NCBI GenBank assembly: GCA_024644345.1 | Contig: JAHELE010000003.1 | Coordinates: 1,288-65,287, forward strand | Length of the DNA: 64,000 bases | Source of the DNA: Actinomycetes bacterium | GTDB lineage: Bacteria > Actinomycetota > Actinomycetes > JAHEKZ01 | Direction: 5' to 3' | Shown here: positions 1 through 64,000 of the stretch, piece after piece | Numbering within the stretch: the stretch's first letter is position 1 | How the letters are laid out: the number at the start of each line of letters is the position of its first letter | The notes under the pieces: generated by a model | Told to the model about the DNA's origin: nothing | Databases searched by the model: none | The model's input: only the letters and a program-made list of their open reading frames with translations | Position numbers and translations under genes: made by a program

Positions 1-266
1 GACGCCAGTCGTCGGCCCTGCGGACGCTCGGGCTGGACGCACGCCGACCACCCCTTGAGCTCGCCCGCACTGACCCCCAGGCATACAGCGAGGGACTCGC
101 ACGCGCCTCCCACGCGGCAGAGCTGCTCGATCCGGCCGGTCTCGGCTCGTTCTGGTGGTTGATGCAGCCCAAGGCATGCGGCCCGGTCTTTGCCGGCTTC
201 AACTGGTCCTAGATCAGGGAGCTGAAGGCCCTGGTCGGGCGGCGGCAACTGACCCAGGGTGTTGAT

Positions 267-2855
267 GTGGGGATCATGCCGAACGACCCGCTCAACGGTC
301 TCACCGAAGCTGAGGCTGTCGAGCGTCGCGCCACATACGGAGACAATCGGCTCCCCCCGGCGCCATCGGTCCCTGCCTGGCGACGACTCGCTGCTGAGCT
401 GACTCACTTCTTCGCCCTTCTGCTCTGGGTCGCGGCACTCCTGGCCTTGATCTCGGGGCTGCCTGAACTCACCGCGGCGATCGCCCTGGTCGTGGTGATC
501 AATGCGCTCTTCGCCTTCGCTCAGGAGCGAAGGGCCGAGCATGCCGCTGCGGCGATGCAGGACATGGTCCCGCACACTGTCCGCGTACGACGAAGTGGCG
601 AGCTGCGCCAGTTACCCGCGGCCGATCTGGTGGTGGACGACGTCGCCTTGCTCGCCGCCGGGGATCGAGTGCCCGCAGACGGAGTCGTGGTCGAAGCACA
701 TTCACTAGAGCTCAACACGTCGATCATCACCGGCGAGAGTGTCCCCGTTGTCGCCGACGTCGGTGACGACCTGACCGGCGCAACCTTTGTGGTCCAAGGC
801 CAAGGTCTGATGCAAGTCACCGCCGTCGGAACTCATACCCGTCTCGCCAGCCTCGCCGACCTCACCCGGTCCGTTACTCGACCCGCCAGCCCTCTTGCGC
901 TCGAGATGCGGCGCGTCGTCTGGACCATCGCCACGATCGCCATTGCTACGGGAGTCGTCTTCCTCGTCGCTGCGCTCGTGGCCCGGTCCGACCTGCAGAA
1001 CGCCGTCACGTTCGCGATCGGGGTGACCGTTGCACTGGTACCTGAGGCATTGCTGCCAACAGTCACACTGTCACTTGCACTTGGTGCGCAGCGGATCGCT
1101 AAACGCCATGCGGTGGTCCGACATCTCGAGTCGGTAGAGACGCTGGGGTCTGTCACTTTCATCTGCACCGACAAGACCGGCACGCTCACCCGAAACGAGA
1201 TGCAGGTAGTTCAGGTGTGGACCCCACTCGGTTCGGTGCAGATCGAGGGAGACGGGTACGCGCCAACAGCAACGATCGTCGGATCCTTGGAAGCCCGCGA
1301 GGCAGCCGGGGAAGTCGCGCTCACGGCCCGCGTCTGCTCGAGCGGTGAGGCAGTGGAGAAGGACCAATCGTGGATCGCTCAAGGTGATCCAATGGAGGCC
1401 GCCATCGACGCCCTGGTGGCTCGGCTTGGACTGTCGAGGCCGTCCTCGCCGAGCCGGATCTTCCCGTTCGACCCACACCGACGCCGGATGTCCGCACTTA
1501 AGGATGGCGAGGTCCTAGTCAAGGGTGCGGCCGACACTGTCCTGCCGGTCTGCCGTGGTGAGGAGTCGACCCTCGCTGCCGTCGGCCAGACAGCTCACGC
1601 GATGGCTTCATCCGGGCTCCGGGTGCTCGCTGTGGCGTCTCGCCAGTGCGGGTCTGATGAACCGCGCGATGCTGTTGAGGCAGAGCGCCACCTCACCCTC
1701 CTCGGTCTTGTCGGGCTGTCCGATCCGGCCCGCCCGGACGCGAGCGTCGCGCTCCGTGCCTGTCGCGAGGCCGGCATCAAGGTCGCCATGATCACTGGCG
1801 ACCACCCCGCCACGGCATGGGCGGTCGCAGAGCAAGTAGGCCTCGCCATGGGGGAGCGCACAGTCGTCACGGGTGCTGAGCTGCCACCCGAGGGCGACCG
1901 CCTCGGCGAGCTACTGGACCACGACGGTGTGGTTGTCGCGCGGGTGACACCTGAACAGAAGCTCGCGATCACCGCTGCCCTCCAGTCGCGGGGTCTTGTC
2001 GTCGCCATGACGGGCGACGGTGTCAACGACGGTCCCGCTCTTCAGGAGGCCGACATCGGGATAGCCATGGGCGCCAGTGGCAGCGATGTGGCGCGCGAGG
2101 CGTCCGACCTGGTTCTGCTCGACGACGACTTCGCCACGATCGTGGCAACTGTTGAGCAGGGACGTGGCACGTTCCTCAACGTTCGTCGGTTCCTGACCTA
2201 TCACCTGTCGGACAATGTCGCTGAACTCTTCCCGCTCGTCCTGTGGGCTCTGTCTGGAGGGGCATTCCCACTCGCGCTGGGCGTCCTGCAGATTCTCGCC
2301 CTTGACCTCGCGACAGACACGCTTTCTGCGGTGGCCCTGGGTGGGGAACAACCCCACGGGCGCGTCATGCGCCGGCCGCCCGTCTCTGGTCGATTGCTGA
2401 ACCAGACCGTCGCACGTCGAGCATTCGGACTACTCGGCCCCACCGAGGCGCTCCTTGCCCTGGCGGCCTTCCTGGCCGTCCTCGTAGCGGGCGGCTGGAC
2501 CTGGTGGTCAGTCCCCGCACCCGCCCTTCTCGCCCAGGCATCTGGCGCATACTTCATCACGGTCGTGACCGCCCAGTCAGCCAATGCTTTCGCCTGTCGG
2601 AGCAGCACCCTGACACCCTGGGCGCTGGGGTGGACCACCAACCGGCTGCTTCTGATCTCGGTCGTCGTCGAGTTCGTCTTCGCCCTCGCTCTGCTCGTGC
2701 TGCCACCGATTGCCGACTTTCTGGGGCAGGCCTCACCCCCGCTATGGGGGTGGAGCATCGCCCTCGCTGCACCGGCGGTGCTCCTCCTGGTCGATGCAGT
2801 CGACAAGAAGCTACGCCTGGTGCGTCACCAGAAGCGCGCGTCATCCGCCGATTGA
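267..2855 (+). CDS. Cation-transporting P-type ATPase (P2-type, Ca2+/Mg2+-like)
   Basis: 862 aa; phosphorylation motif [14 protein letters not shown] actuator motif, hinge [12 protein letters not shown], about 10 predicted TM segments. Confidence 0.9.
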
Positions 2856-4182
2856 TCGTCAGGCGGAAGGGTGGCACTCTCCGGTTGCCCCGGGCCGCCC
2901 AGCCGACGGGCTAATCCGGCCCGCCTCGCCTGCTCCTGACCAATCGTCCTGGCACGGTCCGCCTGTTGATGCAAGGCAACGATCGACACCGGTCCAGGCG
3001 TCGAGTCCACGTGGACGGACGCGAGACCCAGCCGACGTTGCCACGGCCCCTGCACGACACGGACGCTCTGCGTACGGGCGTGCGGTACGACGTCCCATCT
3101 CGGTACCAACCACCCACGCCGTGTGACAAAGACCGAGGAAGTGGAGCCGACTCCGAGGTTCTTGTACTGAAGAGGTGCCCGCCACCGCGCCGCGACCGGG
3201 GCCGGATGCAGCTCGACCGCGAACGGGTCAACCCCAGGCAGCACGCGGTGCAGCACCGCACGTGCCACCGGAAGCGGGGCCACCGGAAGCACCACTGAGG
3301 GGCGCTCCTCACCCTCGCTGCCTCCCGCGGTTCCCGCCACGTTGACCACGACCCGTACCCATCCCCACGGTTTCCACATCAGCGGCCGCTCGATTCGCAC
3401 CGCCTGGACGCGACCCGGGGGGACGGTCTGCGATCGGTGCGAGGTCAGTCCGAACCGAAGTCGAAGGCCATCAGGTGACTGGGCAACCGTGAAGCCGAAG
3501 TACTTCAGGAACTGACCACCGACGACGGTAATGGGTGCGGCGAGCAACAAGATCCCCGTTATCCCGAGCTCCCAGACACCCGCCACACCTGCCACTGCGA
3601 CCACTGCTGGGATCAGGAGCACCAGGACAACGGTGCCCGGCTGCAAGATCAGAGACGCCAGCAGATGAGGTGGTGGCACCTGGACCAAGACTTGCTCTGG
3701 CGCCGTGGAAACTGCCGCGCCCTCCCTGCTACGCATTCCCGCGGCCCGAGCCAGAAGCTCAGCACGAAGCTGCTGCGCGTCATCGAGCGACAAGTAGCGC
3801 AGCGTCGTTCCTTCGGCCGAAGCCCCCGCGACATCGGGACGGAGTTCGGCAAGGCCGAACAACCGGGCCAACAGTGGCTGAGTGACGTCAACTGACTGCA
3901 GACGTGAAAGCTGGACGCGTCGCTCGTTCCGCACGAGCAAGCCAGAGGTGATGCGCAAGTCGCCATCGTCGTCGTAGAAGAACTCCAGCCGCGTCCAGGC
4001 AATGTACGAGTAGAGCCCGACAGCCAACAGGATCAGGGTAATCACAGCACTCGTTCCGAGCCCACCAAAGATGTCGGTGGCCGCGCCGTCGCCCACCACG
4101 AAAATCCCGATGATGAGGACAGGCGCCGCCCGCACTCCTGTGACCAGCGGCGTCACCGGATGGGTGCGACGCGGTGGTGTCA
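2825..4182 (-). CDS. YdbT-like membrane protein with repeated bacterial PH (bPH_2) domains
   Basis: ORF track gives 2825..4636, but the first ~150 aa are Arg/Pro-rich and overlap the upstream ydbS-like gene. The likely start is a GTG overlapping the ydbS stop (GTGA). Two N-terminal TM helices are followed by repeated 'RLEFFYDDDGDLRITSG..' PH-like modules. Confidence 0.6.
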
Positions 4183-4809
4183 CAGGCCAGCGCTCCGCTG
4201 CTCGCCGAGGGCAGCCAGCTGGTCGCGCAGACGTCCCGCGACGTCCGGCGGCAGGCCAGGGATGGTGGCGTCTGTGGTTGCAGCGGCCGTGTGCAGCTGA
4301 ACGGTGGCCAGCCCCAGGTAACGCTCGAGGGGGCCACGGCGGACATCGACCAGCTGCATCCGCCCGTACGGCACCAGCACCAGGCGTCGGAAGAGGATTC
4401 CCGACACGACGAGCAGGTCGTCGTCTCGCTCGGCGTACCCGATGGCCCGAACCTGCCGGCCGATCAGCCACCACATCCAGAGACCGGCCCCAAGACCCAC
4501 CATCAGAGCGATGAACCCCAGCTCGGGGTAGCCACCGACCACCAGGGTCACGACCAGCAGAGCCGTGACCAGTGCCGCAATGCTGATGGAGACGACGCGG
4601 CGACCCGTGGCCAGGCGGGGGTTGACCGGTGTCCACCCACGTTCGTCGGCCACAAAGGGATCGGTGCTCACGTCTAGCAACCTACCCCCCGCGCGTGGGT
4701 GCTCCGGCATGGAAGGATCACCCCGTGACCGAGGATCGGGTGGTGAGCACCGGGGACGGCGTCGTCGCCACCGACATGGTGCTGAACATCGGCCCACAGC
4801 ATCCAGCAA
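4180..4809 (-). CDS. YdbS-like membrane protein with single bacterial PH domain
   Basis: TM hairpin plus a PH-like C-terminus ('[28 protein letters not shown]'). The true start is probably the internal MPEHP.. Forms an operon with the ydbT-like gene. Confidence 0.55.
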
Positions 4810-5870
4810 CGCACGGTGTCCTTCGACTCCGACTTGTCCTCGACGGCGAACGCATCGTGTCGGCCGAACCCGTCATCGGGTACATGCACCGGGGCGCCGA
4901 GAAACTCTTCGAGGTGCGCGACTACCGGCAGATCATCATGCTGGCCAACCGCCATGACTGGTTGTCGGCGTTCTCCAATGAGCTGGGCGTCGTCCTCGCC
5001 GTTGAGCGGATGCTCGGGATGGAGGTACCGGAGCGGGCAACCTGGGCACGCACTCTGTTGGCGGAGCTGAACCGCTTGCTCAATCACCTCATGTTCCTCG
5101 GCTCCTACCCTCTCGAGGTGGGTGCGATCACGCCGGTCTTCTACGCGTTCCGAGAGCGCGAGGCCATCCAAGAGGTGATGGAAGAGATCTCGGGCGGCCG
5201 GATGCACTTCATGTTCAACCGGGTTGGTGGCCTGAAGGAAGACCTGCCCAACGGGTGGATCAATCGCGTCCGTACCGCCATGGCCGGCGTGCGCGACCGA
5301 CTACCACAGCTGGAGAACCTCGTGTTCGGCAACGAGATCTTCGCCGCGCGTACCCAGGGGGTCGGCGTTCTTTCAAAGGAACAAGTGCTGCAGTACGGCC
5401 TGTCCGGACCGATCGCGCGCGCGTCCGGCGTCGACATCGACCTGCGACGTGACGAGCCTTACTTGGCGTACGGGGAACTGCAGGACGTCCTGCAGGTGGT
5501 CACGCGCTCCGAGGGCGACTGCTACGCCCGCTTCGAGGTGCTCCGCGGACAGGTGCACGTGTCGATGGATCTAGTCGATACCTGCCTGGACCGCCTCGAG
5601 CAGCTCCCGCAGGGGCCGATCAACCAACGCCTTCCCAAAGTGCTCAAGGCCCCCGAGGGGTACACCTACGCTTGGACCGAAAACCCGCTCGGGTTGAACG
5701 GATACTTCCTTGTGTCGCACGGAGAGAAGACGCCGCACCGCATGAAGCTGCGCTCGGCGTCCTTCAACAACGTGCAGGTACTCAGCGAGATGCTTCCCGG
5801 CCAGCTTGTCGCCGACATGGTGGCCATCCTGGGGTCGATGTTCTTCGTCGTGGGCGACGTCGACAAGTAG
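4629..5870 (+). CDS. NADH-quinone oxidoreductase subunit D (NuoD/49-kDa, NiFe-hydrogenase large-subunit fold) paralog, stand-alone
   Basis: Conserved NuoD N-terminus '[22 protein letters not shown]', '[10 protein letters not shown]', and C-terminal '[26 protein letters not shown]'. The probable real start is the GTG near 4725 (VTEDRVV..). No other nuo genes are adjacent. Confidence 0.8.
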
Positions 5871-5886
5871 CCAACCCCACCCCCCG

Positions 5887-6065
5887 CCGAGTGCACACCT
5901 GGTTGACGCCTGAGCCCACCGAGTGCACACCTGGTTGACGCCTGAGCCCACCGAGTGCACAGGTGGATGACGCAACTCCGGGCCCGAAGTCGCCACTCGG
6001 CGTCCAGAACTGTCACTCAAGTGCGCACTCGGCGCAAGAAAGTGTCACTCAGGTGTGCACTCGGC
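5887..6065. repeat. Complex tandem + inverted repeat array (33-bp unit x2.5 plus ~30-bp unit x2, GTGCAC-centred)
   Basis: 'ccgagtgcacacctggttgacgcctgagcccac' repeats exactly twice and a diverged third copy follows. Then 'gtcactca[ag]gtg[ct]gcactcggcg' occurs x2. Right-hand units are reverse complements of left-hand 'cgccgagtgcacac'. Confidence 0.7.
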
Positions 6066-6078
6066 GAGTAGGCGAGGG

Positions 6079-6795
6079 TTAGTTGGCGGGGCGGAGCCGG
6101 GCGATCTCGGACGCCGTGAGGTCCAGAATCTGACGCGGCAGCTGTGCCTCGGCCCCCGTTGTCGACTCACGCTGCAGGCCAGGGGATGCCGGACGCGGTA
6201 CCGAGGAGGGCGCCGCCGGCAGGTCGGTCGAGAACGCTGCCCGCACCAGAGGCAGGTGCAGCGACGGGTAGACCGGATCGAATGCCGGGGAACGCGGCAG
6301 CAACATCTGTCGCATCAACGCTCGCTGATCGGCATCATCGCTGGCGATCCGGGCCGCCTCCTGCGAGAGGTGGACCGCTTCCTCACGCATCGTGCGCAGC
6401 TCGAGCAGAATCTCCAGGTGCTGTGCCTTGATCTCGGCCAGCTCTCGATGGGTGTCGGCAACTTCACGCCGCCGCTCTACCGACTCGAGCCACGCTGCCT
6501 GAGCCGCACGCGATGCAGCCCGCGTCGACGTCCACAGAGCGACCAGGGCGAGCACGACGATGCCCGTGACGCCGGCGCGCAGCGCCCACGTGTCGTCGAT
6601 CACCCACACCAGGGCAACGGATGCGATCGCGACCACAAGAGCGACAACCAGGAGCGGGATGGCGGAGCGGGGCGGCTCTGGCTGGGCGTGGCGTCCTCGT
6701 GACATGGATCCAGGGTACGCCGAACGGGTGATCCGCACCGGGTATTGCGGGTCTGCGCGTCCGGTCGGCTCAGGCGGCGGCCGACGAGGGTCCAC
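6079..6795 (-). CDS. Hypothetical membrane-anchored coiled-coil protein
   Basis: One TM segment (LLVVALVVAIASVALVWVI), a second hydrophobic stretch, then a charged heptad-like region (ESVERRREVADTHRELAEIKAQHLEILLELRTMREEA). No recognisable catalytic motif. The start is possibly the internal MSRGRH. Confidence 0.4.
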   Translation of the reverse strand: MDPRRPPPEPTGRADPQYPVRITRSAYPGSMSRGRHAQPEPPRSAIPLLVVALVVAIASVALVWVIDDTWALRAGVTGIVVLALVALWTSTRAASRAAQAAWLESVERRREVADTHRELAEIKAQHLEILLELRTMREEAVHLSQEAARIASDDADQRALMRQMLLPRSPAFDPVYPSLHLPLVRAAFSTDLPAAPSSVPRPASPGLQRESTTGAEAQLPRQILDLTASEIARLRPAN

Positions 6796-7249
6796 CTGGC
6801 TCGTCCTCGTCGTCCTTGATCCGGCAGATGCGCTCCAACCACAGCGCCGTCACGCAGAGGGCAACCCCGGCCGCGGCCGCGGCCAAGCAGATCATCAGCA
6901 TGCGGCGTCGGTAGTCGTTGGCCAAGTCGGTCAGCAGGAATCCCGCGTACCCCAGATAGACCCCCGAGACCGCCGAGCCGGCTCGCGACCCGGCCAACGC
7001 GAGCACCGCGGTCCGTGCGGCGGTGAACGGGTCGAGAGGACGGTGCCCCTTGCGCCGTTCGATCCGCGGACGAAGTGTCCAGGCAGCGACGGCGAATCCC
7101 GCTGCCAGAATCAGGAGGACGAGCGGAGCCGCCCAGGGGACGGCCGGTGGCGACCCGGTCCACAGATCCCAGAACCGGGCACCAAGAAACCCGACAGCGA
7201 ATCCCACGAGGCCGGTAACCAGTAGCAGCCGCCACGACGTCGGACGCAT
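6770..7249 (-). CDS. DUF3180 family membrane protein (folK-associated)
   Basis: 159 aa, four TM segments. Lies immediately downstream of folK as in mycobacteria (Rv3605c position). Confidence 0.65.
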   Translation of the reverse strand: MRPTSWRLLLVTGLVGFAVGFLGARFWDLWTGSPPAVPWAAPLVLLILAAGFAVAAWTLRPRIERRKGHRPLDPFTAARTAVLALAGSRAGSAVSGVYLGYAGFLLTDLANDYRRRMLMICLAAAAAGVALCVTALWLERICRIKDDEDEPGGPSSAAA

Positions 7250-7749
7250 CAGCGGTCACCATCCTCGGAGAACTCATGGACGCCGGTGCCATCGATCGTG
7301 GCAACCCAATCCGAGACGGGGCGACCCTGGACGACGAAGTCAGGGTCGACGTCGGCCCACGGAATCAGCACGAAGGCCCGTTCCAGCGCCCTCGGGTGCG
7401 GCAGCGTCAACGCCGGATCGTCGCTCGATACGTCGTCATACGCCAGAACATCGACATCGAGGGTCCGCGGCCCCCACCGTTCGGTCTGCTCACGCCCAGC
7501 CTCGACTTCACACCGCTGAGCGACGAGGAGCAAGGCCGCAGGTGCCAACGAGGTTTCGAGAACCGCTACGGCATTGAGGAAGTCACCCTGTTCCGGTCCA
7601 CCTACGGGATCGGATTCGTACACGGGCGATACCTCAACGTCCCAGACCTCGGCGGTGCTCCTCAGAGTTCGCAGCGCTCCGCGAAGATGTCCGAGGCGGT
7701 CGCCGACATTCGACCCCAGCCCCAGAGCGGCGTGCACTCGACTGGTCAC
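7249..7749 (-). CDS. folK: 2-amino-4-hydroxy-6-hydroxymethyldihydropteridine pyrophosphokinase
   Basis: 'LGLGSNVGDR', 'DVDVLAYDD', 'LTLPHPRALERAFVLIPWADV' HPPK motifs. Confidence 0.9.
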   Translation of the reverse strand: MTSRVHAALGLGSNVGDRLGHLRGALRTLRSTAEVWDVEVSPVYESDPVGGPEQGDFLNAVAVLETSLAPAALLLVAQRCEVEAGREQTERWGPRTLDVDVLAYDDVSSDDPALTLPHPRALERAFVLIPWADVDPDFVVQGRPVSDWVATIDGTGVHEFSEDGDR

Positions 7750-8108
7750 CGCTCTCGCTCCACCGTGACTGCCACGTCGGAGAACGGCACGCCGACCGGA
7801 GCCTCCGGCTTGTGAACTGTCACTCGCGCCGCGTACACAGTTTCATGGACGAGCATGGCATCGGCCAGGCGTACCGCGAGGGTCTCGATCAGGTCGCACG
7901 GCTCGCCCTGCACGATGTCGACGACTTGGCGGGCCAGCGTGGAGTAGTCGACAGTCTGGGTGAGGTCGTCCGATGCGGCCGCTGCCGACACATCGGTATG
8001 TAGCTCGAGATCGACGACGAACGGTTGTCCCCGCTCGCGCTCGGTAGGCAGGACGCCGTGATAGCCATAGGCCTCGATGCCACGGACGGCGATGACGTCT
8101 GCAGCCAT
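7746..8108 (-). CDS. folB: Dihydroneopterin aldolase
   Basis: 120 aa, 'IAVRGIEAYGYHGVLPTERERGQPFVVDLEL'; 4-nt overlap with folK. Confidence 0.9.
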   Translation of the reverse strand: MAADVIAVRGIEAYGYHGVLPTERERGQPFVVDLELHTDVSAAAASDDLTQTVDYSTLARQVVDIVQGEPCDLIETLAVRLADAMLVHETVYAARVTVHKPEAPVGVPFSDVAVTVERER

Positions 8109-8533
8109 TACTCAGCGTCCTCTGTCGGAACGCCCATGACAGGAGAAGCGTGGTGCAGCCACATTCGCCATCTTCCCTCAATGCGTACAAACCCGTTCGT
8201 CGTGACAGCGTGACTGGAGACGAAGGGATCAGGACCAGCGCCCGGCCGCAGGATGATTTCGGTGCAGTTGACTGTCGCCGTCTCACCCTGCACGAGTGTC
8301 TCGACGTCGGTGAGAATGAACTGCAGATCCTCGGCGTTCGCCATGACAAGGGCCCACGACCTGAGCACAGCCTCAACCCCTCGCACGAACTCGCCGCCCG
8401 GGTGGACGCATCTCGCGAGCGCGCCGTCGGGCCCACCGATCCACAATGCCTCCATCCGGTCAAGGTCGCCTGCCTCGAACGCGGCGTAGAGCTCTTCGTT
8501 CGCTGCGATCAGCAGGTCGCGGTCGCTACTCAT
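8108..8533 (-). CDS. NTF2-like/SnoaL-like (DUF4440-type) small protein inserted in folate operon
   Basis: ORF track gives 8108..8695. The N-terminal 54 aa overlap folP, so the start is probably the ATG at 8533 (MSSDRDLLIAANEELYAAFEAGDLDRMEALW..), a typical NTF2-fold N-terminus. Confidence 0.5.
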   Translation of the reverse strand: MSSDRDLLIAANEELYAAFEAGDLDRMEALWIGGPDGALARCVHPGGEFVRGVEAVLRSWALVMANAEDLQFILTDVETLVQGETATVNCTEIILRPGAGPDPFVSSHAVTTNGFVRIEGRWRMWLHHASPVMGVPTEDAE

Positions 8534-9395
8534 CGTTCCCCGCCGTCCAGGCGTCAGCAACGCGTACGGCGTCCACGTTTCCCCGGGCATCATGTACGCG
8601 AACGCACCATGCGCCCGCAGCTGCAGCGAGTGCTGTGATCGCAACGGTGGCGTCGTCCCTCTGCTCGACGAGCCGGGGCTCACCCCCCACCGCAAGAAGT
8701 TGGCCGAGAAAGCGCTTGCGGGACGCCCCGATGAGCAACGGTTGCCCCAGCGCAGACAACGCGTCCAGCGACTTCAGAAGCGACCAGTTGTGGTCGGCAT
8801 CCTTGGCAAAGCCCAAGCCAGGATCGAGCACGACGCGATCGGAAGCCACTCCGGCCGCGATGGCTGCCCGCAGCCGATCGTTCAGCTCGTCGATGACCTC
8901 GTGGACTACACCCGTCGGATAGGTCGCGTGCTGCTGCATCTCGCGGCTGTGTCCACGCCAGTGCATCAGCACCACTGGCACACCAGACTCGGCGACGAAC
9001 GGCAGCATCGAGTCGTCGGCCTGCCCTCCGGAGACGTCGTTGACGAGCACTGCGCCCGCGTCCACAGCTGCGCGAGCGACCTCTGCACGCATCGTGTCGA
9101 TGGACACCGCGACCCCCTCGCCGACCAGCCTCTCGACGACCGGTAGTACGCGTCCAAGCTCGTCGTCCACCGAGATGCGCTCGGCACCCGGTCGAGTCGA
9201 CTCACCGCCCACATCGATCAGGTCGGCTCCCAGATGCATTTGGTGCAGCGCCCGCTCAACAGCACGTTCGGGATCCAGGAACTCACCGCCGTCGGAGAAC
9301 GAGTCGGGCGTGACGTTGAGAACGGCCATCACCAACGTCCGATGCACCCGTGCCAAGGCGGGCGGCAGGCCGGAGGGAATGTGGTGTGAGGGCAC
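8526..9395 (-). CDS. folP: Dihydropteroate synthase
   Basis: 'VMAVLNVTPDSFSDGG', pterin-binding DHPS fold, 289 aa. Confidence 0.9.
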   Translation of the reverse strand: MPSHHIPSGLPPALARVHRTLVMAVLNVTPDSFSDGGEFLDPERAVERALHQMHLGADLIDVGGESTRPGAERISVDDELGRVLPVVERLVGEGVAVSIDTMRAEVARAAVDAGAVLVNDVSGGQADDSMLPFVAESGVPVVLMHWRGHSREMQQHATYPTGVVHEVIDELNDRLRAAIAAGVASDRVVLDPGLGFAKDADHNWSLLKSLDALSALGQPLLIGASRKRFLGQLLAVGGEPRLVEQRDDATVAITALAAAAGAWCVRVHDARGNVDAVRVADAWTAGNDE

Positions 9396-9433
9396 GTGGT
9401 GAGCCTAGGGGAGGTCCAGGGCGGGGCCAGGCG

Positions 9434-10045
9434 TCAGCGGGAGTCGAGGATCAGAGACATTGCCTCGGCCCGGGTGGCGGTGTCGCGCAGCTGCCCACGC
9501 ACGGCCGAGGTGACGGTGCGGGCACCGGGCTTGCGGACGCCACGCATCGACATGCAGAGGTGCTCGCACTCGAGCACCACGATCACGCCCTGCGGCTCAA
9601 GAATCTCCAGCAGTGAGTCGGCGATCTGCGTGGTCAGGCGTTCCTGCACCTGGGGACGCTTGGAATACACATCCACCAGTCGCGCCAGCTTCGACAGACC
9701 CGTGATGTGGCCAGCCTCGCTCGGGATGTACCCGACATGTGCAACACCGTGAAACGGCACTAGATGGTGCTCGCACAGTGAGTAGACCTCGATGTCCTTG
9801 ACCAGGACCATCTCGTCATGACCGAGGTCGAAGGTCGTGGTGAGGACGTCCTCAGCCCTCAGCCGCAAGCCGGACAGCGTTTCCGCGTACATCCGCGCAA
9901 CCCGCTCAGGCGTGTCACGCAGCCCTTCACGTTCGGGGTTCTCGCCGATCGCCAGCAAGAGCTCGCGCACGGCGGCCGCCGCACGCTCGTAGTCGAAGGG
10001 GGCCGTCACATCGTCGGCAGCGGACAGACCAATGGGGTCGACCAC
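9434..10045 (-). CDS. folE: GTP cyclohydrolase I
   Basis: '[18 protein letters not shown]' active-site motif, 203 aa. Confidence 0.92.
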
Positions 10046-10048
10046 CGC

Positions 10049-12040
<1,992 letters not shown>

Positions 12041-12164
12041 GGCGAGGGCGCCAGCGCCCTGGACCTCCTGCTACGGGGGAAGACTTCGGGCTTCGACGGT
12101 ACACCGCCATGATCAGCCCCGCCCCCACAGCAAGCGATCACAGCCCTACGTTCGCCGCCAGCGA

Positions 12165-12728
12165 TCACCCACCAGGCCGGTACACATGCCTGGCGAGGCT
12201 GCCCACGAAGGGCAGGGAGCGGTACTTCTCCGCGTAGTCCAGGCCATACCCGACGACGAACTCCGGTGGAATGTCGAACCCCACGTACTTGACCTTGGCC
12301 GGGCCTCCTCGACTGGAGCTGTCCTTCTGGGCCTCCGGCTTCCGAAGCAGCGTGCACACCTCGAGCGACGCCGGCCCGCGTGACGAGAGGTTGCGCAGCA
12401 GCCACGACAGAGTGAGTCCTGAGTCAACGATGTCCTCGACCACCAGCACATGACGGTCAGTGAGGTCGGCATCCAAGTCCTTGATGATGCGTACCACCCC
12501 GCTCGACCGCGTCCCCGACCCGTACGAGGAAACAGCCATCCAATCCATTTCCACGCTGGTGTGCAGCGCCCTTGCCAGGTCAGCCATCACCATGACTGCA
12601 CCCTTCAGCACCCCCACGAGCAGCAGCTCCCTACCGGCATAGTCGGCGTCGATCTCAGCAGCCAGCTCGGCGATCCTCGTGCGAATCTGATCGGCATCTA
12701 TCAGTACGGCGGCGAGGTCGTCGCCCAT
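12165..12728 (-). CDS. hpt: Hypoxanthine-guanine phosphoribosyltransferase
   Basis: PRPP-binding motif '[15 protein letters not shown]'. ORF track gives 12165..12824, but the start is probably the internal ATG (MGDDLAAV..) at 12728. Confidence 0.88.
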
Positions 12729-12756
12729 GTCCTTGGCGTCCACAGCGCTCTTCCTC

Positions 12757-13788
12757 CTAGCCGACCTCCGCCGCAGGATGCGGCGCGAGTTGGAGCCTGC
12801 CACAGTCGCGTTCGGCGCGAACACCTCCGGGGAGGTGCACGGGGCCCTGGCCCCGCCACCTGGTCACCAAGGCATCGACGTCAGCAAGGTGAGACGCCCT
12901 GAGGTCGCCTCCCGGGACTCCTCGCTCGAGCGCTTCGGCCCGAAGCACCCGCCGCCGAACCGCCGCTGGAGCGGTCGCGAGGATCTCCGCATCGAGAGCA
13001 GGTCGCTCGGCATCATCCACACACCGGGCTGCGCGATGCACGTCCATGGCCCACTGCTCCAGGGCGGCATCGTCCTCGCGAAGAAGGTCCGCAGTTCGGG
13101 CGAGAGCTGCAACCACACCGGGGCCGAGCTCGCGTTCGACAACCGGGATCACGCGCTGTCGCACCCGCACGCGCGTGAAGGACGCGTCGTCATTGTGCGG
13201 GTCATCCCACACCGGCACGCCCTCGCCATTGCATGCCTCTCGGGTGGTGACGCGGTCAATCGTGAGCAGGGGGCGTCGATAGCGCCCTCTTACCGGGGCC
13301 ATGCCGCTGATCGATCGCGCCCCAGAGCCCCTGGCCAGACCAAGAAGCACCGACTCCGCCTGGTCGTCACGCGTATGACCCAACACCACGACCGCGGCGT
13401 CCAGCTCTGTCGCCACCTCGTCTATCGCGCCGTACCTGGCGCTGCGCGCTGCCGCTTCCGGTCCGCCTTCGACGCCCACGCGCACGGCCCGGATGACGAC
13501 CGGATCCAACGAAAGCCCGGCCAACGCGTCGGCCGCCGCTCTCGCTGTCCCTCCGGAATCTGTCTGAATCTGGTGATCCACCACGACGGCGGCCACCCGC
13601 CAGTCAGCTGTGCGCGCCTCGAAAGCGGTGGCCGCGGCGAGCGCCATCGAGTCGGCCCCACCACTGGCAGCCACGAGCACAACCGCACCGGCCGGAACGT
13701 CGGCCAGGCACTCGCGCACCGCATGCCGCACCCGCGCCACCGCGGGGGGCGGACCGGTCATGAGACCGTCGCCACCCGCGCGATCCAC
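12757..13788 (-). CDS. tilS: tRNA(Ile)-lysidine synthetase
   Basis: PP-loop '[14 protein letters not shown]', 343 aa. Sits upstream of hpt as in mycobacteria. Confidence 0.85.
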
Positions 13789-14804
13789 TGCTCAGGGGCA
13801 TGCAGCTCGTCACGGGAGGGAAGCTGATCGGGCGATTCCCAGACCTTGTTGAAGCCGTCCATCCCCACCTCGTCCACGACAGCCCGCACGAACGCAGCCC
13901 CATCGCGGTACTGCGCCAGCTTGGCTTCCATTCCGAGCAGGCGGCGCACAAAGGCCTCGGTGGCCTTGGGATTCGTGCGGCGTTCGGTCATGCGCTGACG
14001 GAGTACCTCAACGGTAGGGATGACGTCCGAACCGACGGTATCCATCATCACATCGGCATGTCCTTCCAGCAGCGACATCACCGCGGTGAGACGCCCGAAG
14101 AGTTCTTGGTCTTCCTCGGACATCGACTGCTCGAGCGCCTTGGCGACGTCGAGGCCGCGGAGCGCACCAACGACCGCGGCAAAGACCTGTCCCAGTCGCT
14201 TGCCAAGCTCACCTGGTTCGGCCGCTAGGCCGTCGAGTGTTGAGAGGATCTGCTCGCGCAACCACGGTCCGAGCCACGGCACGGCGGTGAACTGCACCCG
14301 GTGGGTTTCCTCGTGCAGACAGACCCAGAGACGGAAGTCAGACCCACGCACACCAATGCGCTGTTCCACGTCGACGATGTTCGGCGCGACCAGCAGGAGC
14401 TGAGGTTCAACGTCGGGCGCGGTGAAAAGTTCGTACTGCCCCAGCACACGCGAGGAAAGGAAACCGAGCGCCGCACCGATCTCGGCGCCCGCAACGCGCG
14501 ACCCGATCGCGCCCACCGCAGTGTCGCGGCGCAACCGCTTCGTCAGTGGCTCGATGACCGTGACAAAGGCGTCAGTGTTGGCGTCGACCCATCGCGACCG
14601 GTCAACGACGCGGACGCGGTCAACGGGAACATCGGCCCGAAGACCAGTCAGATCGCGCACCACGTCAACGGCGACATCGGCCCCCAGGCGCAGTTCCTCC
14701 ACTGCCTGTCGGGCACCTTCGCGACCTATCGTCGGGCCACGACCTCCGACGCGGCGCGCTACCGTGCGCGCCAGGCCCCAGTCGACCACTGATGTCTCGC
14801 TCAT
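13758..14804 (-). CDS. Zinc-dependent metalloprotease (DUF2342/Rv3626c-like)
   Basis: HExxH 'LHEETHRVQF'. ORF track gives 13758..14945. The first 47 aa are Arg-rich, so the probable start is MSETSVVDW at 14804. Confidence 0.7.
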   Translation of the reverse strand: MSETSVVDWGLARTVARRVGGRGPTIGREGARQAVEELRLGADVAVDVVRDLTGLRADVPVDRVRVVDRSRWVDANTDAFVTVIEPLTKRLRRDTAVGAIGSRVAGAEIGAALGFLSSRVLGQYELFTAPDVEPQLLLVAPNIVDVEQRIGVRGSDFRLWVCLHEETHRVQFTAVPWLGPWLREQILSTLDGLAAEPGELGKRLGQVFAAVVGALRGLDVAKALEQSMSEEDQELFGRLTAVMSLLEGHADVMMDTVGSDVIPTVEVLRQRMTERRTNPKATEAFVRRLLGMEAKLAQYRDGAAFVRAVVDEVGMDGFNKVWESPDQLPSRDELHAPEQWIARVATVS

Positions 14805-14826
14805 CGGACCACCGTACGTGTCGTCC

Positions 14827-16197
14827 TCACCGCGGCCGTGGGCACGTCGCCAGGGCCGCCGCCGCATCGTCGAGCGCCGACCGGGCCGCCTCAGTGTCGG
14901 CGACGTCGTCGGCCAGGAAGGCGAAGGCGACCAGGTCGCCGCCACAGGTGGTCACGACACCTGCTTCAGCCGAGATCCCCGTCAGGGTGCCGGTCTTGGC
15001 CCGGACCACCCCGGCACCGGCAGCGGAGGGACCAGAGGTGAAGCGGTCGGTCAGCGTCCCGTCGAATCCGGCGACGGCCAGCCCCGATAGGACCGAGACC
15101 AACCCCGGCTCGGTACCGGCCGCATGCAGCGCGTCCACGAGCGAGTGAGCAGGCACCGTGTCACCTCGAGCAAGCCCGCTCGCATCCGAGATCACGGCGT
15201 TGCCGAGGTCGACCCCCCGATCGCTTGCCGCCTGCTCGATCGCGGAAGCCGCGCCCGCGAAGCTGCCAGGTTGACCTTGGGCAACCGCCGCCATCCTTCC
15301 GAGTGCCTCGGCCAGCTGGTTGTCACTGTCACGGAGCATGCGTTCGACGAGGTCGCTCATCGGGGGCGAGACCACAGCGGCTACCGGCTGCGACCCCGTC
15401 GTCCCGGCCGGGTTCACCTCGCCGCGCACCTTGACTCCCGCATCCGACAGCAGTCCCGCGAACTGGCTGGCTGCCCCCGCCGCCGGGTCGGCCAAACGCG
15501 CCGTGCCGTCCGCGGTCACGCGCCCTTGATCGGCCATCAGCGCGGTAACCGGAGCGATCACACCCGATGTGACATACGTGGGTTCCCACGCCCTCGACTG
15601 GCTGGGCCCCGTGAACAGGCTGTCGTCGTATCCCAGCCGCACAGCGGTCACGTCGTCAGCAATCAGTACGCGTGCCGTCGCCCGGGCCAGCGCCGCCAGG
15701 GATGCGGTGGGAGCACCCCGTACCGGCTTGGTCGTCAAGGTGGCATCGCCACCGCCGACCAGCACCACCCGAGAGTTGGCAGCGTCCCAGACGGTGGACG
15801 TCTCGAGCCGGTCTTGGGGCGAGTACCCGTCGAGGGCGGCGGTCGCCGTCCACAGCTTCATCGTCGAGGCCGGAGTCGCCGGCTTGCCGCCGGCAATGTC
15901 GATCCAGGTCGAGGTGGGGTCGGCGAGCGGTGCCACCACGCCGTGCACCGATGAACCGAGGGCATCGACCTCCAACGCACGTCTGACCTGTCGCACGACT
16001 CCCGGCACGGCTGTGGCCGGCCCTGGCTCACGTGGGGGCAGCACCGCAGCATCCAGCCGCTCCGGAAGCGCCAGAGGCGGCGGTGGAGTGGGCCCGGCCG
16101 ACTCGGAGAAGATCACACCGGTGGCGTCGAGAACCACGACCAGCACGGTGACGACCGAGAGCGCCCCGATCACCCACCATCGCGCTCGAGGCATCAC
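14827..16197 (-). CDS. dacB: D-alanyl-D-alanine carboxypeptidase/endopeptidase (PBP4 family)
   Basis: Signal/TM N-terminus, 'ASTMKLWT' SxxK motif, 'SDN' and KTG motifs ('RAKTGTLTG'), 456 aa. Confidence 0.85.
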
Positions 16198-16294
16198 GAC
16201 CCCCTCGCGGTGGCTGGCTTGGCGTACGGGACACTGGACGACACGCGAAAGCGACCCTAAGCCACCGCCCGAGCCACCTTACGAAGGGACCGTC

Positions 16295-16774
16295 GTGGAG
16301 TTCGACGTCTTCATCGAGATCCCGCAAGGACACCGCAACAAGTACGAGCTCGACAAGGAGTCCGGCCGGATCCGCCTGGACCGGATGCTCTTCACCTCGA
16401 CGCGGTACCCGTCCGACTACGGATTTATCGAGAACACGCTCGGCCTCGATGGTGACCCGCTCGACGCCCTTGTCCTGCTTGACGAGCCGACCTTCCCCGG
16501 CTGCGTGATCCTCTGCCGCGCCATCGGGATGTTCCGGATGACCGATGAAGCCGGGGGCGACGACAAGGTGATCTGCGTCCCGGCGCACGACCCGCGCAAG
16601 GAGCACCTCCGCGATATCCATCACATGCCCGAGTTCGACCGACTCGAGATCCAGCACTTCTTTGAGGTCTACAAAGACCTCGAACCTGGCAAGTCGGTGG
16701 AGGGCGCCACCTGGGAGGGTCGCGACGCGACCGAGCGAGAGATCCAGGCGTCCTTCAAGCGCTACGTCCCGTAG
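16295..16774 (+). CDS. ppa: Inorganic pyrophosphatase (family I)
   Basis: '[18 protein letters not shown]', '[21 protein letters not shown]'. A GTG start is preceded by a GAAGGGA RBS. The 401-aa ORF 15569..16774 is an over-extension. Confidence 0.9.
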
Positions 16775-16907
16775 GTCGCCGCAACGGACATGCCTTCGTC
16801 CACAGCGGATGTGGATGAAGCTGGGGATGCGCTGGGGACACACGCGGCAGGTGGTGTGGACGGCTCTGTGGATGAGAAAACCCGTTCAGATTCTTTGGGA
16901 AAACCCC

Positions 16908-16938
16908 TTGCGCAGCTTGGTCGGGTGAGCGTACAAAT
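16908..16938 (+). promoter_or_regulatory. Putative sigma-A-like promoter (TTGCGC-N18-TACAAA) in AT-richer stretch downstream of ppa
   Basis: The only AT-rich island in a 370-bp gap. The hexamers resemble TTGACA/TATAAT with 18-19 bp spacing. Would drive the transcript described in the findings. Confidence 0.35.
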
Positions 16939-17138
16939 CTCACACGACGCCGCGAGGCGCACCCGATCCAAAGGGCAACTAGCGGATCAGTTCGACGGGG
17001 CAACCTGCCGAACACGTTGGCGGGCAACCGCTGGCCGAGCCAGATCGTTGGGGCAACCCAGACGAGCTGCTCAGGGGTGCGGATTGGCGACATCGGGCTC
17101 GGCCTCGGTCGGGTCGTCGGCCCTCGGGCTGACAGCAG

Positions 17139-17171
17139 AAGGCCCCTCCAATGCCTAGTTGGAGGGGCCTT
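17139..17171. terminator. Perfect 13-bp stem / 7-nt loop hairpin (AAGGCCCCTCCAA-tgcctag-TTGGAGGGGCCTT), bidirectional intrinsic terminator between convergent genes
   Basis: Exact inverted repeat read directly, followed by the T-rich 'tctgtgtctgtgtcc' on the + side. Confidence 0.65.
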
Positions 17172-17269
17172 TCTGTGTCTGTGTCCATTGTGGGCAGGGC
17201 AGCGCTGAAACCGGTGGAACGACACGGTCGGCATCGCCCAGGACATGCCGACCAGGCGCCGCGGAAGCG

Positions 17270-18637
17270 CTAGCCCGCCCGGCGCATCAGGTCGTCGATC
17301 GACCGACCGAGGATGGCGAACTTCTCCGTGTAGCAGACTCCAGAGTTGAAGCACGGCTTTCCGTCCGAGTCTGCCTGCGAAGCGTCGCTGTACCGGTATC
17401 CGAGGTTCGTGAATGCCGCCACGATGTACTGGCGCCCGTCCTGCCCGGACAGCGCCTTCACAATCCCCGCATCGGACCCGTAGTTCTCGGTGAGCCCGGT
17501 CTTGTGCAGGAACGTGACCTCTGCTGTGTCGTTGCACGGCCGGACATCGAAGCCATAGGGGATTCCGTGCACGGTGACCGTGCCGTCGGTTGGGTCGATC
17601 CAGCGGTTGGGCACCTTGGCCGGCATCCCTTGGACGGGATAGTCGGCGCCGCACCAGTTGGGGGTGGAGAGCACCTCGTTGAACCCCTGTTGACTCAGCA
17701 AGCCCCGCAGCCACTCCTGGTATCGAGGTGCAAGAGCGCGATCAGCTATTACCTTGCGGCCCTCATCGGTCTTCCAGGCAACGCCATCGAGGCCGTTGAC
17801 CAGGAGCAGCAGGCGGGCCGTGTCGATTGCCGTCATGCTGATTTGCCCCGGGTTCCAGGTGCCACCGGCTCCAGCGTCGGTGCCCTTCACCTGCAGGGTC
17901 GCAAGCCCAAGCGATGCGAAGCGCTGGTTCATCTTCTTCATCTGGTTGAGACTATGGAGCTGCTGCAGCAGCGCACATGTCGACGTGTTGCTGGAGTACG
18001 TGATCATCTTCTCGAGCATCTGCGTCGTGGTGTTGGTGAACTCCTTGGTGTTTCCAAGGCAGGTCTTACCGTTTCGCTGCTTGTAGACGTAGTCGCGGTT
18101 GGGCTTGATCTTCCCCCGCTCGATCAACCGCAGCGTGTGGTAGGCGACGAGCAACTTAAAGGTGGACGCCGGGTAGGGAACCATGAACGGGTCTCCGCCC
18201 GCAGTACCTGGCACAAGGCGCGAACCCTTGGGCCAGGGGGCATTCCAGTCACCGTCCCAACGCGAGAGGTCCCACGCCCGCCAGTCGACTCCAACCGGTG
18301 CCAGGCCCTCGTCAAGGGTGACCACCTTGCCATCGGGGTAGTCGCGGCTGAACAGCACATTGGCGGTAGCGACCGGAGCACCCACCTCGTCCAGCTCGAT
18401 GACGGCCACGTCCAGGTTGGGCTGGTTCGCCACCTGAGGCGCCGGACCCTTCTTGGTGTCGTACTCGAAGTCGACGACCTCGTCGAACGCAGCATCCTGC
18501 ACCGCCGTGAGCAGACGCGCTGCCAACTCGTCGTCAGGAGAGACGTAGGCCGAGACATTAGTCGGGGCCAGCGTGGCCGCCACTATGGCCAGCGTTCCGG
18601 CCCCAGCCGCAGCTCGGAGGATGGACAAACGACGCAT
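17270..18637 (-). CDS. Class A beta-lactamase-like serine hydrolase (secreted) with ~150-aa N-terminal extension
   Basis: Signal peptide MRRLSILRAAAGAGTLAIVAATLAP, SxxK 'ASTFKLL', SxN 'YSSNTS', KTG 'LHKTGLTE'. Lower GC than flanking DNA. Confidence 0.7.
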   Translation of the reverse strand: MRRLSILRAAAGAGTLAIVAATLAPTNVSAYVSPDDELAARLLTAVQDAAFDEVVDFEYDTKKGPAPQVANQPNLDVAVIELDEVGAPVATANVLFSRDYPDGKVVTLDEGLAPVGVDWRAWDLSRWDGDWNAPWPKGSRLVPGTAGGDPFMVPYPASTFKLLVAYHTLRLIERGKIKPNRDYVYKQRNGKTCLGNTKEFTNTTTQMLEKMITYSSNTSTCALLQQLHSLNQMKKMNQRFASLGLATLQVKGTDAGAGGTWNPGQISMTAIDTARLLLLVNGLDGVAWKTDEGRKVIADRALAPRYQEWLRGLLSQQGFNEVLSTPNWCGADYPVQGMPAKVPNRWIDPTDGTVTVHGIPYGFDVRPCNDTAEVTFLHKTGLTENYGSDAGIVKALSGQDGRQYIVAAFTNLGYRYSDASQADSDGKPCFNSGVCYTEKFAILGRSIDDLMRRAG

Positions 18638-18685
18638 GGAAGCTCCTTGCCAGGTCAGGTTGTGCCGGTCACTGTAGGCGATCAC

Positions 18686-19111
18686 TCAGTCACGTACGAG
18701 GAAGGCGCACGACTCTACGAACTCCTCGATCTCCAGCCGCCACTCGTAGCGGCCAGGGGGCAGCGGCATCGAGCCGAAGCTGACAACGAGGGGGGCATCG
18801 AGCGGAGTGCCCTCCGGAAGTCCGGCCGGCCTCCCCACCTCCAGCTGACCCGACACCTCCACCGGCAACTCGTCAGACGTCGTCACGGCTCGCCCATCGG
18901 CGTCGACCAGCGCCAACCGCCAGTCGTGCCCCACATTCGTGCGGTCCCACGGCACCTCGATCTTGATCGCGACAGCCATCGGAGCCGTTGGCGTACCTGT
19001 AGTCGACCAGCCGCCGCCGAGGACATAGAGCTTTCCGCCCACCTGCTGGGCGGCGTCGGCCAGCATCATCGTGATCTTCACAGTGGCCATTCTGCCCCGA
19101 AGAGAGGTCAC
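18686..19111 (-). CDS. Hypothetical protein (141 aa), co-operonic between HMT-family gene and beta-lactamase-like gene
   Basis: ORF with GC3-rich codon usage and no recognisable motif. Confidence 0.4.
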   Translation of the reverse strand: MTSLRGRMATVKITMMLADAAQQVGGKLYVLGGGWSTTGTPTAPMAVAIKIEVPWDRTNVGHDWRLALVDADGRAVTTSDELPVEVSGQLEVGRPAGLPEGTPLDAPLVVSFGSMPLPPGRYEWRLEIEEFVESCAFLVRD

Positions 19112-19126
19112 TGTGTCGGTCGAACG

Positions 19127-20083
19127 TCAGGCAACTATCACGGCTTCGGCGACAGCCCGCACGTGGCGGACGTCTGTTCCACAGCATCCGCCGAGGATCG
19201 TGATGGTCGGCGCCACACGATGGACCTGCCACATCAGGTGGCCGAACTCCTCAATGTCACCGGGATCGAGGGGGTGGCCCTCCTCGGGCTCGACCAGGCC
19301 AGCGGGCGAAGCGTTGGCGCGTAGTCCTCTGATCCGTCGTCGCCATGGCGCGTCATCCCGCAGCATTCGAAGGATGTGGTGCGGGTGGGTGCAGTTGAGC
19401 ATGTAGTAGGCGGGCGCCACTACTGCCTCGCTGTCGGTGCGTTCGATCGCGTCGGCCACTGTCGTGCCGTCCGGCAGCCGTCCCTCGACGTCCGTGGTGA
19501 ACGAGATCACCGAAGGAACGTGTGCCCCGGCAGCCGCGTCGGCGATACCGATAGCCTCGGCGACGTAGTCGATCGTGAGCGCGGACACGATGTCGACTCC
19601 ACTGGCGGACAGGACGCCGACCTGCCAGGCGTGGTACTCGGCGGCCTCAGCCGCTGACATGACGGTGGCAATGTCATACCCGTCGGCGCGCGGCCCGACA
19701 TTTCCACTGATGACGAACGGAAAGCCCGCGCTCTGCTCGCGCAGCCCACGGAGAAGGTCGACGGCGTCGCGATTCAGCTCGGCGAGCCGTTCCAGGTCGT
19801 ACCCCAGTCGAGCACCCCAGTCGGGGCTGGCCCGCCAGGTGGGGGTCTCGAACACCACACCCATGCCACGCTCATTGGCCACGTCGAGGTGAGCCCGGAA
19901 ATAGTCCAGCAGCGTGGACCGCCCGTCGACCGACTCGAGCAGGGGAAACGGAGCGAAGTCCGGCAGGTCGAGCCCGTGGTTGTAGATCAGGTCGGTCTCG
20001 ATTCCGCTGTCGGTGAGAAACACCTCGTCGCGCATCTGGGGAAGACCCTTCGACGCCATGACGCCACCTCCGTCGCTCGACAT
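19127..20083 (-). CDS. Homocysteine S-methyltransferase family protein (MmuM/BHMT-like, zinc-dependent)
   Basis: C-terminal zinc motif 'ILGGCCGTDVRHV', central 'YYMLNCTHP', TIM-barrel HMT fold. Confidence 0.8.
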   Translation of the reverse strand: MSSDGGGVMASKGLPQMRDEVFLTDSGIETDLIYNHGLDLPDFAPFPLLESVDGRSTLLDYFRAHLDVANERGMGVVFETPTWRASPDWGARLGYDLERLAELNRDAVDLLRGLREQSAGFPFVISGNVGPRADGYDIATVMSAAEAAEYHAWQVGVLSASGVDIVSALTIDYVAEAIGIADAAAGAHVPSVISFTTDVEGRLPDGTTVADAIERTDSEAVVAPAYYMLNCTHPHHILRMLRDDAPWRRRIRGLRANASPAGLVEPEEGHPLDPGDIEEFGHLMWQVHRVAPTITILGGCCGTDVRHVRAVAEAVIVA

Positions 20084-20150
20084 GGGAGTGCTCGATACTG
20101 GAAACGTACCGAGACGGCGTCAACCGGCAACCAATGACGAGGAGGTGCCA

Positions 20151-20753
20151 GTGAAGCTGCTTGCCACCGCACTGGTCACTGTGCTCGCAGTCGGCGCCTG
20201 CGCGGCTCCCCAGACCGCGCAAGACCGCCCACCACAGCGCGTCAAGAAATCGGCGACGGTCAAGCCCTCGCCTACGTCATCGAAGCCCACGAGCAGTGAC
20301 ATCCGGCAGCTCGCCAAAGGGCCGGTCAGCACCGGTTGGCGCGTCAGCCGCATAGTGGACGGCGACACGGTCGACGTCACCCAGGGCAAACGCACCCTCA
20401 CGCTTCGGCTGATCGGCATCGACACTCCTGAGACCGTCCATCCCACCGAACCCATCGAGTGTTACGGCCCCGAAGCCACCGAGTTCGCTCGCAGGCGGCT
20501 TCTCGGAGAACCAGCCGCGCTTGAGTTCGACCGCTCGCAGGGTCGCCTCGACTACTACGGCCGGACGCTGGCATACCTGTGGACCACCGACGGCGCCCCC
20601 CGGCAGTTCAACCGTCAGGCCGTCCGCCGCGGCTACGCCCTCGAGTACACCTACGACGACCCGTACCTGTGGCAAGGCGAGTTCAAGCGGGCCGAGGCAC
20701 TGGCGAAGTCCGCCCGCCTGGGCGTGTGGCGGTGTCCCCGACCGGGAAGCTGA
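20151..20753 (+). CDS. Thermonuclease-like (SNase) lipoprotein
   Basis: GTG start after a GGAGG RBS, lipobox 'LAVGAC', 'VDGDTVDV..LRLIGIDTPE' staphylococcal-nuclease motifs. The 246-aa ORF from 20013 is an over-extension. Confidence 0.8.
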   Translation: MKLLATALVTVLAVGACAAPQTAQDRPPQRVKKSATVKPSPTSSKPTSSDIRQLAKGPVSTGWRVSRIVDGDTVDVTQGKRTLTLRLIGIDTPETVHPTEPIECYGPEATEFARRRLLGEPAALEFDRSQGRLDYYGRTLAYLWTTDGAPRQFNRQAVRRGYALEYTYDDPYLWQGEFKRAEALAKSARLGVWRCPRPGS

Positions 20754-20754
20754 G

Positions 20755-22173
20755 CTAGTCCCAACTGAAGCCTGGAGGAGTGGGTGAGCAGAGCTCGACA
20801 GTTCGGTCGTGCATGGCCTGCTCCTTGTCCGCGTAGGCGGGACGGCCAGCAAGGTTGTTCAGCTCCAACGGATCGTGGACGTAGTCATAGAGCTCGACAC
20901 CGGCGTCACCCGACCAGTGCACATAGAGCCAGTTCTTCAGGCGTAGCCCGCAGTAGGCCGGCTGACCTGGGATGGCAATCGCCTCAAGAACCACATCGTT
21001 GCGGAACGGTCCGAGGACGGAGGTGCCTTCGATAGGCCATGTCGGCGTCACGTTGGCGGCATCGAGAATCGTGGCCCCGACGTCGGCGTTGGCCACCAGA
21101 CGGTCACGGTCGGCAACCGGGAACCGCTTGCCCCACTTCAGGATGAGCGGGAACTCGGTCGCCCACCGGTAGGGGTTGTACTTCTCGTCGAGACGGTGCT
21201 CCCCCCACATCACCCCTTGATCGGATGTGTAGATGAAGAGGGTGTTCGGCCGACGGTCACCGATCGCCTTCAGCACGCGTGCCACCGCCTCGTCGACAGC
21301 GCGCAAGGACTCACCGCTCTTGTCCTGAGCCCGCTTGATCCAGTCTCGGTCAACCCGTGGAAGATCCTGCATGAAGGCCGGCTTGTCGCTCATGTCCTTC
21401 TCGTTCACCGCCGGGTTGTCGTAGACCTTCTCGGGTTGCCACGTCCCCTTGTGTCGCGGCGCGGGCGTCCACGGCTCATGCGCGGCAAATGGCGTGAAGT
21501 AGAGGAAGAAGGGTTGGTCGTCCGGCGAGCTCTTGATGAAGCGCACCGCTCGATCAGCGAGCACGTCAGTGGAATAGGCCTTGGGCTTGCTGCCGAACTT
21601 CTCCGTCTCGTGCGTTCCTCGAATCTGATAGTCGTAGTAGCGGCCACCGCCCTGCCCGACATCAGACCAGAGAGCCCGGAAGACGTCCCACCCATCCGGC
21701 ACAAAGCCGTCTGGTGCCTGGTTCCACAGGTTCATGTACTTGCCGACCAGGCCGGTGCGGTACCCCGCTTCGTCCAGCGCGACGGCAATTGTCTTCTGCT
21801 CGTAGCCCGAGCCGTTGAATGCTGGCCAACCACCGTACGTCGGGTTGACGTTGTTGTAGACACCCGTGGTGTGGGCGAACTGCGCGGTCAGGAGGGACGA
21901 ACGAGCCGGACAACATGCGGACGTGGGACTGAACCCGACGTACTTCAGGCCCTTCTGGATGAGCTTCTTGCGCACCGTCGGCATCGTCTGGAACATGTTG
22001 CGACGCTGGTCGTCGGACATGATCACGACGATATTCGGTGGATCAGCAGCTTTGACGCCGGCAGCGGCCGGTGCCGGTAAGGTCGCAGATCCGCTCGGCG
22101 TGGCGACCCCCAGCCCTGATGCCAACACGGCGATGGCGCCGAGGGGAGCCAGGAATCCGGTCAATCTCCGCAT
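20755..22173 (-). CDS. Sulfatase (formylglycine-dependent, secreted)
   Basis: 'SPTSACCPARSSLLT' C-x-P-x-R motif and signal peptide MRRLTGFLAPLGAIAVLASG. ORF track starts at 22425, but the upstream 84 aa are Ser/Thr-rich junk. Confidence 0.8.
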   Translation of the reverse strand: MRRLTGFLAPLGAIAVLASGLGVATPSGSATLPAPAAAGVKAADPPNIVVIMSDDQRRNMFQTMPTVRKKLIQKGLKYVGFSPTSACCPARSSLLTAQFAHTTGVYNNVNPTYGGWPAFNGSGYEQKTIAVALDEAGYRTGLVGKYMNLWNQAPDGFVPDGWDVFRALWSDVGQGGGRYYDYQIRGTHETEKFGSKPKAYSTDVLADRAVRFIKSSPDDQPFFLYFTPFAAHEPWTPAPRHKGTWQPEKVYDNPAVNEKDMSDKPAFMQDLPRVDRDWIKRAQDKSGESLRAVDEAVARVLKAIGDRRPNTLFIYTSDQGVMWGEHRLDEKYNPYRWATEFPLILKWGKRFPVADRDRLVANADVGATILDAANVTPTWPIEGTSVLGPFRNDVVLEAIAIPGQPAYCGLRLKNWLYVHWSGDAGVELYDYVHDPLELNNLAGRPAYADKEQAMHDRTVELCSPTPPGFSWD

Positions 22174-22267
22174 CACGAGCCTCCCACTCCGAACACAGCC
22201 TCTATTCACGGTCGCTGCCCTGACCGCTCCTGCCAAGTGCGGAAGGTCCTGCGGTAGGAATGGGCCC

Positions 22268-23242
22268 GTGATCGATGCCCACAACCACCTCGGTCGATGG
22301 CTGTCTGCAGACGACGACTGGCTGGTCGACGACGTCGGCGAATTCATCGGAATGCTGGACCACGTTGGCGTCGACATGGTCGTGAACCTGGACGGACGCT
22401 GGGGTGCGGAGCTCGAAGCCAACATCGCTCGCTACGACGCGCGGCACCCTGGCCGCTTCCTGACCTTCTGTCACGTCGACTGGTCGGTTCTCAGCTCCGA
22501 CGACGACGAGCGTTCGATTGTCGACACCCTGTCGAGCCAGCTCGCGGCGTCAGCCGCTGCAGGAGCTCGCGGCGTGAAGGTGTGGAAAGACCTCGGCCTG
22601 CAGGTCCGCGGCGCGTCGGGTGAGTTGGTGATGCCCGACGACCCACGCGTCGCAGCCGTCCTCCAGGTGGCGGGCGAGCTCAATCTGCCGGTGCTCATTC
22701 ACACTGCTGACCCCGTTGCGTTCTTTGAACCGCTGACTCGGGCCAACGAGCGTTGGGACGAGTTGCAGGTGCACCCCGAGTGGTGGTTCGGGGGCTCGGG
22801 CATGCCGTCGTTCGGGTACCTCATGGACCGTCTCGACGGACTGCTGACCCGCTGCCCAGGCACGACCTTCATCGGTGCGCACGTCGGCTGCTGGGCCGAG
22901 GATCTCGACGCCGTCGGGCGGATGCTCGGCCGGCACGCCAACTGGACCATCGACATCGCGGGGCGTCTTGGCGAGCTGGGACGCACACCCGGGGACTTTC
23001 GCTCGCTGGTGGAGGACTTTCCCGACCGCGTCCTGTTCGGCACCGACTGTTTTCCACCGACGGCCGACGACTACGCCAGGCACCGGCACTTCATTGAGAC
23101 AACGGACACCGGCTTCGACTACTCGGGGGACCCCACCCCGCCCCAGGGGAACTGGACGATCGACGGCGCCGGCCTCGATGCCCGGCTGCTGCCCGGCCTC
23201 TACGACAACAATGCCCGCAGGATTCTCCGTCTTACTGATTGA
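22268..23242 (+). CDS. Amidohydrolase-2 family metal-dependent hydrolase (TIM barrel)
   Basis: N-terminal 'VIDAHNHLGRW' metal-binding HxH. A GTG start is preceded by GGAAGG/GGTAGGAA. ORF track start 21866 is an over-extension across the divergent sulfatase promoter. Confidence 0.65.
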   Translation: MIDAHNHLGRWLSADDDWLVDDVGEFIGMLDHVGVDMVVNLDGRWGAELEANIARYDARHPGRFLTFCHVDWSVLSSDDDERSIVDTLSSQLAASAAAGARGVKVWKDLGLQVRGASGELVMPDDPRVAAVLQVAGELNLPVLIHTADPVAFFEPLTRANERWDELQVHPEWWFGGSGMPSFGYLMDRLDGLLTRCPGTTFIGAHVGCWAEDLDAVGRMLGRHANWTIDIAGRLGELGRTPGDFRSLVEDFPDRVLFGTDCFPPTADDYARHRHFIETTDTGFDYSGDPTPPQGNWTIDGAGLDARLLPGLYDNNARRILRLTD

Positions 23243-23251
23243 CTGGTCAGT
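23242..23251. promoter_or_regulatory. Operator-like inverted repeat ACTGGTCAGT followed by TAGTTTTC, 23 nt upstream of the GcvT-like ATG
   Basis: Same motif, in inverted orientation, at 29082..29091 upstream of the Rieske oxygenase gene. Confidence 0.45.
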
Positions 23252-23273
23252 TAGTTTTCGCCAGGGTGGTGAC

Positions 23274-24359
23274 ATGACAGACGCCCCGGTCCGCTCCGTT
23301 CTGTACGACGTCCAAGACCGACAGGGAGGGATGTTCGACGACTTCGGTGGGTGGATGTGGACCCTCGACTTTGGCGACATCCTCGGCGAGTACGAGACGC
23401 TCCGCTCTGGTGCCGGCATGTGGGACGTGTACGCGCTCAACAAGTGGCTGGTGACCGGTCCCGATGCTGCGTCCGCCCTGCAGCGCGGCTTCACGAACAA
23501 TCTCGCCACCCAACAGGTGGGCCAGGTGCGCTACGGAGCATTCGTCGATGAGAACGGAATCCTTCTCGACGAGGGAACGGTCTATCGTCGCGCCGACGGC
23601 TCCTACTACGCGTTCACGAACACCGACACATTCGACGGCTTTGTTCGTGGTCACTCGCCAGATGCCGACGTATCCCTCGTCAACAAGCTGCACGACATGC
23701 CCCTTGTCTCTGTGCAGGGTCCACGTTCACGCGAGATCCTGCAGTCGCTCAGCGACTTCGACTTCTCGACGCTTGCGTACTTCCGGTTCGCTGAACCGGT
23801 CACCGTCGCGGGCATTGAGGTGTTCATCTCCAGGACGGGTTTCTCCGGTGAACTCGGCTACGAGCTCATCCCCGCGCGCGACGATGCTGAGCCTTTGTGG
23901 CTTGCCCTGGCCGATGCCGGCGTCCGGCCCGTTGGGTTCAACGCCATCGACATCGCGCGGATCGAGGCCGGGTTGATCGTCTTTGAGTACGAGTACGAAC
24001 CTGGTCTACTGACGCCGTTCGACCTCGGAATGGACCGCATGGTCAGCTTCGCCCCCGACATCGACTATGTGGGCAAGATCGCTCTGCAGAGGATTGCCGA
24101 GAACCCACCGCACCGCCTGAAGACACTTCGCCTGGAAGCTGGAGAGCTTCCGGAGGCGGGCTCGGAGGTCACCAAGGACGGGGCCAAGGTCGGAACGCTG
24201 ACCAGCCCAACGAACAGCCCCCGTTTCGGGCCCATCGCCTTGGCGATCCTCGACACGGCCGTCGCCGACAATGACGCCGTGCTGCAGGTGGTCGGTTCGA
24301 CGGTCACCGTGGCCGACCTCTCGATATTCGACCCGACGAAGGCTAAGCCGCGCGCCTGA
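23274..24359 (+). CDS. Aminomethyltransferase (GcvT/DmdA/DgcA folate-binding family)
   Basis: 361 aa; 'FSGELGYEL', 'YEPGLLTPFDLG', GcvT fold throughout. Confidence 0.8.
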   Translation: MTDAPVRSVLYDVQDRQGGMFDDFGGWMWTLDFGDILGEYETLRSGAGMWDVYALNKWLVTGPDAASALQRGFTNNLATQQVGQVRYGAFVDENGILLDEGTVYRRADGSYYAFTNTDTFDGFVRGHSPDADVSLVNKLHDMPLVSVQGPRSREILQSLSDFDFSTLAYFRFAEPVTVAGIEVFISRTGFSGELGYELIPARDDAEPLWLALADAGVRPVGFNAIDIARIEAGLIVFEYEYEPGLLTPFDLGMDRMVSFAPDIDYVGKIALQRIAENPPHRLKTLRLEAGELPEAGSEVTKDGAKVGTLTSPTNSPRFGPIALAILDTAVADNDAVLQVVGSTVTVADLSIFDPTKAKPRA

Positions 24360-24939
24360 CCGCACGACGTTGTCGGACCGTCATCCAGACCCCGGCGAGT
24401 GCGGCCCCTGATGTTCCGAGGAACTCGTCGAACAGAGTGTCTTCGTAGGCGGTGTCGAGCTCAGTGCCGTGCCGGATGAACGCGTACCACTCGCCGAGCT
24501 CCCACCCGATCGCCAGGATGGCTCCGATGCCCACCGTCAACCAGCCGAGGGCCCACGGCGGCAGAGTCGATGCCTGGGACAGGATGAGACCGGCGCCGGC
24601 GGCCAGCAGGAACCAGTTCACGAAATGGTTCGCGTCGTCCCACCAGGACACCGTGTCGTAGAGGTTCAGGGTGTTACCCGTGACGTCGATGAGGAACGGC
24701 GTCCAGATGAACGCGAATGCCCGCCACGGTGTCTCGGGGACGGGCTTTTGCCGACGGCCCCACGCCCAGTAGGCCACGGGGACGATGAGCATCATCAGCG
24801 GGTAGGCCAGCAACCGTGCGCCGAAGGCCTTGCCCTCGAACTGGTCGAGTCCCGGCACGAACGTCGCAACTCCCAGCTGCAGAACCGTGAGCCCGAAGAT
24901 CACCAAAGCAATCACGCGGCTCAGCCCGGCTCTCGTCAC
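24343..24939 (-). CDS. Hypothetical polytopic membrane protein
   Basis: 5-6 TM helices and no catalytic motif. Convergent with the GcvT-like gene, with a 17-nt overlap. Confidence 0.45.
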   Translation of the reverse strand: MTRAGLSRVIALVIFGLTVLQLGVATFVPGLDQFEGKAFGARLLAYPLMMLIVPVAYWAWGRRQKPVPETPWRAFAFIWTPFLIDVTGNTLNLYDTVSWWDDANHFVNWFLLAAGAGLILSQASTLPPWALGWLTVGIGAILAIGWELGEWYAFIRHGTELDTAYEDTLFDEFLGTSGAALAGVWMTVRQRRAVRRAA

Positions 24940-25021
24940 GTGGCACAGAGTAGGGGTGGCCAGACGAAGGCTTGTGCGTCGACATGCCTAGAGATCTGGC
25001 TAGGATCCGATCGGATGAGAG

Positions 25022-26038
25022 GTGGTGCCGTCGATGAGCGACGTCTTGCAGCAGCGTGACTTTCTGAAGGAGATTGACTTCACCAGGGACGAGCTGCAGC
25101 ACCTCATCGACCTCGCCGGAGAGCTCAAGACCGCCAAGCGAACCGGCACCGAGAACAAGCACCTGACCGGCCGCTCAATCGCCCTGATCTTCGAGAAGTC
25201 GTCGACCCGTACGCGCTGTGCCTTCGAAGTCGCCGCGTACGACCAGGGAGCTCATGTCACCTACCTCGACCCCTCGTCGTCGCAAATCGGCCACAAGGAG
25301 TCAGCGGCCGATACGGCCCGGGTGCTGTCTCGCATGTTCGACGCCATCGAGTTCCGGGGTAAGGCCCAGGCCACAGTCGAAGAGCTGGCCGAGTTCTCCG
25401 ATGTCCCGGTCTACAACGGGTTGACCGATGAGTGGCACCCCACACAGATGCTGGCTGACTTTCTCACCATGGAAGAGCACGCGTCGCACGCGACCACCCG
25501 GCCGAGCTTCTGCTTCCTCGGTGACGGACGATTCAACATGGGCCGCTCACTGCTTGTCATGGGGGCAATCATGGGATCCGACGTCCGGATCTGCGCGCCT
25601 CAGACTCTTTGGCCTGATGACGAAGTGCAGGCGATCGCCCGCGAGCACGCCGACCGATCGGGTGCTTCGGTCACCCTGACCGAGGACCCCGACGAAGGTC
25701 TGCGTGGGGTTGAGTTCGTACACACGGACGTCTGGGTGTCGATGGGCGAGCCGAAGGAGGTCTGGGCATCACGCGTCAAGGAGCTGATGCCGTACCAGGT
25801 GAACGCGGTCGCCCTGGCAAAGACAGGTAACGCCAACGCGAAGTTCATGCACTGCTTACCTGCATTTCACGATGAGCGCACCGCGGTGGGACGCGAAGTA
25901 TCCGCACTGACCGGGGTCACGGGTGGCCTCGAGGTCACCGACGAGGTATTCGCCTCGCCGGCCAACATCGCCTTCGACCAGGCGGAGAACCGTCTACACA
26001 CGATCAAGGCCCTCATGGTCGCGACTCTGGGCCGCTGA
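25022..26038 (+). CDS. Ornithine carbamoyltransferase, closest to catabolic ArcB-type
   Basis: '[17 protein letters not shown]', 'HCLPAFH', and N-terminus collinear with ArcB ('[27 protein letters not shown]'). The start is probably MSDVLQQ at about 25034. Confidence 0.88.
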
Positions 26039-27454
26039 TCAGTCAGGCCGTGCCGGAACTGCCGCACTGGGCGCGCTGACGACAAAGACCCCGGCCCGCT
26101 CCGCGTGTGCGGCCCAGCCCAGGAGGTCCTCGTCGCCGTTGGGGCGTCCGATCAGCTGCACCCCCATGTGCAGCCCTTCCTCGTTGGTGCCAGCGGGCAT
26201 AGAGAGGGCAGGCAGCCCAGCGAACGTTGCGAGCGTCGTCACCTCCATCCATCGGTGGTAGGTGTCCATGGCGACTCCGTTGACCGAAGCCGGCCAGTGC
26301 AGGGATGCAGGGAAGGGCCAGCACTGGGCGGTGGGCATGGCCAAGAAATCAAAGCGCCCAAGCAGAGTCACGAGCGACTGACGCACACCGTCGCGAACGA
26401 GCTTCGCGTGCGCCAGCTGTCGGCTTGTCAGAGAGCGAAATCCGGCGACCTCCCACTGGGCCTCTGGCTTCATGCCGTCAATCGTGGATCCATCGAACTC
26501 GGCTGCAAGCGATCCGCCGACCTCGTGGTGGCGAATGGCCAGCCATGCCGGCCACAGCTGAGAAGCGCCGGTGAAGGCGCCCCGGGTCGGCAGATCGGCG
26601 CTGTCCACGCGACCGCACCACGCCTTCAGGGTGCTCGCACAGGTGTCGAGGATCCCGCCCTCGAAGGGCAGGTATCCACCAAGATCTCCCAGCCAACCGA
26701 TTCGCGGACTGGCGTCAGGTGGTGGGAGACCCAGCACCGAGATTCCTTTCTGTCCTGCCATGGTCGCGAGTAACGCATGGAGATCGCCAACGCTGCGAGC
26801 GATCGGCCCGTCCACCCCGCTGCCATGCGCGCCGGTGGCGTCCTGCACACCTGGGACAACGCCGACTGACGGACGCAGTCCCAGCACGCCGTTCCAGCCC
26901 GGAGGGTTGCGCAGCGACCCCATGAAGTCACTGCCGTCCGCCACAGGGGTCATTCCGGTCGCTACCGAGACCGCAGCTCCGCCGCTGCTACCTCCGGCAG
27001 TCAGTGAAGGATCGACGACGTTGCCCGTCGTCGGACCGATGGCGTTGTAGGTGTGCGACCCAAGGCCGAACTCAGGAGTGTTCGTCTTGCCGATGAAGAC
27101 AACGCCAGCGGCCCGTAGATGCGCCACGAACGGGTCGTCGACGTTCGCCACCGGCGACTCAGCCACCGGGCGGAAGCCCAAGGTGGTCGGCAGTCCCTCT
27201 ACGTGCGACAGATCCTTCACCGCGTGCGGAAGCCCGTGCATCCAACCGCGCCACATCCCGTGATCCAGCTCATCATCACGTTCAGCCGCGTCCGCCAGGA
27301 CCACATCACGAGGGCGTCGACTGCTCAAGGCGTGGTACGAAACGTCCAGTAGCTCGATTCGGTCGAGATGTGCGCGCACCACCTCGACACACGAGATCTC
27401 TCGCTGTTGTATCGCTCGACTCAGCTGCAACGCAGAATGGTCGAAGGCGGGCAT
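26039..27454 (-). CDS. Amidase (amidase-signature family)
   Basis: 'GGSSGGAAVSVATG' plus the 'GKTNTPEFG' Ser-cisSer-Lys triad context. Confidence 0.85.
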   Translation of the reverse strand: MPAFDHSALQLSRAIQQREISCVEVVRAHLDRIELLDVSYHALSSRRPRDVVLADAAERDDELDHGMWRGWMHGLPHAVKDLSHVEGLPTTLGFRPVAESPVANVDDPFVAHLRAAGVVFIGKTNTPEFGLGSHTYNAIGPTTGNVVDPSLTAGGSSGGAAVSVATGMTPVADGSDFMGSLRNPPGWNGVLGLRPSVGVVPGVQDATGAHGSGVDGPIARSVGDLHALLATMAGQKGISVLGLPPPDASPRIGWLGDLGGYLPFEGGILDTCASTLKAWCGRVDSADLPTRGAFTGASQLWPAWLAIRHHEVGGSLAAEFDGSTIDGMKPEAQWEVAGFRSLTSRQLAHAKLVRDGVRQSLVTLLGRFDFLAMPTAQCWPFPASLHWPASVNGVAMDTYHRWMEVTTLATFAGLPALSMPAGTNEEGLHMGVQLIGRPNGDEDLLGWAAHAERAGVFVVSAPSAAVPARPD

Positions 27455-28938
27455 CAGCTCTCTCGTTCCACGAGCTCGTTCCGCAGCGCGGCCTTCTCCA
27501 CCTTGCCCATCACGTTGCGCGGCAGGCTCTTCATCACCACGATTTCCTTTGGCACCTGGTACCCGGCTAGCCGCGACCGTGCTGCCTCACGCAGCACCTC
27601 GGGCTCGAGCCGAATCTCGGGGTTGGCGACAACGACGGCCACGACGCGCTCTCCGAAGTCCGGATCCGGCAGTCCCACCACGGCCGACTCCACCACCCCG
27701 GGCAACGAGTCAAGGACACTCTCGACATCGGTCGGGTAGACGTTCAGACCCCCCGTGATGACAAGGTCCTTCGAGCGACCCACCAGCTCGAGGTATCCAT
27801 CATCATCGAACCGGCCCAGATCGCCGGTACGGAACCACCCGTCTGTCGTGAACGACTCGTCCGCGAGCTCCGGTCGCCGCCAGTAGCCGGAGAAGACGTT
27901 CGGACCGCGTACCTGCACATCGCCCACCTGCCCCGCCATTACAGGTCGATCAGCTTCGTCCACGGTTCGGATTGACACCCCGGGAAGCGGGGGACCGACA
28001 GTCCCAGGACGCCGTGGGCCGGCAAGGGGGTTGGAGGCCAACATCGAGGTCTCGGTCATTCCGTAGCGTTCGAGGATCTCAGCGCCTGTCCGTGCGGTGA
28101 ACTCAGCATGCGTTGCCTGCGTCATCGGTGCCGAACCAGAGACGAAGAGCCGCACCCTGGCGCAAGCGGCGGCGGTGAATCTCTCGTCAGTGAGCAACCG
28201 CGTGTAGTGCGTCGGTACCCCCATCACCACCGAGCAGGACGGCAGTGCGGCCAAGATCTCATCAATGTCGAAGGTGGGTAAGAGCACCATGGACGCACCG
28301 CTGGTCAGAACGCAGTGCGCTGCCACGAAGAGACCGTGAGTGTGAAACAGCGGAAGGATATGCAGGAGGACGTCCGAAGGAGTGAATCGCCATGCGTCGA
28401 CCAGGGTTTGAGCGTTGGCTGCCAGATTGCCGTGACTCAGGAGTGCACCCTTCGGTCGCCCTGTGGTGCCTGATGTGTAGAGCAGAGCCGCTCCATCGTC
28501 GGCCGTCACCGCTGGTAGCTCGTCAGAGCCTTCACTCATGATGTCTCGGAGCGAACCGTGGCCCATCGCGTCCATCGTGAGCAGCCGCCAGGGCCCACCT
28601 AGTGGTGAACGCCCCGGCGAGCGGATGACCAGCGACGGCTCGGCGTCGGCCAGCAGTGCGTCCACCTCCGCGTCGGCGTAGCTGGGGTTCAGCGGAAGCT
28701 GAATCGCACCACAGCGAAGCAGCGCAAGGTGCAGGACCACCGTGGCCACCGACTTGTCCACTTGGTATGCCACTCGATCACCGATGCCGATGCCAGACGC
28801 CACGATGGCCCGTGCCAGCCGCGTTGACGCCTCGTCGAGCTGTCCGTAGGTGAGGCCGGCACCCATCGGAGTGCGGATGGCCGGCGCGTGGCGGCTCGCC
28901 GTGACATCAGCCAGGAGCCCCAGCAAGGTACGACTCAC
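27454..28938 (-). CDS. AMP-dependent synthetase/ligase (acyl-CoA synthetase family)
   Basis: '[12 protein letters not shown]', 'TGDLGRFDDDGYLELVGRSKD'. A 1-nt stop/start overlap with the amidase gene implies an operon. Confidence 0.85.
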   Translation of the reverse strand: MSRTLLGLLADVTASRHAPAIRTPMGAGLTYGQLDEASTRLARAIVASGIGIGDRVAYQVDKSVATVVLHLALLRCGAIQLPLNPSYADAEVDALLADAEPSLVIRSPGRSPLGGPWRLLTMDAMGHGSLRDIMSEGSDELPAVTADDGAALLYTSGTTGRPKGALLSHGNLAANAQTLVDAWRFTPSDVLLHILPLFHTHGLFVAAHCVLTSGASMVLLPTFDIDEILAALPSCSVVMGVPTHYTRLLTDERFTAAACARVRLFVSGSAPMTQATHAEFTARTGAEILERYGMTETSMLASNPLAGPRRPGTVGPPLPGVSIRTVDEADRPVMAGQVGDVQVRGPNVFSGYWRRPELADESFTTDGWFRTGDLGRFDDDGYLELVGRSKDLVITGGLNVYPTDVESVLDSLPGVVESAVVGLPDPDFGERVVAVVVANPEIRLEPEVLREAARSRLAGYQVPKEIVVMKSLPRNVMGKVEKAALRNELVERES

Positions 28939-29081
28939 TTGCTCACCCGATATCTGCTGCCACGTGCACGCTCGATGCCCACGCTGAGCCGTGGGCTTCA
29001 GACCCTATTGGAGCGGGTCGATATGCCGTAGAGATGCTTCCCTACCCGCCTTGGCTCGGGTTATCCTTGGCTCGCTGACTG

Positions 29082-29091
29082 ACTGACCAGT
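29082..29091. promoter_or_regulatory. Operator-like inverted repeat ACTGACCAGT followed by CACTTTTC, 21 nt upstream of the Rieske oxygenase ATG
   Basis: Reverse complement of the site at 23242..23251, with the same downstream TTTTC and the same distance to the start codon. Confidence 0.45.
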
Positions 29092-29111
29092 CACTTTTCA
29101 ACGGAGGATCG

Positions 29112-30212
29112 ATGACCACCCAGGTTCGCCACACGCTGCCGGCCACCCACTACTACTCGCCTGAGCAGTACGCCGTGGAGCAGGAGTGCCTGTGGTACGA
29201 GCAGTGGGTGTTTGCGGGGCGGGCCGACCAGGTGGCCGACCCGGGCCAGTTCCTCACCGTCGACATCGCCGGCCAGGGCGTGCTGATCACCCGCAACAGC
29301 GAAGGTGCGCTTCGGGCGTTCTACAACGTGTGCAGTCACCGTGGCGCCGTGCTCTGCGACGACACCCGAGGCGAAACCAAAGCAGTGTTCCAGTGTCCGT
29401 ACCACGCGTGGTGCTATGACTTCGACGGCGTGCTCGTCGCCACCCCCCGGGTCGACAAGGACGAGGTTGACCGATCGGTCCTCGGACTCAAGCCCGTGCA
29501 CGTCGACGATTGGCAGGGTTTCCTTTTCGTCAACCTGAGCCGCGAAACGCCGACGCCACTGCGCGACTCCCTAGACGGTCACTACGACTCACCGCTGCGC
29601 TTCGAGAAGCACGAGCTCGACCGCCTCGCCACCGTTCACCGCACCGAGTCAGTCGTAGCGGCCAACTGGAAGATTCTGATCGAGAACTACAACGAGTGTC
29701 TGCACTGCCCCATCGTCCACCCCGAGCTGGTGGAGGTCGTTCCGACCTACAAGAAGGGCATGACCGGCGACCGAAGCCGAGAGGACGGCGGCGTCGCGCT
29801 AATTACTGGTGGGACGAGCTACTCCGACGACCCTCGTGCTCGCCGGGCCGTTCTTCCCGGCATGAACGACGAGATGGCCCACAGCATCTACGGCAGTCAG
29901 GTGTTCCCCAACATGTTCCTCGACATCGCCGGCAGCAATGTCGTCGCGACCAGGCTCGTTCCGGAGGGCCCCCTCCAGACCCGCGTCCTCACCGAGTACC
30001 TCTTCATGCCCGAAGACATCGCTGAGCCGGACTTCGACCACCAGCCGGTCGTCGACTTCTGCGAGCTGGTTGCCGGGCAGGACTACGCCGTATCCGAACG
30101 CGTCCAGCGCGGTATCACCTCACGCGGGTTCGCACACGGCGTCTACCCCGAGAAGGACGACTACGTCCACCAGTTCAACGAGTACTACCGCAAGGTCATG
30201 AACGAGGCCTGA
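29112..30212 (+). CDS. Rieske [2Fe-2S] non-heme iron oxygenase alpha subunit (GbcA/CntA/Stc2-like)
   Basis: Rieske motif 'CSHRGAVLC..CPYHAWCYDF' and mononuclear Fe site 'NECLHCPIVHPE'. No adjacent reductase gene. Confidence 0.85.
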   Translation: MTTQVRHTLPATHYYSPEQYAVEQECLWYEQWVFAGRADQVADPGQFLTVDIAGQGVLITRNSEGALRAFYNVCSHRGAVLCDDTRGETKAVFQCPYHAWCYDFDGVLVATPRVDKDEVDRSVLGLKPVHVDDWQGFLFVNLSRETPTPLRDSLDGHYDSPLRFEKHELDRLATVHRTESVVAANWKILIENYNECLHCPIVHPELVEVVPTYKKGMTGDRSREDGGVALITGGTSYSDDPRARRAVLPGMNDEMAHSIYGSQVFPNMFLDIAGSNVVATRLVPEGPLQTRVLTEYLFMPEDIAEPDFDHQPVVDFCELVAGQDYAVSERVQRGITSRGFAHGVYPEKDDYVHQFNEYYRKVMNEA

Positions 30213-30239
30213 CGCACCTGGCACGACCGCAACAGCAAT

Positions 30240-30818
30240 GTGATGGTGTTCACTAGTTCGATGGCGTCGTCCCGCACAGTTCACCGCAGCCTGCTGGATG
30301 CCATGGACAACGCATGGGAGCCCGTATCCGCTCGGTTGTCAGGTATGAGTGAGAGCGAGTACGCGTGGCAGCCAGTCGCCGAGTGCTGGACCGTTCGCAC
30401 CCACGGTGGCCATTGGCTCGCAGACTGGGCGGATCCGGACCCTGATCCCGCACCCGTGACGACGATTGCCTGGCGTACCTGGCATGTTGCGGTCGATTCC
30501 CTCGACAGCTACTCCGAGAGACTGTTCGGCGTACGGGGTACCGGCCTCACGGGAACGAACTGGGTGGGGACCTGGCGCGAGGCCGAGCCACTTATGGCGG
30601 CCGCGTTCGACGTCTACCGCAGAGGTGTTGCTGGGTGGACCGACAAGACGCTGCTGGCTCCTCTGGGTGCACAGTGGGGTCCGTTCGCACACCACACTCA
30701 TTTGGATCTTGCGTTGCACGCTATCCGCGAGCTGATCCACCACTTGGCCGAGATTGCGCTCCTGCGTGACCTCTATCGAGCGATGCTCGACCAGCGCGGA
30801 AGTGACTTTCTGCCCTGA
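30240..30818 (+). CDS. DinB/YfiT-like (DinB_2) superfamily protein
   Basis: His-rich 4-helix pattern ('HGGHW', 'WHVAVDS', 'HHTHLDLALHAIRELIHH'). 27 nt after the Rieske gene, so probably co-transcribed. Confidence 0.55.
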   Translation: MMVFTSSMASSRTVHRSLLDAMDNAWEPVSARLSGMSESEYAWQPVAECWTVRTHGGHWLADWADPDPDPAPVTTIAWRTWHVAVDSLDSYSERLFGVRGTGLTGTNWVGTWREAEPLMAAAFDVYRRGVAGWTDKTLLAPLGAQWGPFAHHTHLDLALHAIRELIHHLAEIALLRDLYRAMLDQRGSDFLP

Positions 30819-30926
30819 CGCTCCGACTGAGGGCCCCGATAGATTTGTTGTGGCGACCACGCCTCGGTCGCCGACGGGACTGCCAGTCGCCCCGCCTCTC
30901 GCTAGTGAGAGTGTCGGAGGGTTGAC

Positions 30927-31898
30927 ATGACATTCATGCGTACAAAAACATCCCTCTTCGCGGTTGCCGCTGTAGCGGCGCTCGCAGTCGGGGGTACATC
31001 CGCAATCGCGGCCGAGGAGGAAACCCTCGGCAACAACCTCTCGATGCCGGTCGTCTTCGCAGAAGGCTACGGAATCACCGGGATGGAAACTCAGCCCTAC
31101 ACCACGTACCCCACCCTGACAGAGGACGACGGGCTCCGGCCACGCACAGAGGCCGAAGCGCTTCCGTTCCTGGAGGACGGAACACCCGCCCCCTATCTGG
31201 ACATGGCTGACGCGTACATGCTGGACGGAACCACGTACTACACCCAGAAGGGGCCGAGCACCTGGAAGGCTTACGCGAAGGACGGCGCCACCAACAAGAA
31301 GGTCGCTTCCCTCGTGTACTTCGGTGACAACCTCACGGGCCACCAGTGGACAACGAACGTCAAGATCATCCACCTGGAGATGGGGCTGCAGAAGGAGATG
31401 ACCGATCCGCAGCTCACCTACCCGATGACGTCCCTAGAGGGCACCAAGATGAACGAGGTGTTCGGGACGACCGGCGAGCCCGCAACGGGTACGACCGCCA
31501 AGGTCTACACGCCCATGGGCAAGCTGGTTATCCAGAAGCTTGACAAGAACCACAAGCCCATCGGCAAGATCTTTAAGCAAGCCATCTACCAAAGCTTCTC
31601 GACAGATGGCAGCGGGCAGTTCGCCACTGAGGTCACTGGATCCGGCACGCTTTCCTACGGCTACAACTGGTTCCTCAGCGACACCGGCGACTTTGCCAAG
31701 GCCGGTTGGTGGAGGATCACTTTCAAGATCAAGGCAGAAGGCACGTGGAACGACGGCGTCGAAGACGTGACCGTCGACCGCAACGCCAAGATCGTGGGCA
31801 AGATCGTTAGCACTGAGACGGAAGGCGAAGCACCGCTCTTCCCGATCAAGATCGCTGACAAGTACACCGCCTACGTGGACATCCAGATCATCAAGTAG
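30927..31898 (+). CDS. Secreted protein of unknown function (Lys-rich, low GC)
   Basis: Sec signal MTFMRTKTSLFAVAAVAALAVGGTSAIAAE preceded by a GGAGGG RBS. About 53% GC versus about 70% in flanking DNA. Confidence 0.5.
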   Translation: MTFMRTKTSLFAVAAVAALAVGGTSAIAAEEETLGNNLSMPVVFAEGYGITGMETQPYTTYPTLTEDDGLRPRTEAEALPFLEDGTPAPYLDMADAYMLDGTTYYTQKGPSTWKAYAKDGATNKKVASLVYFGDNLTGHQWTTNVKIIHLEMGLQKEMTDPQLTYPMTSLEGTKMNEVFGTTGEPATGTTAKVYTPMGKLVIQKLDKNHKPIGKIFKQAIYQSFSTDGSGQFATEVTGSGTLSYGYNWFLSDTGDFAKAGWWRITFKIKAEGTWNDGVEDVTVDRNAKIVGKIVSTETEGEAPLFPIKIADKYTAYVDIQIIK

Positions 31899-32009
31899 TT
31901 CACACGCGGCTTCACGGAGAGGGCTGTCCCCTCGGTTCTCTCCGTGGAGCCCGCCGAACGGCACTAGTCGACTCACGCAGACCCGACCGAAGATGCCGAG
32001 TCAGCGCTG

Positions 32010-33428
32010 ATGAGGGAGGGGCATCTCATGAAACACCGCAGACAGCATCTTCTTCTGCTCGCAGCCGCGGCAGTGGCGATCGGAGTTGCTCCAGCGTGGA
32101 GCCCGATGGCCATCGCTGATGAGGCTGCGGCACCTGACGACACATCCACCAGCGCCGAGATCACCGAGCCATCGCTCGCTACGGATCCGGGCGAAGCCGC
32201 TGACCGGGCCGAGCCGGCCGACGCGACGATACCCGCTGAACGGTCCACATCAGACTCCTCGCCCGCTGACGACGTCACCGATCCCGTGGCCGAGGACCCT
32301 GTTCCGGGCAAAGAGTCCGCTACGGCAGAAGAGCCCGGCGATGAAGGAGGGCACGAAGGTGGCGGCCACGGCGAAGGTGGCACCCTGCCCGATGGAGTCA
32401 CTGTCACCGTCGACGGCCGCAACATCCAGGCCACCGACCCTGAAGGCAGCCTGCCGAAGATCGCCAGCTGCACCTTCGACGTCGTCGCCAGTGGTCTCAC
32501 CACTGAGCCACCCGACACAGTGGGCATCCGGATCGTGGCCTGGCCCCCGACAGCTCCCGGCGAAAGCCGCGTCAAGCTCGTTGACATCACCGAGACTTCA
32601 GTTGACGGCGCGTGGGCCGGCGGATTCCCTCTCGATGAAGCGGTCCAGCAGTTCGACCGTAAGGGAAACGGCTACCACATGCGGTTCGAGTTCCTGATCA
32701 ATGACGACGTCGTCGCCATGAAGATGTACTGGCTCGGCTGCGGCGAACCTCAGACCGGAAACCCCCGCCGAATGCTCTTCGATGTGCAGTGGTACGACGC
32801 CGATGGGACCCTGCTCACCACCGCTCTCGACAGCGCACTTCCTGCAGGTTGGCGTCAAGGCTTCGTGCTCGACGCTGCAGGCGAACGCGGCACGGTGGAA
32901 TGCACCTACCCACCCGGCTCAGACCTGCTGAGCTGCCAGTACGTGAACCCGGGGCACGGAGATCAGCCCGGTCTCGTGCTGCCAGGCAAACCTGGGACCA
33001 GCTACACGGTGGACGTGACTGGTGAGCCCCGTCGCTGGGTTGTGGACGACGAGACAGTCGGGAGCTTCCTGGCTGACGACACCTGCCCAAAGGGCGGCGG
33101 CCACGACGACGGACACGAGGAGACGACGGCAGCAGTCACCCGAGCTGAGGGTGAGGACGGAGACGGCGAGCATGCGGCGTGCGTCCACACCGTCGCGATC
33201 AACCAGCTGGCCGTCGTTACCCCGCCAGACGAGGGCAACGATGGGAACGCCAATCCTCCCGACACCGGAGGTGGAGGCAATGCCAACCCAACCGAAGGTA
33301 ACGCTGCTGCGCTTCCAACTACCGGCGCCAACTCGCTCCCCCTCATCCCGGCAGGACTGGTCCTGCTGGCCCTTGGAGGAGTTCTGATCGTTAGCAGCAG
33401 GCCACCCCGTCCGGTCCTGAACAGGTAG
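32010..33428 (+). CDS. LPXTG-anchored surface protein of unknown function
   Basis: N-terminal signal peptide, acidic Pro-rich linker, and C-terminal 'LPTTG' + hydrophobic helix + 'RPPRPVLNR' sortase sorting signal. Confidence 0.6.
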   Translation: MREGHLMKHRRQHLLLLAAAAVAIGVAPAWSPMAIADEAAAPDDTSTSAEITEPSLATDPGEAADRAEPADATIPAERSTSDSSPADDVTDPVAEDPVPGKESATAEEPGDEGGHEGGGHGEGGTLPDGVTVTVDGRNIQATDPEGSLPKIASCTFDVVASGLTTEPPDTVGIRIVAWPPTAPGESRVKLVDITETSVDGAWAGGFPLDEAVQQFDRKGNGYHMRFEFLINDDVVAMKMYWLGCGEPQTGNPRRMLFDVQWYDADGTLLTTALDSALPAGWRQGFVLDAAGERGTVECTYPPGSDLLSCQYVNPGHGDQPGLVLPGKPGTSYTVDVTGEPRRWVVDDETVGSFLADDTCPKGGGHDDGHEETTAAVTRAEGEDGDGEHAACVHTVAINQLAVVTPPDEGNDGNANPPDTGGGGNANPTEGNAAALPTTGANSLPLIPAGLVLLALGGVLIVSSRPPRPVLNR

Positions 33429-33434
33429 CCGGAT

Positions 33435-34442
33435 CTAACCGGTGAAGCCCAGGTGGATGTGGTCCTGATGTGTGTCGTCGGAGAAGAACGACGCACCTGA
33501 TCCGTCAAGGTCAACAGGACCACCCACCTGGTATGCGCCACCTTCTCGGGCAGCGCGCATGAAGTTGGCTACGGCCTTGCTGTAGCCGGACGAGATGATC
33601 GAACGACCGTCGAGCGCCCAGATGTCCACGGCCAGCCCCTCCGTGTGATTGCTCGTCCGGTCGGTGCCGAACACCCGCAGCGGGTGACCGGAGCGAAGAA
33701 CACTGACATCCAGCCGGTGACGCCGGGCCAGCGACACCAGCGCTTGGAGCACCGAGCCGTCGATCACCCCCGCCCGAACATCGCGTCTCGCTGCGAACGG
33801 GAGGACGATGCGATCGTTGCCCAGCACCTGCTTCGCCTCACGTGAGATCTCCCCGGATGGTCGTCCTGGACGGGCGGGACGGACTGCCGTCACCGCCCAC
33901 TGCGGCTCGTCCGCCACCAACCGGACGTCTAGCGTTGTTCCCCTTCTCCTCACGCGCCCGTCCACCCCCAGCCGCCACTGGTCAAGAACCACGAGCACGG
34001 AGGCACTCCCAGCAAGGATTCCGCCGTACTGGGCCGTCACCACCTGAGCCGCGGATGCCGGATCGTCGGAGACAACCGGGGCAAGGTCGGCGGCGAGTTC
34101 CGGATCATTGCCCGAGGCTCGGACGCGGGTCCGCGCAGCGGCTATTCCGCCATCGCCTACGTCCCACACGGCCGCGGCCTCGACGAGTCGAACGGCGGCG
34201 AGCTTCACGTTTGGTGAGACCTCTCGTGGCGATGGCCGCCATATCGTGGTTCTGGGTAAGGCGGCTGTCGTCGACTCCGACGGAGAAGGAGTGCCACCAG
34301 TCGCCGGAGCCATCGAGGTCGCGGCTCCTCCCGGCTGAGATTGTGCGCGATCTGTGCAGCCCGCCAGACCAATGGCAGCCCCGGCGGCCAGGGTAGAACG
34401 CAACATGCTGCGCCGGCTGATGCTCACCGACTCATCATCCAA
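33435..34442 (-). CDS. Peptidase M15 (VanY-like D-Ala-D-Ala carboxypeptidase) Tat lipoprotein
   Basis: Tat motif 'SRRSMLRS' with 'LAGC' lipobox, M15 zinc motifs 'SNHTEGLAVDI' and C-terminal 'HQDHIHLGF'. Confidence 0.65.
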   Translation of the reverse strand: MDDESVSISRRSMLRSTLAAGAAIGLAGCTDRAQSQPGGAATSMAPATGGTPSPSESTTAALPRTTIWRPSPREVSPNVKLAAVRLVEAAAVWDVGDGGIAAARTRVRASGNDPELAADLAPVVSDDPASAAQVVTAQYGGILAGSASVLVVLDQWRLGVDGRVRRRGTTLDVRLVADEPQWAVTAVRPARPGRPSGEISREAKQVLGNDRIVLPFAARRDVRAGVIDGSVLQALVSLARRHRLDVSVLRSGHPLRVFGTDRTSNHTEGLAVDIWALDGRSIISSGYSKAVANFMRAAREGGAYQVGGPVDLDGSGASFFSDDTHQDHIHLGFTG

Positions 34443-34478
34443 CAGCCGCCCTCATGCTCGTAGACAGACCATCGCCCA

Positions 34479-35897
34479 ATGCTGATACGGTCCGAAGCGT
34501 CGAGGAAAGGACCGACGGTGACCCGTGTGCGGCAGGCGCTGGCCCTCACGGTTCTGGGGTTGGGCGCGTCGGGTTTGTTGGTGGGTACTGCTCCCGGCGC
34601 CTCCGCACCACATGAGTTCTCAGCACTAGTCCATGCACGAGCGACATTTGACCCCGGCGCAAAGATCGACCATGTGGTGGTCATCGTGAGGGAGAACCAC
34701 TCATTCAACTCGGTTCTCGGCCCCTTCTGCGCCAGGGCCCACAGATGCGTGGGCGACGACATCGGAACCCGGGAGCCCACCTCGACTGGATCAGCCCCCC
34801 TCGCGAAGGCCCCAGATATCGTGCCCAACACCGATCACTCACACTGGGCGCAAATGAGGGCGTGGAACAACGGGGCCAACGACCACTGGAATCTGATCGG
34901 GGGATGCTCCGCCTCGACAGGCTATGCCTGCTACCAGGCCTACGAGCCGCAACAAGTTCCCAACGCCACTGCACTCGCGACTACCTATGCCCTAAGCGAC
35001 AACACGTTCACCTGCCAACGACAGGCCAGCTGGAGTGACAAGTTGACCTGGGGCTCGGCCTGCGACCAGAACGGCTTCCTGGGTAGCAACCCTCAGCCCT
35101 ACCCGGGGGTTCCTGACAACTCGGGATGGGGCTGCACATCGAACAAGGGCACACCTTGGAGGGGTGTTCGCGGAGACCCCTTCACGAAGGAACCGTCCTG
35201 CATCCCGGACTACTCGACGGGACTCGAGTTTGGCGGCGCGTTCAGGGCAACGCCGGTTCCCGAACAGGTGTCCCTATTCGAGAACTGTGATCTCGCACCC
35301 AGATGCACCTGGGTCGACTACAACACCGCCAAGGTGTGGAGCCCGACTGAGATGCGTGCCTATACCGTCTTCAACCACTCCAGCAGACGAACACCGACCC
35401 AGTTCCTTGCCGATGCCGGGAACGGAAAGCTGCCGAGCATTTCCTTTCTGACCTCGTCGTTGACCAAGCCCAGTGACTCGCAGCACAACGGTGACTCCAT
35501 GCTGATCGGGGACAACGCACTCCAGCGTGAGGTGTCGGCGGTCATGAATGGCCCCGACTGGGGCTCCACTGCCATCTTCATCACGTGGGACGACTGTGGC
35601 TGTCAGTACGACCCCGTGGCTCCTAACCGCGTGCCCATGATCATCGTCAGCCCCTACGCCAAGGCGGGCTACACCGACTCGCGCAAGACCAATTTCGCTG
35701 GAGTTGTTCGGTTCATCGAGGAGTCGTTCGGACTGCCCAGCATGAACAGGCATGATCGCCGAAAGTACGACTACCGACGCTCATTCGACTTCTCACAGCA
35801 ACCACTTGCCGGTATCGCCATGAAGAGCAGCCACGTTCCGCGGGCGTCCCGCCTTGCCACCTTGAAGAACCCCGCAAACGACCTCGACGACTCCTAG
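34479..35897 (+). CDS. Phosphoesterase family protein (non-haemolytic phospholipase C / AcpA acid phosphatase family), secreted
   Basis: Signal peptide, then 'IDHVVVIVRENHSFNSVLG', the hallmark of the PLC/AcpA phosphoesterase family. Confidence 0.75.
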   Translation: MLIRSEASRKGPTVTRVRQALALTVLGLGASGLLVGTAPGASAPHEFSALVHARATFDPGAKIDHVVVIVRENHSFNSVLGPFCARAHRCVGDDIGTREPTSTGSAPLAKAPDIVPNTDHSHWAQMRAWNNGANDHWNLIGGCSASTGYACYQAYEPQQVPNATALATTYALSDNTFTCQRQASWSDKLTWGSACDQNGFLGSNPQPYPGVPDNSGWGCTSNKGTPWRGVRGDPFTKEPSCIPDYSTGLEFGGAFRATPVPEQVSLFENCDLAPRCTWVDYNTAKVWSPTEMRAYTVFNHSSRRTPTQFLADAGNGKLPSISFLTSSLTKPSDSQHNGDSMLIGDNALQREVSAVMNGPDWGSTAIFITWDDCGCQYDPVAPNRVPMIIVSPYAKAGYTDSRKTNFAGVVRFIEESFGLPSMNRHDRRKYDYRRSFDFSQQPLAGIAMKSSHVPRASRLATLKNPANDLDDS

Positions 35898-35904
35898 ACG
35901 TCGA

Positions 35905-37248
35905 TCAGCCGTAGTCACCACGCCCCGCAGCGGACCCCTTGGGAACATCGAGCGGGAGCCAATGGGTCAGCTCGGTGGCGGACAGCTGCGTGTTGCCTGT
36001 CAGAAGTCTGACGCGTTCATTCACCCCGTCGTGACGCAGCGCGGCAAGTACGTCCGCCAGGTCCAGTAGCGGCGTGGCCCCACTTCGGCGCTTGATCACG
36101 TTCACGTGGTTCTCGCCGGCGAACTGCATCCCGTCCGGCACGAGTGCGCAGCGGAGGCTTCCACTCCCCACACTGCCGGTGATTCGATTCACGACGATCG
36201 CAGGGCCTAACTCACCCCGGCCCGAGATCACATACTGCTTCTTCTTTGGATGCTCGGTCGTCAACTCAATTGTTTCGGAGTCGGTGATGTTGTGGGCCCA
36301 CACAAGTGGCACCGTTCCCTCGTCGGGTTCATCCCTGAGTGCACTCTTGTGCTCATTCCACACAATCTTTCCAGTCACTGCCTCGTAGCCCAGGTGCCAG
36401 AGAGTCGATCTTCCTTGGTATAGCGATCGGACCGATTCTGGGTTCTCCGAGAAGAGAATCCTGTGACGGGGCGAGTTCCCGAGGACACCCAGATCAACCA
36501 TGTACCTGTCGGACTGTCGGCCCTTCTTGAGAACGATGAGTTGGACGGCCGTCTGGGCATCCTGGAAGAGCAACTTGTCGGAGTACACCTCAAGAAACTC
36601 GATCTCGGACTCCTTCACGATGTAGGCACGCAAAGCGGCAAAGAATGCGCCGTTGTTCATGGAGGGCGGCACCACATAGCCCAGGTGTCCTCCAGGCTTG
36701 AGGGCGTCGAGGCCGACCTGAAAGAACATCGAGAAGATGTTGGGGCGACCAGCCAATACCGACTGGTACCGACGCCTGACGTCCGGGTCGATCCCACGAA
36801 TCTCGAAGTACGGGGGATTTCCGATCACCACGTCAAACTCTGCAGGTGCGTCGACCTCGAGCGCCGAGCGGTTCTCTAGCTTCGCTTCGGGTACCAACTC
36901 CCGGGCCACGACAAGGGCTTGCGGGTCGATGTCCCAACCGTGGAGCTCAAGACCCCGCACACGGTCACTACACGTCCGGAGGAATTCGCCAGTTCCCACT
37001 CCCGGATCAAGAACTTTGTCACCGGGCGAAAACGGGACATGGTCGACCAAGCGTTCTCGCAAGGTGCGCGGAGTCAGGAACTGACCTATCCCGCTCCGCT
37101 CCGACTTGGGCCGACGAGCGAGGTACGCCTGACTCTCCGGTGAAAGCTCCTCGTTGGCCTCCGTCGCGATCTTGGCCACACGTACCTCCGTCCTGCGACT
37201 GTCCTCTTGCGGAACCGTAGCGCGACCCACGTCGAGGCGGCCTACCAC
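35905..37248 (-). CDS. N6-adenine DNA methyltransferase, gamma-class (M.TaqI/Eco57I-MTase-like), orphan
   Basis: Motif I 'VLDPGVGTGEFL', motif IV 'VIGNPPY', and a C-terminal ~200-aa target-recognition region. About 52% GC. No REase or specificity subunit nearby. Confidence 0.75.
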   Translation of the reverse strand: MVGRLDVGRATVPQEDSRRTEVRVAKIATEANEELSPESQAYLARRPKSERSGIGQFLTPRTLRERLVDHVPFSPGDKVLDPGVGTGEFLRTCSDRVRGLELHGWDIDPQALVVARELVPEAKLENRSALEVDAPAEFDVVIGNPPYFEIRGIDPDVRRRYQSVLAGRPNIFSMFFQVGLDALKPGGHLGYVVPPSMNNGAFFAALRAYIVKESEIEFLEVYSDKLLFQDAQTAVQLIVLKKGRQSDRYMVDLGVLGNSPRHRILFSENPESVRSLYQGRSTLWHLGYEAVTGKIVWNEHKSALRDEPDEGTVPLVWAHNITDSETIELTTEHPKKKQYVISGRGELGPAIVVNRITGSVGSGSLRCALVPDGMQFAGENHVNVIKRRSGATPLLDLADVLAALRHDGVNERVRLLTGNTQLSATELTHWLPLDVPKGSAAGRGDYG

Positions 37249-37420
37249 CGCACTCAGCGGACCACAGGACAGTGGACATGGCCCCCAGCTGCCACGGACC
37301 CGAACGCGGATGCATAGTGACCGGCGTCACTTCCGGCCGGGTCCTTCGACCCTCCCGATAGCCAAGGATCCCTGCGTCAATGGATCGGGGCCCCCACCTA
37401 GAAACAAAGGGAGTCCAACC

Positions 37421-38458
37421 ATGTCTACGATCACCGCCGAGTCGTCGGCGGGCCACCGATCCTCTGCCCCTTCGGGGGGCCCCTCGAACCTGCGGAAAGC
37501 TGCCTCGCTCCTCACAATCGCGGCGGGCCTGGTGCTGCTGGCGAGCACCTTCATAAACAACCTGTTCGCAGTCGGCCCCGCGTTCGAGGACCTGACTGAT
37601 GACTTCCGGCCGCTGCTCGTCCAACAGTCACTGGACACGGCCAAGGACGACGTCGCGGGGGTGGCCGCCGTGGGGGATGAGTTCCAGACCACGATGGGTC
37701 CGGCGCTGGCAGAGCAGATGGGACTGACCCCCAAGGAGTTCTCCGCGATGATGGACCAGCAGTTCCCCGCGGTCAGCGACGGGATGGCTGCCATCCCCGA
37801 GGTGACACCCACCTTCGACGGCCTCCTCGCTACCCTCCAGACGCAGCAGCCGCTGTTCGAGTCGGCCGACGCCATCCCGACTGAGAACCTCCCCGCCACC
37901 ACGGTGCCGTGGGCGATGCTCATCGCCGGGATCCTGTCGATCATTGTGGGAATCATGATCTGGGTAACCGCCCGGACTGGCGCGTTCCTGGCCCTCGTAC
38001 TTGGCGGTGTGCTGATCATTGCACCGCTGGCACTGTCGCTGCCGCAGAAGGCGTCCGACGCGGACCAGCTCAACGCGAATCTCCAGCCGGTGTACACCCA
38101 GGAGCTCGTCACCCAGGCCGCCGGTGCGGTTACGGTGCTCGGGGCCATGGGCGAGGAGATGCAGACCACGATGCTGCCCGCCCTCGCTGACCAGCTAGGA
38201 ATGTCGCAAGACGAGCTCAACGCAATGATCGGCGACAACTTCCCGGCGGTTGCCTCCGCGATGCAGACGCTCCCCGACTCGATGGCGCGGTTCCAGGGCC
38301 TGGTCGGCGCGTTCGACCAGAACCTGGCGAACTACGACACCATCAAGTCGGTGTCGTTCGTCCCGATCATCTGGACGATGATCGGTGCCGGCGCGGTTGT
38401 CTTCGTGTCTGGAGCGCTCGCATTCGTTGGCCGGCCACGCGCATACGCCGCAGCCTGA
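37421..38458 (+). CDS. Hypothetical membrane protein with internal tandem duplication
   Basis: An AAAGGGAG RBS precedes the ATG at 37421. Two ~110-aa halves are clearly homologous ('TMGPALAEQMGLTPKEFSAMMDQQFPAVSDGMAAIPE' vs 'TMLPALADQLGMSQDELNAMIGDNFPAVASAMQTLPD'), each followed by a TM helix. Confidence 0.5.
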   Translation: MSTITAESSAGHRSSAPSGGPSNLRKAASLLTIAAGLVLLASTFINNLFAVGPAFEDLTDDFRPLLVQQSLDTAKDDVAGVAAVGDEFQTTMGPALAEQMGLTPKEFSAMMDQQFPAVSDGMAAIPEVTPTFDGLLATLQTQQPLFESADAIPTENLPATTVPWAMLIAGILSIIVGIMIWVTARTGAFLALVLGGVLIIAPLALSLPQKASDADQLNANLQPVYTQELVTQAAGAVTVLGAMGEEMQTTMLPALADQLGMSQDELNAMIGDNFPAVASAMQTLPDSMARFQGLVGAFDQNLANYDTIKSVSFVPIIWTMIGAGAVVFVSGALAFVGRPRAYAAA

Positions 38459-38468
38459 CACCCGCCCA

Positions 38469-38504
38469 CAACTGCTCGGGTCGGATCGTCGACCCGAGCA
38501 GTTG
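38469..38504. terminator. 15-bp perfect stem hairpin (CAACTGCTCGGGTCG-gatcgt-CGACCCGAGCAGTTG), terminator-like, between the membrane-protein gene and tRNA-Thr
   Basis: Exact inverted repeat. No U-tract, i.e. the I-shaped type common in high-GC actinobacteria. Confidence 0.5.
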
Positions 38505-38528
38505 GTTGGATCGGACCGCCGACGGACG

Positions 38529-38604
38529 TGGAGCCGCCTATCGGAGTCGAACCGATGACCTACGCATTACGAGTGCGTCGCTCTACCAACTGAGCTAAGG
38601 CGGC
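38529..38604 (-). tRNA. tRNA-Thr (anticodon CGT), CCA encoded
   Basis: The reverse complement folds as a cloverleaf GCCGCCT/AGGCGGC acceptor, GCTC-AGTTGGTA-GAGC D-arm, ACGCA-CTCGTAA-TGCGT anticodon arm, ATCGG-TTCGACT-CCGAT T-arm, and CCA. Confidence 0.85.
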
Positions 38605-38671
38605 GTGCCCTATTTCCCAGGGCGAAGGCCGAGTCTACCGATGGCCCTCCCTGAGCTGGGATCGGGCCGGG

Positions 38672-40186
38672 TCAGCAGATGGTCGGGTTGGCGGGAGTCT
38701 CGCCGGCCACAAGGTACTTGTCGACAGCATTGTCGACGCAGGTGTTCCCTGCGTTGTAGCCGGTGTGACCATCACCATTTCGCGAGACCAGAACGCCGTT
38801 CTGGAGTGACCTGGCCAGTCGGACCGACCAGGAGTAGGGCGTCGCTGGGTCGCGCGTGGTGCCAACGACGACGATCGGGTCGGCTCCTTCGGCGATTACC
38901 TTTGTCGGAAAGTCGCCCTTCTTCACCGGCCAGTCGCGGCACCCGACGGCTCCCCATGCGAAGGTCCGGCCGAAGATCGGGGAGATCTCTTCGTAAGCGG
39001 GGATCTGCTGTTTCGCCGTGGCCACTGATGAGGACCCGGGGCGATCTGTGCAGCTGATGGCCGGGAAGGCAGAGTTCACGTTCGATGCATAGGTTCCATC
39101 GTTGTTCCGTTCTGCGTACGCGTCGGCCAGCGCCAGCAGCACCGTGCCGTCACCGTTCAAGGCCTGCGATAGCCCGAGCCGCAATGACGGCCAGCCGGAC
39201 GCCTCGCTGTACATCGCTGAAATCATGCCCGTGGTTGCCAGCGACTCGGTGAGCGGGCGGCCTGATTGAGTGGGCAGAGGAGACTGGTCGATCGATGCCA
39301 GGAGATCGGCGATCTGTTGCTCCGCAGCATCTTGCGTTGGCCCGACAGCACATCCGCGCCGTGCGATGCAGTCGTCAATGAAGGACTCTGTCGCCCGTTG
39401 GAAGCCGCGCAGCTGCCCCTTCGACAAACCGTTGCTGGTGACAGCGGGGTCAAGTGCGGCGTCCAGCACCATGCGGCCGACCCGCTTAGGGAACAGCTCG
39501 GCATAGATCGCGCCGAGCTCAGTGCCGTAGCTGGCCCCGAAGAAGTTGAGTCGAGGCTCGCCCACTGCTGAACGAAGGATGTCGAGGTCGCGTGCGGAGC
39601 TGAAGGTTCCCAGTTGCGGGATCAGGTCTGCATCATCCGCGACGCATCCCTTGGTGAACTGCTCGTTGACGCGAACGAGCTCGCGGACCTCGGCCTGATC
39701 GTCCGGGGTACCGTCGGTCTCGTAGTAGGTGTCGGTCTCGCTGTCGGTCATGCACGAGATTGACGTGCTGTCACCAACTCCCCTCGGATCCCAACCGACG
39801 ATGTCGTAGTGCTCCAGCACCGGTTGGGTGAAGAGCGCCTCGGCGAGCTTCGCGTAGCTGTTACCCGAAACCCCAGGGCCGCCAGGGTTGACGAAGAGCG
39901 AGCCGAGACGCTCGTCCTGGTTGTCAGCGGCGCGTTTGAGGAGCGCCAACTGCACCGTGCCCGCGTCCGGTTGATCGTAGTTGCGGGGTGCTTCTACCGT
40001 GGCGCACTCGAAGTCTCCGCACTCCTTCCAATCGGCACTCTGGTTGTAGAACGGTTTGAGCGCCTGAGGCTCTGCCGTCGTGAAGGAGGGACTGGGAACT
40101 GGTGATGCAGCCACACTGGGCTCTGCAGTGGTACACCCGGCCAGAAGAAGCGCGGCTGCTGCTCCCAGAGCGAGGATCCGGATCAA
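38672..40186 (-). CDS. Secreted alpha/beta-hydrolase, tripeptidyl-aminopeptidase (S33/TAP) family lipoprotein
   Basis: Lipobox 'LLLAGCTT', a/b-hydrolase nucleophile elbow 'GASYGT', and a TAP-like C-terminal domain with a conserved Cys pair. Confidence 0.7.
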   Translation of the reverse strand: MIRILALGAAAALLLAGCTTAEPSVAASPVPSPSFTTAEPQALKPFYNQSADWKECGDFECATVEAPRNYDQPDAGTVQLALLKRAADNQDERLGSLFVNPGGPGVSGNSYAKLAEALFTQPVLEHYDIVGWDPRGVGDSTSISCMTDSETDTYYETDGTPDDQAEVRELVRVNEQFTKGCVADDADLIPQLGTFSSARDLDILRSAVGEPRLNFFGASYGTELGAIYAELFPKRVGRMVLDAALDPAVTSNGLSKGQLRGFQRATESFIDDCIARRGCAVGPTQDAAEQQIADLLASIDQSPLPTQSGRPLTESLATTGMISAMYSEASGWPSLRLGLSQALNGDGTVLLALADAYAERNNDGTYASNVNSAFPAISCTDRPGSSSVATAKQQIPAYEEISPIFGRTFAWGAVGCRDWPVKKGDFPTKVIAEGADPIVVVGTTRDPATPYSWSVRLARSLQNGVLVSRNGDGHTGYNAGNTCVDNAVDKYLVAGETPANPTIC

Positions 40187-40881
40187 CCGCGAGTTCCCGG
40201 GAGGACAGACTGCAACCAGTTGATCAGGCCATTGGGGTTGCGGCTCTGGGTCACGACTCGTCCCGGGCCCTGAAAGTCGAGTACGAGCCCCTCACCAGAC
40301 TTCATGGTGGACATCAGTCCAGACGTCACCTTGCGCGTCTGCAGCGAGATGGTGTCGTCGTAGGCGACCAGGTGCCCGGAGTCGACGGTGAACCCCTGAC
40401 CTTCCTGCAGATCGTGAACATCCATCGCTCCATAGGCTGCCAGGACGATGGGGCCTTCACCGGTGGCATGGAGCACAAAGAGGCCCTCACCCCCGGTAAA
40501 CATCTTGGCCCCTCCCCACTTGGTGTCGATGTCAACACCGGACGCATTCGCCAACCAGGACCCTCGGGTCACGACAAGCGCTCGGCCCGGCACGACGTCG
40601 GTCACCCAGATGTCGCCGGGAAGATTCGCCGCGACATCAACCCAGGTGCTGGACTCTGCATGCCCGGTGAAGGTGGTGACGAACAGCGACTCGCCACCCA
40701 TCACGCCACGCTTGAAGGCGCCCTTGAGCCCTCCCTGCATTTTCGCATCGACTGCCACTCCGAACGAGTGCATCGCCATGGCCCCCGACTCAGCCCGAAC
40801 CTGCTCGCTCGGCTCTAGATGGATGCGGGCAACTGAGAAGCTTGGTTGGTGACGAAGCTCGACCTGCATGTGCTCTCCCAA
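40183..40881 (-). CDS. AIM24/DUF124 (TIGR00266) family protein
   Basis: 232 aa with repeated 'GEGLFVL/GEGLVL' beta-rich segments typical of the AIM24 family. 4-nt overlap with the hydrolase gene. Confidence 0.6.
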   Translation of the reverse strand: MGEHMQVELRHQPSFSVARIHLEPSEQVRAESGAMAMHSFGVAVDAKMQGGLKGAFKRGVMGGESLFVTTFTGHAESSTWVDVAANLPGDIWVTDVVPGRALVVTRGSWLANASGVDIDTKWGGAKMFTGGEGLFVLHATGEGPIVLAAYGAMDVHDLQEGQGFTVDSGHLVAYDDTISLQTRKVTSGLMSTMKSGEGLVLDFQGPGRVVTQSRNPNGLINWLQSVLPGTRG

Positions 40882-42033
40882 TCAGCTGGCCCGTAGGGCC
40901 AGCGTCAACTCTTCCACTGCGAGCAGCGGTGTGACATAGGCGGCGATCTTCTCGCGTGCGTCCAGTATCGCCTCCATCGCCCGCATCGTGATCTCGGGTT
41001 GATAACGGCTCGCGACCTTCTCGATGTTGGCTCGCAGCTCAGCGTTGACCAGCGGCACCTCACCGCCCACCTGAACCACCAGAACATCTCTGTAGAACGA
41101 CAAGAGGTCTTGCAGATCTCGGTCGAGCTCATCGATCGTCGCACGCTTGCGTCTCTTGTCCTGCGTGTCCTTCAGACGCTTGAACTCGGAGCGTGCCCAC
41201 TTCGGCGGTCGGTCAGGGTTCTCCACGCCGAGCCCGCGACCGAGCTCGATGCGCTCGACCTCATCCACGGACTTGGTTCGCTCGGCGCCCCGTTCGGTGG
41301 CGGCGTCCACGAGCTCTCGGGCGGACAGCAGCGCCGAGCCGAGCGACGACACATTGACCGGGAGCGACAGCGTCGCCGCGCGCGTGAGTCGAGCCTGCTC
41401 ATCACGGGCAAGTCCGCGAGCCCGACCGATATGCCCCATTGAGGCACGAGCAGCGAACGCCGCCATCGCCTCGTCGGCGCCGTCACGCTCCACCAGATGG
41501 CGTGCGACGTCAGTGGTCGTGGGCGTTGTGAGCACAACATGGCGACATCGCGAGCGAATGGTGGGCAGCACGTCTTCCATCGAGGGTGCGCAGAGCAGCC
41601 AGACCGTATGAGGTGTCGGCTCTTCCAGCGACTTCAGCAAGGCGTTGTTCGCTGACTCGGTGAGCCGGTCGGCGTCTTCGAGAACGATGACGCGCCAACG
41701 ACCCACCGACGGGGCGGTGGACGCCTCGAGCACCAGGGACCGAGCCCGCTCGACCGAGATCGTCATCGCTTCGGTGGCGACGTGGTCGACGTCAGCATGT
41801 GACCCCAACAGTGCGGTGTGGCAGTCGGGGCAGTGCCGGCACCCACCGTTCGGACACACCAGTGCTGCTGCAAACGCCCGTGCGGCAACAGACCGTCCCG
41901 ACCCCGGTGGGCCCGTGAAGAGCCAGGCGTGCGTCATCGCCGGCCCGGGGGACTCAAGTGCGGCGTCTGAAACTGCCCTGACCAGTTCGGTACGAGCTCT
42001 CTCTTGGCCCACCATCGAGTCGAAGACGCTCAT
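40882..42033 (-). CDS. holB: DNA polymerase III subunit delta'
   Basis: 'HAWLFTGPPGSGRS', zinc module 'CPNGGCRHCPDC', AAA+ clamp-loader fold. Confidence 0.85.
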   Translation of the reverse strand: MSVFDSMVGQERARTELVRAVSDAALESPGPAMTHAWLFTGPPGSGRSVAARAFAAALVCPNGGCRHCPDCHTALLGSHADVDHVATEAMTISVERARSLVLEASTAPSVGRWRVIVLEDADRLTESANNALLKSLEEPTPHTVWLLCAPSMEDVLPTIRSRCRHVVLTTPTTTDVARHLVERDGADEAMAAFAARASMGHIGRARGLARDEQARLTRAATLSLPVNVSSLGSALLSARELVDAATERGAERTKSVDEVERIELGRGLGVENPDRPPKWARSEFKRLKDTQDKRRKRATIDELDRDLQDLLSFYRDVLVVQVGGEVPLVNAELRANIEKVASRYQPEITMRAMEAILDAREKIAAYVTPLLAVEELTLALRAS

Positions 42034-42659
42034 GTCAGCCGCGATTCAACTGCGGCCAGGACCGTAGCCGACACATCATCCACCGGCTCGGTCGCGTCAA
42101 GGACGAGGTAGCGCCTCGGGTTCCCTCGACTCAGCGCCAGGAAGTGCTCACGCACCCGTTGATGGAAGGCGAGCGGTTCGGCCTCGAGCCGGTCGGCAGG
42201 AGAGCTGAACCGCGTGAGGCCAACCGCCGGGTCGACGTCGAGGACGACGGTCAGGTCGGGCAGCAGCCCGCCAGTGGCCCATTCCGAAATCCGCCCGATG
42301 TCGGCGGGGTCGAGCGTGCGGCCAGCGCCCTGGTAGGCAATAGATGAATCGATGTACCTGTCGGTGATGCAGACCGCGCCCCGGTCAAGTGCCGGCTGCA
42401 CGACCGAGGCCACGTGCTCAGCTCGATCTGCGGCGTAGAGCAAGGCTTCGGTTCTCGGGTCGAGATCGCCGGTCTCGTGGCCGAGCAGAATCTCACGAAG
42501 ACGTTTGCCGACCGGGGTGTCACCAGGCTCGTGGGTTGTCACGACCTCACGTCCGCCGGTCTTCAGCGCCTTAGCCAACAGACGAACCTGAGTGCTCTTA
42601 CCCGCACCCTCGCCGCCCTCAAAGGCGACGAAGAAACCAGGGGATGGGTTAGACACCAC
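42030..42659 (-). CDS. tmk: Thymidylate kinase
   Basis: P-loop 'FVAFEGGEGAGKSTQ', DRY-like 'ITDRYIDSSIAYQG'. Confidence 0.9.
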   Translation of the reverse strand: MVSNPSPGFFVAFEGGEGAGKSTQVRLLAKALKTGGREVVTTHEPGDTPVGKRLREILLGHETGDLDPRTEALLYAADRAEHVASVVQPALDRGAVCITDRYIDSSIAYQGAGRTLDPADIGRISEWATGGLLPDLTVVLDVDPAVGLTRFSSPADRLEAEPLAFHQRVREHFLALSRGNPRRYLVLDATEPVDDVSATVLAAVESRLT

Positions 42660-42685
42660 TACAACCTACCGGCCCAGTCGGACAG

Positions 42686-45394
42686 CTAAGACTTCTCGGC
42701 TGCCTTCTTCTTCGCGGTGGCCTTCTTGGCCGCACCCTTCTTGACAGTTCGCTTCGTCGTCCGCGGTGCGGACTTCTTGGCCGCCCGCTTCTTGGTCGAC
42801 GGCCCCTGGGCCCGCTTGTCGGCCAACAGCTCGGCGGCTCGCTCGATCGTGATCGACTCGGGGGTGTCTGTACGCCGCAGGGTCGCATTGGTCTCGCCGT
42901 CCGTGGCATAGGGGCCGAAGCGGCCATCCTTCACCAGCACCGTGAGGCCGGTGACCGGATCGGGCCCGAGATCACGCAGAGGCGGGGCGGCGGCACGGCG
43001 ACCCCGCTGCTTGGGCTGCGCATAGATCGCCAACGCCTCGTCGAGGGTGACGGTGAACATCTTCTCTTCGGAGTCGAGAGACCGGGAGTCGGTGCCCTTC
43101 TTCAAGTAGGGGCCGTAGCGGCCGTTCTGCACCGTGATCTCTTGGTCGTCGGAGGGGTCGACGCCGACCACCCGAGGCAGTGAGAGCAGGCGCACCGCAT
43201 CGTCGAGTGTCACGGTGTCGAGCGTCATCGTCGACAACAACGAACCGGTACGCGGCTTCACGGCGTTCTTACCCGTCTTCGGCACATCGTCCGGGAGGAT
43301 CTCAGTGACGTACGGACCGTACCGGCCCGACTTGGCAACAAGCTGACGTCCCGTCTCGGGGTGCATACCAAGCTCGCGGTCGCCGGACGGTGCGTCGAGC
43401 AGTTCCTTCGCCTTCGCGAGAGTGAGCTCGTCCGGGGTCATGTCGTGCGGCACGTTGGCCCGCTGGAGGTCGTCACCCTCGCCCCGTTGGACGTACGGCC
43501 CGTAGCGACCGACACGCAGCACGATTCCATCGCCGAGCGCCATGGAGTTGACCTCGCGCGCATCGATCTCACCCATGTTGCTCACGAGCGGGTGTAGGCC
43601 GGGGAAACCGCGTCCGGCATCGCCGAAGTAGAACCCTTCAAGGACTCGCTGCCGGGGCGTCTCTCCCGCGGCAACGAGGTCGAGAATCTCCTCCATGCGC
43701 GCGGTGAAGCTGTAGTCGACCAGGTCGGCGAAGTGACGCTCCATCAAGTTGACGACGCTGAAGGCCAAGAACGAGGGAACTAAGGCAGTCCCGCGCTTGA
43801 ACACGTAGCCACGGTCGACGATCGTGCTGATGGTGGCCGCGTAGGTGGACGGACGCCCGATCCCGCGCTCCTCCAGAGCCTTGACCAGGCTCGCCTCGGT
43901 GTAGCGCGCGGGAGGGTTCGTCGAGTGCCCCTCGGCCTCGAGCTCGAGGGCCGTCACTGTGTCGCCCTCACTCAGTGCGGGCAGTCGGCGCTCGTCCTCG
44001 TCGTCTGCGGTCTCGGTGTCGGCGTCCTTGCCCTCTTCGTAGACGGCCAGGAACCCACGATGGGTGATGACAGTGCCCGTCGCCGAGAACTCGGCATCGC
44101 GCCCGTCGGCAGCGGTGCCTCCGAACCGCACGGTCATCGTCGTTCCTCGGGCATCGGACATCTGTGACGCCAGGGTGCGCTTCCAGATGAGCTCGTACAG
44201 CTTCAACTCATCGAGCGACAGCTCACCGCTCAGCTCGCCCGGCGTCCGGAAGGTGTCACCGGCCGGACGAACAGCCTCGTGAGCCTCTTGCGCGTTCTTG
44301 ACCTTCTTGGCCCATGACCGCGGCTTCTCGCTGACGTGGTCGGCCCCGTACAGCTCGGTGACCTGCGCCCGCGCGGCCGCCACAGCGGTGGCGGATAGCG
44401 TTGTCGAGTCGGTGCGCATATAGGTGATGTAGCCGTTCTCGTACAGCCTTTGAGCGACGCGCATCGCCGTCTGCGCCGACATACGCAGCTTCCGACTGGC
44501 CTCCTGTTGCAGGGTCGACGTGATGAACGGCGCAGCAGGCGAACGACGGTACGGCTTCTGTTCAACCGATCGGACGGTAAGAGCTGCTCCGTCGAGCCCG
44601 CTGCAGAGAGAGGTCGCCGCCGCTTCATCGAGCACGACGACACCGTCCGGCTTCTTCAGCTGAGCACGGTCGTCGAAGTCACTGCCTCGCGCAACTCGCT
44701 GGCCATCCACTCCTACAAGGGTCGCTGTGAATCGCGAAGGATCGAAGGTGCCTGCGATGTCCCAGTACGCCGCCGACACGAACGCCATGCGGGCCCGCTC
44801 ACGCTCGACCACGAGTCGGGTGGCCACTGACTGCACGCGCCCCGCCGAAAGACCGGTGGTGACCTTCTTCCACAGAACAGGCGACACCTCGTAGCCGTAG
44901 AGACGGTCGATGATCCGGCGTGCCTCCTGGGCATCCACGAGTCGTTGGTCAAGCTCGCGGGGAGACTCGGCGGCAGCTCGAATCGCATCCTTGGTGATCT
45001 CGTGGAAGACCATGCGATGGACGGGCACGGTCGGTTTGAGCTCCTGCAAGAGGTGCCAGGCGATCGCCTCGCCCTCGCGGTCCTCGTCCGTGGCCAGCAG
45101 CAGCTCGTCCACGTCCTTGAGCATCTTCTTCAGCTCGCTGACCTTCGCCCTCTTGTCGGGGCTGACGAGGTACAGCGGTTCGAACCCGTTCTCGATGTTG
45201 ACACCGAGCCGCGCCCACTTCTCTTTCTTGTACTTGGCAGGGATGTCGGCGGCGCTCTTGGGGAGGTCGCGGATGTGCCCGACACTCGCCTCTACCTCGT
45301 AGCCCTCGCCCAGATACCCCCTGATCGTCTTCGCCTTGGCCGGCGACTCGACGATCACCAGGCGTCGCGTCACGCCCTCGTCGCTCGCCGCCAC
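42686..45394 (-). CDS. topA: DNA topoisomerase I
   Basis: Toprim N-terminus 'LVIVESPAKAKTI', active-site Tyr region, and a Lys-rich C-terminal tail, 902 aa. Confidence 0.95.
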   Translation of the reverse strand: MAASDEGVTRRLVIVESPAKAKTIRGYLGEGYEVEASVGHIRDLPKSAADIPAKYKKEKWARLGVNIENGFEPLYLVSPDKRAKVSELKKMLKDVDELLLATDEDREGEAIAWHLLQELKPTVPVHRMVFHEITKDAIRAAAESPRELDQRLVDAQEARRIIDRLYGYEVSPVLWKKVTTGLSAGRVQSVATRLVVERERARMAFVSAAYWDIAGTFDPSRFTATLVGVDGQRVARGSDFDDRAQLKKPDGVVVLDEAAATSLCSGLDGAALTVRSVEQKPYRRSPAAPFITSTLQQEASRKLRMSAQTAMRVAQRLYENGYITYMRTDSTTLSATAVAAARAQVTELYGADHVSEKPRSWAKKVKNAQEAHEAVRPAGDTFRTPGELSGELSLDELKLYELIWKRTLASQMSDARGTTMTVRFGGTAADGRDAEFSATGTVITHRGFLAVYEEGKDADTETADDEDERRLPALSEGDTVTALELEAEGHSTNPPARYTEASLVKALEERGIGRPSTYAATISTIVDRGYVFKRGTALVPSFLAFSVVNLMERHFADLVDYSFTARMEEILDLVAAGETPRQRVLEGFYFGDAGRGFPGLHPLVSNMGEIDAREVNSMALGDGIVLRVGRYGPYVQRGEGDDLQRANVPHDMTPDELTLAKAKELLDAPSGDRELGMHPETGRQLVAKSGRYGPYVTEILPDDVPKTGKNAVKPRTGSLLSTMTLDTVTLDDAVRLLSLPRVVGVDPSDDQEITVQNGRYGPYLKKGTDSRSLDSEEKMFTVTLDEALAIYAQPKQRGRRAAAPPLRDLGPDPVTGLTVLVKDGRFGPYATDGETNATLRRTDTPESITIERAAELLADKRAQGPSTKKRAAKKSAPRTTKRTVKKGAAKKATAKKKAAEKS

Positions 45395-45475
45395 GTGAAG
45401 ATCTCCCTCATCAGATTGGGTCTGTCAAACCACAGGGACGCTAGCAGCGTGTCACAAGCCGGGCCCGGGGGGCTC

Positions 45476-46999
45476 TCACAGCACGAAGCCTTCCTCGGCC
45501 AGCTGCCGCAGCACCGGGAGGGACGCCGCCAGGGCTTCCTCGGGGGTCACCCCCTGGTTTACAGCAGCCCCCAGCACCGCCTCTGCAGCTGGGCGGACGC
45601 CGTCGAGCGCATCCAGCACGTCCAGCCCAAAGGGGTCGATGGGGCCGGTCCACGCCATTCCTGTGGCTCGCCGGATCAGAGTCACCACCTCGGAGCCGCC
45701 GACCTCACGGTGCTGCTCGACCACGACGTCGGGGCCGACGCGAATTGGCCGCAGGAGGACGCCTGAGGGGTCAGCAGCGAAGACGTCCTGCACCGCGAAC
45801 CAGCGCTCCACGTCGGGAGCCACAGGCTGCACCCACTCCTGTGCCGCGTGCTGAAACCTCTGGAACGGGGCCTCACGCCCTCCTCTCCTTAGCGTGATCA
45901 GCCCGAAGCCGATGCCGAGGACGCGCCGTGAGTCCAAGACCGTCATCCAGGCGTCGTACGCCGCCCGGTAGCCATCGGACGTCTGCTGACCGGCGTCGCG
46001 CAACCAGGTCTCGACGTAGGCGGCGGGGTCTTGGACGTCACGTTGGATGACCCATGCATCCAACCCTCCGTCCGCTACCCACGACCTCGGATGCTGGGCC
46101 CAGTCATCGCCGTCAGCGATCTCCCAGTTCGCGAGCAGCTGGCACCACCCACCCTCGGTGAGATGGTCGGCGACGCCTCGCACGAGAGCGGCGCAGAGGC
46201 CATCGCCGTCGAGCCCGGAATCGCGGTAGTCATGCCGCTGGGACTCCGGTGACCCGATCACGAAGGGCGGATTGCTCACCACCAGGTCGAACTGCTCCCC
46301 GGCCACCGGATCGAGGAGGCTGCCCTGTCGAAGGTCGAGCGTGACTTGGTTCAGCGCGGCATTGAACGCCGCGAGGTCCAGGCAGCGTCTGCTGACGTCG
46401 GTCGCTACGACCTGGCGAGAGTGCCCTGCCAGATGAAGCGCCTGAACGCCGCATCCCGTGCCGATGTCGAGCGCCCGGTCGACGTCCGGCCGCACGGTGC
46501 ACTGGGCGAGCATCGTGGAGGCCCCGCCCACCCCCAGCACGTGCTCGGTGCGGGTCGGGCGTCCGGTACGCCGACTCGACCAGTCTGACGCCACATACCA
46601 GTTGTGATCATCGACGCCGTACGGCGCGAGCTCGACAGACGCTCGGACCACGCCATCGGCCTCGACGACCAGGTCACGAAGCTCGTCAACGGCCACGCCC
46701 AGAGCACCCTCAAGGAGCCGTGCATCCACCCCCTCCCCGAGCATGAAGGCCCGGCTGACCAGCGACAGTGGTGATTCGTCACCTATCAGCGTCCGAGTGG
46801 CCGGCACGACCTCTTCGCGGTCGAGGGCCCCCGCCGCCACCGGTCCCAGAAGAAGCCGCACGCCCTCGACGGTGTAGTCGAGGGCGTGCAGTCGGTCAGC
46901 CAGTCGAGCCGGAAGGTCGCCCCCGGGGAGGCGCACGGCTCTACTCCTCGCCGACCGTGATGCTCCTGCGCTTGCTGATGACGACCGCGGCGACCACAA
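45476..46999 (-). CDS. Class I SAM-dependent methyltransferase (HemK/PrmC-like small-domain MTase with NPPF motif) with long N-terminal domain
   Basis: 'ALDIGTGCGVQALHLA' motif I, 'DLVVSNPPFV' motif IV. The annotated start overlaps the hppA 3' end, so the real start is probably internal. Confidence 0.6.
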   Translation of the reverse strand: MWSPRSSSASAGASRSARSRAVRLPGGDLPARLADRLHALDYTVEGVRLLLGPVAAGALDREEVVPATRTLIGDESPLSLVSRAFMLGEGVDARLLEGALGVAVDELRDLVVEADGVVRASVELAPYGVDDHNWYVASDWSSRRTGRPTRTEHVLGVGGASTMLAQCTVRPDVDRALDIGTGCGVQALHLAGHSRQVVATDVSRRCLDLAAFNAALNQVTLDLRQGSLLDPVAGEQFDLVVSNPPFVIGSPESQRHDYRDSGLDGDGLCAALVRGVADHLTEGGWCQLLANWEIADGDDWAQHPRSWVADGGLDAWVIQRDVQDPAAYVETWLRDAGQQTSDGYRAAYDAWMTVLDSRRVLGIGFGLITLRRGGREAPFQRFQHAAQEWVQPVAPDVERWFAVQDVFAADPSGVLLRPIRVGPDVVVEQHREVGGSEVVTLIRRATGMAWTGPIDPFGLDVLDALDGVRPAAEAVLGAAVNQGVTPEEALAASLPVLRQLAEEGFVL

Positions 47000-49274
47000 C
47001 CGCCGTAGCGGCCAGAGCGATCAGGATCCGCAACGTGGTGTTGGCGTCGTTGCCGATCGAGAGCTGAACAACGGCCGGCGCAATGAGCAGTGCCACCAGG
47101 TTCATCACCTTGATCAGGGGGTTGATCGCCGGACCCGCGGTGTCCTTGAACGGGTCACCGACCGTGTCACCGATCACCGTGGCCTCGTGCGCTTCCGATC
47201 CCTTGCCACCGTATTGGCCGTCCTCGACGAACTTCTTGGCGTTGTCCCAGGCTCCGCCGGAGTTGGCCAGGAAGATCGCCATCAGCACGCCGGTAGCGAT
47301 CGTGCCAGCCAGGAAGGCACCGAGCGCACCGACACCGAGCCCGAAACCGACTGCGATCGGCGTGAGAACAGCAAGCAGCCCTGGCGTCGCCAGTTCACGA
47401 AGGGAGTCACGCGTGACAATGTCGACGACCTTGCCGTACTCGGGACGTTCGCTGTAGTCCATGATCCCGGGGTGCTCGCGGAACTGCCGACGCACCTCGA
47501 AGATCACGGCACCGGCCGCGCGGGAGACCGCGTTGATGGCCAACCCGGAGAAGAGGAACACCACCGCTGCACCGATGAGTAGACCGACAAGGTTGCGCGG
47601 ATTGGAAACGTCAAGGATTCCCGCGTACTGCGACAGGTCGATCTTTGGCAGCCCGTCGAGCGCCCCATTACCGGCATCGACGGTCGCCGTGATGATGCCT
47701 TCGCGGAATGAGCCAAACAGCGCAGTGGCCGCAAGCACCGCGGTGGCGATGGCGATGCCCTTGGTGATGGCCTTGGTCGTGTTACCGACGGCGTCCAGGC
47801 TCGTCAGGATCTTGGCTCCTTCACCATCGACATCGCCCGACATCTCGGCGATGCCCTGGGCGTTGTCAGATACCGGGCCGAAGGTGTCCATAGCCACGAT
47901 CACACCGACCGTGGTGAGCAATCCGGTGCCAGCCAGTGCCACGGCAAAGAGCGCCAAGGTGATGGACCCGCCGCCCAGGAGGAACGCACCATAGACGGCA
48001 GCGCCGATCAGCAGAGCGGAGTACACGGCCGACTCAAGACCCAGCGAGATGCCCGACAGGATCACCGTTGCCGGGCCCGTGAGCGAAGACTTCGCGACAT
48101 CATCGACTGGTCGCCGGTTCGTCTCGGTGAAGTAGCCGGTGAGCTGCTGGATGGCAGCCGCAAGCACGATCCCGATGATGACCGAACCGATCGTGAGCAG
48201 ACGCAAGTTGTACGTGTCGATGTTGACGGCTGCGAACACTGCTTCATCACCTGATAGGACGACTCCCGTCAGGTCGACGGCCCGCGCCGGGATCAGCCAG
48301 AACGACGCACCGATGACGAGGACCACCGAGACCGCGGCGGAAATGAAGAAGCCACGTGTGATCGCCGTCATGCCAGACCGGTCACCGGGGCGCGGGACGA
48401 TCGACAAGATGCCGATGACGGCAGTGATCACACCAATGGCGGGGACGATCAGCGGGAAGACAAGACCGATGTCACCGAAGGCCGCCTTGCCGAGGATGAG
48501 CGCTGCGACCAACGTGACGGCGTACGACTCGAAGAGGTCGGCGGCCATACCTGCACAGTCGCCCACGTTGTCGCCCACGTTGTCAGCGATCGTGGCAGCG
48601 TTGCGGGGGTCGTCCTCGGGAATGCCCTGCTCAACCTTGCCGACCAGGTCGGCGCCGACGTCAGCTGCCTTGGTGAAGATGCCGCCACCAACACGCATGA
48701 ACATGGCGAGCATGGCGGCACCGAAACCGAATCCCTCGAGCACGACCGGGGCGTCGCCCTGGTAGATGAGCACGACGGAGGCGGCCCCGAGCAGGCCTAG
48801 CCCGACGGTGAACATTCCGGCGACACCACCGGTACGGATGGCGATCCTCATGGCCGGCAGCTCGCCGCCCTCTCGAGCCGCGGCGGCAACGCGCACATTT
48901 GCCCGGACCGCGAGCCACATGCCGACGTAGCCCGTGACACCTGAGAAGAGTGCGCCAATGATGAAGAAGATCGACCGGCCGACTTTGAGCGAGGTCGTGT
49001 CTGCAGGAAGGAGGTAGAGGAGGAAGAACACCACCACGGCGAATACCGACAGCGTCCGGAACTGCCGTGTCAGGTAGGCGGAAGCGCCCTCCTGGACCGC
49101 TTGCGCGATCTCCTGCATCCGCTCGGTTCCTTCGGACGCGGCCAGCACCTGACGAACCAGCACGCCCGCGACCACGATCGCGGCGAGAGCAATCAGTGCC
49201 ACGATGGCCACGTAGGTGAGCTGCTGGTTGGTCAGGTCGATCGAAACCTCACCGATGGCGAGCAACGACATCAA
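46941..49274 (-). CDS. hppA: Membrane-bound proton-translocating pyrophosphatase (H+-PPase)
   Basis: 777 aa, about 16 TM segments, 'GDNVGDCAGMAADLFESY' and 'DNAGGAWDNAKK' signatures. Confidence 0.9.
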   Translation of the reverse strand: MMSLLAIGEVSIDLTNQQLTYVAIVALIALAAIVVAGVLVRQVLAASEGTERMQEIAQAVQEGASAYLTRQFRTLSVFAVVVFFLLYLLPADTTSLKVGRSIFFIIGALFSGVTGYVGMWLAVRANVRVAAAAREGGELPAMRIAIRTGGVAGMFTVGLGLLGAASVVLIYQGDAPVVLEGFGFGAAMLAMFMRVGGGIFTKAADVGADLVGKVEQGIPEDDPRNAATIADNVGDNVGDCAGMAADLFESYAVTLVAALILGKAAFGDIGLVFPLIVPAIGVITAVIGILSIVPRPGDRSGMTAITRGFFISAAVSVVLVIGASFWLIPARAVDLTGVVLSGDEAVFAAVNIDTYNLRLLTIGSVIIGIVLAAAIQQLTGYFTETNRRPVDDVAKSSLTGPATVILSGISLGLESAVYSALLIGAAVYGAFLLGGGSITLALFAVALAGTGLLTTVGVIVAMDTFGPVSDNAQGIAEMSGDVDGEGAKILTSLDAVGNTTKAITKGIAIATAVLAATALFGSFREGIITATVDAGNGALDGLPKIDLSQYAGILDVSNPRNLVGLLIGAAVVFLFSGLAINAVSRAAGAVIFEVRRQFREHPGIMDYSERPEYGKVVDIVTRDSLRELATPGLLAVLTPIAVGFGLGVGALGAFLAGTIATGVLMAIFLANSGGAWDNAKKFVEDGQYGGKGSEAHEATVIGDTVGDPFKDTAGPAINPLIKVMNLVALLIAPAVVQLSIGNDANTTLRILIALAATAVVVAAVVISKRRSITVGEE

Positions 49275-49451
49275 TCCTCCTCGAGGGCAGGCTCCGCCGG
49301 GTCATCCGCCGTGCGGGCCGCTGGGGAGTCTATTCAGGCGCTAGGGGTTTCGGTAAGGGAGCCCCGCGATTCAGCGTCTTCGATCGAGGGCCTGAAGGTC
49401 ACAGCTCGGTCACGTCCCCCGGGACGGCCGACTCCTTGCCAGACTGGGCTC

Positions 49452-51767
49452 ATGCCGGATCCGGACGCCCTCCTCGAGCACCTGGCGTCTGTGGGCGACC
49501 GACGCGACCGCTTGCTTCACGTCGAGCGGATTCCGAGGCGGGAAGGGCGCACCGGCGACTGGCCCGCCTGGCTGCACCCTCGGCTCCGCGAGGCGCTGAC
49601 CGCTCAGGGGATCGATGCGCCCTGGCAGCACCAGGTGGACGTGGCTGAGCTCGCCCACGGTGGCCGATCTGTCGTCATCTCTACCGGAACCGCGTCCGGC
49701 AAGTCCCTGGCGTATCTGCTGCCGTCGGTCCACGACGTTCTCACCAGCCGCGATGACGGGGTCGAGCGAGGCGCGACGGTTCTCTATCTGAGCCCAACCA
49801 AAGCGTTGGCGGCAGACCAACGTCGTCGGATCGAGGGTTTGGGGGTCGAGGGTCTGCGTGTGGCGACCTACGACGGGGACACTCCCAGCGAAGAACGTGA
49901 GTGGGTCCGCAACTACGCCAACATCGTCCTGACGAATCCCGACATGCTGCATCACTCGATGCTGCCGGGCCATGCCCGTTGGGCCTCGTTCCTACGACGG
50001 CTGCGCTACGTCGTCATCGACGAGATGCACTACTACCGCGGCTTGTTCGGCGCCCACGTCTCCGCCGTCGTTCGCCGACTCCGTCGCGTTGCCGCTCGCT
50101 ACGGCGCTGAGCCGAACTTTCTCCTTGCCTCTGCGACAGCGTCCAACCCCGGCGTCACGGCCGAACGCCTGACCGGCATATCTTGTGCCGCTGTCACAGC
50201 TGACGGATCCCCGCGCGGCGAAGTCATCTTTGCGCTGTGGGAACCCCCGTTCACCGAGCTGCACGGCGAGCACGGCGCTCCGGTCCGACGCACAGCTGCC
50301 GCGGAGGTGGCCGCGCTCCTCACCGACCTGGTGATCGACGACGTCCGCACTCTTGCCTTCGTGCGTTCGCGTCGGGGCGCAGAGGTGGTGTCGCTGCTCA
50401 CTCGACATGCCCTGGAGGAGGTCGACCGTGAGCTCGCTCGAACCGTGGCGGCCTACCGCGCGGGGTTCCTTCCCGAGGAACGCCGACTGCTCGAGAAGCG
50501 CCTGACCACCGGAGACCTGCGAGGTGTGGCCGCTACCAGCGCTCTCGAGCTGGGGATCGATGTGTCCGGGCTCGATGCGGTCCTGCTCGCCGGGTGGCCG
50601 GGCACCCGGGCCTCCCTCTGGCAGCAGTCCGGGCGGGCTGGCCGGACCGGGCAGGGTGCCCTCGCCGTGCTCGTGGCCCGTGATGACCCGCTCGACACGT
50701 ATCTGGTGCACCACCCGGAAGCGATCTTTCATCAGCCGGTCGAGGCCACCGTCTTTGACCCGCACAACCCCTACGTCCTCGGCCCGCACCTGGCAGCGGC
50801 CGCAGCCGAGCTGCCACTGGTCGACGACGACCTCGAGCTCTTCGGCGAAGGCACACATGAGCTGCTGGACGCACTGGTCGAACGCGGCTGGCTGCGCCGT
50901 CGAAGTGCTGGCTGGTTCTGGACGAAACGCGAGCGTGCCACCGACCTCGCGGACCTGCGGGGGATCGGGGGCACTCCCGTCCGGGTGGTCGAGAGCTCCA
51001 CGGGTCGGGTCCTGGGAACGGTCGATCCAAGCTCTTCCCACACGACCGTCCATGCCGGTGCCGTGTACGTCCACCAGGGTGAGAGCTATGTGGTGCGGTC
51101 ACTCGACCTCGAGGAGTCCGTGGCCCTGGCCGACGCCGCCGAACCGGACTACACGACATCTGCCAGAGAGCTCACCGAGATCCGCGTGCTCGAGACCGAA
51201 CGACAGTCACTGGTGGGACCGGCACGGCTGCAGTTCGGGACGGTGGAGGTGACCCGTCAAGTGGTGTCGTTCCTGCGGCGGCGAATAGCGACAGGCGAGG
51301 TGCTGGGCGAGGACCCCCTCGACCTTCCGCCACGGACGCTGCGCACCCGCGCAACATGGTGGACGGTGACGGAGGCAGCGACCGCCGCAGCCGGCGTCGA
51401 GCACGCTGACCTGCCCGGCGCCCTGCACGCGGCAGAGCACGCGAGCATCGGACTGCTGCCGCTGTACGCCACCTGCGACCGCTGGGACATCGGCGGGGTC
51501 TCGACCGCACACCACATCGACACCGGTGAGCCCACAGTCTTCGTCTACGACGGCGCCGCCGGAGGGGCCGGTTTCGCCGAGCACGGCTACTCGCAGGCAC
51601 CGGCCTGGCTGACAGCTACCCGCGACACGATTGCCGACTGCGGGTGCCTGAACGGGTGCCCATCGTGCGTTCAGTCACCCAAGTGCGGCAACGGTAACGA
51701 CCCCCTCGACAAGGCAGCGGCACTGCGGGTGCTCTCGCTTCTTGTTCCACCGACCTCAACGTCGTAG
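49452..51767 (+). CDS. DEAD/DEAH-box helicase with C-terminal DUF1998 zinc-finger domain (MrfA/YprA, Rv3649-like)
   Basis: 'TGTASGKS' Walker A, DExH 'VIDEMHYY', motif VI 'QQSGRAGR', and C-terminal 'CGCLNGCPSCVQSPKCGNGNDPLDK' four-Cys cluster. The ATG is at 49452, and the ORF from 49101 is an over-extension. Confidence 0.85.
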   Translation: MPDPDALLEHLASVGDRRDRLLHVERIPRREGRTGDWPAWLHPRLREALTAQGIDAPWQHQVDVAELAHGGRSVVISTGTASGKSLAYLLPSVHDVLTSRDDGVERGATVLYLSPTKALAADQRRRIEGLGVEGLRVATYDGDTPSEEREWVRNYANIVLTNPDMLHHSMLPGHARWASFLRRLRYVVIDEMHYYRGLFGAHVSAVVRRLRRVAARYGAEPNFLLASATASNPGVTAERLTGISCAAVTADGSPRGEVIFALWEPPFTELHGEHGAPVRRTAAAEVAALLTDLVIDDVRTLAFVRSRRGAEVVSLLTRHALEEVDRELARTVAAYRAGFLPEERRLLEKRLTTGDLRGVAATSALELGIDVSGLDAVLLAGWPGTRASLWQQSGRAGRTGQGALAVLVARDDPLDTYLVHHPEAIFHQPVEATVFDPHNPYVLGPHLAAAAAELPLVDDDLELFGEGTHELLDALVERGWLRRRSAGWFWTKRERATDLADLRGIGGTPVRVVESSTGRVLGTVDPSSSHTTVHAGAVYVHQGESYVVRSLDLEESVALADAAEPDYTTSARELTEIRVLETERQSLVGPARLQFGTVEVTRQVVSFLRRRIATGEVLGEDPLDLPPRTLRTRATWWTVTEAATAAAGVEHADLPGALHAAEHASIGLLPLYATCDRWDIGGVSTAHHIDTGEPTVFVYDGAAGGAGFAEHGYSQAPAWLTATRDTIADCGCLNGCPSCVQSPKCGNGNDPLDKAAALRVLSLLVPPTSTS

Positions 51768-52094
51768 CCCGGCCCGAGCTACTGCGCCGATCCGCGGCAA
51801 CAGTGGCAGCGACGTCGACACGGTCACCTCCACTCTCAGTGAGCCAGACAACAGCGAGCATCGGTGCAGATCGGCGCCATTGGCACTCGCTACACGTGCG
51901 GCGGTCGCGCACGCCTCACCGGCGTCGCTGAGTGATGCGTTGGCGCCGCCCAAGGCTGCGAGCTGTGCGGCTCGCACGGCGTCCCCGTGTACGGCGAAAC
52001 CAGCACCCAGGACGACGACCGGTAGCGCGACCACCATCAAGAACGTCATCGCTCCCAGCACATATATCGTTGCCGATCCCGACTCATCGCTCAC
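51756..52094 (-). CDS. TadE-like pseudopilin / Flp-pilus assembly protein (Rv3654c-like)
   Basis: Small protein with a single N-terminal TM helix (IYVLGAMTFLMVVALPVVVLG). Position and size are syntenic with the mycobacterial tad locus. Confidence 0.45.
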   Translation of the reverse strand: MSDESGSATIYVLGAMTFLMVVALPVVVLGAGFAVHGDAVRAAQLAALGGANASLSDAGEACATAARVASANGADLHRCSLLSGSLRVEVTVSTSLPLLPRIGAVARAGLRR

Positions 52095-52420
52095 GGCACC
52101 ACCCCCGGCTCGAGCAAGGCAGCGGCCGTTGAGCGGGGAGCCGGCATAGGCACCGGGCCCCACTGCCGCCCGGGTGCGGTCACCTCAACCCGCACCCACG
52201 GACCATCGACCCACATCCGCACCACGGCGGCACGGGGAGCCAGCTGTTGCGCCTGGTCGACCACCACCTCGCGGTCGGTCCCCACCGAGGCGGCCCGGGC
52301 TGCTGCCCTCGCCGCTTCAGACGTCCGCGATGCGTCGGAGGCGACACCGATGACGACGGCCAGAAGCGACACCACCATCACCAGCGCTGGCAACGCCACA
52401 GCCAGCTCGGCTGTGGCCAT
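52091..52420 (-). CDS. TadE-like pseudopilin (Rv3655c-like)
   Basis: 'MATAELAVALPALVMVVSLLAVVIG' TadE-type N-terminus. ORF track 52091..52579 is over-extended. Confidence 0.5.
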   Translation of the reverse strand: MATAELAVALPALVMVVSLLAVVIGVASDASRTSEAARAAARAASVGTDREVVVDQAQQLAPRAAVVRMWVDGPWVRVEVTAPGRQWGPVPMPAPRSTAAALLEPGVVP

Positions 52421-52472
52421 TCCCCGATCGCTGGTGCGACCGGCCCAACGGACCGGTCGCACCACGCCGGCC

Positions 52473-52652
52473 TCAGAAGATGAGGTCAAACGCACTGCTG
52501 ATCGCTGACTTGAGGAGACTCTGCACCCAGTCGCTTCCCAGGAGCTGCAGCAGGGTTCCTGCGAAGCCGCATGCGGCAACTGTTCCCACGGCGTACTCCG
52601 CGGTGGTCATACCGTCATCGCCGCTCACCCGACGACGCACCGTTTCGATCAT
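52473..52652 (-). CDS. Flp/Fap family pilin (59 aa)
   Basis: 'MIETVRRRVSGDDGMTTAEYAVGTVAACGFAGTLLQLL..' Flp motif G-x-T-T-A-E-Y-A preceded by a GGAGG RBS. Embedded in the longer ORF 52473..53012. Confidence 0.6.
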   Translation of the reverse strand: MIETVRRRVSGDDGMTTAEYAVGTVAACGFAGTLLQLLGSDWVQSLLKSAISSAFDLIF

Positions 52653-52791
52653 GAGTCCTCCAGCCTCCGACGTCCGGTCGGTACGGACGATCTGGTTGAT
52701 CGCAGGGCGCAGCCTGGCCCGCCGACGAAGAGATCCGGCGGCAGACGGCGCAGCTTGCGGATAACTCCCCGGCACCCCGGCTGTGGACGAC

Positions 52792-53583
52792 TCACAGTCC
52801 GATGGGAAGGAGCGAGAGAACCAACGGCACCACCGCAACCAGGACGAAGGAGGGCAGGAAGCAGAGACCGAGAGGGCCGGTGGAGCGCACTCCCAACGTT
52901 CGTGCGCCGTCCATGGCCACCACCCGCGCCAGCTGACGATTCTGGTCAGCCAGCATCCAGAGCTGGGGCGCGACGGCAGCTCCGGTCGTGTGCGCCCGAG
53001 CAAGTAGGACACCCAACGGGCGGAGATCGGGCTCCGGGACCAAGGACCACGCCTCGGCTACATCGGCACCGACCCCGAGGGCGCCGGACACGCGCCGAAA
53101 GTCTTCTTCGAGAGACCCGGCCAATCCATTCGACACCGCGCGCAGTGCCTGCTCTTGGGTCGCACCGATCGCCAGACACGAGGCGAGCACCTCGATGGCG
53201 ATCGGTAGTTCGAGAACGCGTCTGGCCGCCAGCGCACGCTCGGGCCGCGCCGACGACCGCTGTGCCCCTCTGTCGATGATGAACGCCACCACGATGGCCA
53301 CCACAAGTCCCGTGGCGCTGCCAACCACCATGACGACCGCGAGCGCCCCTCCGACAGGTGCCACCCAGCGCGGAAGCCGTCGTCGGCCAGAGTGGTGCTG
53401 AGGCAACAGCCGGCGACGAGCACGCGACACCGATGGAATCCAGATCGACACCGCGCCGGCGGAGGCGACTGCCGTGAGCAGGCTCAGCACCGCTACCAAC
53501 GCAAAGCCTCGCGAACGCTCTCGACCTGACGCGCGAGCCACCACCAGCCTGCGGCGCCGAAGACTGCCCCCACCCCGAGGCAC
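52792..53583 (-). CDS. TadC-like Flp pilus assembly membrane protein
   Basis: Polytopic, T2SS-F-like, and syntenic (Rv3657c position). The start is probably internal because of the overlap with tadB. Confidence 0.55.
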   Translation of the reverse strand: MPRGGGSLRRRRLVVARASGRERSRGFALVAVLSLLTAVASAGAVSIWIPSVSRARRRLLPQHHSGRRRLPRWVAPVGGALAVVMVVGSATGLVVAIVVAFIIDRGAQRSSARPERALAARRVLELPIAIEVLASCLAIGATQEQALRAVSNGLAGSLEEDFRRVSGALGVGADVAEAWSLVPEPDLRPLGVLLARAHTTGAAVAPQLWMLADQNRQLARVVAMDGARTLGVRSTGPLGLCFLPSFVLVAVVPLVLSLLPIGL

Positions 53584-54173
53584 GCGGCCCCGATCGGGCT
53601 CCCGAAGAGAATCGACAGGGGATCAGCGCCAAGGAGGGTGCCCATGGTGACCGCCACCGCCGGCAGCATTGCCAACACCACCCCGGTGGCTCGCACCGAT
53701 GACAGCTGACCATGCACCTCGGCCGCCACCTCGTACTCATGGCGCATGGCCTCACCCACGCGATCGAGGGCGTCGGCCAGCCCCGCACCGGCGTCGTCGG
53801 CGACCCGCCAGCACACCGCAACAGCGGCAAGCCCTCCCCAACCCGGCACGCGCGCCCAGCGAGTCAGCAACGCCATCACGTCACTGCCCGGAAGCCAGGG
53901 ACCCGGCAGCTGTCCGCTCCATGACGACAGAACTGCCCGCCACGCGCCCTCCGGCGGCTGGCCCGCCCGCAGCTCGCCTGCCAAAGCGGCGCAGAGCGCA
54001 CCAATCTCGCGGGCCTGCGATGCCGGTGCGCGGTGACGCCTGGCCATCGAGGCACCCGGCCAGCTGACCCCAGCGCCCTGGCCCACTAGCGGTCCCCGTC
54101 TGACCGGAGTCGGTCGCCAGCACCAGGCCGCCAACGCCGCACAGACGACAGATGCCAGAACGAGTGGTGTCAT
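53493..54173 (-). CDS. TadB-like Flp pilus assembly membrane protein
   Basis: Polytopic T2SS-F-like protein immediately downstream of tadA (4-nt overlap). Confidence 0.55.
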   Translation of the reverse strand: MTPLVLASVVCAALAAWCWRPTPVRRGPLVGQGAGVSWPGASMARRHRAPASQAREIGALCAALAGELRAGQPPEGAWRAVLSSWSGQLPGPWLPGSDVMALLTRWARVPGWGGLAAVAVCWRVADDAGAGLADALDRVGEAMRHEYEVAAEVHGQLSSVRATGVVLAMLPAVAVTMGTLLGADPLSILFGSPIGAACLGVGAVFGAAGWWWLARQVESVREALRW

Positions 54174-55279
54174 CGGAGTACCACCCCGTCCTCGCCGACA
54201 GTCACCTCAGGTGTGACACATAGCTGCCCCGACCGCTCAACAACTGAAGCCACAGCCGAGACGAACCGGCGTCCGCCGCGCGTTCTCTCAAGATGGACGA
54301 CGGCGTCGATTGCCGGTGCGACGAGTCGATGCAGAGACTCGCGATGCACACCACCAAGTACAGCCAACGCCTCCAGCCGAGGAATGAGGTCGCCAGCTGA
54401 GTTGGCGTGCACGGTTCCACATCCGCCGTCGTGACCGGTGTTGAACGCAGTGAGCAGGTCAACGACCTCGGGGCCGCGGACCTCGCCGACAACCAGTCGG
54501 TCCGGGCGCATTCGGAGTGTCTGTCGCACCAGGTCCTGGAGCGACACCGCACCCGCACCTTCAATGTTGGGCGGGCGAGTCTGCAGGAAGACCGCGTGTG
54601 GATGCTGTGGGGCAAGCTCGCGCGTGTCCTCGACCACGACGAGTCGCTCGTGCGCGGGAACCGCCGCGAGGAGCGCATTCAGCAGCGTCGTCTTGCCCGA
54701 GCCCGTACCGCCGGTCACCAGGAAGGTCCGGCGGTCGGCGATCAGCCCACGCAGGATCTCGTCGATGCCGCGGGCGATCATTCCCGAGCGCACCAGATCT
54801 GAGAGCATCCACCCTCGGTGCCGCGGCACACGAAGGACGAGGCTCACCCGGTCCACCAGCGGGGGCAGGATGGCGTGCAGCCGGACGCCATGGGCCAGCG
54901 GTGCATCGACGTAGGGGGCCGCGTCGTCGAAGCGGCGTCCTGCCGAGCTCGCCAACCGTTGGGCGAGGCGACGAACGGACGCGTCGTCCGCAAATCGGAT
55001 TGACGTCGCACGCATCCCACAACCGTCATCGACCCAGACCTCGGCTGCACCGTTCACGGCGATGTCAGTGACCATCGGGTCGGACAGGAGCGGCTCGAGT
55101 GGTCCGAACCCCTGAAGATCTGCAGCGAGCGACGATGTCAGTCGGTGCAGTCCGGCGTCGTCGATGACGTGCCCGCGTGCCTGGACGACCTCGCGCACGG
55201 TTTGGGCTCTCGGCGGCCTCGCATCCAGCAGTAGCGACCGCCGGACATCGGCACTGATGTCCACGTCAGGCCGCGACAT
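54170..55279 (-). CDS. tadA: Flp pilus assembly ATPase CpaF/TadA
   Basis: Walker A 'LVTGGTGSGKTTLLNAL', Walker B/Asp-box 'LVVGEVRGPE', His-box. ORF track start 55348 overlaps the cpaE-like gene, so MSRPDVD at 55279 is the likely start. Confidence 0.85.
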   Translation of the reverse strand: MSRPDVDISADVRRSLLLDARPPRAQTVREVVQARGHVIDDAGLHRLTSSLAADLQGFGPLEPLLSDPMVTDIAVNGAAEVWVDDGCGMRATSIRFADDASVRRLAQRLASSAGRRFDDAAPYVDAPLAHGVRLHAILPPLVDRVSLVLRVPRHRGWMLSDLVRSGMIARGIDEILRGLIADRRTFLVTGGTGSGKTTLLNALLAAVPAHERLVVVEDTRELAPQHPHAVFLQTRPPNIEGAGAVSLQDLVRQTLRMRPDRLVVGEVRGPEVVDLLTAFNTGHDGGCGTVHANSAGDLIPRLEALAVLGGVHRESLHRLVAPAIDAVVHLERTRGGRRFVSAVASVVERSGQLCVTPEVTVGEDGVVLR

Positions 55280-56321
55280 CCGCGACCGCCGTGAGCACCT
55301 GCCGGCAGACGCGTTGCCACTGAGCTGACGTCGGGGGTTGTCCGCCAACCTCTTCGTTCACCGGACGTCGTCGGTCGTCGGGAAGTTTCGCTGCGACGGG
55401 CAGTGACAACGCCGCCGCCAGGTCGTCGGGCGAGAGCCCGCCGGGTGCCGGCCCGCTCGCAACGATGGTCGGCGGAATCGGGGGAGAGATCCGCGCCAGC
55501 AGACGCCGCGCTGCTGCGACCGCCCGCACTCGAAGCGGGACGACCAACACCAGCCGCTGACAGCGGGCCAGGGCGACAGCGGCCCTGGGGTCGTTCAGGC
55601 GCCCGCCGTCGACCACCACCACACCGGGCGGTCGGCCCAACGCGTCGAGTACCTGGCCCACAGCGCCTACCGACGGTTCGAGGTGGCTCTCCCCCGACCA
55701 GCTCAGCACCGGGAGACCGTCGGCCCGTGGCAGCGCCTCCAGCAGCACCGTCTCGTCCACTGTTCCGGTGATGCCGGCGAGCTCTTCCCACCGCGCTCCG
55801 GTCTCGCCCTCGGCGCCAAGCATCAGGTCCAGCCCGCCCCCGGCGGGATCGAGGTCGACCAGAACCGACGGCGTCCGGTCTCTCTTAGCCGCATAGGCGA
55901 GTGAGGCGGCCAGGGTGCTCGTGCCGGCTCCTCCCACTGCCCCCGCAACGACCACGACCTCGGCCGCGGGATCGGGCTGGAGAGACCGACCGAACCGCTC
56001 GAAGAGCCATGGGGCACCGTCCGGCAGCTCGACCACGTGCTCAGCTCCAACTGCCATGAGGTGACGCCAGATCGCGGGGTCGTCGATTGCTCGGGCAACG
56101 ACCACCAGACCTTGCCGCGGCAGAGGCAGCAAGCGCATGGCCGGCTCGACCAACGAGACGTCGAGCAACACCAGTGGCGCCGTACTCCACAGCGGGGCAG
56201 CGGCGCCGACGTCGGCCGCGACGGCGACGTCGACCTGCGCCTCGTCAGCCACTGCGAGTACGGCGTCCTGAACCCCGTTGTCAGTGGTGATGAGCAATGG
56301 GCGGGCATACGGCTGTGGCAT
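55266..56321 (-). CDS. CpaE-like ParA/MinD-type ATPase with N-terminal receiver-like domain (Rv3660c-like)
   Basis: Deviant Walker A 'VVVAGAVGGAGTSTLAASLA' and N-terminal CheY-like fold without a clear phospho-Asp. Confidence 0.65.
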   Translation of the reverse strand: MPQPYARPLLITTDNGVQDAVLAVADEAQVDVAVAADVGAAAPLWSTAPLVLLDVSLVEPAMRLLPLPRQGLVVVARAIDDPAIWRHLMAVGAEHVVELPDGAPWLFERFGRSLQPDPAAEVVVVAGAVGGAGTSTLAASLAYAAKRDRTPSVLVDLDPAGGGLDLMLGAEGETGARWEELAGITGTVDETVLLEALPRADGLPVLSWSGESHLEPSVGAVGQVLDALGRPPGVVVVDGGRLNDPRAAVALARCQRLVLVVPLRVRAVAAARRLLARISPPIPPTIVASGPAPGGLSPDDLAAALSLPVAAKLPDDRRRPVNEEVGGQPPTSAQWQRVCRQVLTAVADVAA

Positions 56322-56671
56322 GGAAGCTCCTCACTCGGGAGCTGGAGCCTGTTCTACTGCCACCTACGCGTCGCGCGTCATGTCCGGAGTTGGGGACAAG
56401 GACCGGCTGGCCGAAGTTGTGGACGGCTGTGAAGAGCGTCCGCACGTGGGACGACCCCCGCCGGGGGGATAGCGGGGGCCGTCAAGGCGCTTGGCCCCGG
56501 GGGGAGGGAGCCAGGCGCGCTCTGGACCGCGGAGGACCAGATACGCACATCGTGTACCCGATCCACTACACAGCGCAATCGGGTCAGGCCGAAGGGCCGA
56601 CGGCGACTAGAACAACCACCCGAACGGCCCAATCACCTATGACCCACTCGGGCTGCCTATTCTCTGAGGCA

Positions 56672-57502
56672 ATGACACGATCAGCAGCTTTCTTCGACCT
56701 CGACAAGACCATCATTGCGCGGTCGAGCTCGTTGGCATTCAGTCGTCCGTTCTATGCGAGCGGACTGATCAATCGCCGCACCGTGCTCCGCAGCGGCTAT
56801 GCCCAGTTCGTCTACCTCGCCGGTGGGGCCGACCACGACCAGATGGAACGGATGCGCCAGTACCTGCAGTCGATGGTGGCCGGCTGGCCGGTCGCCCAGG
56901 TGCGGGAGGTCGTGGCCGAGACGCTGCACGAGCTGATCGACCCCATCGTCTACGACGAGGCCGTCACCTTGATCGAAGAGCACCGCGCAATGGGTCGCGA
57001 GATCGTGATCGTCAGCTCCTCCGGACGCGAGGTCGTCGAGCCCATCGGACAGATGCTCGGTGCCGATCACATCGTTGCCACCCAGATGGTGATCGAGGAC
57101 GGCAAGTACACCGGAGAGATCGACTACTACGCGTACGGTCCCACCAAGGCTGATGCCATCCGCGAGATGGCGCAGGCCCACGGCTACGACCTCGACGCGT
57201 CCTACGCCTACAGCGACTCGCAGACTGACCTGCCCATGCTCGAGGTGGTGGGGCATCCCACAGCGGTGAACCCCGACAAGGAGCTGGCCAAGGTGGCCGC
57301 TGAGCGCGAGTGGCCGATCCTGCGCTTCGAGCGTCCGGTGGCGATGCGCCGACGGCTGCCGTCCGTTCCCGATCTACCGCACCTGTCCGACCTCGACACC
57401 CGACAGCGTGCCTATGCCGGGGTCTCGGTGGCTGTCGTCCTGGGTGCAGCCGCGCTGGTTGTCGTCGTCGCCGCGTCCCGGCGCCGACGTGTCACGGCCT
57501 AG
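56672..57502 (+). CDS. HAD-IB family hydrolase (SerB-like, Rv3661-like)
   Basis: 'AAFFDLDKTII' motif I, 'SSSGREVV' motif II, 'YSDSQTDLPML' motif IV, and a C-terminal TM anchor. ATG at 56672. Confidence 0.8.
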   Translation: MTRSAAFFDLDKTIIARSSSLAFSRPFYASGLINRRTVLRSGYAQFVYLAGGADHDQMERMRQYLQSMVAGWPVAQVREVVAETLHELIDPIVYDEAVTLIEEHRAMGREIVIVSSSGREVVEPIGQMLGADHIVATQMVIEDGKYTGEIDYYAYGPTKADAIREMAQAHGYDLDASYAYSDSQTDLPMLEVVGHPTAVNPDKELAKVAAEREWPILRFERPVAMRRRLPSVPDLPHLSDLDTRQRAYAGVSVAVVLGAAALVVVVAASRRRRVTA

Positions 57503-57595
57503 CGACCGACGTACTCCCGCCTCTCCCGCCGAGTGGCACGAAACCGTTCATCGAGGCCCACCTGTTCGGCCATATTCGTAGCAGTCACGCCGTGG

Positions 57596-58678
57596 TCAGC
57601 GCTGTCGTAGCCCGGCGAGCGCGGCGGTGTGAGGCACACCGGTCCACCCACGTCCCCGCAAGTACCGGGCGACGTGCAGAACCACGCCTCGAGGCGAGCG
57701 CATCATCGTGGCCTCGACCTGCACCACCTCAAAGCCCAGCGCGGCGAGCCGCCCCCGTCGTCCGATATCGGCTGCGTACTGCTCGCGCGATCTGTGGTAC
57801 GCGCCCTCGTACTCGACAACCAGCCTGCGATGCCTGTCGAGAAGATCGACCCGCGCAACAAACTGACCGTCGTCCCAGATCTCGACGTTCGGCTCGAAGG
57901 GCGGCAACCCGCACAAGAAGAACCAGACACGAAGCAGGCTCTCTGGTGGCGACTCGGCCCTAGCATCCAGCAGCGGCAGAGCAGCCCGCATGGTGGAGAT
58001 TCCCCGGCGCCCCCTAGCCCAGCTGACCATGTCCAGCAGCTCAGATCGCCCGACACCCAGCGCGCGCAGGCAGTGGTCGCCGGTGGCCACCAGCTGGTCC
58101 AGTGGCAGAACGGCTGCCAGGTCGAGAAGTGTGCGAGGGGCACTCGTGACCGCCACCCCATCAACAAGAGCCCGATGTTCGCGTGGCAGATCGGCGCGGT
58201 GATTGACGACTCCCGCCCGACGAATGGCGGACGCCCCTGGCGCGCGCGTGACATGAAGGTCTGCCGCCGGCGGCCCCCAGCCGGGCATGCCCCATAGCGC
58301 AGCGGCCGTGTCATGGCTCACCACCGGGTCGCCGGCAAGCACCAGAACAAGCCCCCGGCAACGATCGACCAGAGATGGGTCTTCCATCCCACGCAGGTGG
58401 ACACCATGGGTCAGGGACTGCCACGTCGAGCCGCGAAGCACCGACGGGCTGATCCCCCGCTGACGCAGGTCGGCCGGGCGCACCGGACGGCCGACGAGAT
58501 CGTCGGGAAGCGGAACTGACCTGGGCATGCCGAAGACCATCGTGCGCGTCGGCGCTCGGCGGGTCGCCGCATGCCTCAACTGGGGAGAACGCCAGCGGCC
58601 CACGGGTGTGGACGACGCAGCGCCACGTCCCCGCACCGCTCGACTGTCACGAAACCGTCCACCCCGAGCCCTCGACAT
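57596..58678 (-). CDS. AbiEi_4-like N-terminal domain fused to DUF559 (Vsr-like endonuclease fold) protein
   Basis: C-terminal 'RLVVEYEGAYHRSREQYAADIGRRGRLAALGFEVVQV' is the DUF559 signature. The N-terminal wHTH-like region is typical of AbiEi antitoxin-like domains. The start is probably internal (MVFGMPRS). Confidence 0.55.
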   Translation of the reverse strand: MSRARGGRFRDSRAVRGRGAASSTPVGRWRSPQLRHAATRRAPTRTMVFGMPRSVPLPDDLVGRPVRPADLRQRGISPSVLRGSTWQSLTHGVHLRGMEDPSLVDRCRGLVLVLAGDPVVSHDTAAALWGMPGWGPPAADLHVTRAPGASAIRRAGVVNHRADLPREHRALVDGVAVTSAPRTLLDLAAVLPLDQLVATGDHCLRALGVGRSELLDMVSWARGRRGISTMRAALPLLDARAESPPESLLRVWFFLCGLPPFEPNVEIWDDGQFVARVDLLDRHRRLVVEYEGAYHRSREQYAADIGRRGRLAALGFEVVQVEATMMRSPRGVVLHVARYLRGRGWTGVPHTAALAGLRQR

Positions 58679-58710
58679 AGCCAGTTTCGTGACACTCGAA
58701 CGACGAGGGG

Positions 58711-59457
58711 TCAGCGGCAGAGGGTACGGGCGAACGCCGCCCCACGCTGCACGGATGCCGCGTGAAAGATCAGCCAGTGGGCCAGACCCTCCCGCGAGCC
58801 AACCGCGTAGGCGTCCAACGCCTCTCGATAGGCGTCAGTACCGAGCTCGAGAAGCCCCATCTCGGGAACGGTCAGTGCATCGGGATCGACACCCCGGGCC
58901 ACGAGCACCACACGGGACGCTGCCCGCGCCACCACATCATCAGCTGAGCCGAAGGGGCGCAGGGCCATCAGGTCCGCGTGGACGATTCCCGCGACCAGGA
59001 CACCAGGTGCCTCGGAAGACACGACCACGTCGGCCATCGTGGTGAGCCGCTCACTCACACCGGGCTCGGGCCGAGGACGCCCCAACTCGTCGTCGGACAC
59101 CTGGCCCGTCATGGCCACGGTGTGCAGCCTCGCCAGCGCCTGCAGCGGAGCCCTCCTCCATGTGTCGGCCAGTCCCCCGACCTCGGTGGCCACCTGAAGC
59201 GCTGCTTGCGCCTGGCGTCCAGGTTCGTCGTCGTCGAACGGCGGCGCGAACTCCTCCCACACGACGGCGACACCACTCAGCTGCGCCGATGCCCAGGCCG
59301 AACGCAGACGGGCGGCCGCGCGCACCTCGCCGCGTTGACGTCGCAGGGCCGGCTCGCGCAACAGGCCATCCATCGCGGCACGGGCGGCGTCGATGGCCTC
59401 CGCGACACCTGGCAGGGCCGCCAGCGGGGCCAGCGCGTCAGTGGTAGTCACGGGCAA
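58711..59457 (-). CDS. Hypothetical protein, possibly degenerate Fic/Doc-like
   Basis: 'IVHADLMALRPFGSADDVVARAASRVVLV' matches the Fic core HPFx[DE]GNGRxxR only at the P, F and second R positions. 32 nt upstream of the DUF559 gene, so probably co-transcribed. Confidence 0.35.
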   Translation of the reverse strand: MPVTTTDALAPLAALPGVAEAIDAARAAMDGLLREPALRRQRGEVRAAARLRSAWASAQLSGVAVVWEEFAPPFDDDEPGRQAQAALQVATEVGGLADTWRRAPLQALARLHTVAMTGQVSDDELGRPRPEPGVSERLTTMADVVVSSEAPGVLVAGIVHADLMALRPFGSADDVVARAASRVVLVARGVDPDALTVPEMGLLELGTDAYREALDAYAVGSREGLAHWLIFHAASVQRGAAFARTLCR

Positions 59458-59537
59458 AGACCTATCACCCCTCCCACAGCCCCGGTCGCTCGACTACGTT
59501 CTGACGTGATCCACCCAACGCCGAGGAGACCACCATC

Positions 59538-61511
<1,974 letters not shown>

Positions 61512-62903
61512 GTCTGGTCACCAGGACGCCACCCAGCACGAGCAGGACCAGCGCCATGCCAAACACCACTTCGCCGGTGACCCCATCGCGTAGAGCCGCC
61601 CATGCCGTGCGCGGGTCGTACCACGGTTGCTCAGGTGGCGTTGCCTTTCGGACTCCACCAGATGCGAGAACGTCAGCCGCTACCCGGCTCGTCAGGTAGT
61701 AGCGCGGGACGCCCGCTGCCCCGGCACGGACGATCACCTCGTGGGTGCCGGCAGCGGCGTCGTAAGCGACGAGCACACCGGGTCCATCCGCACCTGGACG
61801 GGCGGCACTCAACACGGGGGTGTTCGCGTCCCGCCAACCGATGATCCAGGTCTGATCCTCCGCATAGCTGCTGAGGTTGGAACTGAGAACCCGCTCCGAG
61901 GCTTCCAGGTCGTACACCTGCAGGTCCCACACACTTCCGTCTCCGAAGGCGCTGGGGGTGGGATCGACAAGCCCGGCCAAGAGGCGCCCATCTGGCGAAA
62001 GCGCCGCTCGGGAGAAGCCCAGAGGGAGCCCTGGGAGGGTCGCTAGTCGTGTGACTTCGTCTTGATCTGCGGCCGAGACGACAAGCCGACCGGACGGCGC
62101 CCCTGGCCCGTCGACGAGAACCAGCTTGCCGTCCGGTGTCCACCCCGCCAGCTCCCCAGCCAAGACAGCCTTTCGCGGCAACGCGATCACCGTGCCGGAT
62201 TCGGTGTCGACCACGAAACACCTCGCGCGTCCCGACGAGAGATCGCGGTCAGTGGGATCGATGACGTTCGCCAGCACAGCCACTTGACCCTCATTCGAAC
62301 CCCAGAGAAGGGAGTCGATGCTTCCGCCCGCGCCGTCATCCGGAAGCTCCACGACGCGGGTACTGCCGGTCGCCACGTCAACGAACTCCAGTCGTAGGTC
62401 GCCACTCCTGGCACCACCACGGCCTACAACGACAGTGGCGCCGTCAGGGGCAATATCTACGTTGTCATCGAACTCGAGATGTGCCGAAGCGGGCGTAAGC
62501 GCTCGGTACTCGTCGCCATCGGCGCCGATCGCCACCCACGATGTTGCTCCCTCGAGCAGCGGTCCGGCATACACGAGCGACGCGCGGTCGATCGGGGCCT
62601 GCTCCAGCGTCAGGATGTGCTCGCGCGACGGAAAGATCTGGTCCGGAAGAGAGCCAGGACCGGATGCCGGTGTCACGTCGACCGGGCGCAGCAGCTGCGC
62701 TGTGGCGACAACGAACAGCAGCAAGACGGCGGCAACCGCCATCGCTCCGACCGCCCAACGGCGACGCACTCGTCCGCTGGACATGGCCGACGGCGATCCG
62801 CCGCCAGTAGCGGTGTCGGCCATCCGTGCCAACCGCGCATCATCCACCTGGCCCATACCGGCCCTGGCGGTCTCGTGCAGTGCCTCCCGCAGAGTCGTCG
62901 AGT

Positions 62904-63434
62904 TCACGACCGCACCTCCTGCTCCTCATCAGCGGAGTCCCAGAGGTCTACCAACTCCGGCGAAACTTCACGCAGCTTCTTCAAAGCGCGGTGCGCCTGG
63001 GTCTTCACGGTCCCGATGCTGCATCCGAGTGCGTCCGCGGCTTGCCGCTCAGTCAGGTCGTCGTAGTACCGCAGCACCAACACGGCCCTCTGTTGCGGCG
63101 ACAGCTGCCGCAGGGCGGCGTCAAGCGTGATGCGACGGTCGACATCGGTAGTCTCATTCGACGAGGACCGCTCAGGAACATCAGCCATCGAGGACTCGGC
63201 GACCCGGCGGCGGCGCCACCACGACACGTTCTCGCGCACCATGGCCTGGCGCACGTAGGCCTCCGGGTTACCACCGCGAACGCGTGACCAGTGGCGAAAG
63301 GATTTCCCCAGCGCCGACTGCACGAGGTCTTCAGCAAGGTGGCGATCACCGGTGAGCAGGTACGCCGTCCGCAGCAGCGCAGCACCCCGCGCGACCACGA
63401 ACTCCTCGAAGTCTCCAACAGCAGACCCAGTCAC
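62904..63434 (-). CDS. ECF-family RNA polymerase sigma-70 factor
   Basis: Region 2 'LAEDLVQSALGKSFRHW' and region 4 HTH 'LTERQAADALGCSIGTVKTQAHRALKKLR'. Confidence 0.85.
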   Translation of the reverse strand: MTGSAVGDFEEFVVARGAALLRTAYLLTGDRHLAEDLVQSALGKSFRHWSRVRGGNPEAYVRQAMVRENVSWWRRRRVAESSMADVPERSSSNETTDVDRRITLDAALRQLSPQQRAVLVLRYYDDLTERQAADALGCSIGTVKTQAHRALKKLREVSPELVDLWDSADEEQEVRS

Positions 63435-63639
63435 TGGTTCACCTCCTCACCCATGAGAACGCTCTATGAACGGGGAAAGGTTGACACGGATGCTCACGTG
63501 GAGAACGCAAACGGCGCCGGAACACCCACTGCGTCCTCCACCACCGCCCGATAGGCTGGCCGTGGCGTGCCGGGAAGACGGGTCGGCGACTTGAGGTCTG
63601 CGCGCCTGCTGGCCCGGTCCAACTGTGCCTCGGAGGAAG

Positions 63640-64000
63640 AATGTCGACGCCGTCGCCACCACCTATTCGTCGCGTCCTCTTTGAGAAGCTGCCGATCGGT
63701 GAGCGGACCTTCGTCGCGGACGCGCTACGTCAAGAGACCGTCGGTGGCGCACTGCTGCTCGGGGCTGCCCTGGCCGGCCTGGTCATCGCCAACAGCGCCT
63801 GGAGCGATGGCTACCAGGACCTGAAGGACTTGGTCGTCGGGCCGGCGGCGCTGCACCTCGACCTGTCACTGGAGACCTGGGCAGCCGACGGACTGCTCGC
63901 CATCTTCTTCTTCGTCGCCGGCCTCGAGCTGAAGCGCGAACTGGTTGTCGGCACGCTGCGAGAGCGCTCTCAAGCTGTTCTCCCGGTGGTTGCGGCGGTC
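63640..64000 (+). CDS. nhaA: Na+/H+ antiporter NhaA (5' portion, runs off window)
   Basis: 'ALLLGAALAGLVIANS', 'LLAIFFFVAGLELKRE' canonical NhaA N-terminal helices. Confidence 0.8.

Follow-up and report, generated by a model that had tools for sequence, protein, structure and literature searches.

The locus lies in an intergenic region between two convergent genes, a nuoD-like gene on the plus strand and a gene for a coiled-coil/membrane protein on the minus strand, within a 64-kb stretch of DNA that was analysed as a whole and is referred to below as the window. The orphan nuoD-like gene (4629/4725–5870; Complex1_49kDa) ends with a TAG stop codon at 5868–5870. The opposing gene closes a leftward operon on the right flank, here called the ftsH–fol operon, which contains a phosphoribosyltransferase gene, ftsH, folE, folP, folB, folK, a DUF3180 gene and, as its last member, the gene for a 208-aa protein. 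Read from the Met of MSRGRH, this last gene occupies 6079–6705, the longest ORF reaching 6795, and its TAA stop codon lies at 6079–6081 on the minus strand. The 208-aa product gave no Pfam match; it contains a long helical region and two hydrophobic helices that probably span the membrane.

Between the two stop codons lie two tandem arrays that face each other. Tandem Repeats Finder (TRF) reported a left array at 5883–5973 (period 32, 2.8 copies, 93% matches, score 154) and a right array at 5994–6066 (period 32, 2.3 copies, score 102), both far stronger than any other tandem array in the window. The left array has the same sense as the nuoD-like gene, and its core begins 16 nt past the TAG codon. 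A C-rich, G-poor leader (CCAACCCCACCC; 5871–5882, plus strand) is followed by the CCCG prefix of the outermost unit, L1 (CCCG-CCGAGTGCACACCTGGTTGACGC-CTGAG; 5883–5914, plus strand), which scored 43.5 of a maximum of 44.5 bits with the position weight matrix (PWM) described below. The second unit, L2 (5915–5946, plus strand; 40.8 bits), is 97% identical to L1 and carries an identical spacer, indicating a recent local duplication, and the innermost unit, L3 (CCGAGTGCACAGGTGGATGACGC; 5947–5978, plus strand; 30.8 bits), is decayed. A preliminary description of this DNA had already recognised the tandem array, as 2.5 copies of a 33-bp unit. The array itself was borne out, but the period is 32 nt, the additional position being the first C of the next copy, and three units lie in register. 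The diverged third copy with an inverted motif, also described previously, is L3, in which ACCTG is replaced by AGGTG.

The right array has the sense of the last ftsH–fol operon gene, and its core begins 14 nt past the TAA codon. On the minus strand, its leader (CCCTCGCCTA; 6069–6078) lies between the stop codon and the outermost unit, R1 (CTCG-CCGAGTGCACACCTGAGTGACAC followed by TTTCTTG; 6037–6068; 42.7 bits), which is of the AG subtype, unlike the left arm. R2 (CGCCGAGTGCGCACTTGAGTGACAG followed by TTCTGGA; 6005–6036, minus strand) scored 28.7 bits, and the innermost R3 (5973–6004, minus strand) is so heavily decayed that only CGCCGAGTG (5994–6002) is left of it and its PWM score is below 4 bits. 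The two clear inverted units had been noted before, and R3 had been missed. The right-hand copies had also been read as reverse complements of the left core; that reading did not hold, since each arm is an independent array with its own subtype (CCTGGTTGAC in the left arm, CCTGAGTGAC in the right), and neither is a copy of the other. Three rightward units thus span 5883–5978 and three leftward units span 5973–6068, the innermost unit of each arm being decayed. An inverted-repeat search recovered complementary arms at 5919–5971/6012–6064 (53 nt, 72% complementary) and 5885–5925/5994–6034. The same search, together with folding, placed a small apical palindrome (GCAACTCCGGGCCC/GGGCCCGAAGTCGC; 5972–5993) at the tip of a long hairpin.

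Inside the window, the unit is present at the 5883–6068 locus only: the five local units scored 28–44 bits, whereas the other ~128 kb (both strands) contained a single PWM match of at least 6 bits. A consensus scan called no canonical promoter or terminator at 5871–6078, and no T-run follows either arm. At E values up to 10, Rfam returned only two sub-threshold matches of chance quality for the region, and at gathering thresholds a tRNA was the only match in the whole window. A link to restriction–modification through the hexamer GTGCAC was rejected, the hexamer occurring 19 times in the window against 20.9 expected.

The consensus of the repeat was obtained from an alignment of 80 units. Each unit comprises a 25-nt conserved core, C(C/T)CG-CCGAGTGCACACCTG-NN-TGAC(G/A)C, and a spacer of ~7 nt, giving the period of 32 nt. 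Most core positions carry 1.3–2 bits of information, and the spacer is weakly conserved and rather T-rich, with recurring types that include TTTCGGA and CCAAGCC. Position frequencies gave C(C/T)CG-CCGAG as the head of the unit, without a conserved GT(A/G)G tetranucleotide. The sole palindrome inside the core is the 6-nt GTGCAC, and the core holds two direct half-sites, GAGTGCAC and GAGTGAC, 12 nt apart. A 28-mer PWM with a peak of 44.5 bits was built from the units and used to define arrays, which yielded 80 arrays of 1–3 scored units at 65 loci, with a fourth, decayed copy in some arrays. Each locus was ascertained through at least one perfect core, and several loci are orthologous to one another, so that counts and statistics are not fully independent. 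The spacers also set these arrays apart from CRISPR, as had been anticipated: they measure ~7 nt and are often identical between neighbouring units, whereas CRISPR arrays combine 23–47-nt repeats with unique spacers of similar length.

The preliminary description had likened the locus to an interspersed element, and copies were indeed found elsewhere. The 21-nt core pattern CCGAGTGCRCACYTGRKTGAC occurred at 34 places in a collection of species-representative genomes and, in a metagenome scan, on 31 metagenome contigs. Twenty-one of the 34 genome places belong to one metagenome-assembled genome (MAG), 'Actinomycetes bacterium Ww60' (JAHEKZ01), and the other matches fall in JBJMHG01 (3), DASUFV01 (3), JBBQAL01 'Ca. 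Nanopelagicales' (2), CAWHIJ01 (1), CAVQHW01 (1) and JANLWJ01 (1). Two of the 34 look like chance matches, one inside a Nocardioides gene and the other in a Krumholzibacteriia tRNA-like stretch. Nearly all matches come from a single clade of uncultured actinomycetes with high G+C content, represented by MAGs that carry the label 'Actinomycetes bacterium' or 'Ca. Nanopelagicales'. Among related genomes, which were sampled as ~8-kb pieces around the matches, the abundance of the repeat varies ~20-fold. The core pattern had no match in phage, plasmid and viral collections, and a literature search with the core sequence returned unrelated primer sequences only and no relevant paper. These short tandem repeats, scattered after gene ends in one actinomycete lineage, are apparently an undescribed family.

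The window locus is securely a member of this dispersed, VNTR-like repeat family. A one-off local duplication or chance palindrome limited to this intergenic region would fit the occurrence of a single locus in the 64-kb window, but it is refuted by the 65 further loci that share the same core, period and architecture; moreover, the folding z-scores reported below and the TRF scores are far beyond chance. We therefore assign this explanation a negligible probability.

The placement of arrays relative to genes was examined with gene calls based on a crude ORF and GC3 filter. For 56 of the 80 arrays, a co-oriented long ORF with high GC3 ends 2–44 nt upstream of the core, the mode and the median both being 12 nt. 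Several of the remaining arrays lie at contig ends or follow visible stop codons that the ORF filter had missed, and a few occur in divergent intergenic regions (L014/L070 and L015). All solo arrays in clear co-directional intergenic regions are in the sense orientation (L001, L016/L044, L020, L021, L004-, and L009- with its orthologs). The leader between stop codon and core contains 54% C and 22% G, compared with 37% and 33% at 146 control gene ends, and CC directly follows the stop codon at 58% of gene ends near arrays versus 26% of control gene ends. A similar C-rich leader precedes arrays without a preceding stop codon (L008-, L014 and L070), which places the leader within the repeat element itself. 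A Rho-type excess of C over G across whole arrays was rejected, as only the leader is C-rich and whole arrays are nearly balanced (35% C, 30% G). TAA stop codons were also enriched near arrays (23% vs. 5.5%). The idea that the element supplies the stop codon was rejected, because orthologs that lack an array have the same stop position and C-terminus as those that carry one.

This placement bears on the multi-site operator that had been proposed earlier, in which the arrays would be binding sites of a transcription factor recognising GAGTGCAC-type sites and would define its regulon. The highly conserved core with its two direct half-sites, the 32-bp phasing that keeps sites on one face of the helix, and the few arrays upstream of gene starts (L014, L015, L009- and L002-) are consistent with such a role. 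However, the operator fits poorly because most arrays follow the stop codons of functionally unrelated genes rather than lying in promoters, and many sit between convergent genes where there is no promoter. In addition, copy number is unstable, inner units decay, and abundance differs ~20-fold among relatives. Taken together, these observations make an operator array very improbable.

Folding distinguished the paired arrays from the solo ones. The 210-nt region of the window gave −106.1 kcal/mol on the plus strand (z = −5.5) and −132.9 kcal/mol on the minus strand (z = −9.0), and none of 200 shuffled sequences was as stable. Long-range stems on both strands, as the preliminary description had suggested, are thus predicted for this locus. 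Compact doublets elsewhere gave z-scores of −8.4 to −9.5. The hairpins of head-to-head pairs measure 150–190 nt; in them, the cores are predicted to pair register for register and the spacers to form internal loops. The RNA of solo arrays showed no structure relative to shuffled sequences (z = +0.3, +0.5, −0.4, +1.1, +1.3, −0.5 and +0.6), with one exceptional solo array at z = −3.4. Solo arrays account for ~60% of the total, and lowering the threshold to 4 bits revealed no inverted partner for them. Since these arrays are also unstructured, the hairpin cannot be the general mode of action of the family.

Wherever two arrays lie within 2 kb of each other, they are arranged head-to-head (15/15 pairs). 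These 15 pairs reduce to ~9 independent loci once orthologs are merged; a further locus would be L033, where part of the second arm is masked. The pair at the FtsW locus (L008/L002/L058) lies in a co-directional intergenic region with its right arm facing the start of the next gene, indicating that pairs are not merely two gene-end arrays brought together by convergent genes. Orthologs differ in the distance between the arms: the FtsW locus has gaps of 21, 158 and 303 nt, and L032/L004 have gaps of 21 versus 1064 nt. Small, unrelated accessory genes are found between widely spaced arms and differ by locus (DUF1905, AbiEi/DUF559-like, AAA_33 kinase and EEP-family).

Arrays are polar and change in copy number. 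The outermost, gene-proximal unit outscored the innermost in 51 arrays, and the reverse was seen in 12 (binomial p ~7e-7). The outermost unit remains almost perfect, and the inner units decay. Neighbouring outer units often carry identical spacers, indicating recent local duplication. The VNTR-like behaviour anticipated for the locus was confirmed in close relatives: L056 and L060, which share 99% identical coding sequence, differ by exactly one 32-nt unit, L010 and L055 have two units and one, and L018 and L066 have three and two. Arrays were thus shown to lengthen and shorten in steps of one or more complete 32-nt units, by local slippage or by unequal exchange.

Conservation was assessed in orthologous array pairs from different species whose third-codon identity (0.55–0.63) is near saturation. 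The first-unit core keeps 19–24 of 25 positions (76–96%) in these pairs, with differences mostly at three known variable positions, whereas the spacer after the first core keeps 0–4 of 7 positions and leader identity is 0.2–0.5. This comparison showed that orthologous loci retain the core much more strongly than neutral sequence, which requires that the first unit is under purifying selection or that units continue to be homogenised or copied anew. Together with the strong sense bias, the conservation seen in the first unit could point to a structure-independent role in the host. Genome-specific spacer subfamilies were considered as a sign of copying within genomes; the signal was weak (0.379 vs. 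0.339, permutation p ~0.1).

The history of the window locus was followed through its nuoD-like protein, whose closest database relatives are 86–94% identical. In L035 and L036 (91% identical), the two stop codons are just 10 nt apart and there is no repeat. The stop codons are separated by 24 nt (GGCCACCGAGCGTCAAATCTCAGC) in L037–L039 and by 38 nt in L040, and both intervals have the appearance of decayed remnants; the small palindrome in L041 is unrelated. Ww60 (L012), with 83% identical flanking DNA, carries the same doublet, partly masked in the collection and ~48 nt shorter than that of the window, again as expected of a VNTR-like locus. In JBBQAL (L028), an array past the 208-aa gene is followed by an insert of ~540 nt and then by a decayed mini-doublet at the nuoD stop codon. 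The doublet, shared with Ww60 and reduced to relics or absent in other relatives, is therefore old at this site and has been kept in some lineages while eroding or being lost in others. No target-site duplication was detected at any doublet inspected, nor by comparison with the 10-nt intergenic region of L035 and L036.

The head-to-head pairs could alternatively be mobile units of a non-autonomous foldback or MITE-like transposon. The arms would then be terminal inverted repeats composed of transposase-binding sites in tandem, comparable to the ends of IS21, Mu and Tn7 and to eukaryotic Foldback elements; solo arrays would be half-deleted relics, and any effect on termination would be incidental. 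Such a transposon would account for the outward-facing outer ends in all 15 nearby pairs, for the FtsW-locus doublet, which is not simply two gene-end arrays, and for a C-rich leader that travels with the array. It would also explain why the outermost unit is the best preserved, as expected of a terminal binding or cleavage site, why the small accessory genes enclosed by the arms vary from locus to locus, and why abundance varies so widely among related genomes. However, the doublets lack target-site duplications, and no transposase was found across ~0.4 Mb of loci, including the unexplained gaps near arrays. The arms differ in subtype and their spacers are non-complementary, without the mutual similarity that the ends of a transposon maintain. 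Moreover, the ~60% of arrays that are solo have no decayed partner at 4 bits and are always the sense arm in co-directional regions, and doublets persist at orthologous sites across species without the presence/absence pattern of recent insertions. We consider a transposon of this kind unlikely.

A second alternative is that purifying selection conserves the first unit because a dedicated factor recognises it, together with its C-rich leader, as a 3'-end signal that depends on orientation and is independent of structure. On DNA the signal would act as a polar roadblock, and in the nascent RNA it would direct termination, Rho loading or stability. In either form it would mark or insulate the borders of transcription units, and any further units would be duplicates left to drift. 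Several observations agree with this proposal: leader and spacer diverge between orthologs but the first unit is much better conserved than neutral proxies, the modal array start lies 12 nt past the stop codon, the leader is rich in C and poor in G, every solo array in a co-directional region has the sense orientation, and their RNA is unstructured when compared with shuffles. Arrays also lie between the gene end and plausible downstream promoters, such as a conserved TAGTCT ~7 nt before the ATG in L009/L059, and 32 bp is close to three helical turns. On the other hand, ~44 bits far exceeds what a binding site needs, which points to copying rather than convergent selection. Furthermore, few genes carry an array (perhaps ~1%) and their functions are unrelated, numbers differ ~20-fold among related genomes, and arrays decay or vanish in sister lineages without visible replacement. 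Further points against such a signal are the arrays in divergent intergenic regions (L014/L070 and L015) and the nearly balanced C and G contents of the arrays (0.35 vs. 0.30). Selection on a dedicated 3'-end signal is therefore improbable as the main explanation. If it were true, the repeats would not be junk but a previously unrecognised type of gene-end signal in bacteria, consisting of a 25-nt motif that is not palindromic, is preceded by a C-rich leader and lies ~12 nt past the stop codon in the sense of the gene.

The explanation that we favour, and hold to be somewhat more probable than all others together, is a lineage-specific interspersed tandem repeat whose units are copied or homogenised among loci and retained at the ends of transcription units, with the paired arrays serving as a 3' hairpin at the window locus. 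Units would be copied between loci, or homogenised among them, by a putative sequence-specific machinery, and arrays would then be resized locally by slippage. The element may be tolerated or retained at transcription-unit ends, and the paired arrays of the window locus would provide both convergent transcripts with a very stable 3' hairpin. By analogy with enterobacterial REP/BIME clusters, this hairpin would most likely act as a bidirectional terminator without a U-tract, as a block to 3' exonucleases, or as both. A survey of the examined loci (~8-kb pieces) found no copying enzyme or autonomous element.

REP, BIME, MIRU and Correia repeats are common in bacteria, and their spread and function are mostly unresolved. 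The present family behaves like REP and MIRU elements, yet it falls outside REP, MIRU, MITE and CRISPR in the strict sense; the REP/MIRU-like character proposed at the outset therefore holds for the interspersed distribution and the VNTR-like behaviour, and membership in either class does not. The REP, BIME and REPIN sequences of proteobacteria, which are associated with RAYT, are likewise short, dispersed extragenic repeats that cluster at the 3' ends of genes and in convergent intergenic regions. They too are found singly or as inverted, hairpin-forming doublets, and persist at orthologous sites. In E. coli, some REPs lie within ~15 nt of stop codons, and REPs stabilise upstream mRNA. However, a REP unit is an imperfect palindrome with a GT(A/G)G head, whereas the unit described here is not self-complementary and has no such head, and on these grounds it is not a REP. 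BIME units alternate in orientation, whereas the present units form direct tandems with a fixed 32-nt period. In addition, no RAYT (Y1 HUH) gene was seen in the ~8-kb pieces, and the host is an actinomycete.

MIRU and other VNTR loci resemble the present arrays in their actinobacterial hosts, in their dispersed loci of a few direct tandem copies with strain-variable copy number and, for MIRUs, in the sense orientation of the repeats relative to neighbouring genes. MIRUs are 40–100 bp long and are reported to be inserted at start codons, with an internal ORF that overlaps the stop and start codons of flanking operon genes and is translationally coupled to the gene (PMC12548453). The period of the present repeat, 32 nt, is not a multiple of 3, and its arrays are anchored to stop codons, often convergent, and arranged in head-to-head pairs. 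Judged by description, they are also set apart from MIRUs in that they do not bridge a stop codon to a start codon, and the host is not Mycobacterium. MITE and Foldback elements share with the doublets the outward-facing inverted arms of ~31–32-bp tandem repeats and a centre that is variable or absent and sometimes includes a gene between the arms. They differ in that most arrays here are solo and oriented with the upstream gene and in that the paired arms are of different subtypes; with neither a target-site duplication nor a related transposase found, the family cannot be called a MITE.

A parallel to the folded form is provided by the U-tract-less 'I-shaped' terminators proposed for high-G+C actinobacteria, which are likewise long, G+C-rich, bidirectional hairpins directly after convergent stop codons. 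The stems here differ in being 150–190 nt long and built of repeat units with internal loops, and the same units form no hairpin at solo loci. Termination by hairpins without a U-tract is disputed. As had been stated from the start, the locus is not a simple or canonical terminator, since there is no U-tract and the consensus scan found none. The lack of a U-tract after either arm also counts against a terminator reading of the hairpin.

The family combines an unusual set of features, namely an unstructured unit, a strict 32-nt direct tandem, sense anchoring to stop codons, decay from the outer to the inner units, and head-to-head pairing. Because conservation of the core at orthologous sites greatly exceeds the neutral expectation, the family offers a usable test case for selection versus concerted copying. 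The arrays are likely sites of assembly breaks and of apparent long palindromes, and they can serve as VNTR-like markers for strain typing of this lineage in metagenomes.

In several of the related ~8-kb loci, small accessory genes that are mutually unrelated lie exactly between the two head-to-head arms of a repeat doublet: at 7371–7643 in L002, 1023–1955 in L004, 470–1024 in L009 (with further cases in L059, L056, and L060) and ~2390–3772 in L013. The kinds of gene found between arms comprise DUF1905, an AbiEi/DUF559-like gene, an AAA_33 kinase, and a member of the EEP family. In the orthologous loci of other species (L008 and L032), the arms abut. The doublet centre therefore appears to be a preferred site at which genes insert. 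The JBBQAL MAG (L028) carries an insert of ~540 nt (3093–3633) between the array following the 208-aa gene and a mini-doublet, itself decayed, that lies at the stop codon of nuoD; this insert has no counterpart in the window ortholog.

A conserved, −10-like TAGTCT motif was observed ~7 nt 5′ of the AAA_33 kinase ATG (~1030–1040 in L009 and ~320–335 in L059), just inside the array's last unit. Its presence suggests a leaderless kinase mRNA, with transcription starting at the edge of the array.

The conserved TGAC block (unit positions 13–19 in all arrays) supplies TGA on the sense strand only, and in units of the AG subtype CTGAGTGAC likewise gives a sense-strand-only TGA. As the unit length of 32 cannot be divided evenly by 3, a TGA occurs in every one of the three reading frames once two or three units lie in tandem. 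We speculate that these codons would stop ribosomes reading beyond the gene end, a high-G+C genome being poor in stop codons. Among gene ends in L001–L072 and the window, with controls taken from the same loci, TAA stops were ~4 times commoner at array-adjacent ends than at control ends (10/43 vs. 8/146), and this excess holds although the stop codon is not supplied by the repeat element.

Single, lower-scoring unit matches in L029 (5526–5553), L030 (226–253), L043 (1139–1166), and L068 (633–660) all lacked the CCCG prefix and occurred in unrelated contexts, namely the interior of a Nocardioides gene, a Krumholzibacteriia contig beside a tRNA-like 3′ end, and an AT-rich contig. Chance most likely accounts for them, rather than membership of the repeat family. 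At the Rfam gathering threshold, a search of the whole 64-kb window returned nothing besides one tRNA gene at 38532–38604 on the minus strand.

The nuoD-like gene flanking the window locus (Complex1_49kDa; 4629–5870, plus strand) stands alone, with no surrounding nuo operon; it is adjoined by bPH_2 (PF03703) genes and has the fol operon as its convergent partner. This layout is kept in all related contigs examined (L035–L041), and homologs of ~80% identity in Streptomyces, Embleya, and Catenulispora are named NuoD. Runs of N in the stored genome records were located at 7820–7919 in L012, ~5173–5270 in L033, and ~4400–4560 in L013. Those of L012 and L033 fall within repeat doublets, and the former covers the Ww60 ortholog of the window locus, obscuring the exact unit count there.

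Follow-up and report, generated by a model that had tools for sequence, protein, structure and literature searches.

The gap that follows ppa in the window (the whole 64-kb stretch of DNA that we analysed, to which all coordinates refer) probably holds the gene for a new, lineage-restricted and hyper-structured small non-coding RNA, together with regulatory DNA, a reading to which we assign a probability of roughly 0.6. The predicted RNA is about 235 nt long (about 16944 to 17178 on the + strand, with both ends placed by conservation), and its fold, its score with the covariance model R1 and its covariation all point to a conserved structure. The original prediction had proposed a small RNA acting as a sponge through single-stranded GGGCAAC motifs. 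Its first half has survived, as covariation, strand bias, a promoter-like signature and the pattern of indels argue for an independent structured non-coding RNA of this length on the + strand; the single-stranded sponge has not.

Location and distribution of the element

The ppa gene (Pfam Pyrophosphatase) ends at 16774 and converges on a Beta-lactamase2-family gene whose stop lies at 17270, leaving a gap of 495 nt, in agreement with the roughly 500 bp described originally. The window contributes one of ten orthologous loci, 8 of them complete and 2 partial, the others being L001, L082, L084, L088, L090, L091, L092, L093 and L096; L082 and L096 are almost identical, so that only about seven full-length sequences are independent. 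In every locus ppa immediately precedes the element, in the same orientation. The orthologous RNAs are 236-303 nt long and score 108-154 bits with R1, compared with 129 bits in the window, and their overall sequence drifts at about the rate of ppa third codon positions. The other flank is occupied by Beta-lactamase2 or DUF6941 genes; the gene downstream of the RNA is convergent in the window, L091, L092, L093 and L096 and differs in L001 and L084. A conserved same-strand gene directly 3' of the element, of the kind that a riboswitch or other cis-regulatory leader would serve, was not found, and the window has no same-strand gene there at all.

The element is most likely restricted to a narrow group of uncultured soil actinomycetes. 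Searches of 79 other GTDB ppa loci (including those of Streptomyces, Nocardioides and Actinomadura) with single-sequence nhmmer, profile nhmmer or R1 gave no ortholog; the sole weak match, L013 (E = 0.13), lies inside a coding region, and two candidates that came from scanning metagenomes for the pattern, L081 and L083, proved to be chance or coding matches. Among plasmids there was just one match, 38 nt long and due to chance, and neither phages nor viral contigs gave any. R1 detected no second copy in the window and only the ppa-linked orthologs in the fetched loci; the element is thus single-copy within the 64 kb and lacks the many copies of a REP- or MITE-like repeat. Several close relatives (L085, L086, L087 and L089) do without it, and it is therefore dispensable.

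No known RNA family accounts for the element. An Rfam comparison, which had been suggested with the original prediction, found no such family in the window, the gap region or the orthologs: with Rfam 15 at the gathering threshold, the only match in the whole window was a tRNA (38532-38604); the gap region at E values up to 10 gave chance matches of 15-20 bits (the thresholds being 40-100); and orthologs L082, L088 and L090 gave no match at E values up to 5.

Nor does the gap appear to encode a conserved protein. The 122-aa ORF at 16790-17158 exists, although it is not, as first described, the only one, since the minus strand has further mechanical ORFs that extend across the gap. Pairs of orthologs differ by 5-10 frameshifting indels (of lengths that are not multiples of 3) and no reading frame is open across all of them; L084 has no AUG in the terminal loop, and in L001 the ORF opened by this AUG is 13 codons long. 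These indels rule out a conserved small protein and bear out the earlier view of the region as non-coding, so that we regard translation of the 122-aa frame or a shorter one as a negligible prospect, despite the frame being open in the window.

Fold and covariation

The window RNA has a minimum free energy (MFE) of -136.6 kcal/mol and a folding z-score of -6.66; for three RNAs, the window's included, the z-scores are -6.66, -9.12 and -10.98, and the minus strand folds more weakly (z = -4.2). Independent MFE folds of the eight full-length RNAs all return the same elements in the same order, with apical loops that run from four GNRA tetraloops through two to five YNCG tetraloops to a final GCCUA. 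The linkers between hairpins measure 0-2 nt and about 75% of the nucleotides are firmly paired. Elsewhere in the 64-kb window there is no other cluster of tetraloop hairpins of this type, which excludes such hairpins as a general habit of the genome.

The stems covary across the ten loci, so that the analysis of structural conservation proposed with the original prediction came out in its favor. In a MAFFT alignment made without reference to structure, both partners change in 15 of 37 pairs, a number reached in none of 500 shuffles, while slid controls gave 1-4 such pairs. The model alignment of all ten sequences raises this to 17 of 37 pairs (40 cells) changing on both sides, against 2-5 pairs in slid controls, with 92.5% of cells paired as against 25-42% when slid. 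Because G-U cells outnumber A-C cells by 22 to 5, an RNA on the + strand is favored.

The RNA opens with a 22-nt segment, (C/U)ACGACGCCG-NNN-GGCGCACCC (16943-16964), which is near-invariant, with at most three variable positions in the ten loci. It can be drawn in two ways: as a local hairpin CGCC-[GNRA]-GGCG (16948-16959), whose loop is GCGA, GCAA or GUGA across loci and GCAC in one, or as the 5' half of P1, a long-range closing helix in which 16945-16964 pairs with a 3' strand at 17075-17095. RNAalifold chooses the local hairpin with six sequences and P1 with eight, and P1 closes in the independent MFE folds of all eight full-length RNAs. The invariant 5' strand fits either form, and the covariation of P1 is weak since only its 3' strand varies.

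P1 would enclose four hairpins in a five-way junction. H1 (16965-16988) consists of an outer stem, a purine-rich internal loop and a GG-[GCAA]-CU tip; its outer-stem pairs covary, one of them occurring as AU in five loci, GC in four and GU in one. H2 (16990-17013) has a GCAA tip, replaced by GAAA in L084 and L090 and by GUAA in L093, and a stem that reads GUUCG/CGAAC in the window and ACCCG/CGGGU in L001. In H3 (17016-17035), an 8-bp stem with a GCAA tip, five of the eight pairs change on both sides, and ortholog tips are GUAA, GAGA or GAAA. H4 (17037-17072) is a long interrupted stem in whose middle helix all seven pairs change on both sides; its GCAA tip is kept in all nine loci that reach it. 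The 3' strand of P1 is followed by two abutting hairpins (17096-17115 and 17116-17133) capped by CUCG, of the YNCG class, and it is the number of these that varies among species: two in the window, three in L091, four in L093 and five in L084.

The GGGCAAC repeats

As originally reported, GGGCAAC occurs on the + strand at 16973, 16998, 17022 and 17051, with spacings of 25, 24 and 29 nt, the last three copies being GGGCAACC. The heptamer is common in the window (20 copies on both strands, where 9.5 are expected), and its clustering in the gap is far beyond chance: four copies fall within 85 nt, as compared with about 0.01 expected per 85-nt single-strand stretch when calculated from the other 16 copies.

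The four copies mark the tips of H1, H2, H3 and H4, in that order. The original prediction took them for single-stranded motifs, whereas every fold closes the GCAA into a GNRA tetraloop above paired GG/CC, as GG[GCAA]CC, and the unpaired probability never gives a run of at least 5 nt. The sequence is not kept across the orthologous gaps either: the tips carry GAAA, GUAA or GAGA in place of GCAA and the flanking bases change too, which rules out GGGCAAC as a sequence motif, while GNRA-capped hairpins persist on stems that covary. The comparison and the folds show that what is conserved is the shape of a GG-[GNRA]-CC hairpin tip and not the heptamer. A sponge that titrates an mRNA or a sequence-specific RNA-binding protein through unpaired GGGCAAC, attractive as it is for the four exact and regularly spaced copies in the window, is therefore very improbable, being contradicted already by the ortholog sequences.

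The terminal hairpin

The 3' end of the predicted RNA is formed by a terminator-like hairpin (17135-17176) with a perfect 13-bp stem and 7-nt loop at its core (17139-17151/17159-17171), extendable to about 18 bp. Its core sequence, GGCCCCUCC...GGAGGGGCC, is invariant, as is the loop sequence GCCUA (17153-17157), and compensatory changes replace the top pair (A-U by C-G) and the base pair (A-U by G-C). The perfect hairpin of the original prediction is thus present, and as a GC-rich stem-loop it has the form of an intrinsic terminator; the T-rich run said to follow it is weak, with about four T in eight positions (UUUCUGUGUCUG in the window, CUCGUACGU in L082), and a generic terminator scan that needs five T in eight called none in the gap. 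The need of actinobacterial terminators for a U-tract is debated. The hairpin could also stop the convergent gene. About 45 nt past it, the conserved part of the locus ends with an invariant CGACAC block (17220-17225).

The terminal loop bears on a second kind of RNA, a base-pairing sRNA with GCCUA(G) as its seed, in kissing or loop-target contacts, or with the invariant 5' segment in that role. GCCUA is the only predicted single-stranded run of at least 5 nt common to the eight full-length RNAs, in all of which it is invariant, and the first 22 nt hardly vary, unlike the strand with which they are proposed to pair. Yet with three quarters of its nucleotides firmly paired the molecule has no longer single-stranded stretch to offer, and the complement of the loop is neither enriched in the window nor part of a conserved target. 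The only candidate pairing, 7 nt between the RNA 5' end and the ppa start region (CACGACG/CGUCGUG) in the window, is not conserved in L001 or L088 and was rejected. We consider a base-pairing function quite doubtful.

Promoter-like sequence and upstream array

Two hexamers precede the RNA. The -35-like CTTGCG (16907-16912, + strand) is invariant in all ten loci; the -10-like TACAAA (16932-16937, + strand) reads TA(C/G)AA(A/C) in orthologs, with T, A, A and A invariant at positions 1, 2, 4 and 5. The intervening 18 nt are constant in length in all ten loci and variable in sequence, so that conserved hexamers flank a free spacer at a distance suited to sigma-70/SigA (16-18 nt), and the -10-like element ends 5-6 nt upstream of the invariant 5' block of the RNA. 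The promoter-like hexamers of the original prediction, TTGCGC (16908-16913) and TACAAA separated by 18 nt, can be read directly in the sequence, and the conservation of the CTTGCG/TA(C/G)AA signature upholds them. At its sixth position the -10 has A or C, never the T of the canonical TANNNT, and a generic sigma-70 consensus scan called no promoter in the gap. The surrounding DNA is comparatively AT-rich (GC 0.55 at 16850-16949), though not uniquely so as had been claimed, because a comparable stretch lies close by at 17950-18099 (GC 0.53-0.56).

Further upstream is an array of TG(T/G)GGA(T/C) repeats with an inverted copy (16796-16875), the cores of which are invariant in all ten loci. The inverted copy, TCGTCCACA, occupies 16796-16804 and the same sequence is common in orthologs; the direct repeats start at 16810, 16822, 16833, 16855 and 16867, with spacings of 12, 11, 22 and 12 nt. 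This paired-repeat pattern has two matches in the window, where 0.16 are expected, and both fall in the array. Between the array and the -35 lies a largely conserved block, AGATTCTT (16888-16895), followed by an A-rich stretch; the block shows small changes in most loci and has diverged in L092 (AGAAAGTT).

From its sequence, the array may be a putative regulator-binding region, DnaA-box-like or response-regulator-like. The actinobacterial DnaA box is TTGTCCACA, and 16796-16804 is the only box of the window's array that comes within one mismatch of this consensus; for two more boxes (TCATCCACA), a comparison by eye with the E. coli form leaves at most one mismatch (TTATCCACA being the other consensus considered). 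None of the DnaA, OmpR/PhoB-type, CRP, MtrA and PhoP motifs appears to fit the array cleanly. Because the -10 deviates from the consensus, the promoter may need a factor bound to the TG(T/G)GGAY array.

The phased, invariant repeats, which resemble reverse-complemented actinobacterial DnaA boxes, could also be taken to mean that the locus works mainly as DNA, with DnaA boxes or sites for response regulators clustered there to titrate DnaA or to regulate, and with the hairpins incidental. We find this highly improbable: the array is confined to 16796-16875 and has the single near-consensus box just described, whereas the 235 nt beyond it bear the marks of a structured RNA, in that pairs change in a compensatory manner, G-U is in excess on one strand and the GNRA and YNCG loops are strand-specific.

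Discussion

The data favor a structured RNA, and we must ask whether it is a transcript of its own or a part of the ppa mRNA. Because ppa invariably precedes the element in the same orientation, the RNA may derive wholly or partly from the ppa 3' UTR. An unlikely alternative is accordingly a cis-acting 3' UTR module without function in trans, serving as a barrier to 3'-5' exonucleases and as a two-way terminator or insulator where convergent genes meet. It would explain the position in ten of ten loci; no clear terminator belongs to ppa itself; the terminal hairpin has enough symmetry to act in either direction; the hairpins abut with almost no linker; and the YNCG hairpins vary in count, as is expected of generic stabilizers. 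It would leave unexplained a conserved -35/-10-like pair just before the RNA start, which a passive UTR does not need, a 22-nt 5' segment and a GCCUA loop that stay invariant in sequence while other stems drift, and a multi-branch 5' domain over-elaborate for a stabilizer; close relatives, moreover, cope without it. Comparison of the upstream sequences thus lends support to a transcript that would be independent of ppa.

If the small RNA is indeed made from its own gene, transcription would start at about 16944 from the CTTGCG–18 nt–TA(C/G)AA promoter and end near 17178, at the terminal hairpin. With almost no nucleotide left unpaired and an extra-stable tetraloop at each tip, the RNA seems to be built to persist and to be recognized by shape. 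H1 to H4, nearly equivalent hairpins with GNRA tips that follow one another at about 24-29 nt, would offer multiple protein sites, making the RNA a decoy or a scaffold, and the variable YNCG hairpins together with the terminal hairpin would shield its 3' end from exonucleases. We put forward this mechanism, a nuclease-resistant protein decoy or scaffold recognized by shape, only tentatively from the modeled folds; the freely varying identity of the GNRA loops fits thermodynamic capping as well as protein recognition. More speculative still, and rather a long shot, is that the RNA founds a new class of shape-recognized decoys or scaffolds, in bacteria without CsrA, Hfq and ProQ, in which four GNRA tips set on a junction capture protein multivalently, a variable chain of YNCG hairpins stabilizes the molecule, and DnaA or a response regulator bound to the array switches its synthesis.

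Among known systems, CsrB, RsmY and RsmZ are likewise independent RNAs of 100-350 nt that string together similar hairpins in species-variable number and finish in a terminator, which makes multivalent protein capture plausible for the ppa-linked RNA. However, Csr/Rsm RNAs present GGA in loops and single strands to CsrA/RsmA, whereas here the tips are closed GNRA and YNCG loops without a conserved GGA; we rejected a CsrB/RsmZ-type sponge on the same ground, as no GGA (ANGGA) is exposed and the apical loops are GNRA, YNCG and GCCUA only. To our knowledge, Actinobacteria have neither CsrA nor the usual sRNA chaperones (Hfq, ProQ). A type III toxin-antitoxin RNA was also discarded, the hairpins here being too dissimilar for near-identical tandem repeats (83% identity over 18 nt for the best pair) and no same-strand gene lying 3' of the element.

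The 6S and Ms1 RNAs, which bind RNA polymerase, are stable, structured RNAs of an abundant type, 180-300 nt long and with their own promoter (predicted in our case), and Ms1, the actinobacterial one of the two, is similarly poor in sequence conservation and was found through synteny. Their long rods with a central bubble differ from the five-way junction and tandem hairpins seen here. Ms1 adjoins genes for a HAD-IB hydrolase (or 'inhibition of morphological differentiation') and an oxidoreductase (PMC9130861), and the ppa-linked RNA is instead flanked by ppa and Beta-lactamase2 or DUF6941 genes. On the grounds of structure, synteny with ppa and the lack of any 6S match in Rfam, identity with 6S/Ms1 was dismissed.

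Like REP or BIME elements, the hairpins are stable, lie between convergent genes and could block exonucleases or terminate transcription; REPs, in contrast, are short, multi-copy and conserved in sequence, while the element described here is single-copy in the window, about 235 nt long, multi-branched and conserved through covariation. Type I sRNAs lie embedded in a 3' UTR and have a promoter of their own; examples are MicL and DapZ of enterobacteria, and they act through single-stranded seeds and Hfq. The ppa-linked RNA resembles them in directly following a same-strand protein gene, with a promoter-like element past the stop and a terminator maybe shared with the mRNA, but has almost no single-stranded sequence to provide seeds. 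The boxB hairpin of phages, a single cis-acting element of the nut site, has a 5-nt loop with a GNRA-like fold that is read by the N protein. It is a precedent for the reading of a GNRA-fold tip by shape, and four tips would amount to a tethering array, although no N-like protein or phage context accompanies the element and the phage and viral searches gave no match.

In summary, few structured regulatory RNAs have been characterized in Actinobacteria, and covariation supports this candidate family, which has no Rfam counterpart. What limits its value is that it occurs in a narrow clade of soil organisms, all uncultured, and that the element is missing from some of their close relatives. Nevertheless, an extra-stable tetraloop on every hairpin, scarce single-stranded sequence, a conserved promoter signature and a phased array of putative binding sites make it a concrete target for study. 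The candidate could reveal how such bacteria regulate by RNA shape instead of base-pairing. Should the reading as a new class be true, the status of replication or of the envelope would be tied to protein sequestration by an RNA.

A conserved structured RNA downstream of ppa

The inorganic pyrophosphatase gene ppa (16295-16774, + strand) and a convergent Beta-lactamase2-family gene (17270-18685, - strand) are separated by 495 nt, a gap as long as first described. The original prediction placed in it an sRNA of about 230 nt whose single-stranded GGGCAAC repeats would act as a protein or mRNA sponge. A sequence search of the window recovered all four GGGCAAC copies on the + strand (16973, 16998, 17022 and 17051); the perfect hairpin at 17139-17171 (13-bp stem, 7-nt loop) and the promoter-like hexamers TTGCGC-N18-TACAAA at 16908-16937 are also present, while a generic consensus scan of the gap gave no promoter and no terminator calls. 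The sRNA part of that proposal is supported: the gap encodes a conserved, strand-specific, hyper-stable RNA structure (predicted at about 16944-17178), flanked by sequences that look like a promoter and a terminator.

Folding of positions 16940-17185 yields a + strand minimum free energy (MFE) of -136.6 kcal/mol (z = -6.66, versus -4.2 for the minus strand), and orthologs score lower still, down to z = -9.1 and -11.0. Each of the eight full-length RNAs (236-303 nt), folded separately by MFE, shows one and the same succession of + strand elements, with linkers of only 0-2 nt between them. The first is a near-invariant 5' segment, (C/U)ACGACGCCG-NNN-GGCGCACCC, which is predicted either to fold locally as CGCC-[GNRA]-GGCG or to provide the 5' side of a closing helix. 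Its hairpin sequence GCCGCGAGGC (16950-16959) reads GCCGCAAGGC in L001, L082, L088 and L096, a form that may resemble helix 27 of actinobacterial 16S rRNA, the '900' hairpin with its GCAA tetraloop. Four GNRA-tipped hairpins follow inside a long-range helix (H1-H4; 16965-16988, 16990-17013, 17016-17035 and 17037-17072), then two to five abutting hairpins tipped by CUCG, UUCG, UCCG or CACG (two in the window, 17096-17115 and 17116-17133), and finally the terminal hairpin, whose core and GCCUA loop are both invariant.

In every ortholog, only GCCUA is predicted to stay single-stranded over 5 nt or more. An alternative reading is an sRNA that base-pairs through this loop or through the RNA's 5' end. 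The sole candidate duplex, formed with the ppa start region, lacks conservation, and the window shows no enrichment of the loop complement; we consider this reading unlikely. The only other near-match to the terminal loop in the window, ATGCCTAGAG at 24985-24992 (same sense, intergenic, upstream of an ornithine-carbamoyltransferase-like gene), is probably due to chance.

The GGGCAAC repeats are neither single-stranded nor kept as sequence: in the predicted fold each is GG-[GCAA]-CC, a GNRA tetraloop closing a hairpin, and the ortholog tips vary among GCAA, GAAA, GUAA and GAGA. The single-stranded sponge is thus contradicted by the orthologs and highly improbable.

Covariation and strand

The proposed check of structure conservation among relatives revealed compensatory changes, including in the stems under the four GNRA tips. 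When six sequences were aligned with MAFFT, blind to structure, both sides had changed in 15 of 37 pairs, a count reached by none of 500 shuffles and falling to 1-4 when partners were slid by 1-3 columns. We give this figure because the ten-sequence alignment from our covariance model, with 17 of 37 pairs (40 cells) changed on both sides and 92.5% of cells paired versus 25-42% when slid, leans towards structure. G-U cells outnumber A-C cells (22 versus 5) and the GNRA and YNCG loops make sense on the + strand only, and the RNA strand is therefore +; action purely at the DNA level seems very improbable. Identity to the window is 0.58-0.83 in the RNA region versus 0.66-0.83 at ppa third codon positions, which argues for selection on shape rather than sequence. 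With 5-10 frameshifting indels per ortholog pair and no frame open throughout, a small protein is effectively excluded.

Distribution

A ppa protein scan (one genome per GTDB species) returned 80 loci, and a homologous intergenic region was present solely in the nearest of them, L001 (92% ppa identity); the element was not found in the 79 other actinobacterial loci. Scanning metagenome contigs for the exact invariant 5' block yielded L082 plus two chance matches, and contigs encoding close ppa relatives yielded L084 as well as L088 and L090, both partial. The neighbouring S13 peptidase, a much more divergent search handle, led to L091, L092, L093 and L096 (83-51% protein identity), and also recovered the 83.6-kb NCBI contig to which the window belongs (P0121, 100% identical). 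Rfam has no family matching the element in the window or in orthologs; the sole gathering-level match in the window is a tRNA gene (38532-38604, - strand). We found no second copy in the rest of the window and none in the plasmids, phages and viral contigs searched, and a REP-type repeat was rejected because the element is single-copy.

In every ortholog the element lies directly 3' of ppa on the same strand, a position that would also suit a part of the ppa 3' UTR that acts passively, as a stabiliser or as a terminator working in both directions, a reading we consider possible but doubtful. It is missing from four close relatives (L085, L086, L087 and L089; ppa 89-92% identical) in which the next gene abuts ppa, leaving no gap; the clade has therefore seen either its loss or its gain, and the element is dispensable.

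The neighbourhood varies. A DUF6941 gene recurs beyond the RNA, directly convergent in L092 (1017-1421) and L096 (927-1355), and in the window behind the beta-lactamase-like gene (18686-19111). In L093, 1.7 kb without a called gene (201-1919) separate the Beta-lactamase2 gene from ppa, with the RNA at only about 1460-1740.

Promoter and flanking signals

The ten aligned loci share an invariant CTTGCG, exactly 18 nt of variable sequence, TA(C/G)AA, 5-6 nt and the invariant RNA 5' block. We infer from this comparative signature a promoter with a start near 16944. Its -10 lacks the usual final T, which may explain the negative promoter scan and suggests a candidate promoter needing an activator or alternative sigma factor. 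Upstream (16796-16875) lies an array unique within the window, an inverted TCGTCCACA followed by five TG(T/G)GGAY repeats (spacing 12, 11, 22 and 12 nt), with cores invariant in ten loci. Its repeats look like actinobacterial DnaA boxes read in reverse complement; in the window only one box lies within one mismatch. The phasing would equally suit an OmpR/PhoB-type response regulator. Some 45 nt 3' of the terminal hairpin, CGACAC (17220-17225) is invariant in eight orthologs whereas its surroundings are not; this block could be where the RNA truly ends, or a further binding site. Separately, GCGAAAGCGACCCTAAGCCAC upstream of ppa (about 16255-16275) recurs, complete or partial, in L001, L088 and L090 and probably represents the promoter or leader of ppa.

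Proposed function and classification

We infer that the element is an independently transcribed sRNA, and put the probability of a new structured sRNA gene at roughly 0.6 to 0.85, depending on the weight given to its presumed transcription. Since hardly any of the sequence is single-stranded and the repeated units keep their shape, the RNA would most likely be a long-lived decoy or scaffold, with a putative protein bound via the GNRA-tipped hairpins and the YNCG and terminal hairpins shielding the 3' end; we offer this mechanism tentatively.

Csr/Rsm sponges would be nearest in mode of working, as modular hairpin chains of variable number, but the GGA motifs that define them are absent here. 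In position it is like the sRNAs that are embedded in a 3' UTR and carry a promoter of their own. Ms1 and 6S were rejected, as the RNA has the wrong shape and the synteny of Ms1 (PMC9130861) differs from that of this ppa-linked RNA. The candidate ncRNA family is real and well supported, with transcription and ends predicted from sequence. The comparison places it among the bacterial structured sRNAs, in a family not described before.

Follow-up and report, generated by a model that had tools for sequence, protein, structure and literature searches.

The stretch between positions 19127 and 30818 of the window (the whole 64-kb piece of DNA analyzed) is best read, with moderate confidence, as a lineage-specific mosaic with an embedded two-gene regulon, putatively BetI-like and comprising a GcvT-like gene and a Rieske oxygenase gene, rather than as one catabolic pathway. 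These two genes are marked by an 18-bp palindrome (consensus ACTGACTGA-TCAGTCAGT) that lies just upstream of exactly these two genes of the window and is a putative operator, as judged from its conservation.

Eleven genes occupy this 11.7-kb stretch, in the strand order - + - + + - + - - + +, and are tightly packed as convergent and divergent pairs (Table 1); because their orientation alternates, they form at least seven transcription units and no operon. Pfam and NCBIfam matches located all nine gene families named in a preliminary description of this DNA, which had missed two genes, a secreted SNase-family nuclease and a DUF2238 membrane protein. The flanks are as it gave them, with the core genes folP-folE-ftsH-hpt...dacB-ppa on the left and tRNA-Thr, holB, tmk, and topA on the right, and the stretch fills a variable gap between these two conserved actinobacterial core blocks. 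The block does not stand out from its surroundings in GC or GC3. All eleven genes are real, and their coherence as a cluster is supported only as far as shared descent in a narrow clade. Also as described previously, neither a Rieske reductase nor a solute transporter is present among the annotated genes of the 64-kb window.

Table 1 Genes and operator-like palindromes of the stretch (coordinates are those of the window).
Feature	Coordinates	Strand	Remarks
Homocysteine S-methyltransferase-family protein (HMT), 310 aa	19127..20059	-	PF02574 117 bits; ORF extends to 20083
Secreted SNase-family nuclease lipoprotein	20151..20753	+	PF00565 73 bits; passenger
Secreted S1-family sulfatase	20755..22173	-	PF00884 + PF16347; variable passenger
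Amidohydro_2 metal hydrolase, 324 aa	22268..23242	+	PF04909 56 bits; N-terminal HxH motif
Operator-like palindrome ACTGATTGACTGGTCAGT	23234..23251	.	22 nt upstream of GcvT-like ATG
GcvT-like THF-dependent aminomethyltransferase-family protein, 361 aa	23274..24359	+	PF01571 200.7 bits, PF08669; putative regulon member
DUF2238-type membrane protein, 198 aa	24343..24939	-	homologs annotated PF09997
Ornithine carbamoyltransferase (OTCase), ArgI/ArcB type	25034..26038	+	TIGR00658 385.5 bits vs cutoff 280.85; stand-alone passenger
Amidase-signature enzyme (PRK07486 subfamily)	26039..27454	-	NF005686 484 bits vs cutoff 465; second operon gene
MatB-type malonyl-/methylmalonyl-CoA synthetase	27454..28938	-	NF005702 646.6 bits vs cutoff 558
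Operator-like palindrome GCTGACTGACTGACCAGTCACT	29074..29095	.	16 nt upstream of Rieske ATG
Group V Rieske non-heme iron oxygenase alpha subunit, 366 aa	29112..30212	+	PF00355 + PF00848; putative regulon member
DinB_2-fold protein	30240..30818	+	PF12867 47 bits; 27 nt downstream of Rieske gene

The sites upstream of the GcvT-like gene and the Rieske gene share the exact 10-mer TGACTGGTCA, which the window contains nowhere else; the palindrome on the GcvT-like side overlaps the stop codon of the Amidohydro_2 gene. When the window was scored with a position weight matrix (PWM) derived from outside-clade sites, the GcvT-like site (25.9 bits) and the Rieske site (21.5 bits) ranked as the top two, with the next best at 7.8 bits; the maximum among 100 shuffles was 21.4 bits, which the Rieske site barely exceeds and the GcvT-like site clears. 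The outside-clade sites had first been picked with a clade-derived PWM, so that their validation is not blind but lies in their position immediately ahead of Rieske or TetR genes. The GcvT-like-side site is conserved in the related loci L001, L002, L003, and L006, and the core of the Rieske-side site, CTGACTG...CAGTCA, does not vary between the window and L001, L002, L003, L006, and L007, while the remaining intergenic DNA diverges. Further afield, the frequency of a site upstream of the Rieske gene falls with Rieske identity, from 5/5 homologs at 70% or more to 13/24 at 47–69% (no site being detectable in the other 11), 1/18 at 40–46%, and 0/38 below 40%. A similar site precedes the GcvT-like gene, there unlinked, in both L168 and L169; the homologs of L166 and L167 have none that is detectable. 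Among relatives whose Rieske identity is near 50%, genes for SBP_bac_8 solute-binding proteins (ABC transporter) also have a site upstream. Almost no sites were found elsewhere in the 2.47 Mb scanned.

The candidate regulator in these relatives combines a TetR_N domain with a BetI-type C-terminal domain (PF13977), and all eight of its orthologs have the site 15–75 nt upstream, which indicates that the regulator is probably autoregulated; the 64-kb window itself contains no TetR ortholog. BetI-type repressors of choline/betaine genes likewise have a palindromic operator just upstream of their targets and of their own gene, an arrangement that the putative operator here would match. The case differs from BetI in that the operator comes from comparative inference, the regulator gene lies outside the window, and the targets are Group V Rieske, GcvT-like, and SBP_bac_8-type transporter genes rather than betAB-type genes.

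By its sequence, the Rieske protein is to be placed with GbcA, CntA, and Stc2 (Group V) and not with the aromatic dioxygenases, in agreement with the preliminary description, which had proposed this assignment and a placement against these enzymes as a check. Its profile scores are 199–202 bits for CntA, Stc2, and 3n0q vs 135 bits for the best aromatic enzyme, and CntA/Stc2-type enzymes are its best PDB matches; on the GbcA equivalog model it reaches 189 bits (cutoff 670). The Rieske ligands C74, H76, C95, and H98 are present, as is D324, and the signature E195-C196-L-H198-C199-x3-H203 is the Group V E-C-x-H-C-x3-H motif, whose bridging Glu and Cys-x-His-Cys-x3-His align with E205-C206-x-H208-C209-x3-H213 of CntA and also with Stc2. 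Like other Group V enzymes (CntA/Stc2/GbcA/BmoA), it consists of a Rieske domain and a catalytic one, no gene for a beta subunit lies close by, and its relatives adjoin amine oxidases, ABC transporters, and BetI-type TetR genes. It is, however, shorter than the characterized Group V enzymes (366 aa vs ~390–435 aa), its C-terminal half diverges from that of Stc2, and no CntB/GbcB-type reductase gene is adjacent to it, here or in 80 related loci. The reaction could be N-demethylation or a CntA-like C-N cleavage.

The GcvT-like protein has the full PF01571 + PF08669 architecture common to the GcvT family (T protein, DmdA, and the C-terminal domains of Tdm, SoxA, and dimethylglycine oxidase). The family assignment made earlier (GcvT/DmdA/DgcA) holds at the level of these domains, but the protein falls under all GcvT, DmdA, and Tdm cutoffs (GcvT 210 vs 300; DmdA 118 vs 410). 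Its best matches within the family are the GcvT proteins of B. subtilis (173 bits, the nearest PDB entry) and T. maritima and the C-terminal domain of Tdm, the trimethylamine N-oxide (TMAO) demethylase (125 bits). In Tdm, dimethylglycine oxidase, and SoxA, such domains hand a methyl-derived C1 unit to tetrahydrofolate (THF). The gene stands alone, without gcvH or gcvP nearby, and differs from known GcvT-family systems in that it appears to share its operator with a Rieske oxygenase gene. The protein is 80–83% identical in L001, L003, and L006.

The common control site suggests that the Rieske oxygenase and the GcvT-like protein are jointly used in methylated amine breakdown. In such a scheme, the repressor, the transporter, and the reductase would be encoded elsewhere in this genome, and a methylated or quaternary amine would lift repression by the TetR protein. 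The Rieske oxygenase, supplied by the unlinked reductase, might then hydroxylate an N-methyl or N-adjacent carbon, and the GcvT-like protein might use tetrahydrofolate either to remove another methyl group or to trap the C1 unit set free, giving 5,10-methylene-THF. The quaternary-amine idea put forward in the preliminary description is retained to this extent, for the two genes linked by the putative shared operator, and is unsupported as a single route for all the genes.

We examined 80 loci anchored on the Rieske gene, drawn from one genome per species of 185,579 species, as well as 80 metagenome loci anchored on the amidase gene, and loci anchored on the GcvT-like gene. The block is carried only by L006, within the 185,579-species scan, and by L001, L002, and L003, which came from protein look-ups; all are close relatives, uncultured actinomycete metagenome-assembled genomes (MAGs) whose Rieske identity is 73% or higher. 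Outside these MAGs, none of the three anchors is co-conserved with the other genes. Every other block gene is missing from those loci of the Rieske-anchored 80 that have 67% identity or less, the amidase-anchored loci contain MatB in L088 only (67%) and OTC in L087 only, and GcvT-like homologs at 53–59% identity lie in housekeeping neighborhoods. Within the clade, the HMT, sulfatase, Amidohydro_2, OTCase, and DinB genes are each missing in at least one close relative. The position of the nuclease is kept in L001, L002, L003, and L006; background synteny is therefore as high as for the supposed pathway genes.

The notion that all nine to eleven genes serve one undescribed quaternary-amine or ureido/guanidino route, as first proposed, is thus unsupported, because the block is clade-restricted, its genes are variable, and distant homologs (Rieske at 67% identity or below, amidase at 56% or below, GcvT-like at 59% or below) lie in unrelated neighborhoods; the gene-neighborhood comparison that had been suggested as its check turned out against it. 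The genes are contiguous, several belong to families of C1 or amide chemistry, and the Rieske protein is of Group V, but the multiple transcription units of alternating orientation, the operator preceding only two genes, an HMT gene ancestrally beside metY-metX, and the secretion of the sulfatase and the nuclease weigh, with the comparative data, so heavily on the other side that the single route is largely refuted and very improbable. It is less far-fetched, though still improbable, that the genes have no functional link and that the palindrome arose by chance, is a terminator-like hairpin, or serves a general regulator. In favor of this are its short arms (ACTGA/TCAGT), the position of the GcvT-like site, which runs into the end of the preceding gene and in the window has TTTT after it, and the way the palindrome was first noticed, by visual inspection of some ten junctions; the site at the Rieske gene is only marginally over the shuffle maximum. 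Against this, the T-run is not conserved in relatives, whereas the sequence itself is, beyond complementarity, in five to six of them within divergent spacers, and the site recurs at 13 further Rieske loci, the unlinked GcvT-like genes, and all eight TetR orthologs, with virtually no matches elsewhere.

A somewhat stronger, if still unlikely, alternative extends the regulon to the divergent matB-amidase operon, such that the GcvT-like protein, the Rieske oxygenase, MatB, and the amidase would act in a single pathway, specific to the lineage, for an N-methylated or quaternary compound. The carbon skeleton of that compound would finally yield malonate or a malonamide-type amide, to be activated to malonyl-CoA; in some relatives, an amine oxidase or a flavin monooxygenase heads this operon. 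The enzyme originally termed an acyl-CoA ligase is indeed a ligase and can be refined to a confident malonyl-CoA synthetase type, passing the MatB cutoff and matching R. palustris MatB (PDB 4FUQ) with 499 bits. The start of the amidase gene overlaps the matB stop codon (TGATG), giving translational coupling. In the window, L001, L002, L003, and L006, the pair always reads away from the control region that it has in common with the Rieske gene and that contains the putative operator, with 80–139 nt between this site and the first minus-strand gene (139 nt to the matB start in the window). The GcvT-like, DUF2238, amidase, MatB, and Rieske genes are kept in L003, where the amidase and MatB are only 55–57% identical, a retention that could reflect selection for a larger module and counts against the mosaic reading. 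In L002, a monoamine/putrescine-oxidase-like gene joins the operon between matB and the Rieske gene; in L006, however, this place is taken by a flavin monooxygenase and a 248-aa protein, so that the insertions at the operon head differ. Also against the extension, L007 (87% Rieske identity) has the Rieske gene and operator directly adjoining the sulfatase, without matB-amidase, Rieske homologs at 67% identity or less are never near a MatB or amidase ortholog, and the unrelated nuclease is equally syntenic. MatB is adjacent to none of the amidase homologs at 42–56% identity, the sole ligase nearby being a 32%-identical acyl-CoA ligase in L149. The combination recalls MatB of R. palustris and S. 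coelicolor and the rhizobial pairing of MatB with malonamidase E2, in that a MatB-type ligase is coupled to an amidase-signature enzyme (GGSSGG at residues 154–159); it differs from the rhizobial pairing in that the amidase is not malonamidase-like (52 bits to malonamidase E2) and the pairing is confined to a narrow clade.

In the preferred reading, a mosaic around the two-gene regulon, the HMT, nuclease, sulfatase, Amidohydro_2, DUF2238, and OTCase genes are unrelated passengers, and the matB-amidase operon, which has its control region in common with the Rieske gene, may be co-regulated with that gene. The HMT, identical to P0241, was previously called BHMT/MmuM-like; it has a PF02574 domain with the Zn-ligand cysteines C223, C292, and C293, but it scores far under the BHMT and MmuM cutoffs, as well as that of MetH. 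It has no operator site upstream, adjoins bona fide metX/metY in L002 and L003, and is absent from L001, and a 55%-identical homolog is found by itself in another genomic setting; it is a passenger outside the regulon and an ancestral neighbor of metY-metX. The nuclease has a lipobox (LAVGAC), and its gene a GAGGAGG Shine-Dalgarno sequence. The sulfatase has a CCPAR formylglycine motif and a signal peptide; L001 and L007 carry it and L002, L003, and L006 do not. Choline sulfatase was considered as its identity and rejected (74 bits vs cutoff 433). The Amidohydro_2 protein gave no matches in PDB and NCBIfam searches and is probably a passenger, because its gene lies upstream of the operator; in L003 it is replaced by a Zn-ribbon gene, with the operator still there. 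The DUF2238 gene, convergent with the GcvT-like gene (17 nt overlap), has a high GC3 coding signal and is conserved in L001, L003, and L006.

The OTCase had been described as an ArcB-like catabolic enzyme lacking arcA and arcC. Its best solved homolog is indeed P. aeruginosa ArcB of the arginine deiminase pathway (457 bits), and arcA and arcC were not found in the window; it scores as an ordinary OTCase, with the anabolic E. coli ArgI nearly as close (412 bits), and the catalytic direction is unreadable from sequence. Unlike in the arginine deiminase pathway, arcA, arcC, and arcD are not nearby, and the OTCase gene is missing at this position in L003. The DinB gene has no homolog in L001–L007, relatives having an HD-domain gene or other genes at its position, and is probably co-transcribed with the Rieske gene in this genome only.

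The block at 19127-30818 comprises eleven genes (Table): the nine named in the preliminary description are all present, but a nuclease and a membrane protein had been overlooked. The window has a GC content of ~65%, and its coding frames are clear by GC3. Gene orientation alternates across the block (-, +, -, +, +, -, +, -, -, +, +), at least seven transcription units are needed, and co-transcription is possible for three pairs only, namely Amidohydro_2/GcvT-like, matB/amidase (where the matB stop and the amidase start overlap as TGATG), and Rieske/DinB. The flanks are as previously described, with folP, folE, ftsH, hpt, a Zincin_2 protein, dacB (Peptidase_S13), and ppa on the left and secreted proteins, a phosphoesterase, an N6-DNA methylase, tRNA-Thr, holB, tmk, and topA on the right, and the stretch is a mosaic in the variable gap between these two conserved core blocks. 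Horizontal acquisition as an island is not supported: GC and GC3 are unremarkable, and synteny with relatives runs beyond both block ends (DUF6941 in locus L003; 323-aa and 472-aa secreted proteins in locus L002). A scan for consensus promoters and terminators gave matches at chance level and was uninformative.

Table. Genes of the block and the candidate operator sequence.
Feature	Position	Strand	Sequence
HMT-family methyltransferase	19127-20059	minus	
SNase-family lipoprotein (nuclease)	20151-20753	plus	
Secreted sulfatase	20755-22173	minus	
Amidohydro_2	22268-23242	plus	
GcvT-like protein	23274-24359	plus	
DUF2238-type membrane protein	24343-24939	minus	
OTCase	25034-26038	plus	
Amidase-signature enzyme	26039-27454	minus	
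AMP-binding ligase (MatB-type)	27454-28938	minus	
Rieske oxygenase alpha subunit	29112-30212	plus	
DinB_2 protein	30240-30818	plus	
Candidate TetR target palindrome, written out			ACTGACTGATCAGTCAGT

The named genes had been proposed to form a single catabolic pathway. With the Rieske protein as anchor, 85 loci were collected from protein look-ups and from a survey of one genome per species (185,579 species), and all window proteins were searched against them by tblastn. The block was found only in L001, L002, L003, and L006, which are all uncultured actinomycete MAGs with a Rieske identity of 73-90%, and its content varies among them: the homocysteine S-methyltransferase-family protein (HMT) is missing in L001, the sulfatase in L002, L003, and L006, Amidohydro_2 and the ornithine carbamoyltransferase (OTCase) in L003, and DinB in all four. 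The gap between matB and the Rieske gene contains an inserted monoamine/putrescine-oxidase-like flavoprotein in L002 and an inserted PRK07538 flavin monooxygenase plus a 248-aa protein in L006. In L007 (87% Rieske identity; L007:1239-3983), the secreted sulfatase adjoins the Rieske gene divergently with the operator described below between them, and the entire Amidohydro_2-to-MatB segment is missing. Every other block gene is absent from all Rieske loci at 67% identity or less, about nine of which have a 27-33%-identical GcvT-domain protein nearby. The unrelated nuclease holds its position as faithfully as the supposed pathway genes, and synteny here therefore reflects shared descent.

Two further anchors gave a similar picture. 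Among 80 metagenome loci anchored on the amidase, a MatB ortholog was found only in L088 (67% identity) and OTCase only in L087; at 42-56% amidase identity a single locus (L149) contains any ligase, a 32%-identical acyl-CoA ligase, and clustering of the neighbors of amidase homologs revealed no recurrent partner. Homologs of the GcvT-like protein (a stand-alone member of the tetrahydrofolate [THF] aminomethyltransferase family) at 53-59% identity adjoin dnaX/recR in L166 and DUF456, DUF7455, and topoisomerase genes in L168 and L169. In L167:10001-20468, a 54%-identical GcvT-like gene lies beside an apparently frameshifted Rieske gene (~35% identity), and the neighborhood also holds two BetI-type TetR genes, an SBP_bac_1/8 ABC transporter, and a flavin amine oxidase. 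This segment gave no match to ACTGA-N8-TCAGT. Most of the set is thus not co-conserved with any of the three anchors, and neither the co-directional genes nor the co-conservation past close relatives expected of a single operon or conserved cluster was found. With alternating orientation, restriction to loci of at least 73% Rieske identity, and varying contents, the idea that all the genes serve one pathway is not supported, and the undescribed multi-enzyme pathway first noted is an over-reading of adjacency; the earlier observations were largely correct, but their interpretation as a pathway was mostly wrong. Caution is warranted in compact high-GC genomes, where enzyme-rich runs between core blocks can mimic pathways.

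A smaller and better-supported unit consists of the Rieske gene, predicted to encode a Group V oxygenase, and the GcvT-like gene, both under a BetI-like candidate operator. In the Rieske protein, the [2Fe-2S] ligands C74-S-H76 and C95-P-Y-H98 are invariant among 38 homologs. Residues 195-203 (ECLHCPIVH) provide a bridging Glu and a Cys-x-x-Cys pair around the first Fe-ligand His (E-C-x-H-C-x3-H); PMC10952381 describes these traits for Group V, which comprises the quaternary-amine oxygenases. This segment (E195-C196-L-H198-C199-P-I-V-H203) matches E205-C206-x-H208-C209-x3-H213 of CntA residue for residue and likewise aligns with the corresponding segment of Stc2, and Q323-D324, with the Asp ligand, aligns with the CntA ED motif. 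When a profile of the 38 homologs was compared with the PDB, CntA (202 bits), 3n0q (202 bits), and Stc2 (199 bits) ranked above the top aromatic dioxygenase (135 bits), and the NCBIfam models for GbcA and anthranilate dioxygenase scored the protein at 189 bits and 104 bits, respectively. Signature and profile scores place the window protein in Group V, with a predicted activity on a quaternary ammonium or N-methyl substrate; the proposed GbcA/CntA/Stc2 type is borne out, and by these scores the protein does not group with aromatic dioxygenases. It is not an equivalog of GbcA itself (188.7 bits versus the NF058607 cutoff of 670). As had been noted, neither a Rieske reductase nor a solute transporter was found among the annotated genes of the window (64 kb); nor does a CntB/GbcB-type reductase recur as a neighbor of 80 Rieske homologs, and the reductase partner may be encoded elsewhere in the genome. 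In the papers retrieved (PMC7948474, PMC10952381), Group V Rieske oxygenases are characterized in Proteobacteria only.

Reading of the gene junctions identified ACTGATTGACTGGTCAGT at 23234-23251, 22 nt upstream of the GcvT-like ATG; the same palindrome occurs 16 nt upstream of the Rieske ATG (GCTGACTGACTGACCAGTCACT at 29074-29095). With both strands searched, the exact 10-mer TGACTGGTCA is found at just these two places in the window, and the consensus of the sites is a perfect 18-bp palindrome, ACTGACTGA/TCAGTCAGT. Alignments of upstream regions showed that the motif is kept, with the spacer around it diverging, before the GcvT-like gene in L001, L002, L003, and L006 and before the Rieske gene in the same four loci and L007. 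Because the arms are conserved in sequence and not by compensatory change, and because no T-run is kept, a protein-binding operator fits better than an RNA hairpin.

A position weight matrix (PWM) built from the window-clade sites was scanned over 2.47 Mb with a threshold of at least 15 bits and gave 38 matches, nearly all of them intergenic and situated 2-75 nt before a gene of one of five types. These are Rieske orthologs (18 loci, including one Streptomyces genome, L026), GcvT-like orthologs (7 loci, including L168 and L169, which have no linked Rieske gene), SBP_bac_8 solute-binding protein genes, class-III aminotransferase genes, and a BetI-type TetR regulator (TetR_N plus PF13977), for which a site lies 15-75 nt upstream of 8/8 orthologs (L008-L011, L021, L022, L024, and L047), the pattern expected of autoregulation. 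With a PWM rebuilt from sites outside the window clade, the two window sites ranked first at 25.9 and 21.5 bits, followed by the next match at 7.8 bits; the maximum over 100 shuffled windows was 21.4 bits, barely below the window Rieske site (21.5 bits). Since these outside sites were themselves first detected with the window-clade PWM, the validation they offer is positional. Among loci with at least 70% Rieske identity, 5/5 have the site before the Rieske gene; the count is 13/24 at 47-69%, 1/18 at 40-46%, and 0/38 below 40%.

A common palindrome before at least two targets across species, combined with the autoregulation pattern, characterizes a candidate BetI-type TetR regulon, and the shared conserved operator assigns the GcvT-like and Rieske genes to one such putative regulon. 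No TetR ortholog was found in the window or in L001-L007, and the most probable controller of the regulon is a BetI-type TetR whose gene lies in another part of the window genome. A literature search found no description of the operator or of an actinobacterial Rieske/GcvT-like pairing.

The GcvT-like protein contains a strong GCV_T domain yet falls below every curated GcvT, DmdA, and Tdm cutoff; for the GcvT models NF001567, TIGR00528, and NF010093 the scores are 210, 160, and 116 versus cutoffs of 300, 236, and 459, respectively. An assignment as DMSP demethylase DmdA was rejected (NF009133, 118.5 bits versus a cutoff of 410). Neither gcvH nor gcvP is among the annotated window genes, and control of the GcvT-like gene by a glycine or THF riboswitch was dismissed because 18500-31500 contains no Rfam match at E up to 1. 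Pairing of Amidohydro_2 with the GcvT-like protein as a LigW/LigM-type aromatic demethylation system was also rejected: the protein scores negligibly against LigM and DesA, and L003 and L166-L169 lack the pairing.

The AMP-binding ligase is a MatB-type malonyl-CoA synthetase (NF005702, 646.6 bits versus a cutoff of 558; 499 bits to R. palustris MatB, PDB 4FUQ), and the amidase clears the cutoff of the generic PRK07486 subfamily. The two were considered as a rhizobial malonamidase/MatB pair, which was rejected because the amidase matches malonamidase E2 (MAE2) at only 52 bits, versus 131 bits for an unrelated amidase, and because its homologs elsewhere occur without MatB. The OTCase passes TIGR00658 (385.5 bits versus a cutoff of 280.85), and its earlier labeling as ArcB-like is fair for similarity, the best PDB match being the catabolic ArcB of P. 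aeruginosa (457 bits), but the anabolic ArgI of E. coli is close at 412 bits and such scores do not fix the catalytic direction. Both arcA and arcC are absent from the window, as had been stated. The sulfatase contains a signal peptide and a CCPAR motif; with the signal peptide and a TIGR03417 score of 74 bits versus a cutoff of 433, it was discounted as choline sulfatase BetC.

HMT, which had been called BHMT/MmuM-like, does contain the Zn-binding Cys triad (C223 in LNCTHP and C292-C293 in GGCCGT), but it lies far below the equivalog cutoffs of both MmuM (NF007020, 56 versus 215) and BHMT (NF005718, 51 versus 338). Its PDB matches are to MetH only (E ~1e-3), and the family, with members of ~310 aa, is widespread and keeps about 50% identity between phyla. 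The HMT gene of L003 adjoins metY and metX, both of which score above NCBIfam cutoffs, and metX is adjacent in L002 too; a 55%-identical homolog is solitary in a different genomic context. With metX/metY beside it in relatives and a distant homolog standing alone, a tie between HMT and the methylamine genes was rejected. Comparison of L003:1-4084 and L002:1-997 with window 18686-20083 places the relatives' metY and metX between DUF6941 and HMT, which are directly adjacent in the window, and metY-metX was therefore deleted or moved in the window genome.

Direct observation covers the classes of the enzymes, the presence and distribution of the shared conserved site, and its link in relatives to a solute-binding protein gene and to a TetR gene with the autoregulation pattern; a mechanism can be proposed on this basis. 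A BetI-type TetR would bind the palindrome and respond to an N-methylated or quaternary amine as inducer, the Rieske enzyme with an unlinked reductase would oxidize an N-methyl or N-adjacent carbon, and the GcvT-like protein would use THF for a subsequent demethylation or for C1 capture. Use of THF in this manner is established for the corresponding domains of Tdm, dimethylglycine oxidase, and SoxA, and the inclusion of a THF enzyme in the putative regulon weakly favors N-demethylation over a CntA-style release of trimethylamine. In its full form, which we offer tentatively and consider doubtful, the proposal is that an uncharacterized actinobacterial Group V Rieske subfamily and a stand-alone GcvT-like THF enzyme, both under a BetI-like TetR through the 18-bp palindrome, would oxidatively remove a methyl group from a quaternary or N-methyl amine and pass it directly to folate, not to free formaldehyde, with the divergent matB-amidase operon processing the remaining carbon skeleton in this lineage. 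The operon might itself be co-regulated with the Rieske gene in this lineage, and it always reads away from the Rieske-operator control region, 80-139 nt from the site; we nevertheless consider such an extended module unlikely. The analysis delineates an actinobacterial clade within the Group V Rieske oxygenases, together with candidates for its operator, its BetI-type repressor, and its transporter (the last seen so far only as the gene of an SBP_bac_8 binding protein) and with a stand-alone GcvT-like partner that was not expected. These elements together make the turnover of methylated amines in uncultured Actinomycetota of soil and freshwater accessible to study, and cultured carriers exist in Nocardioides sp. 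CPCC 206349 (L010) and Streptomyces sp. NPDC047108 (L026).

Several observations were made beside this analysis. Upstream of the Rieske homologs of L028, L033, L038, and L039 (41-45% identity), at a distance of ~40-110 nt, lies a different palindrome, (A/G)TTGAAC-N6-GTTCAA(T/G/A), which suggests that a sister Rieske clade has an operator of its own and is controlled by a related regulator of TetR/BetI type. An acyl-CoA dehydrogenase, an enoyl-CoA hydratase, and an ADP-forming acyl-CoA synthetase are encoded near Rieske homologs of ~50% identity; they hint at a carboxylated betaine handled via CoA esters in those organisms only, a reading that does not transfer to the window genome. In L002 (11111-11671) and L003 (11113-11655), the place of DinB behind the Rieske gene is taken by an HD-domain protein with weak similarity (26-40 bits, far below cutoffs) to PhnZ/TmpB-type HD-domain oxygenases, whose aminophosphonate substrates include a trimethylammonio-substituted phosphonate. 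Window 34479-38458, beside tRNA-Thr, fits the "tRNA-proximal island" of the preliminary description: local GC dips to about 0.60, and two ORFs without a Pfam match accompany the genes of a phosphoesterase-family protein and of an Eco57I/N6-type DNA methyltransferase. ARAGORN places a tRNA-Ser(cga) at 55490-55566, and the Rfam gathering-threshold scan gives tRNA-Thr at 38532-38604 only; a 351-aa ORF without a Pfam match that overlaps the tRNA-Ser(cga) position is probably spurious. The window encodes two pyrophosphatases, one soluble inorganic (16300-16774) and one membrane H+-translocating (46941-49274).

Follow-up and report, generated by a model that had tools for sequence, protein, structure and literature searches.

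A conserved palindromic site, most likely the operator of a TetR-family repressor, upstream of a Rieske oxygenase gene and a GcvT-like gene in an actinomycete

BetI is the choline-responsive repressor of the bet genes in Escherichia coli and other Proteobacteria, and operators of the TetR family are typically built of 6-bp half-sites separated by 2 bp. Among Rieske oxygenases, Stc2 and CntA both act on quaternary or N-methyl amines. BetI was described as a TetR-type DNA-binding repressor (PMC2628434, citing Rkenes et al. 1996), and the glycine betaine monooxygenase GbcAB of Pseudomonas is under the AraC-type activator GbdR (PMC12093977; bioRxiv 10.1101/2023.12.12.567942).

The window, i.e. the whole stretch of 64 kb of actinomycete DNA that was analysed, carries two copies of a palindromic motif, one upstream of a gene for a GcvT-like aminomethyltransferase and one upstream of a gene for the alpha subunit of a Rieske non-haem-iron oxygenase (Table 1). 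Sequence comparisons show both to be genuine copies of one conserved 20-bp binding site in DNA, most likely that of a TetR-family repressor whose gene lies in another part of the genome.

As with BetI, the regulators linked to related loci have TetR_N and TetR_C_6 domains, their genes carry a putative operator of their own, and the controlled genes appear to belong to quaternary-amine metabolism. In contrast to the BetI system, a Rieske oxygenase and a GcvT-like protein would be controlled here instead of betA, betB or betT, the hosts are Actinomycetes, and no regulator gene is linked to the targets in the lineage of the window. The proposed operator resembles those of TetR/tetO and QacR in being a palindrome of approximately 14-20 bp placed over the predicted -35, -10 or +1 of its target promoters, with autoregulation suggested by loci of other genera and, presumably, ligand-driven de-repression; it differs from them in its asymmetry, with a conserved extra (A)CTGAC on one side, and in the packing of one copy into a 31-bp intercistronic gap, where it overlaps the upstream stop codon. 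The literature that could be searched gave no match to CTGACTGACTG-NN-CAGTCA, the sequence of the proposed operator.

The Rieske protein is related by sequence similarity to N-demethylating and quaternary-amine oxygenases. Its best NCBIfam match is GbcA (NF058607), with which it shares the Rieske-type oxygenase of the quaternary-amine group, but an identification as GbcA was rejected at 188.7 bits versus a cutoff of 670, with residues 4-213 covered. Unlike in GbcAB, the partner is a stand-alone GcvT-like protein and control would be by TetR repression, not AraC activation; an adjacent gene for a GbcB-like reductase was not detected. The closest solved structures are 3vca, which we take to be the stachydrine demethylase Stc2, 4qup, 3n0q and 6y8j, the oxygenase subunit of carnitine monooxygenase (CntA), the likeness to Stc2 and CntA being one of sequence similarity alone (E of approximately 1e-40 to 1e-38). 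The GcvT-like protein was below the cutoff of every NCBIfam model matched (GcvT models, TMAO demethylase, DmdA and others), and assignment as a bona fide glycine-cleavage T-protein was rejected at 161.8 bits versus 235.85 (TIGR00528) and 211.8 versus 300 (NF001567). Since these cutoffs were missed and the Pfam domain GCV_T is present, the protein is designated GcvT-like; its closest solved structures are the T-proteins 1yx2 and 1woo.

Table 1. Genes, putative operator sites and predicted promoter elements in the window.
Feature	Position	Strand	Remarks
Amidohydro_2-family gene	22316..23242	+	Pfam; start approximate; stop codon inside site 1
Putative operator site 1, ACTGATTGACTGGTCAGTTA	23234..23253	+	imperfect palindrome, core TGACTG-GT-CAGTTA; top PWM match in the window, score 37
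Predicted -35 box TTGACT	23239..23244	+	promoter dedicated to the GcvT-like gene; inside site 1; from sequence
Predicted -10 box CAGGGT	23262..23267	+	6 nt before ATG 23274, leaderless-type geometry; from sequence
GcvT-like aminomethyltransferase gene	23274..24359	+	361 aa; Pfam GCV_T and GCV_T_C; predicted target of site 1
Amidase gene	26039..27454	-	NCBIfam PRK07486 above cutoff; ligase-amidase operon spans 26039..28938
Malonyl-CoA-synthase-like ligase gene	27454..28938	-	NCBIfam PRK07514 above cutoff; divergent from the Rieske gene
Predicted -10 box TATCCT, Rieske promoter	29062..29067	+	7 nt upstream of the CTGA of site 2
Putative operator site 2, GCTGACTGACTGACCAGTCA	29074..29093	+	upstream of the Rieske oxygenase gene; PWM score 35
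Rieske non-haem-iron oxygenase alpha-subunit gene	29112..30212	+	366 aa; Pfam Rieske and Ring_hydroxyl_A; predicted target of site 2
DinB_2-family gene	30240..30818	+	Pfam; 27 nt downstream of the Rieske gene

Direct reading of the sequence located both motif copies, ACTGGTCAGTTAGTTTTC at 23242-23259 and ACTGACCAGTCACTTTTC at 29082-29099, exactly as given in the first-pass annotation. The true element is an imperfect palindrome of approximately 20 bp, (A)CTGAYTGAYTG-NN-CAGTYA, which extends to the left (5') of that motif and not to the right: the TTTTC tail counted as its 3' part is replaced by CTTTCA, CTTGAC, CTTGAG or CTCGCG at orthologous Rieske sites. The gaps between the 18-mer and the ATG are 14 nt (GcvT-like gene) and 12 nt (Rieske gene), instead of the 11-13 nt proposed, and the GC content was measured at 64-66%, not 70%. 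Site 2 holds a perfect 14-bp palindrome, TGACTGACCAGTCA, at 29080-29093. Scanning of the window with a position weight matrix (PWM) returned the two sites of Table 1 and no others. Across 79 distinct sites the half-site columns are at least 90% conserved, with a core TGACTG-NN-CAGTCA and the left extension, so that a palindromic site of approximately 14-20 bp with conserved half-sites, as in TetR-family operators, is present.

The absence of the motif from orthologous genes, against which the first-pass annotation had set its proposal, was not observed. The site was found upstream of 11/11 Rieske orthologues (L001-L011; 71-96% identity), as well as in L085, and upstream of every GcvT-like orthologue with upstream DNA available (approximately 15 contigs), nearly unchanged in L001-L004, L007, L011, L081-L084, L087, L089, L091 and L101. 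This conservation persists while the gene upstream of the GcvT site varies, being of the Amidohydro_2 family, SNase (L082, L091) or a divergent sulfatase (L084). More distant Rieske homologues in Nocardioides and Marmoricola are also preceded by the site. In 1.52 Mb of related loci, which were retrieved via Rieske or GcvT genes and on which the PWM had itself been trained, 97 matches were obtained versus 0 in shuffled sequence; 85 sites are strong, and the gene immediately after the site is of the Rieske, TetR or GcvT-like type in 79 of these cases. Three relatives have the Rieske gene next to the GcvT-like gene, with a single site before the pair in L008 and L010 and a contig that ends before the upstream DNA in L088. 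The conservation at orthologues, this adjacency and the presence of the site in promoters of adjacent TetR-family genes in other genera support the earlier proposal that the two genes share a cis-element, with the properties of an operator for a single repressor, which couples them into one regulon.

In 31 related loci, a gene with TetR_N and TetR_C_6 (BetI-type) domains adjoins the Rieske gene, and in 30-31 of them this TetR gene is closely preceded by a strong site, typically between -10 box and start codon; the layout in 25 is TTGACG-17-TAGCAT-(1-4 nt)-CTGACTGA. Divergent TetRs of only 32-35% identity (L017, L052) keep the same site. The position of the site in the promoter of the adjacent TetR gene suggests autoregulation, and TetR was one of the regulator families named by the first-pass annotation. 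Resemblance of these TetRs to BetI is limited to the Pfam C-terminal domain TetR_C_6; the linked TetR of L024 was rejected as a BetI equivalog at 51.5 bits versus 201.3 (TIGR03384) and 42.9 versus 118 (NF001978), and regulators in these Actinomycetes are annotated only as 'TetR/AcrR family'. No TetR or other regulator gene was found in the 64-kb window, and the flanking DNA available for the 11 orthologous loci, and for paralogous loci in the same MAGs, likewise contained no TetR gene. The site is in the promoter of a presumed cognate TetR gene in approximately 31 loci of other genera, and the TetR assignment is an extrapolation from these genera, as none lies near the sites in the clade of the window. 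We assign a probability of roughly 0.75 to the reading that both motifs are operators of one dimeric TetR-family repressor with a BetI-type C-terminal domain, encoded outside the window.

The sites, though operators, are unlikely to be bound here by a regulator from outside the TetR family or by a global factor that would have the TetR genes of other genera among its targets. The lack of a linked TetR gene in the window clade agrees with such a binder, as do the paralogous Rieske loci of the same MAGs, which have a related but distinct palindrome and also no adjacent regulator. The strong site before the TetR gene in almost all of the 31 loci is, however, a classic signature of autoregulation, the exact promoter-operator layout recurs in 25 of them, the site is retained with strongly diverged TetRs, and the 6-bp half-sites with their 2-bp gap are those usual in TetR operators.

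The repressor reading is also consistent with the position of both sites relative to the predicted promoters, which suggests, with a geometry conserved across loci, the overlap with core promoter or transcription start that is typical of TetR-family operators. Site 1 runs across the stop codon of the Amidohydro_2-family gene (TGA, 23240-23242) and the codons just before it, the 31-bp gap to the next ATG (23274) being as first described, and it probably contains the -35 box of a leaderless promoter, TTGACT-17-CAGGGT-6-ATG. At 14/14 tabulated GcvT sites, TTGACT (or TTGACC/TTGGCC) is followed after 17-18 nt by a hexamer whose second base is A and whose sixth is T, the pattern being TTGACT-17-CARRGT, and L011 fits by inspection. 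The distance between -10 hexamer and operator is still fixed in L082, L083, L089 and L091, although the ATG of these loci lies farther downstream by 19-20 nt and has a Shine-Dalgarno sequence of its own, GGAGGTGG. The CAGGGT box is weak and doubles as a Shine-Dalgarno-like sequence. No operator site was detected by PWM upstream of the Amidohydro_2 gene.

In the Rieske promoter, 7 nt separate the predicted -10 box from site 2, so that transcription is predicted to start where the operator has its left edge; GGTAYNNT precedes the site by 2-9 nt in the window as well as in 11/11 orthologous Rieske loci. A scan for E. coli-type promoters returned nothing at either site, in the case of the Rieske promoter because it has no good -35 box. 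The DinB_2-family gene, which is probably co-transcribed with the Rieske gene, follows it also in L002 and L011 and is absent in L001, L003 and L004. The divergent promoter that was thought to be shared with the ligase-amidase operon, whose start is 135 nt from site 2, is a layout of the window, L001 and L006 only; the other loci have a further gene at this place or lack the operon, and in L085 no operon lies between OTC and the Rieske gene. On sequence grounds the operon is at most a candidate member of the regulon.

It is very improbable that the motif works at the RNA level, be it as a hairpin in the 5'-UTR or between cistrons, as a riboswitch-like leader or as the target through which a small RNA or protein would control the translation of both genes. 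The leader transcript of the Rieske gene is predicted to begin with the 20 nt of site 2, and both 20-mers can fold into small hairpins (-5.0 and -6.6 kcal/mol; z -2.1 and -3.2), but these are in different registers, the central 2-nt spacer is too short for a loop, and with flanks the folds are no more stable than shuffles (z of approximately -0.5). The palindrome does not covary (93.9% of cells paired versus 93.4% in shuffles, with a double change in 4/474 cells) and gave no match in Rfam at E values up to 1. Across loci, the site is between 1 and approximately 147 nt away from the start codon, which speaks against the tie to the ribosome-binding region suggested earlier, whereas its distance to promoter hexamers is fixed: TANNNT is found 22 nt or less upstream at 44/80 sites versus 0.9% at random positions. 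In 12 Nocardioides-type loci there is a leaderless promoter, (g)TGACA-18-TACAGT-6-ATG, with the site in its spacer and -10 box, where it would not be transcribed; at the GcvT promoters, too, it lies upstream of the predicted start. Because of the fixed promoter geometry and the lack of covariation and of an Rfam family, the site is regarded as a DNA operator; a cis-regulatory RNA (riboswitch or leader) was rejected, and the shared RNA element offered as an alternative by the first-pass annotation is not sustained.

Within the window, the 10-mer ACTGNNCAGT is no rarer than chance (2 observed versus 0.91 expected; 25/100 shuffles give at least 2) and the 18-mer is rare (0.15 expected) under a definition that is post hoc, so the claim that the pair is unlikely by chance holds by virtue of conservation in orthologous and more distant loci and not of window statistics. 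That the copies are non-functional, as chance matches, remnants of a local duplication or rearrangement, ends of a mobile element or a three-frame stop run, is scarcely credible: they flank a 5.8-kb block rearranged relative to L008, L010 and L088, and the repeat (CTGA)3 gives TGA in all three frames, but the site is kept before the same gene families in many independent assemblies and genera while flanks diverge, its distance to the promoter hexamers is fixed and shuffled controls give 0 matches.

The comparisons establish the sites themselves, how they are conserved, where they stand in promoters and that they occur together with TetR genes in other genera; the mechanism proposed here is inferred with respect to repressor identity in this lineage, repressor action, transcription starts, inducer and enzyme chemistry. 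At the Rieske gene, where the operator begins 7 nt after TATCCT and covers the predicted transcription start and early leader, the repressor, once bound, would prevent either initiation or escape from the promoter. The GcvT-like gene would have a small promoter of its own, fitted into the gap and the end of the preceding gene, with TTGACT and the larger part of the spacer inside the operator; here the bound repressor would keep RNA polymerase off, and it could also impede read-through coming from upstream. An inducer, presumably a quaternary or N-methylated amine attacked by the oxygenase, or its product, would free the repressor and switch on both genes together, and the GcvT-like protein might plausibly hand the released C1 unit to tetrahydrofolate.

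Shared control of the two genes is an ordinary kind of bacterial gene regulation, and the understanding of TetR-type regulation is unchanged by these results. Only tentatively, and with the odds rather against it, could a regulon not described before in Actinomycetes be proposed, in which a BetI-like TetR sensor governs a two-protein N-demethylation module, composed of a Stc2/GbcA/CntA-like Rieske oxygenase and a stand-alone GcvT-like protein that traps the released formaldehyde on tetrahydrofolate, the latter protein expressed, in this lineage, from an operator-embedded leaderless promoter in a 31-bp gap overlapping the upstream stop. The outcome is a testable operator sequence and a predicted regulon for widespread soil and freshwater Actinomycetes, mostly uncultured. 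Once the ligand is known, the operator/repressor pair could serve as a small-molecule sensor. A Rieske oxygenase of the quaternary-amine group is linked to a GcvT-like protein as one functional unit, which suggests a way in which the C1 unit from N-demethylation of osmolyte-type compounds such as betaines, carnitine or choline derivatives might be handled in these bacteria.

The element was present upstream of all 11 Rieske oxygenase orthologues (71–96% identity; uncultured Actinomycetes MAGs). In the orthologue alignment the conserved stretch runs leftward from the 10-mer of the first-pass annotation and not rightward, with the operator consensus (C)ACTGAYTGAYTG-NN-CAGTYA; the TTTTC extension, which had been taken as part of the motif, is replaced in the Rieske orthologues by CTTTCA, CTTGAC, CTTGAG or CTCGCG. 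A position weight matrix (PWM) built from the sites had only two matches in the window, at 23234–23253 (site 1, ahead of the GcvT-like aminomethyltransferase gene) and 29074–29093 (site 2, ahead of the Rieske oxygenase gene). When sites were anchored on the 14-bp palindrome alone, the left flank ACTGAC still carried 1.0–1.5 bits at each position and the right flank was almost uninformative, so the operator is genuinely asymmetric. The motif pair is real and functional. The operator's left arm, (CTGA)3 at 23235–23246 and 29075–29086, puts a TGA stop in every frame at site 2 and in two of the three at site 1; one of these TGAs is the Amidohydro_2 stop (23240–23242), which falls within the predicted -35 box TTGACT.

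Window statistics by themselves are weak evidence for the pair. The two strings were found on re-reading exactly where they had been placed: ACTGGTCAGTTAGTTTTC occupies 23242–23259, its first base being the last base of the Amidohydro_2 stop, and ends 14 nt before the GcvT-like ATG (23274), while ACTGACCAGTCACTTTTC occupies 29082–29099 and ends 12 nt before the Rieske oxygenase ATG (29112). ACTGNNCAGT occurs twice against 0.91 expected, a count reached in 25 of 100 shuffles. The 18-mer in full is rare, with 0.15 occurrences expected, but its definition derives from these same two copies; the 14-bp palindrome, with up to two mismatches allowed, is at chance level. The G+C content of the window was 64–66%, and not the 70% assumed.

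A search of one genome per species gave 80 loci that encode relatives of the Rieske protein. Matches with a PWM score of at least 12 numbered 97 in 1.52 Mb of fetched loci and 0 in shuffled sequence, the loci having been chosen via these genes, the PWM trained on them, and the internal control being the ±10-kb flanks and not the whole genome. The great majority of the strong sites (79/85) were directly 5' of a Rieske, TetR or GcvT-like gene, which supports the proposed repressor and regulon; the remaining six were mostly ahead of the same kinds of genes, missed by automatic labelling. Occasional other neighbours were a FAD monooxygenase gene and an NDP-forming acyl-CoA synthetase gene divergent from the TetR gene. 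Nine of the 11 orthologous loci have the GcvT-like gene no more than 10 kb from the Rieske gene; none of the more distant loci does. The two genes adjoin in loci L008, L010 and L088, with a single site ahead of both in L008 and L010.

Near the Rieske gene, 31 loci from Nocardioides, Marmoricola and related MAGs encode a protein of about 220 aa that combines TetR_N with the BetI-type C-terminal domain TetR_C_6, and 30–31 of them have a strong site just 5' of this TetR gene. In 25 loci its upstream region reads TTGACG-17 nt-TAGCAT-(1–4 nt)-CTGACTGA, a near-consensus promoter whose predicted start falls within the operator, as is usual for repressors that control their own gene. TetR proteins only 32–35% identical (L017, L052) retain the same site. 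The 528 close homologues all bear generic names, and the nearest solved structures were deposited merely as generic transcriptional or TetR-family regulators.

No TetR, GntR or IclR gene was detected in the 64-kb window (tblastn queries: the linked TetR and a six-protein TetR panel; Pfam on about 35 ORFs), nor any other transcription-factor gene, and no TetR gene was found in the orthologous loci L001–L011 or around the paralogous Rieske genes in those MAGs. The assignment of a TetR to the window sites is therefore inferred from operator identity. That the regulator gene is not linked to its targets in the window lineage is a mildly unusual feature. A weak tblastn match at 8874–9077 belongs to a pterin-binding (FolP-like) gene, and the 190-aa ORF 24343–24915 (-), considered as a regulator candidate, encodes a conserved membrane protein instead. 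In the MAGs carrying window-clade orthologues, paralogous Rieske genes (~51% identity) have a distinct, related 26-bp perfect palindrome, CAGTTCACTGAATGGCCATTCAGTGAACTG (L026:2038, L029:9925, L032:9926, L038:9896–9925, L042:9945), which a second, paralogous regulator may use as its operator; a TAGTCT -10-like box was read 3' of it in L038 only, and no regulator gene was found within about 5 kb of it in this locus.

The element is a DNA operator, and not the RNA element that had been offered as the alternative. Small hairpins are possible at both window sites, in different registers, and with flanks included their stability was no better than that of shuffles; no Rfam match was obtained at E values up to 1. 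Palindrome pairing occurred in 93.9% of cells compared with 93.4% after shuffling, with a double change in 4/474 cells, so that the palindrome is conserved by sequence and not by compensation. A link to the ribosome-binding site was not supported either, the distance from site to start codon being 1 to 147 nt across loci. At 44/80 sites a TANNNT hexamer lies no more than 22 nt upstream, against 0.9% at random positions, and site position is fixed relative to promoter hexamers, not to start codons. In 12 Nocardioides-type loci the Rieske promoter is (g)TGACA-18-TACAGT-6-ATG, a predicted leaderless arrangement in which the operator forms the spacer and -10 box and would thus not be transcribed.

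An E. coli-style promoter and terminator scan gave no match at site 1 or site 2, and promoters were therefore inferred from the conserved TANNNT/ANNNT hexamers. Searching metagenomes with the GcvT-like protein yielded nine further upstream regions, with gene neighbourhoods not represented before. All 14 tabulated GcvT sites show TTGACT (two with TTGACC or TTGGCC), 17–18 nt, and then CA(G/A)(G/A)GT or AAGTGT, and the L011 GcvT site agrees by inspection. The ATG follows 6 nt after the hexamer in nine loci including the window, whereas in L082, L083, L089 and L091 the distance from hexamer to operator is kept and the ATG lies 19–20 nt further on, behind a separate GGAGGTGG. Since the hexamer holds its distance to the operator while the ATG moves, the comparison argues that CAGGGT (23262–23267) is a -10 box of ANNNT type, with TTGACT (23239–23244), inside the operator, as its -35 box, and that the window GcvT-like mRNA is leaderless or near-leaderless, the predicted start being at or near A23274. 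In these four loci (L082:1674–1727, L083, L089 and L091), operator and CAAGGT are kept and about 13 nt, with the strong Shine-Dalgarno sequence, have been gained before the ATG; they may represent a natural leaderless/leadered switch of the same promoter.

Bound at site 1, a repressor would cover the -35 box and spacer, and it could also hamper transcription running through from the Amidohydro_2 gene. The gene ahead of the site is SNase in L082 and L091, whereas in L084 the site sits between divergent genes, facing a sulfatase gene, so that a promoter has to be present there. A roadblock as the only mechanism was downgraded, because the promoter-like geometry is kept in L084, which has no co-directional upstream gene. 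The promoter model also accounts for the conserved 'GTTTTCGCC' (promoter spacer) and the fixed ATG spacing first noted at site 1. The compression of a complete predicted operator-promoter into a 31-bp intercistronic gap is mildly unusual.

At site 2 a GGTAYNNT box (TATCCT, 29062–29067), kept in 11/11 orthologous loci at 2–9 nt from the operator, ends 7 nt ahead of the operator CTGA, which places the predicted start at the left edge of the operator, near 29074–29076. A dimer bound there would block initiation or escape. The predicted Rieske leader runs on to GGAGG (29103–29107).

Genes of the window around the two sites, assigned with Pfam and NCBIfam
Gene product	Position	Strand
Homocysteine S-methyltransferase family	19127-20083	-
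Sulfatase	20755-22164	-
Amidohydro_2	~22316-23242	+
GCV_T / GCV_T_C (GcvT-like)	23274-24359	+
Conserved 190-aa hydrophobic membrane protein, no Pfam match	24343-24915	-
Ornithine carbamoyltransferase	25022-26038	+
Amidase	26039-27454	-
Malonyl-CoA-synthase-like ligase	27454-28938	-
Rieske + Ring_hydroxyl_A	29112-30212	+
DinB_2	30240-30818	+

The top NCBIfam match of the Rieske protein was GbcA, far below the cutoff (188.7 vs 670), and its nearest solved structures were 3vca, 4qup, 3n0q and the carnitine monooxygenase oxygenase subunit 6y8j. Exact-sequence look-up returned no record of the window's Rieske or GcvT-like protein. The membrane-protein gene overlaps the GcvT-like 3' end by 17 nt and is 73–89% identical in orthologous loci; the 196-aa ORF 24469–25059 (+), only 43–61% conserved, is its antisense shadow. 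The ligase-amidase operon, which adjoins the Rieske gene in only some relatives, scored above the NCBIfam cutoffs (PRK07514, malonyl-CoA synthase subfamily, 646.6 vs 558; PRK07486, 484.3 vs 465), suggesting a malonamate/malonate-type pathway. Three consecutive well-conserved genes without Pfam match (30927–34442) encode a Lys-rich secreted protein (30927–31898), a surface protein that has a C-terminal anchor and an LPTTG sortase-like motif (32010/32106–33428) and a secreted or lipoprotein-like protein (33435–34442, -), and appear unrelated to the regulon. They are followed by adjoining phosphoesterase (phospholipase C-like; 34479–35897) and Eco57I / N6_Mtase-type DNA methyltransferase (35905–37248, -) genes. 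The flanks of the catabolic block (8526–10045, -, and 42030–42659, -) are housekeeping (pterin-binding FolP-like, GTP cyclohydrolase I, phosphoribosyltransferase and thymidylate kinase), so the block at ~17–35 kb lies in a core chromosomal region.

The proposed mechanism is a standard TetR-type repressor/operator system. BetI is the nearest named relative of the linked TetR, alike in domain architecture, predicted autoregulation and quaternary-amine theme; however, the linked TetR falls below the BetI equivalog cutoff (51.5 vs 201.3 bits, NCBIfam) and the targets differ. GbcAB, the analogous Rieske oxygenase of Pseudomonas, is under the AraC-type activator GbdR (PMC12093977). In the searchable literature, whose coverage is incomplete, the exact operator strings matched only an unrelated virus paper, and no description of this regulon was found among works on BetI operators or Rieske/TetR/betaine.

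The data describe a predicted operator, with its regulon, for an actinobacterial TetR that is uncharacterised. In L017, divergent genes for a BKACE (beta-keto acid cleavage enzyme) and a 4HBT_2 thioesterase, a pair typical of carnitine breakdown, flank one operator copy (13035–13054), and a second copy (16758–16776) is upstream of a TetR only 32% identical to the Nocardioides type. This hints that in some lineages the regulon includes carnitine-type catabolic genes.
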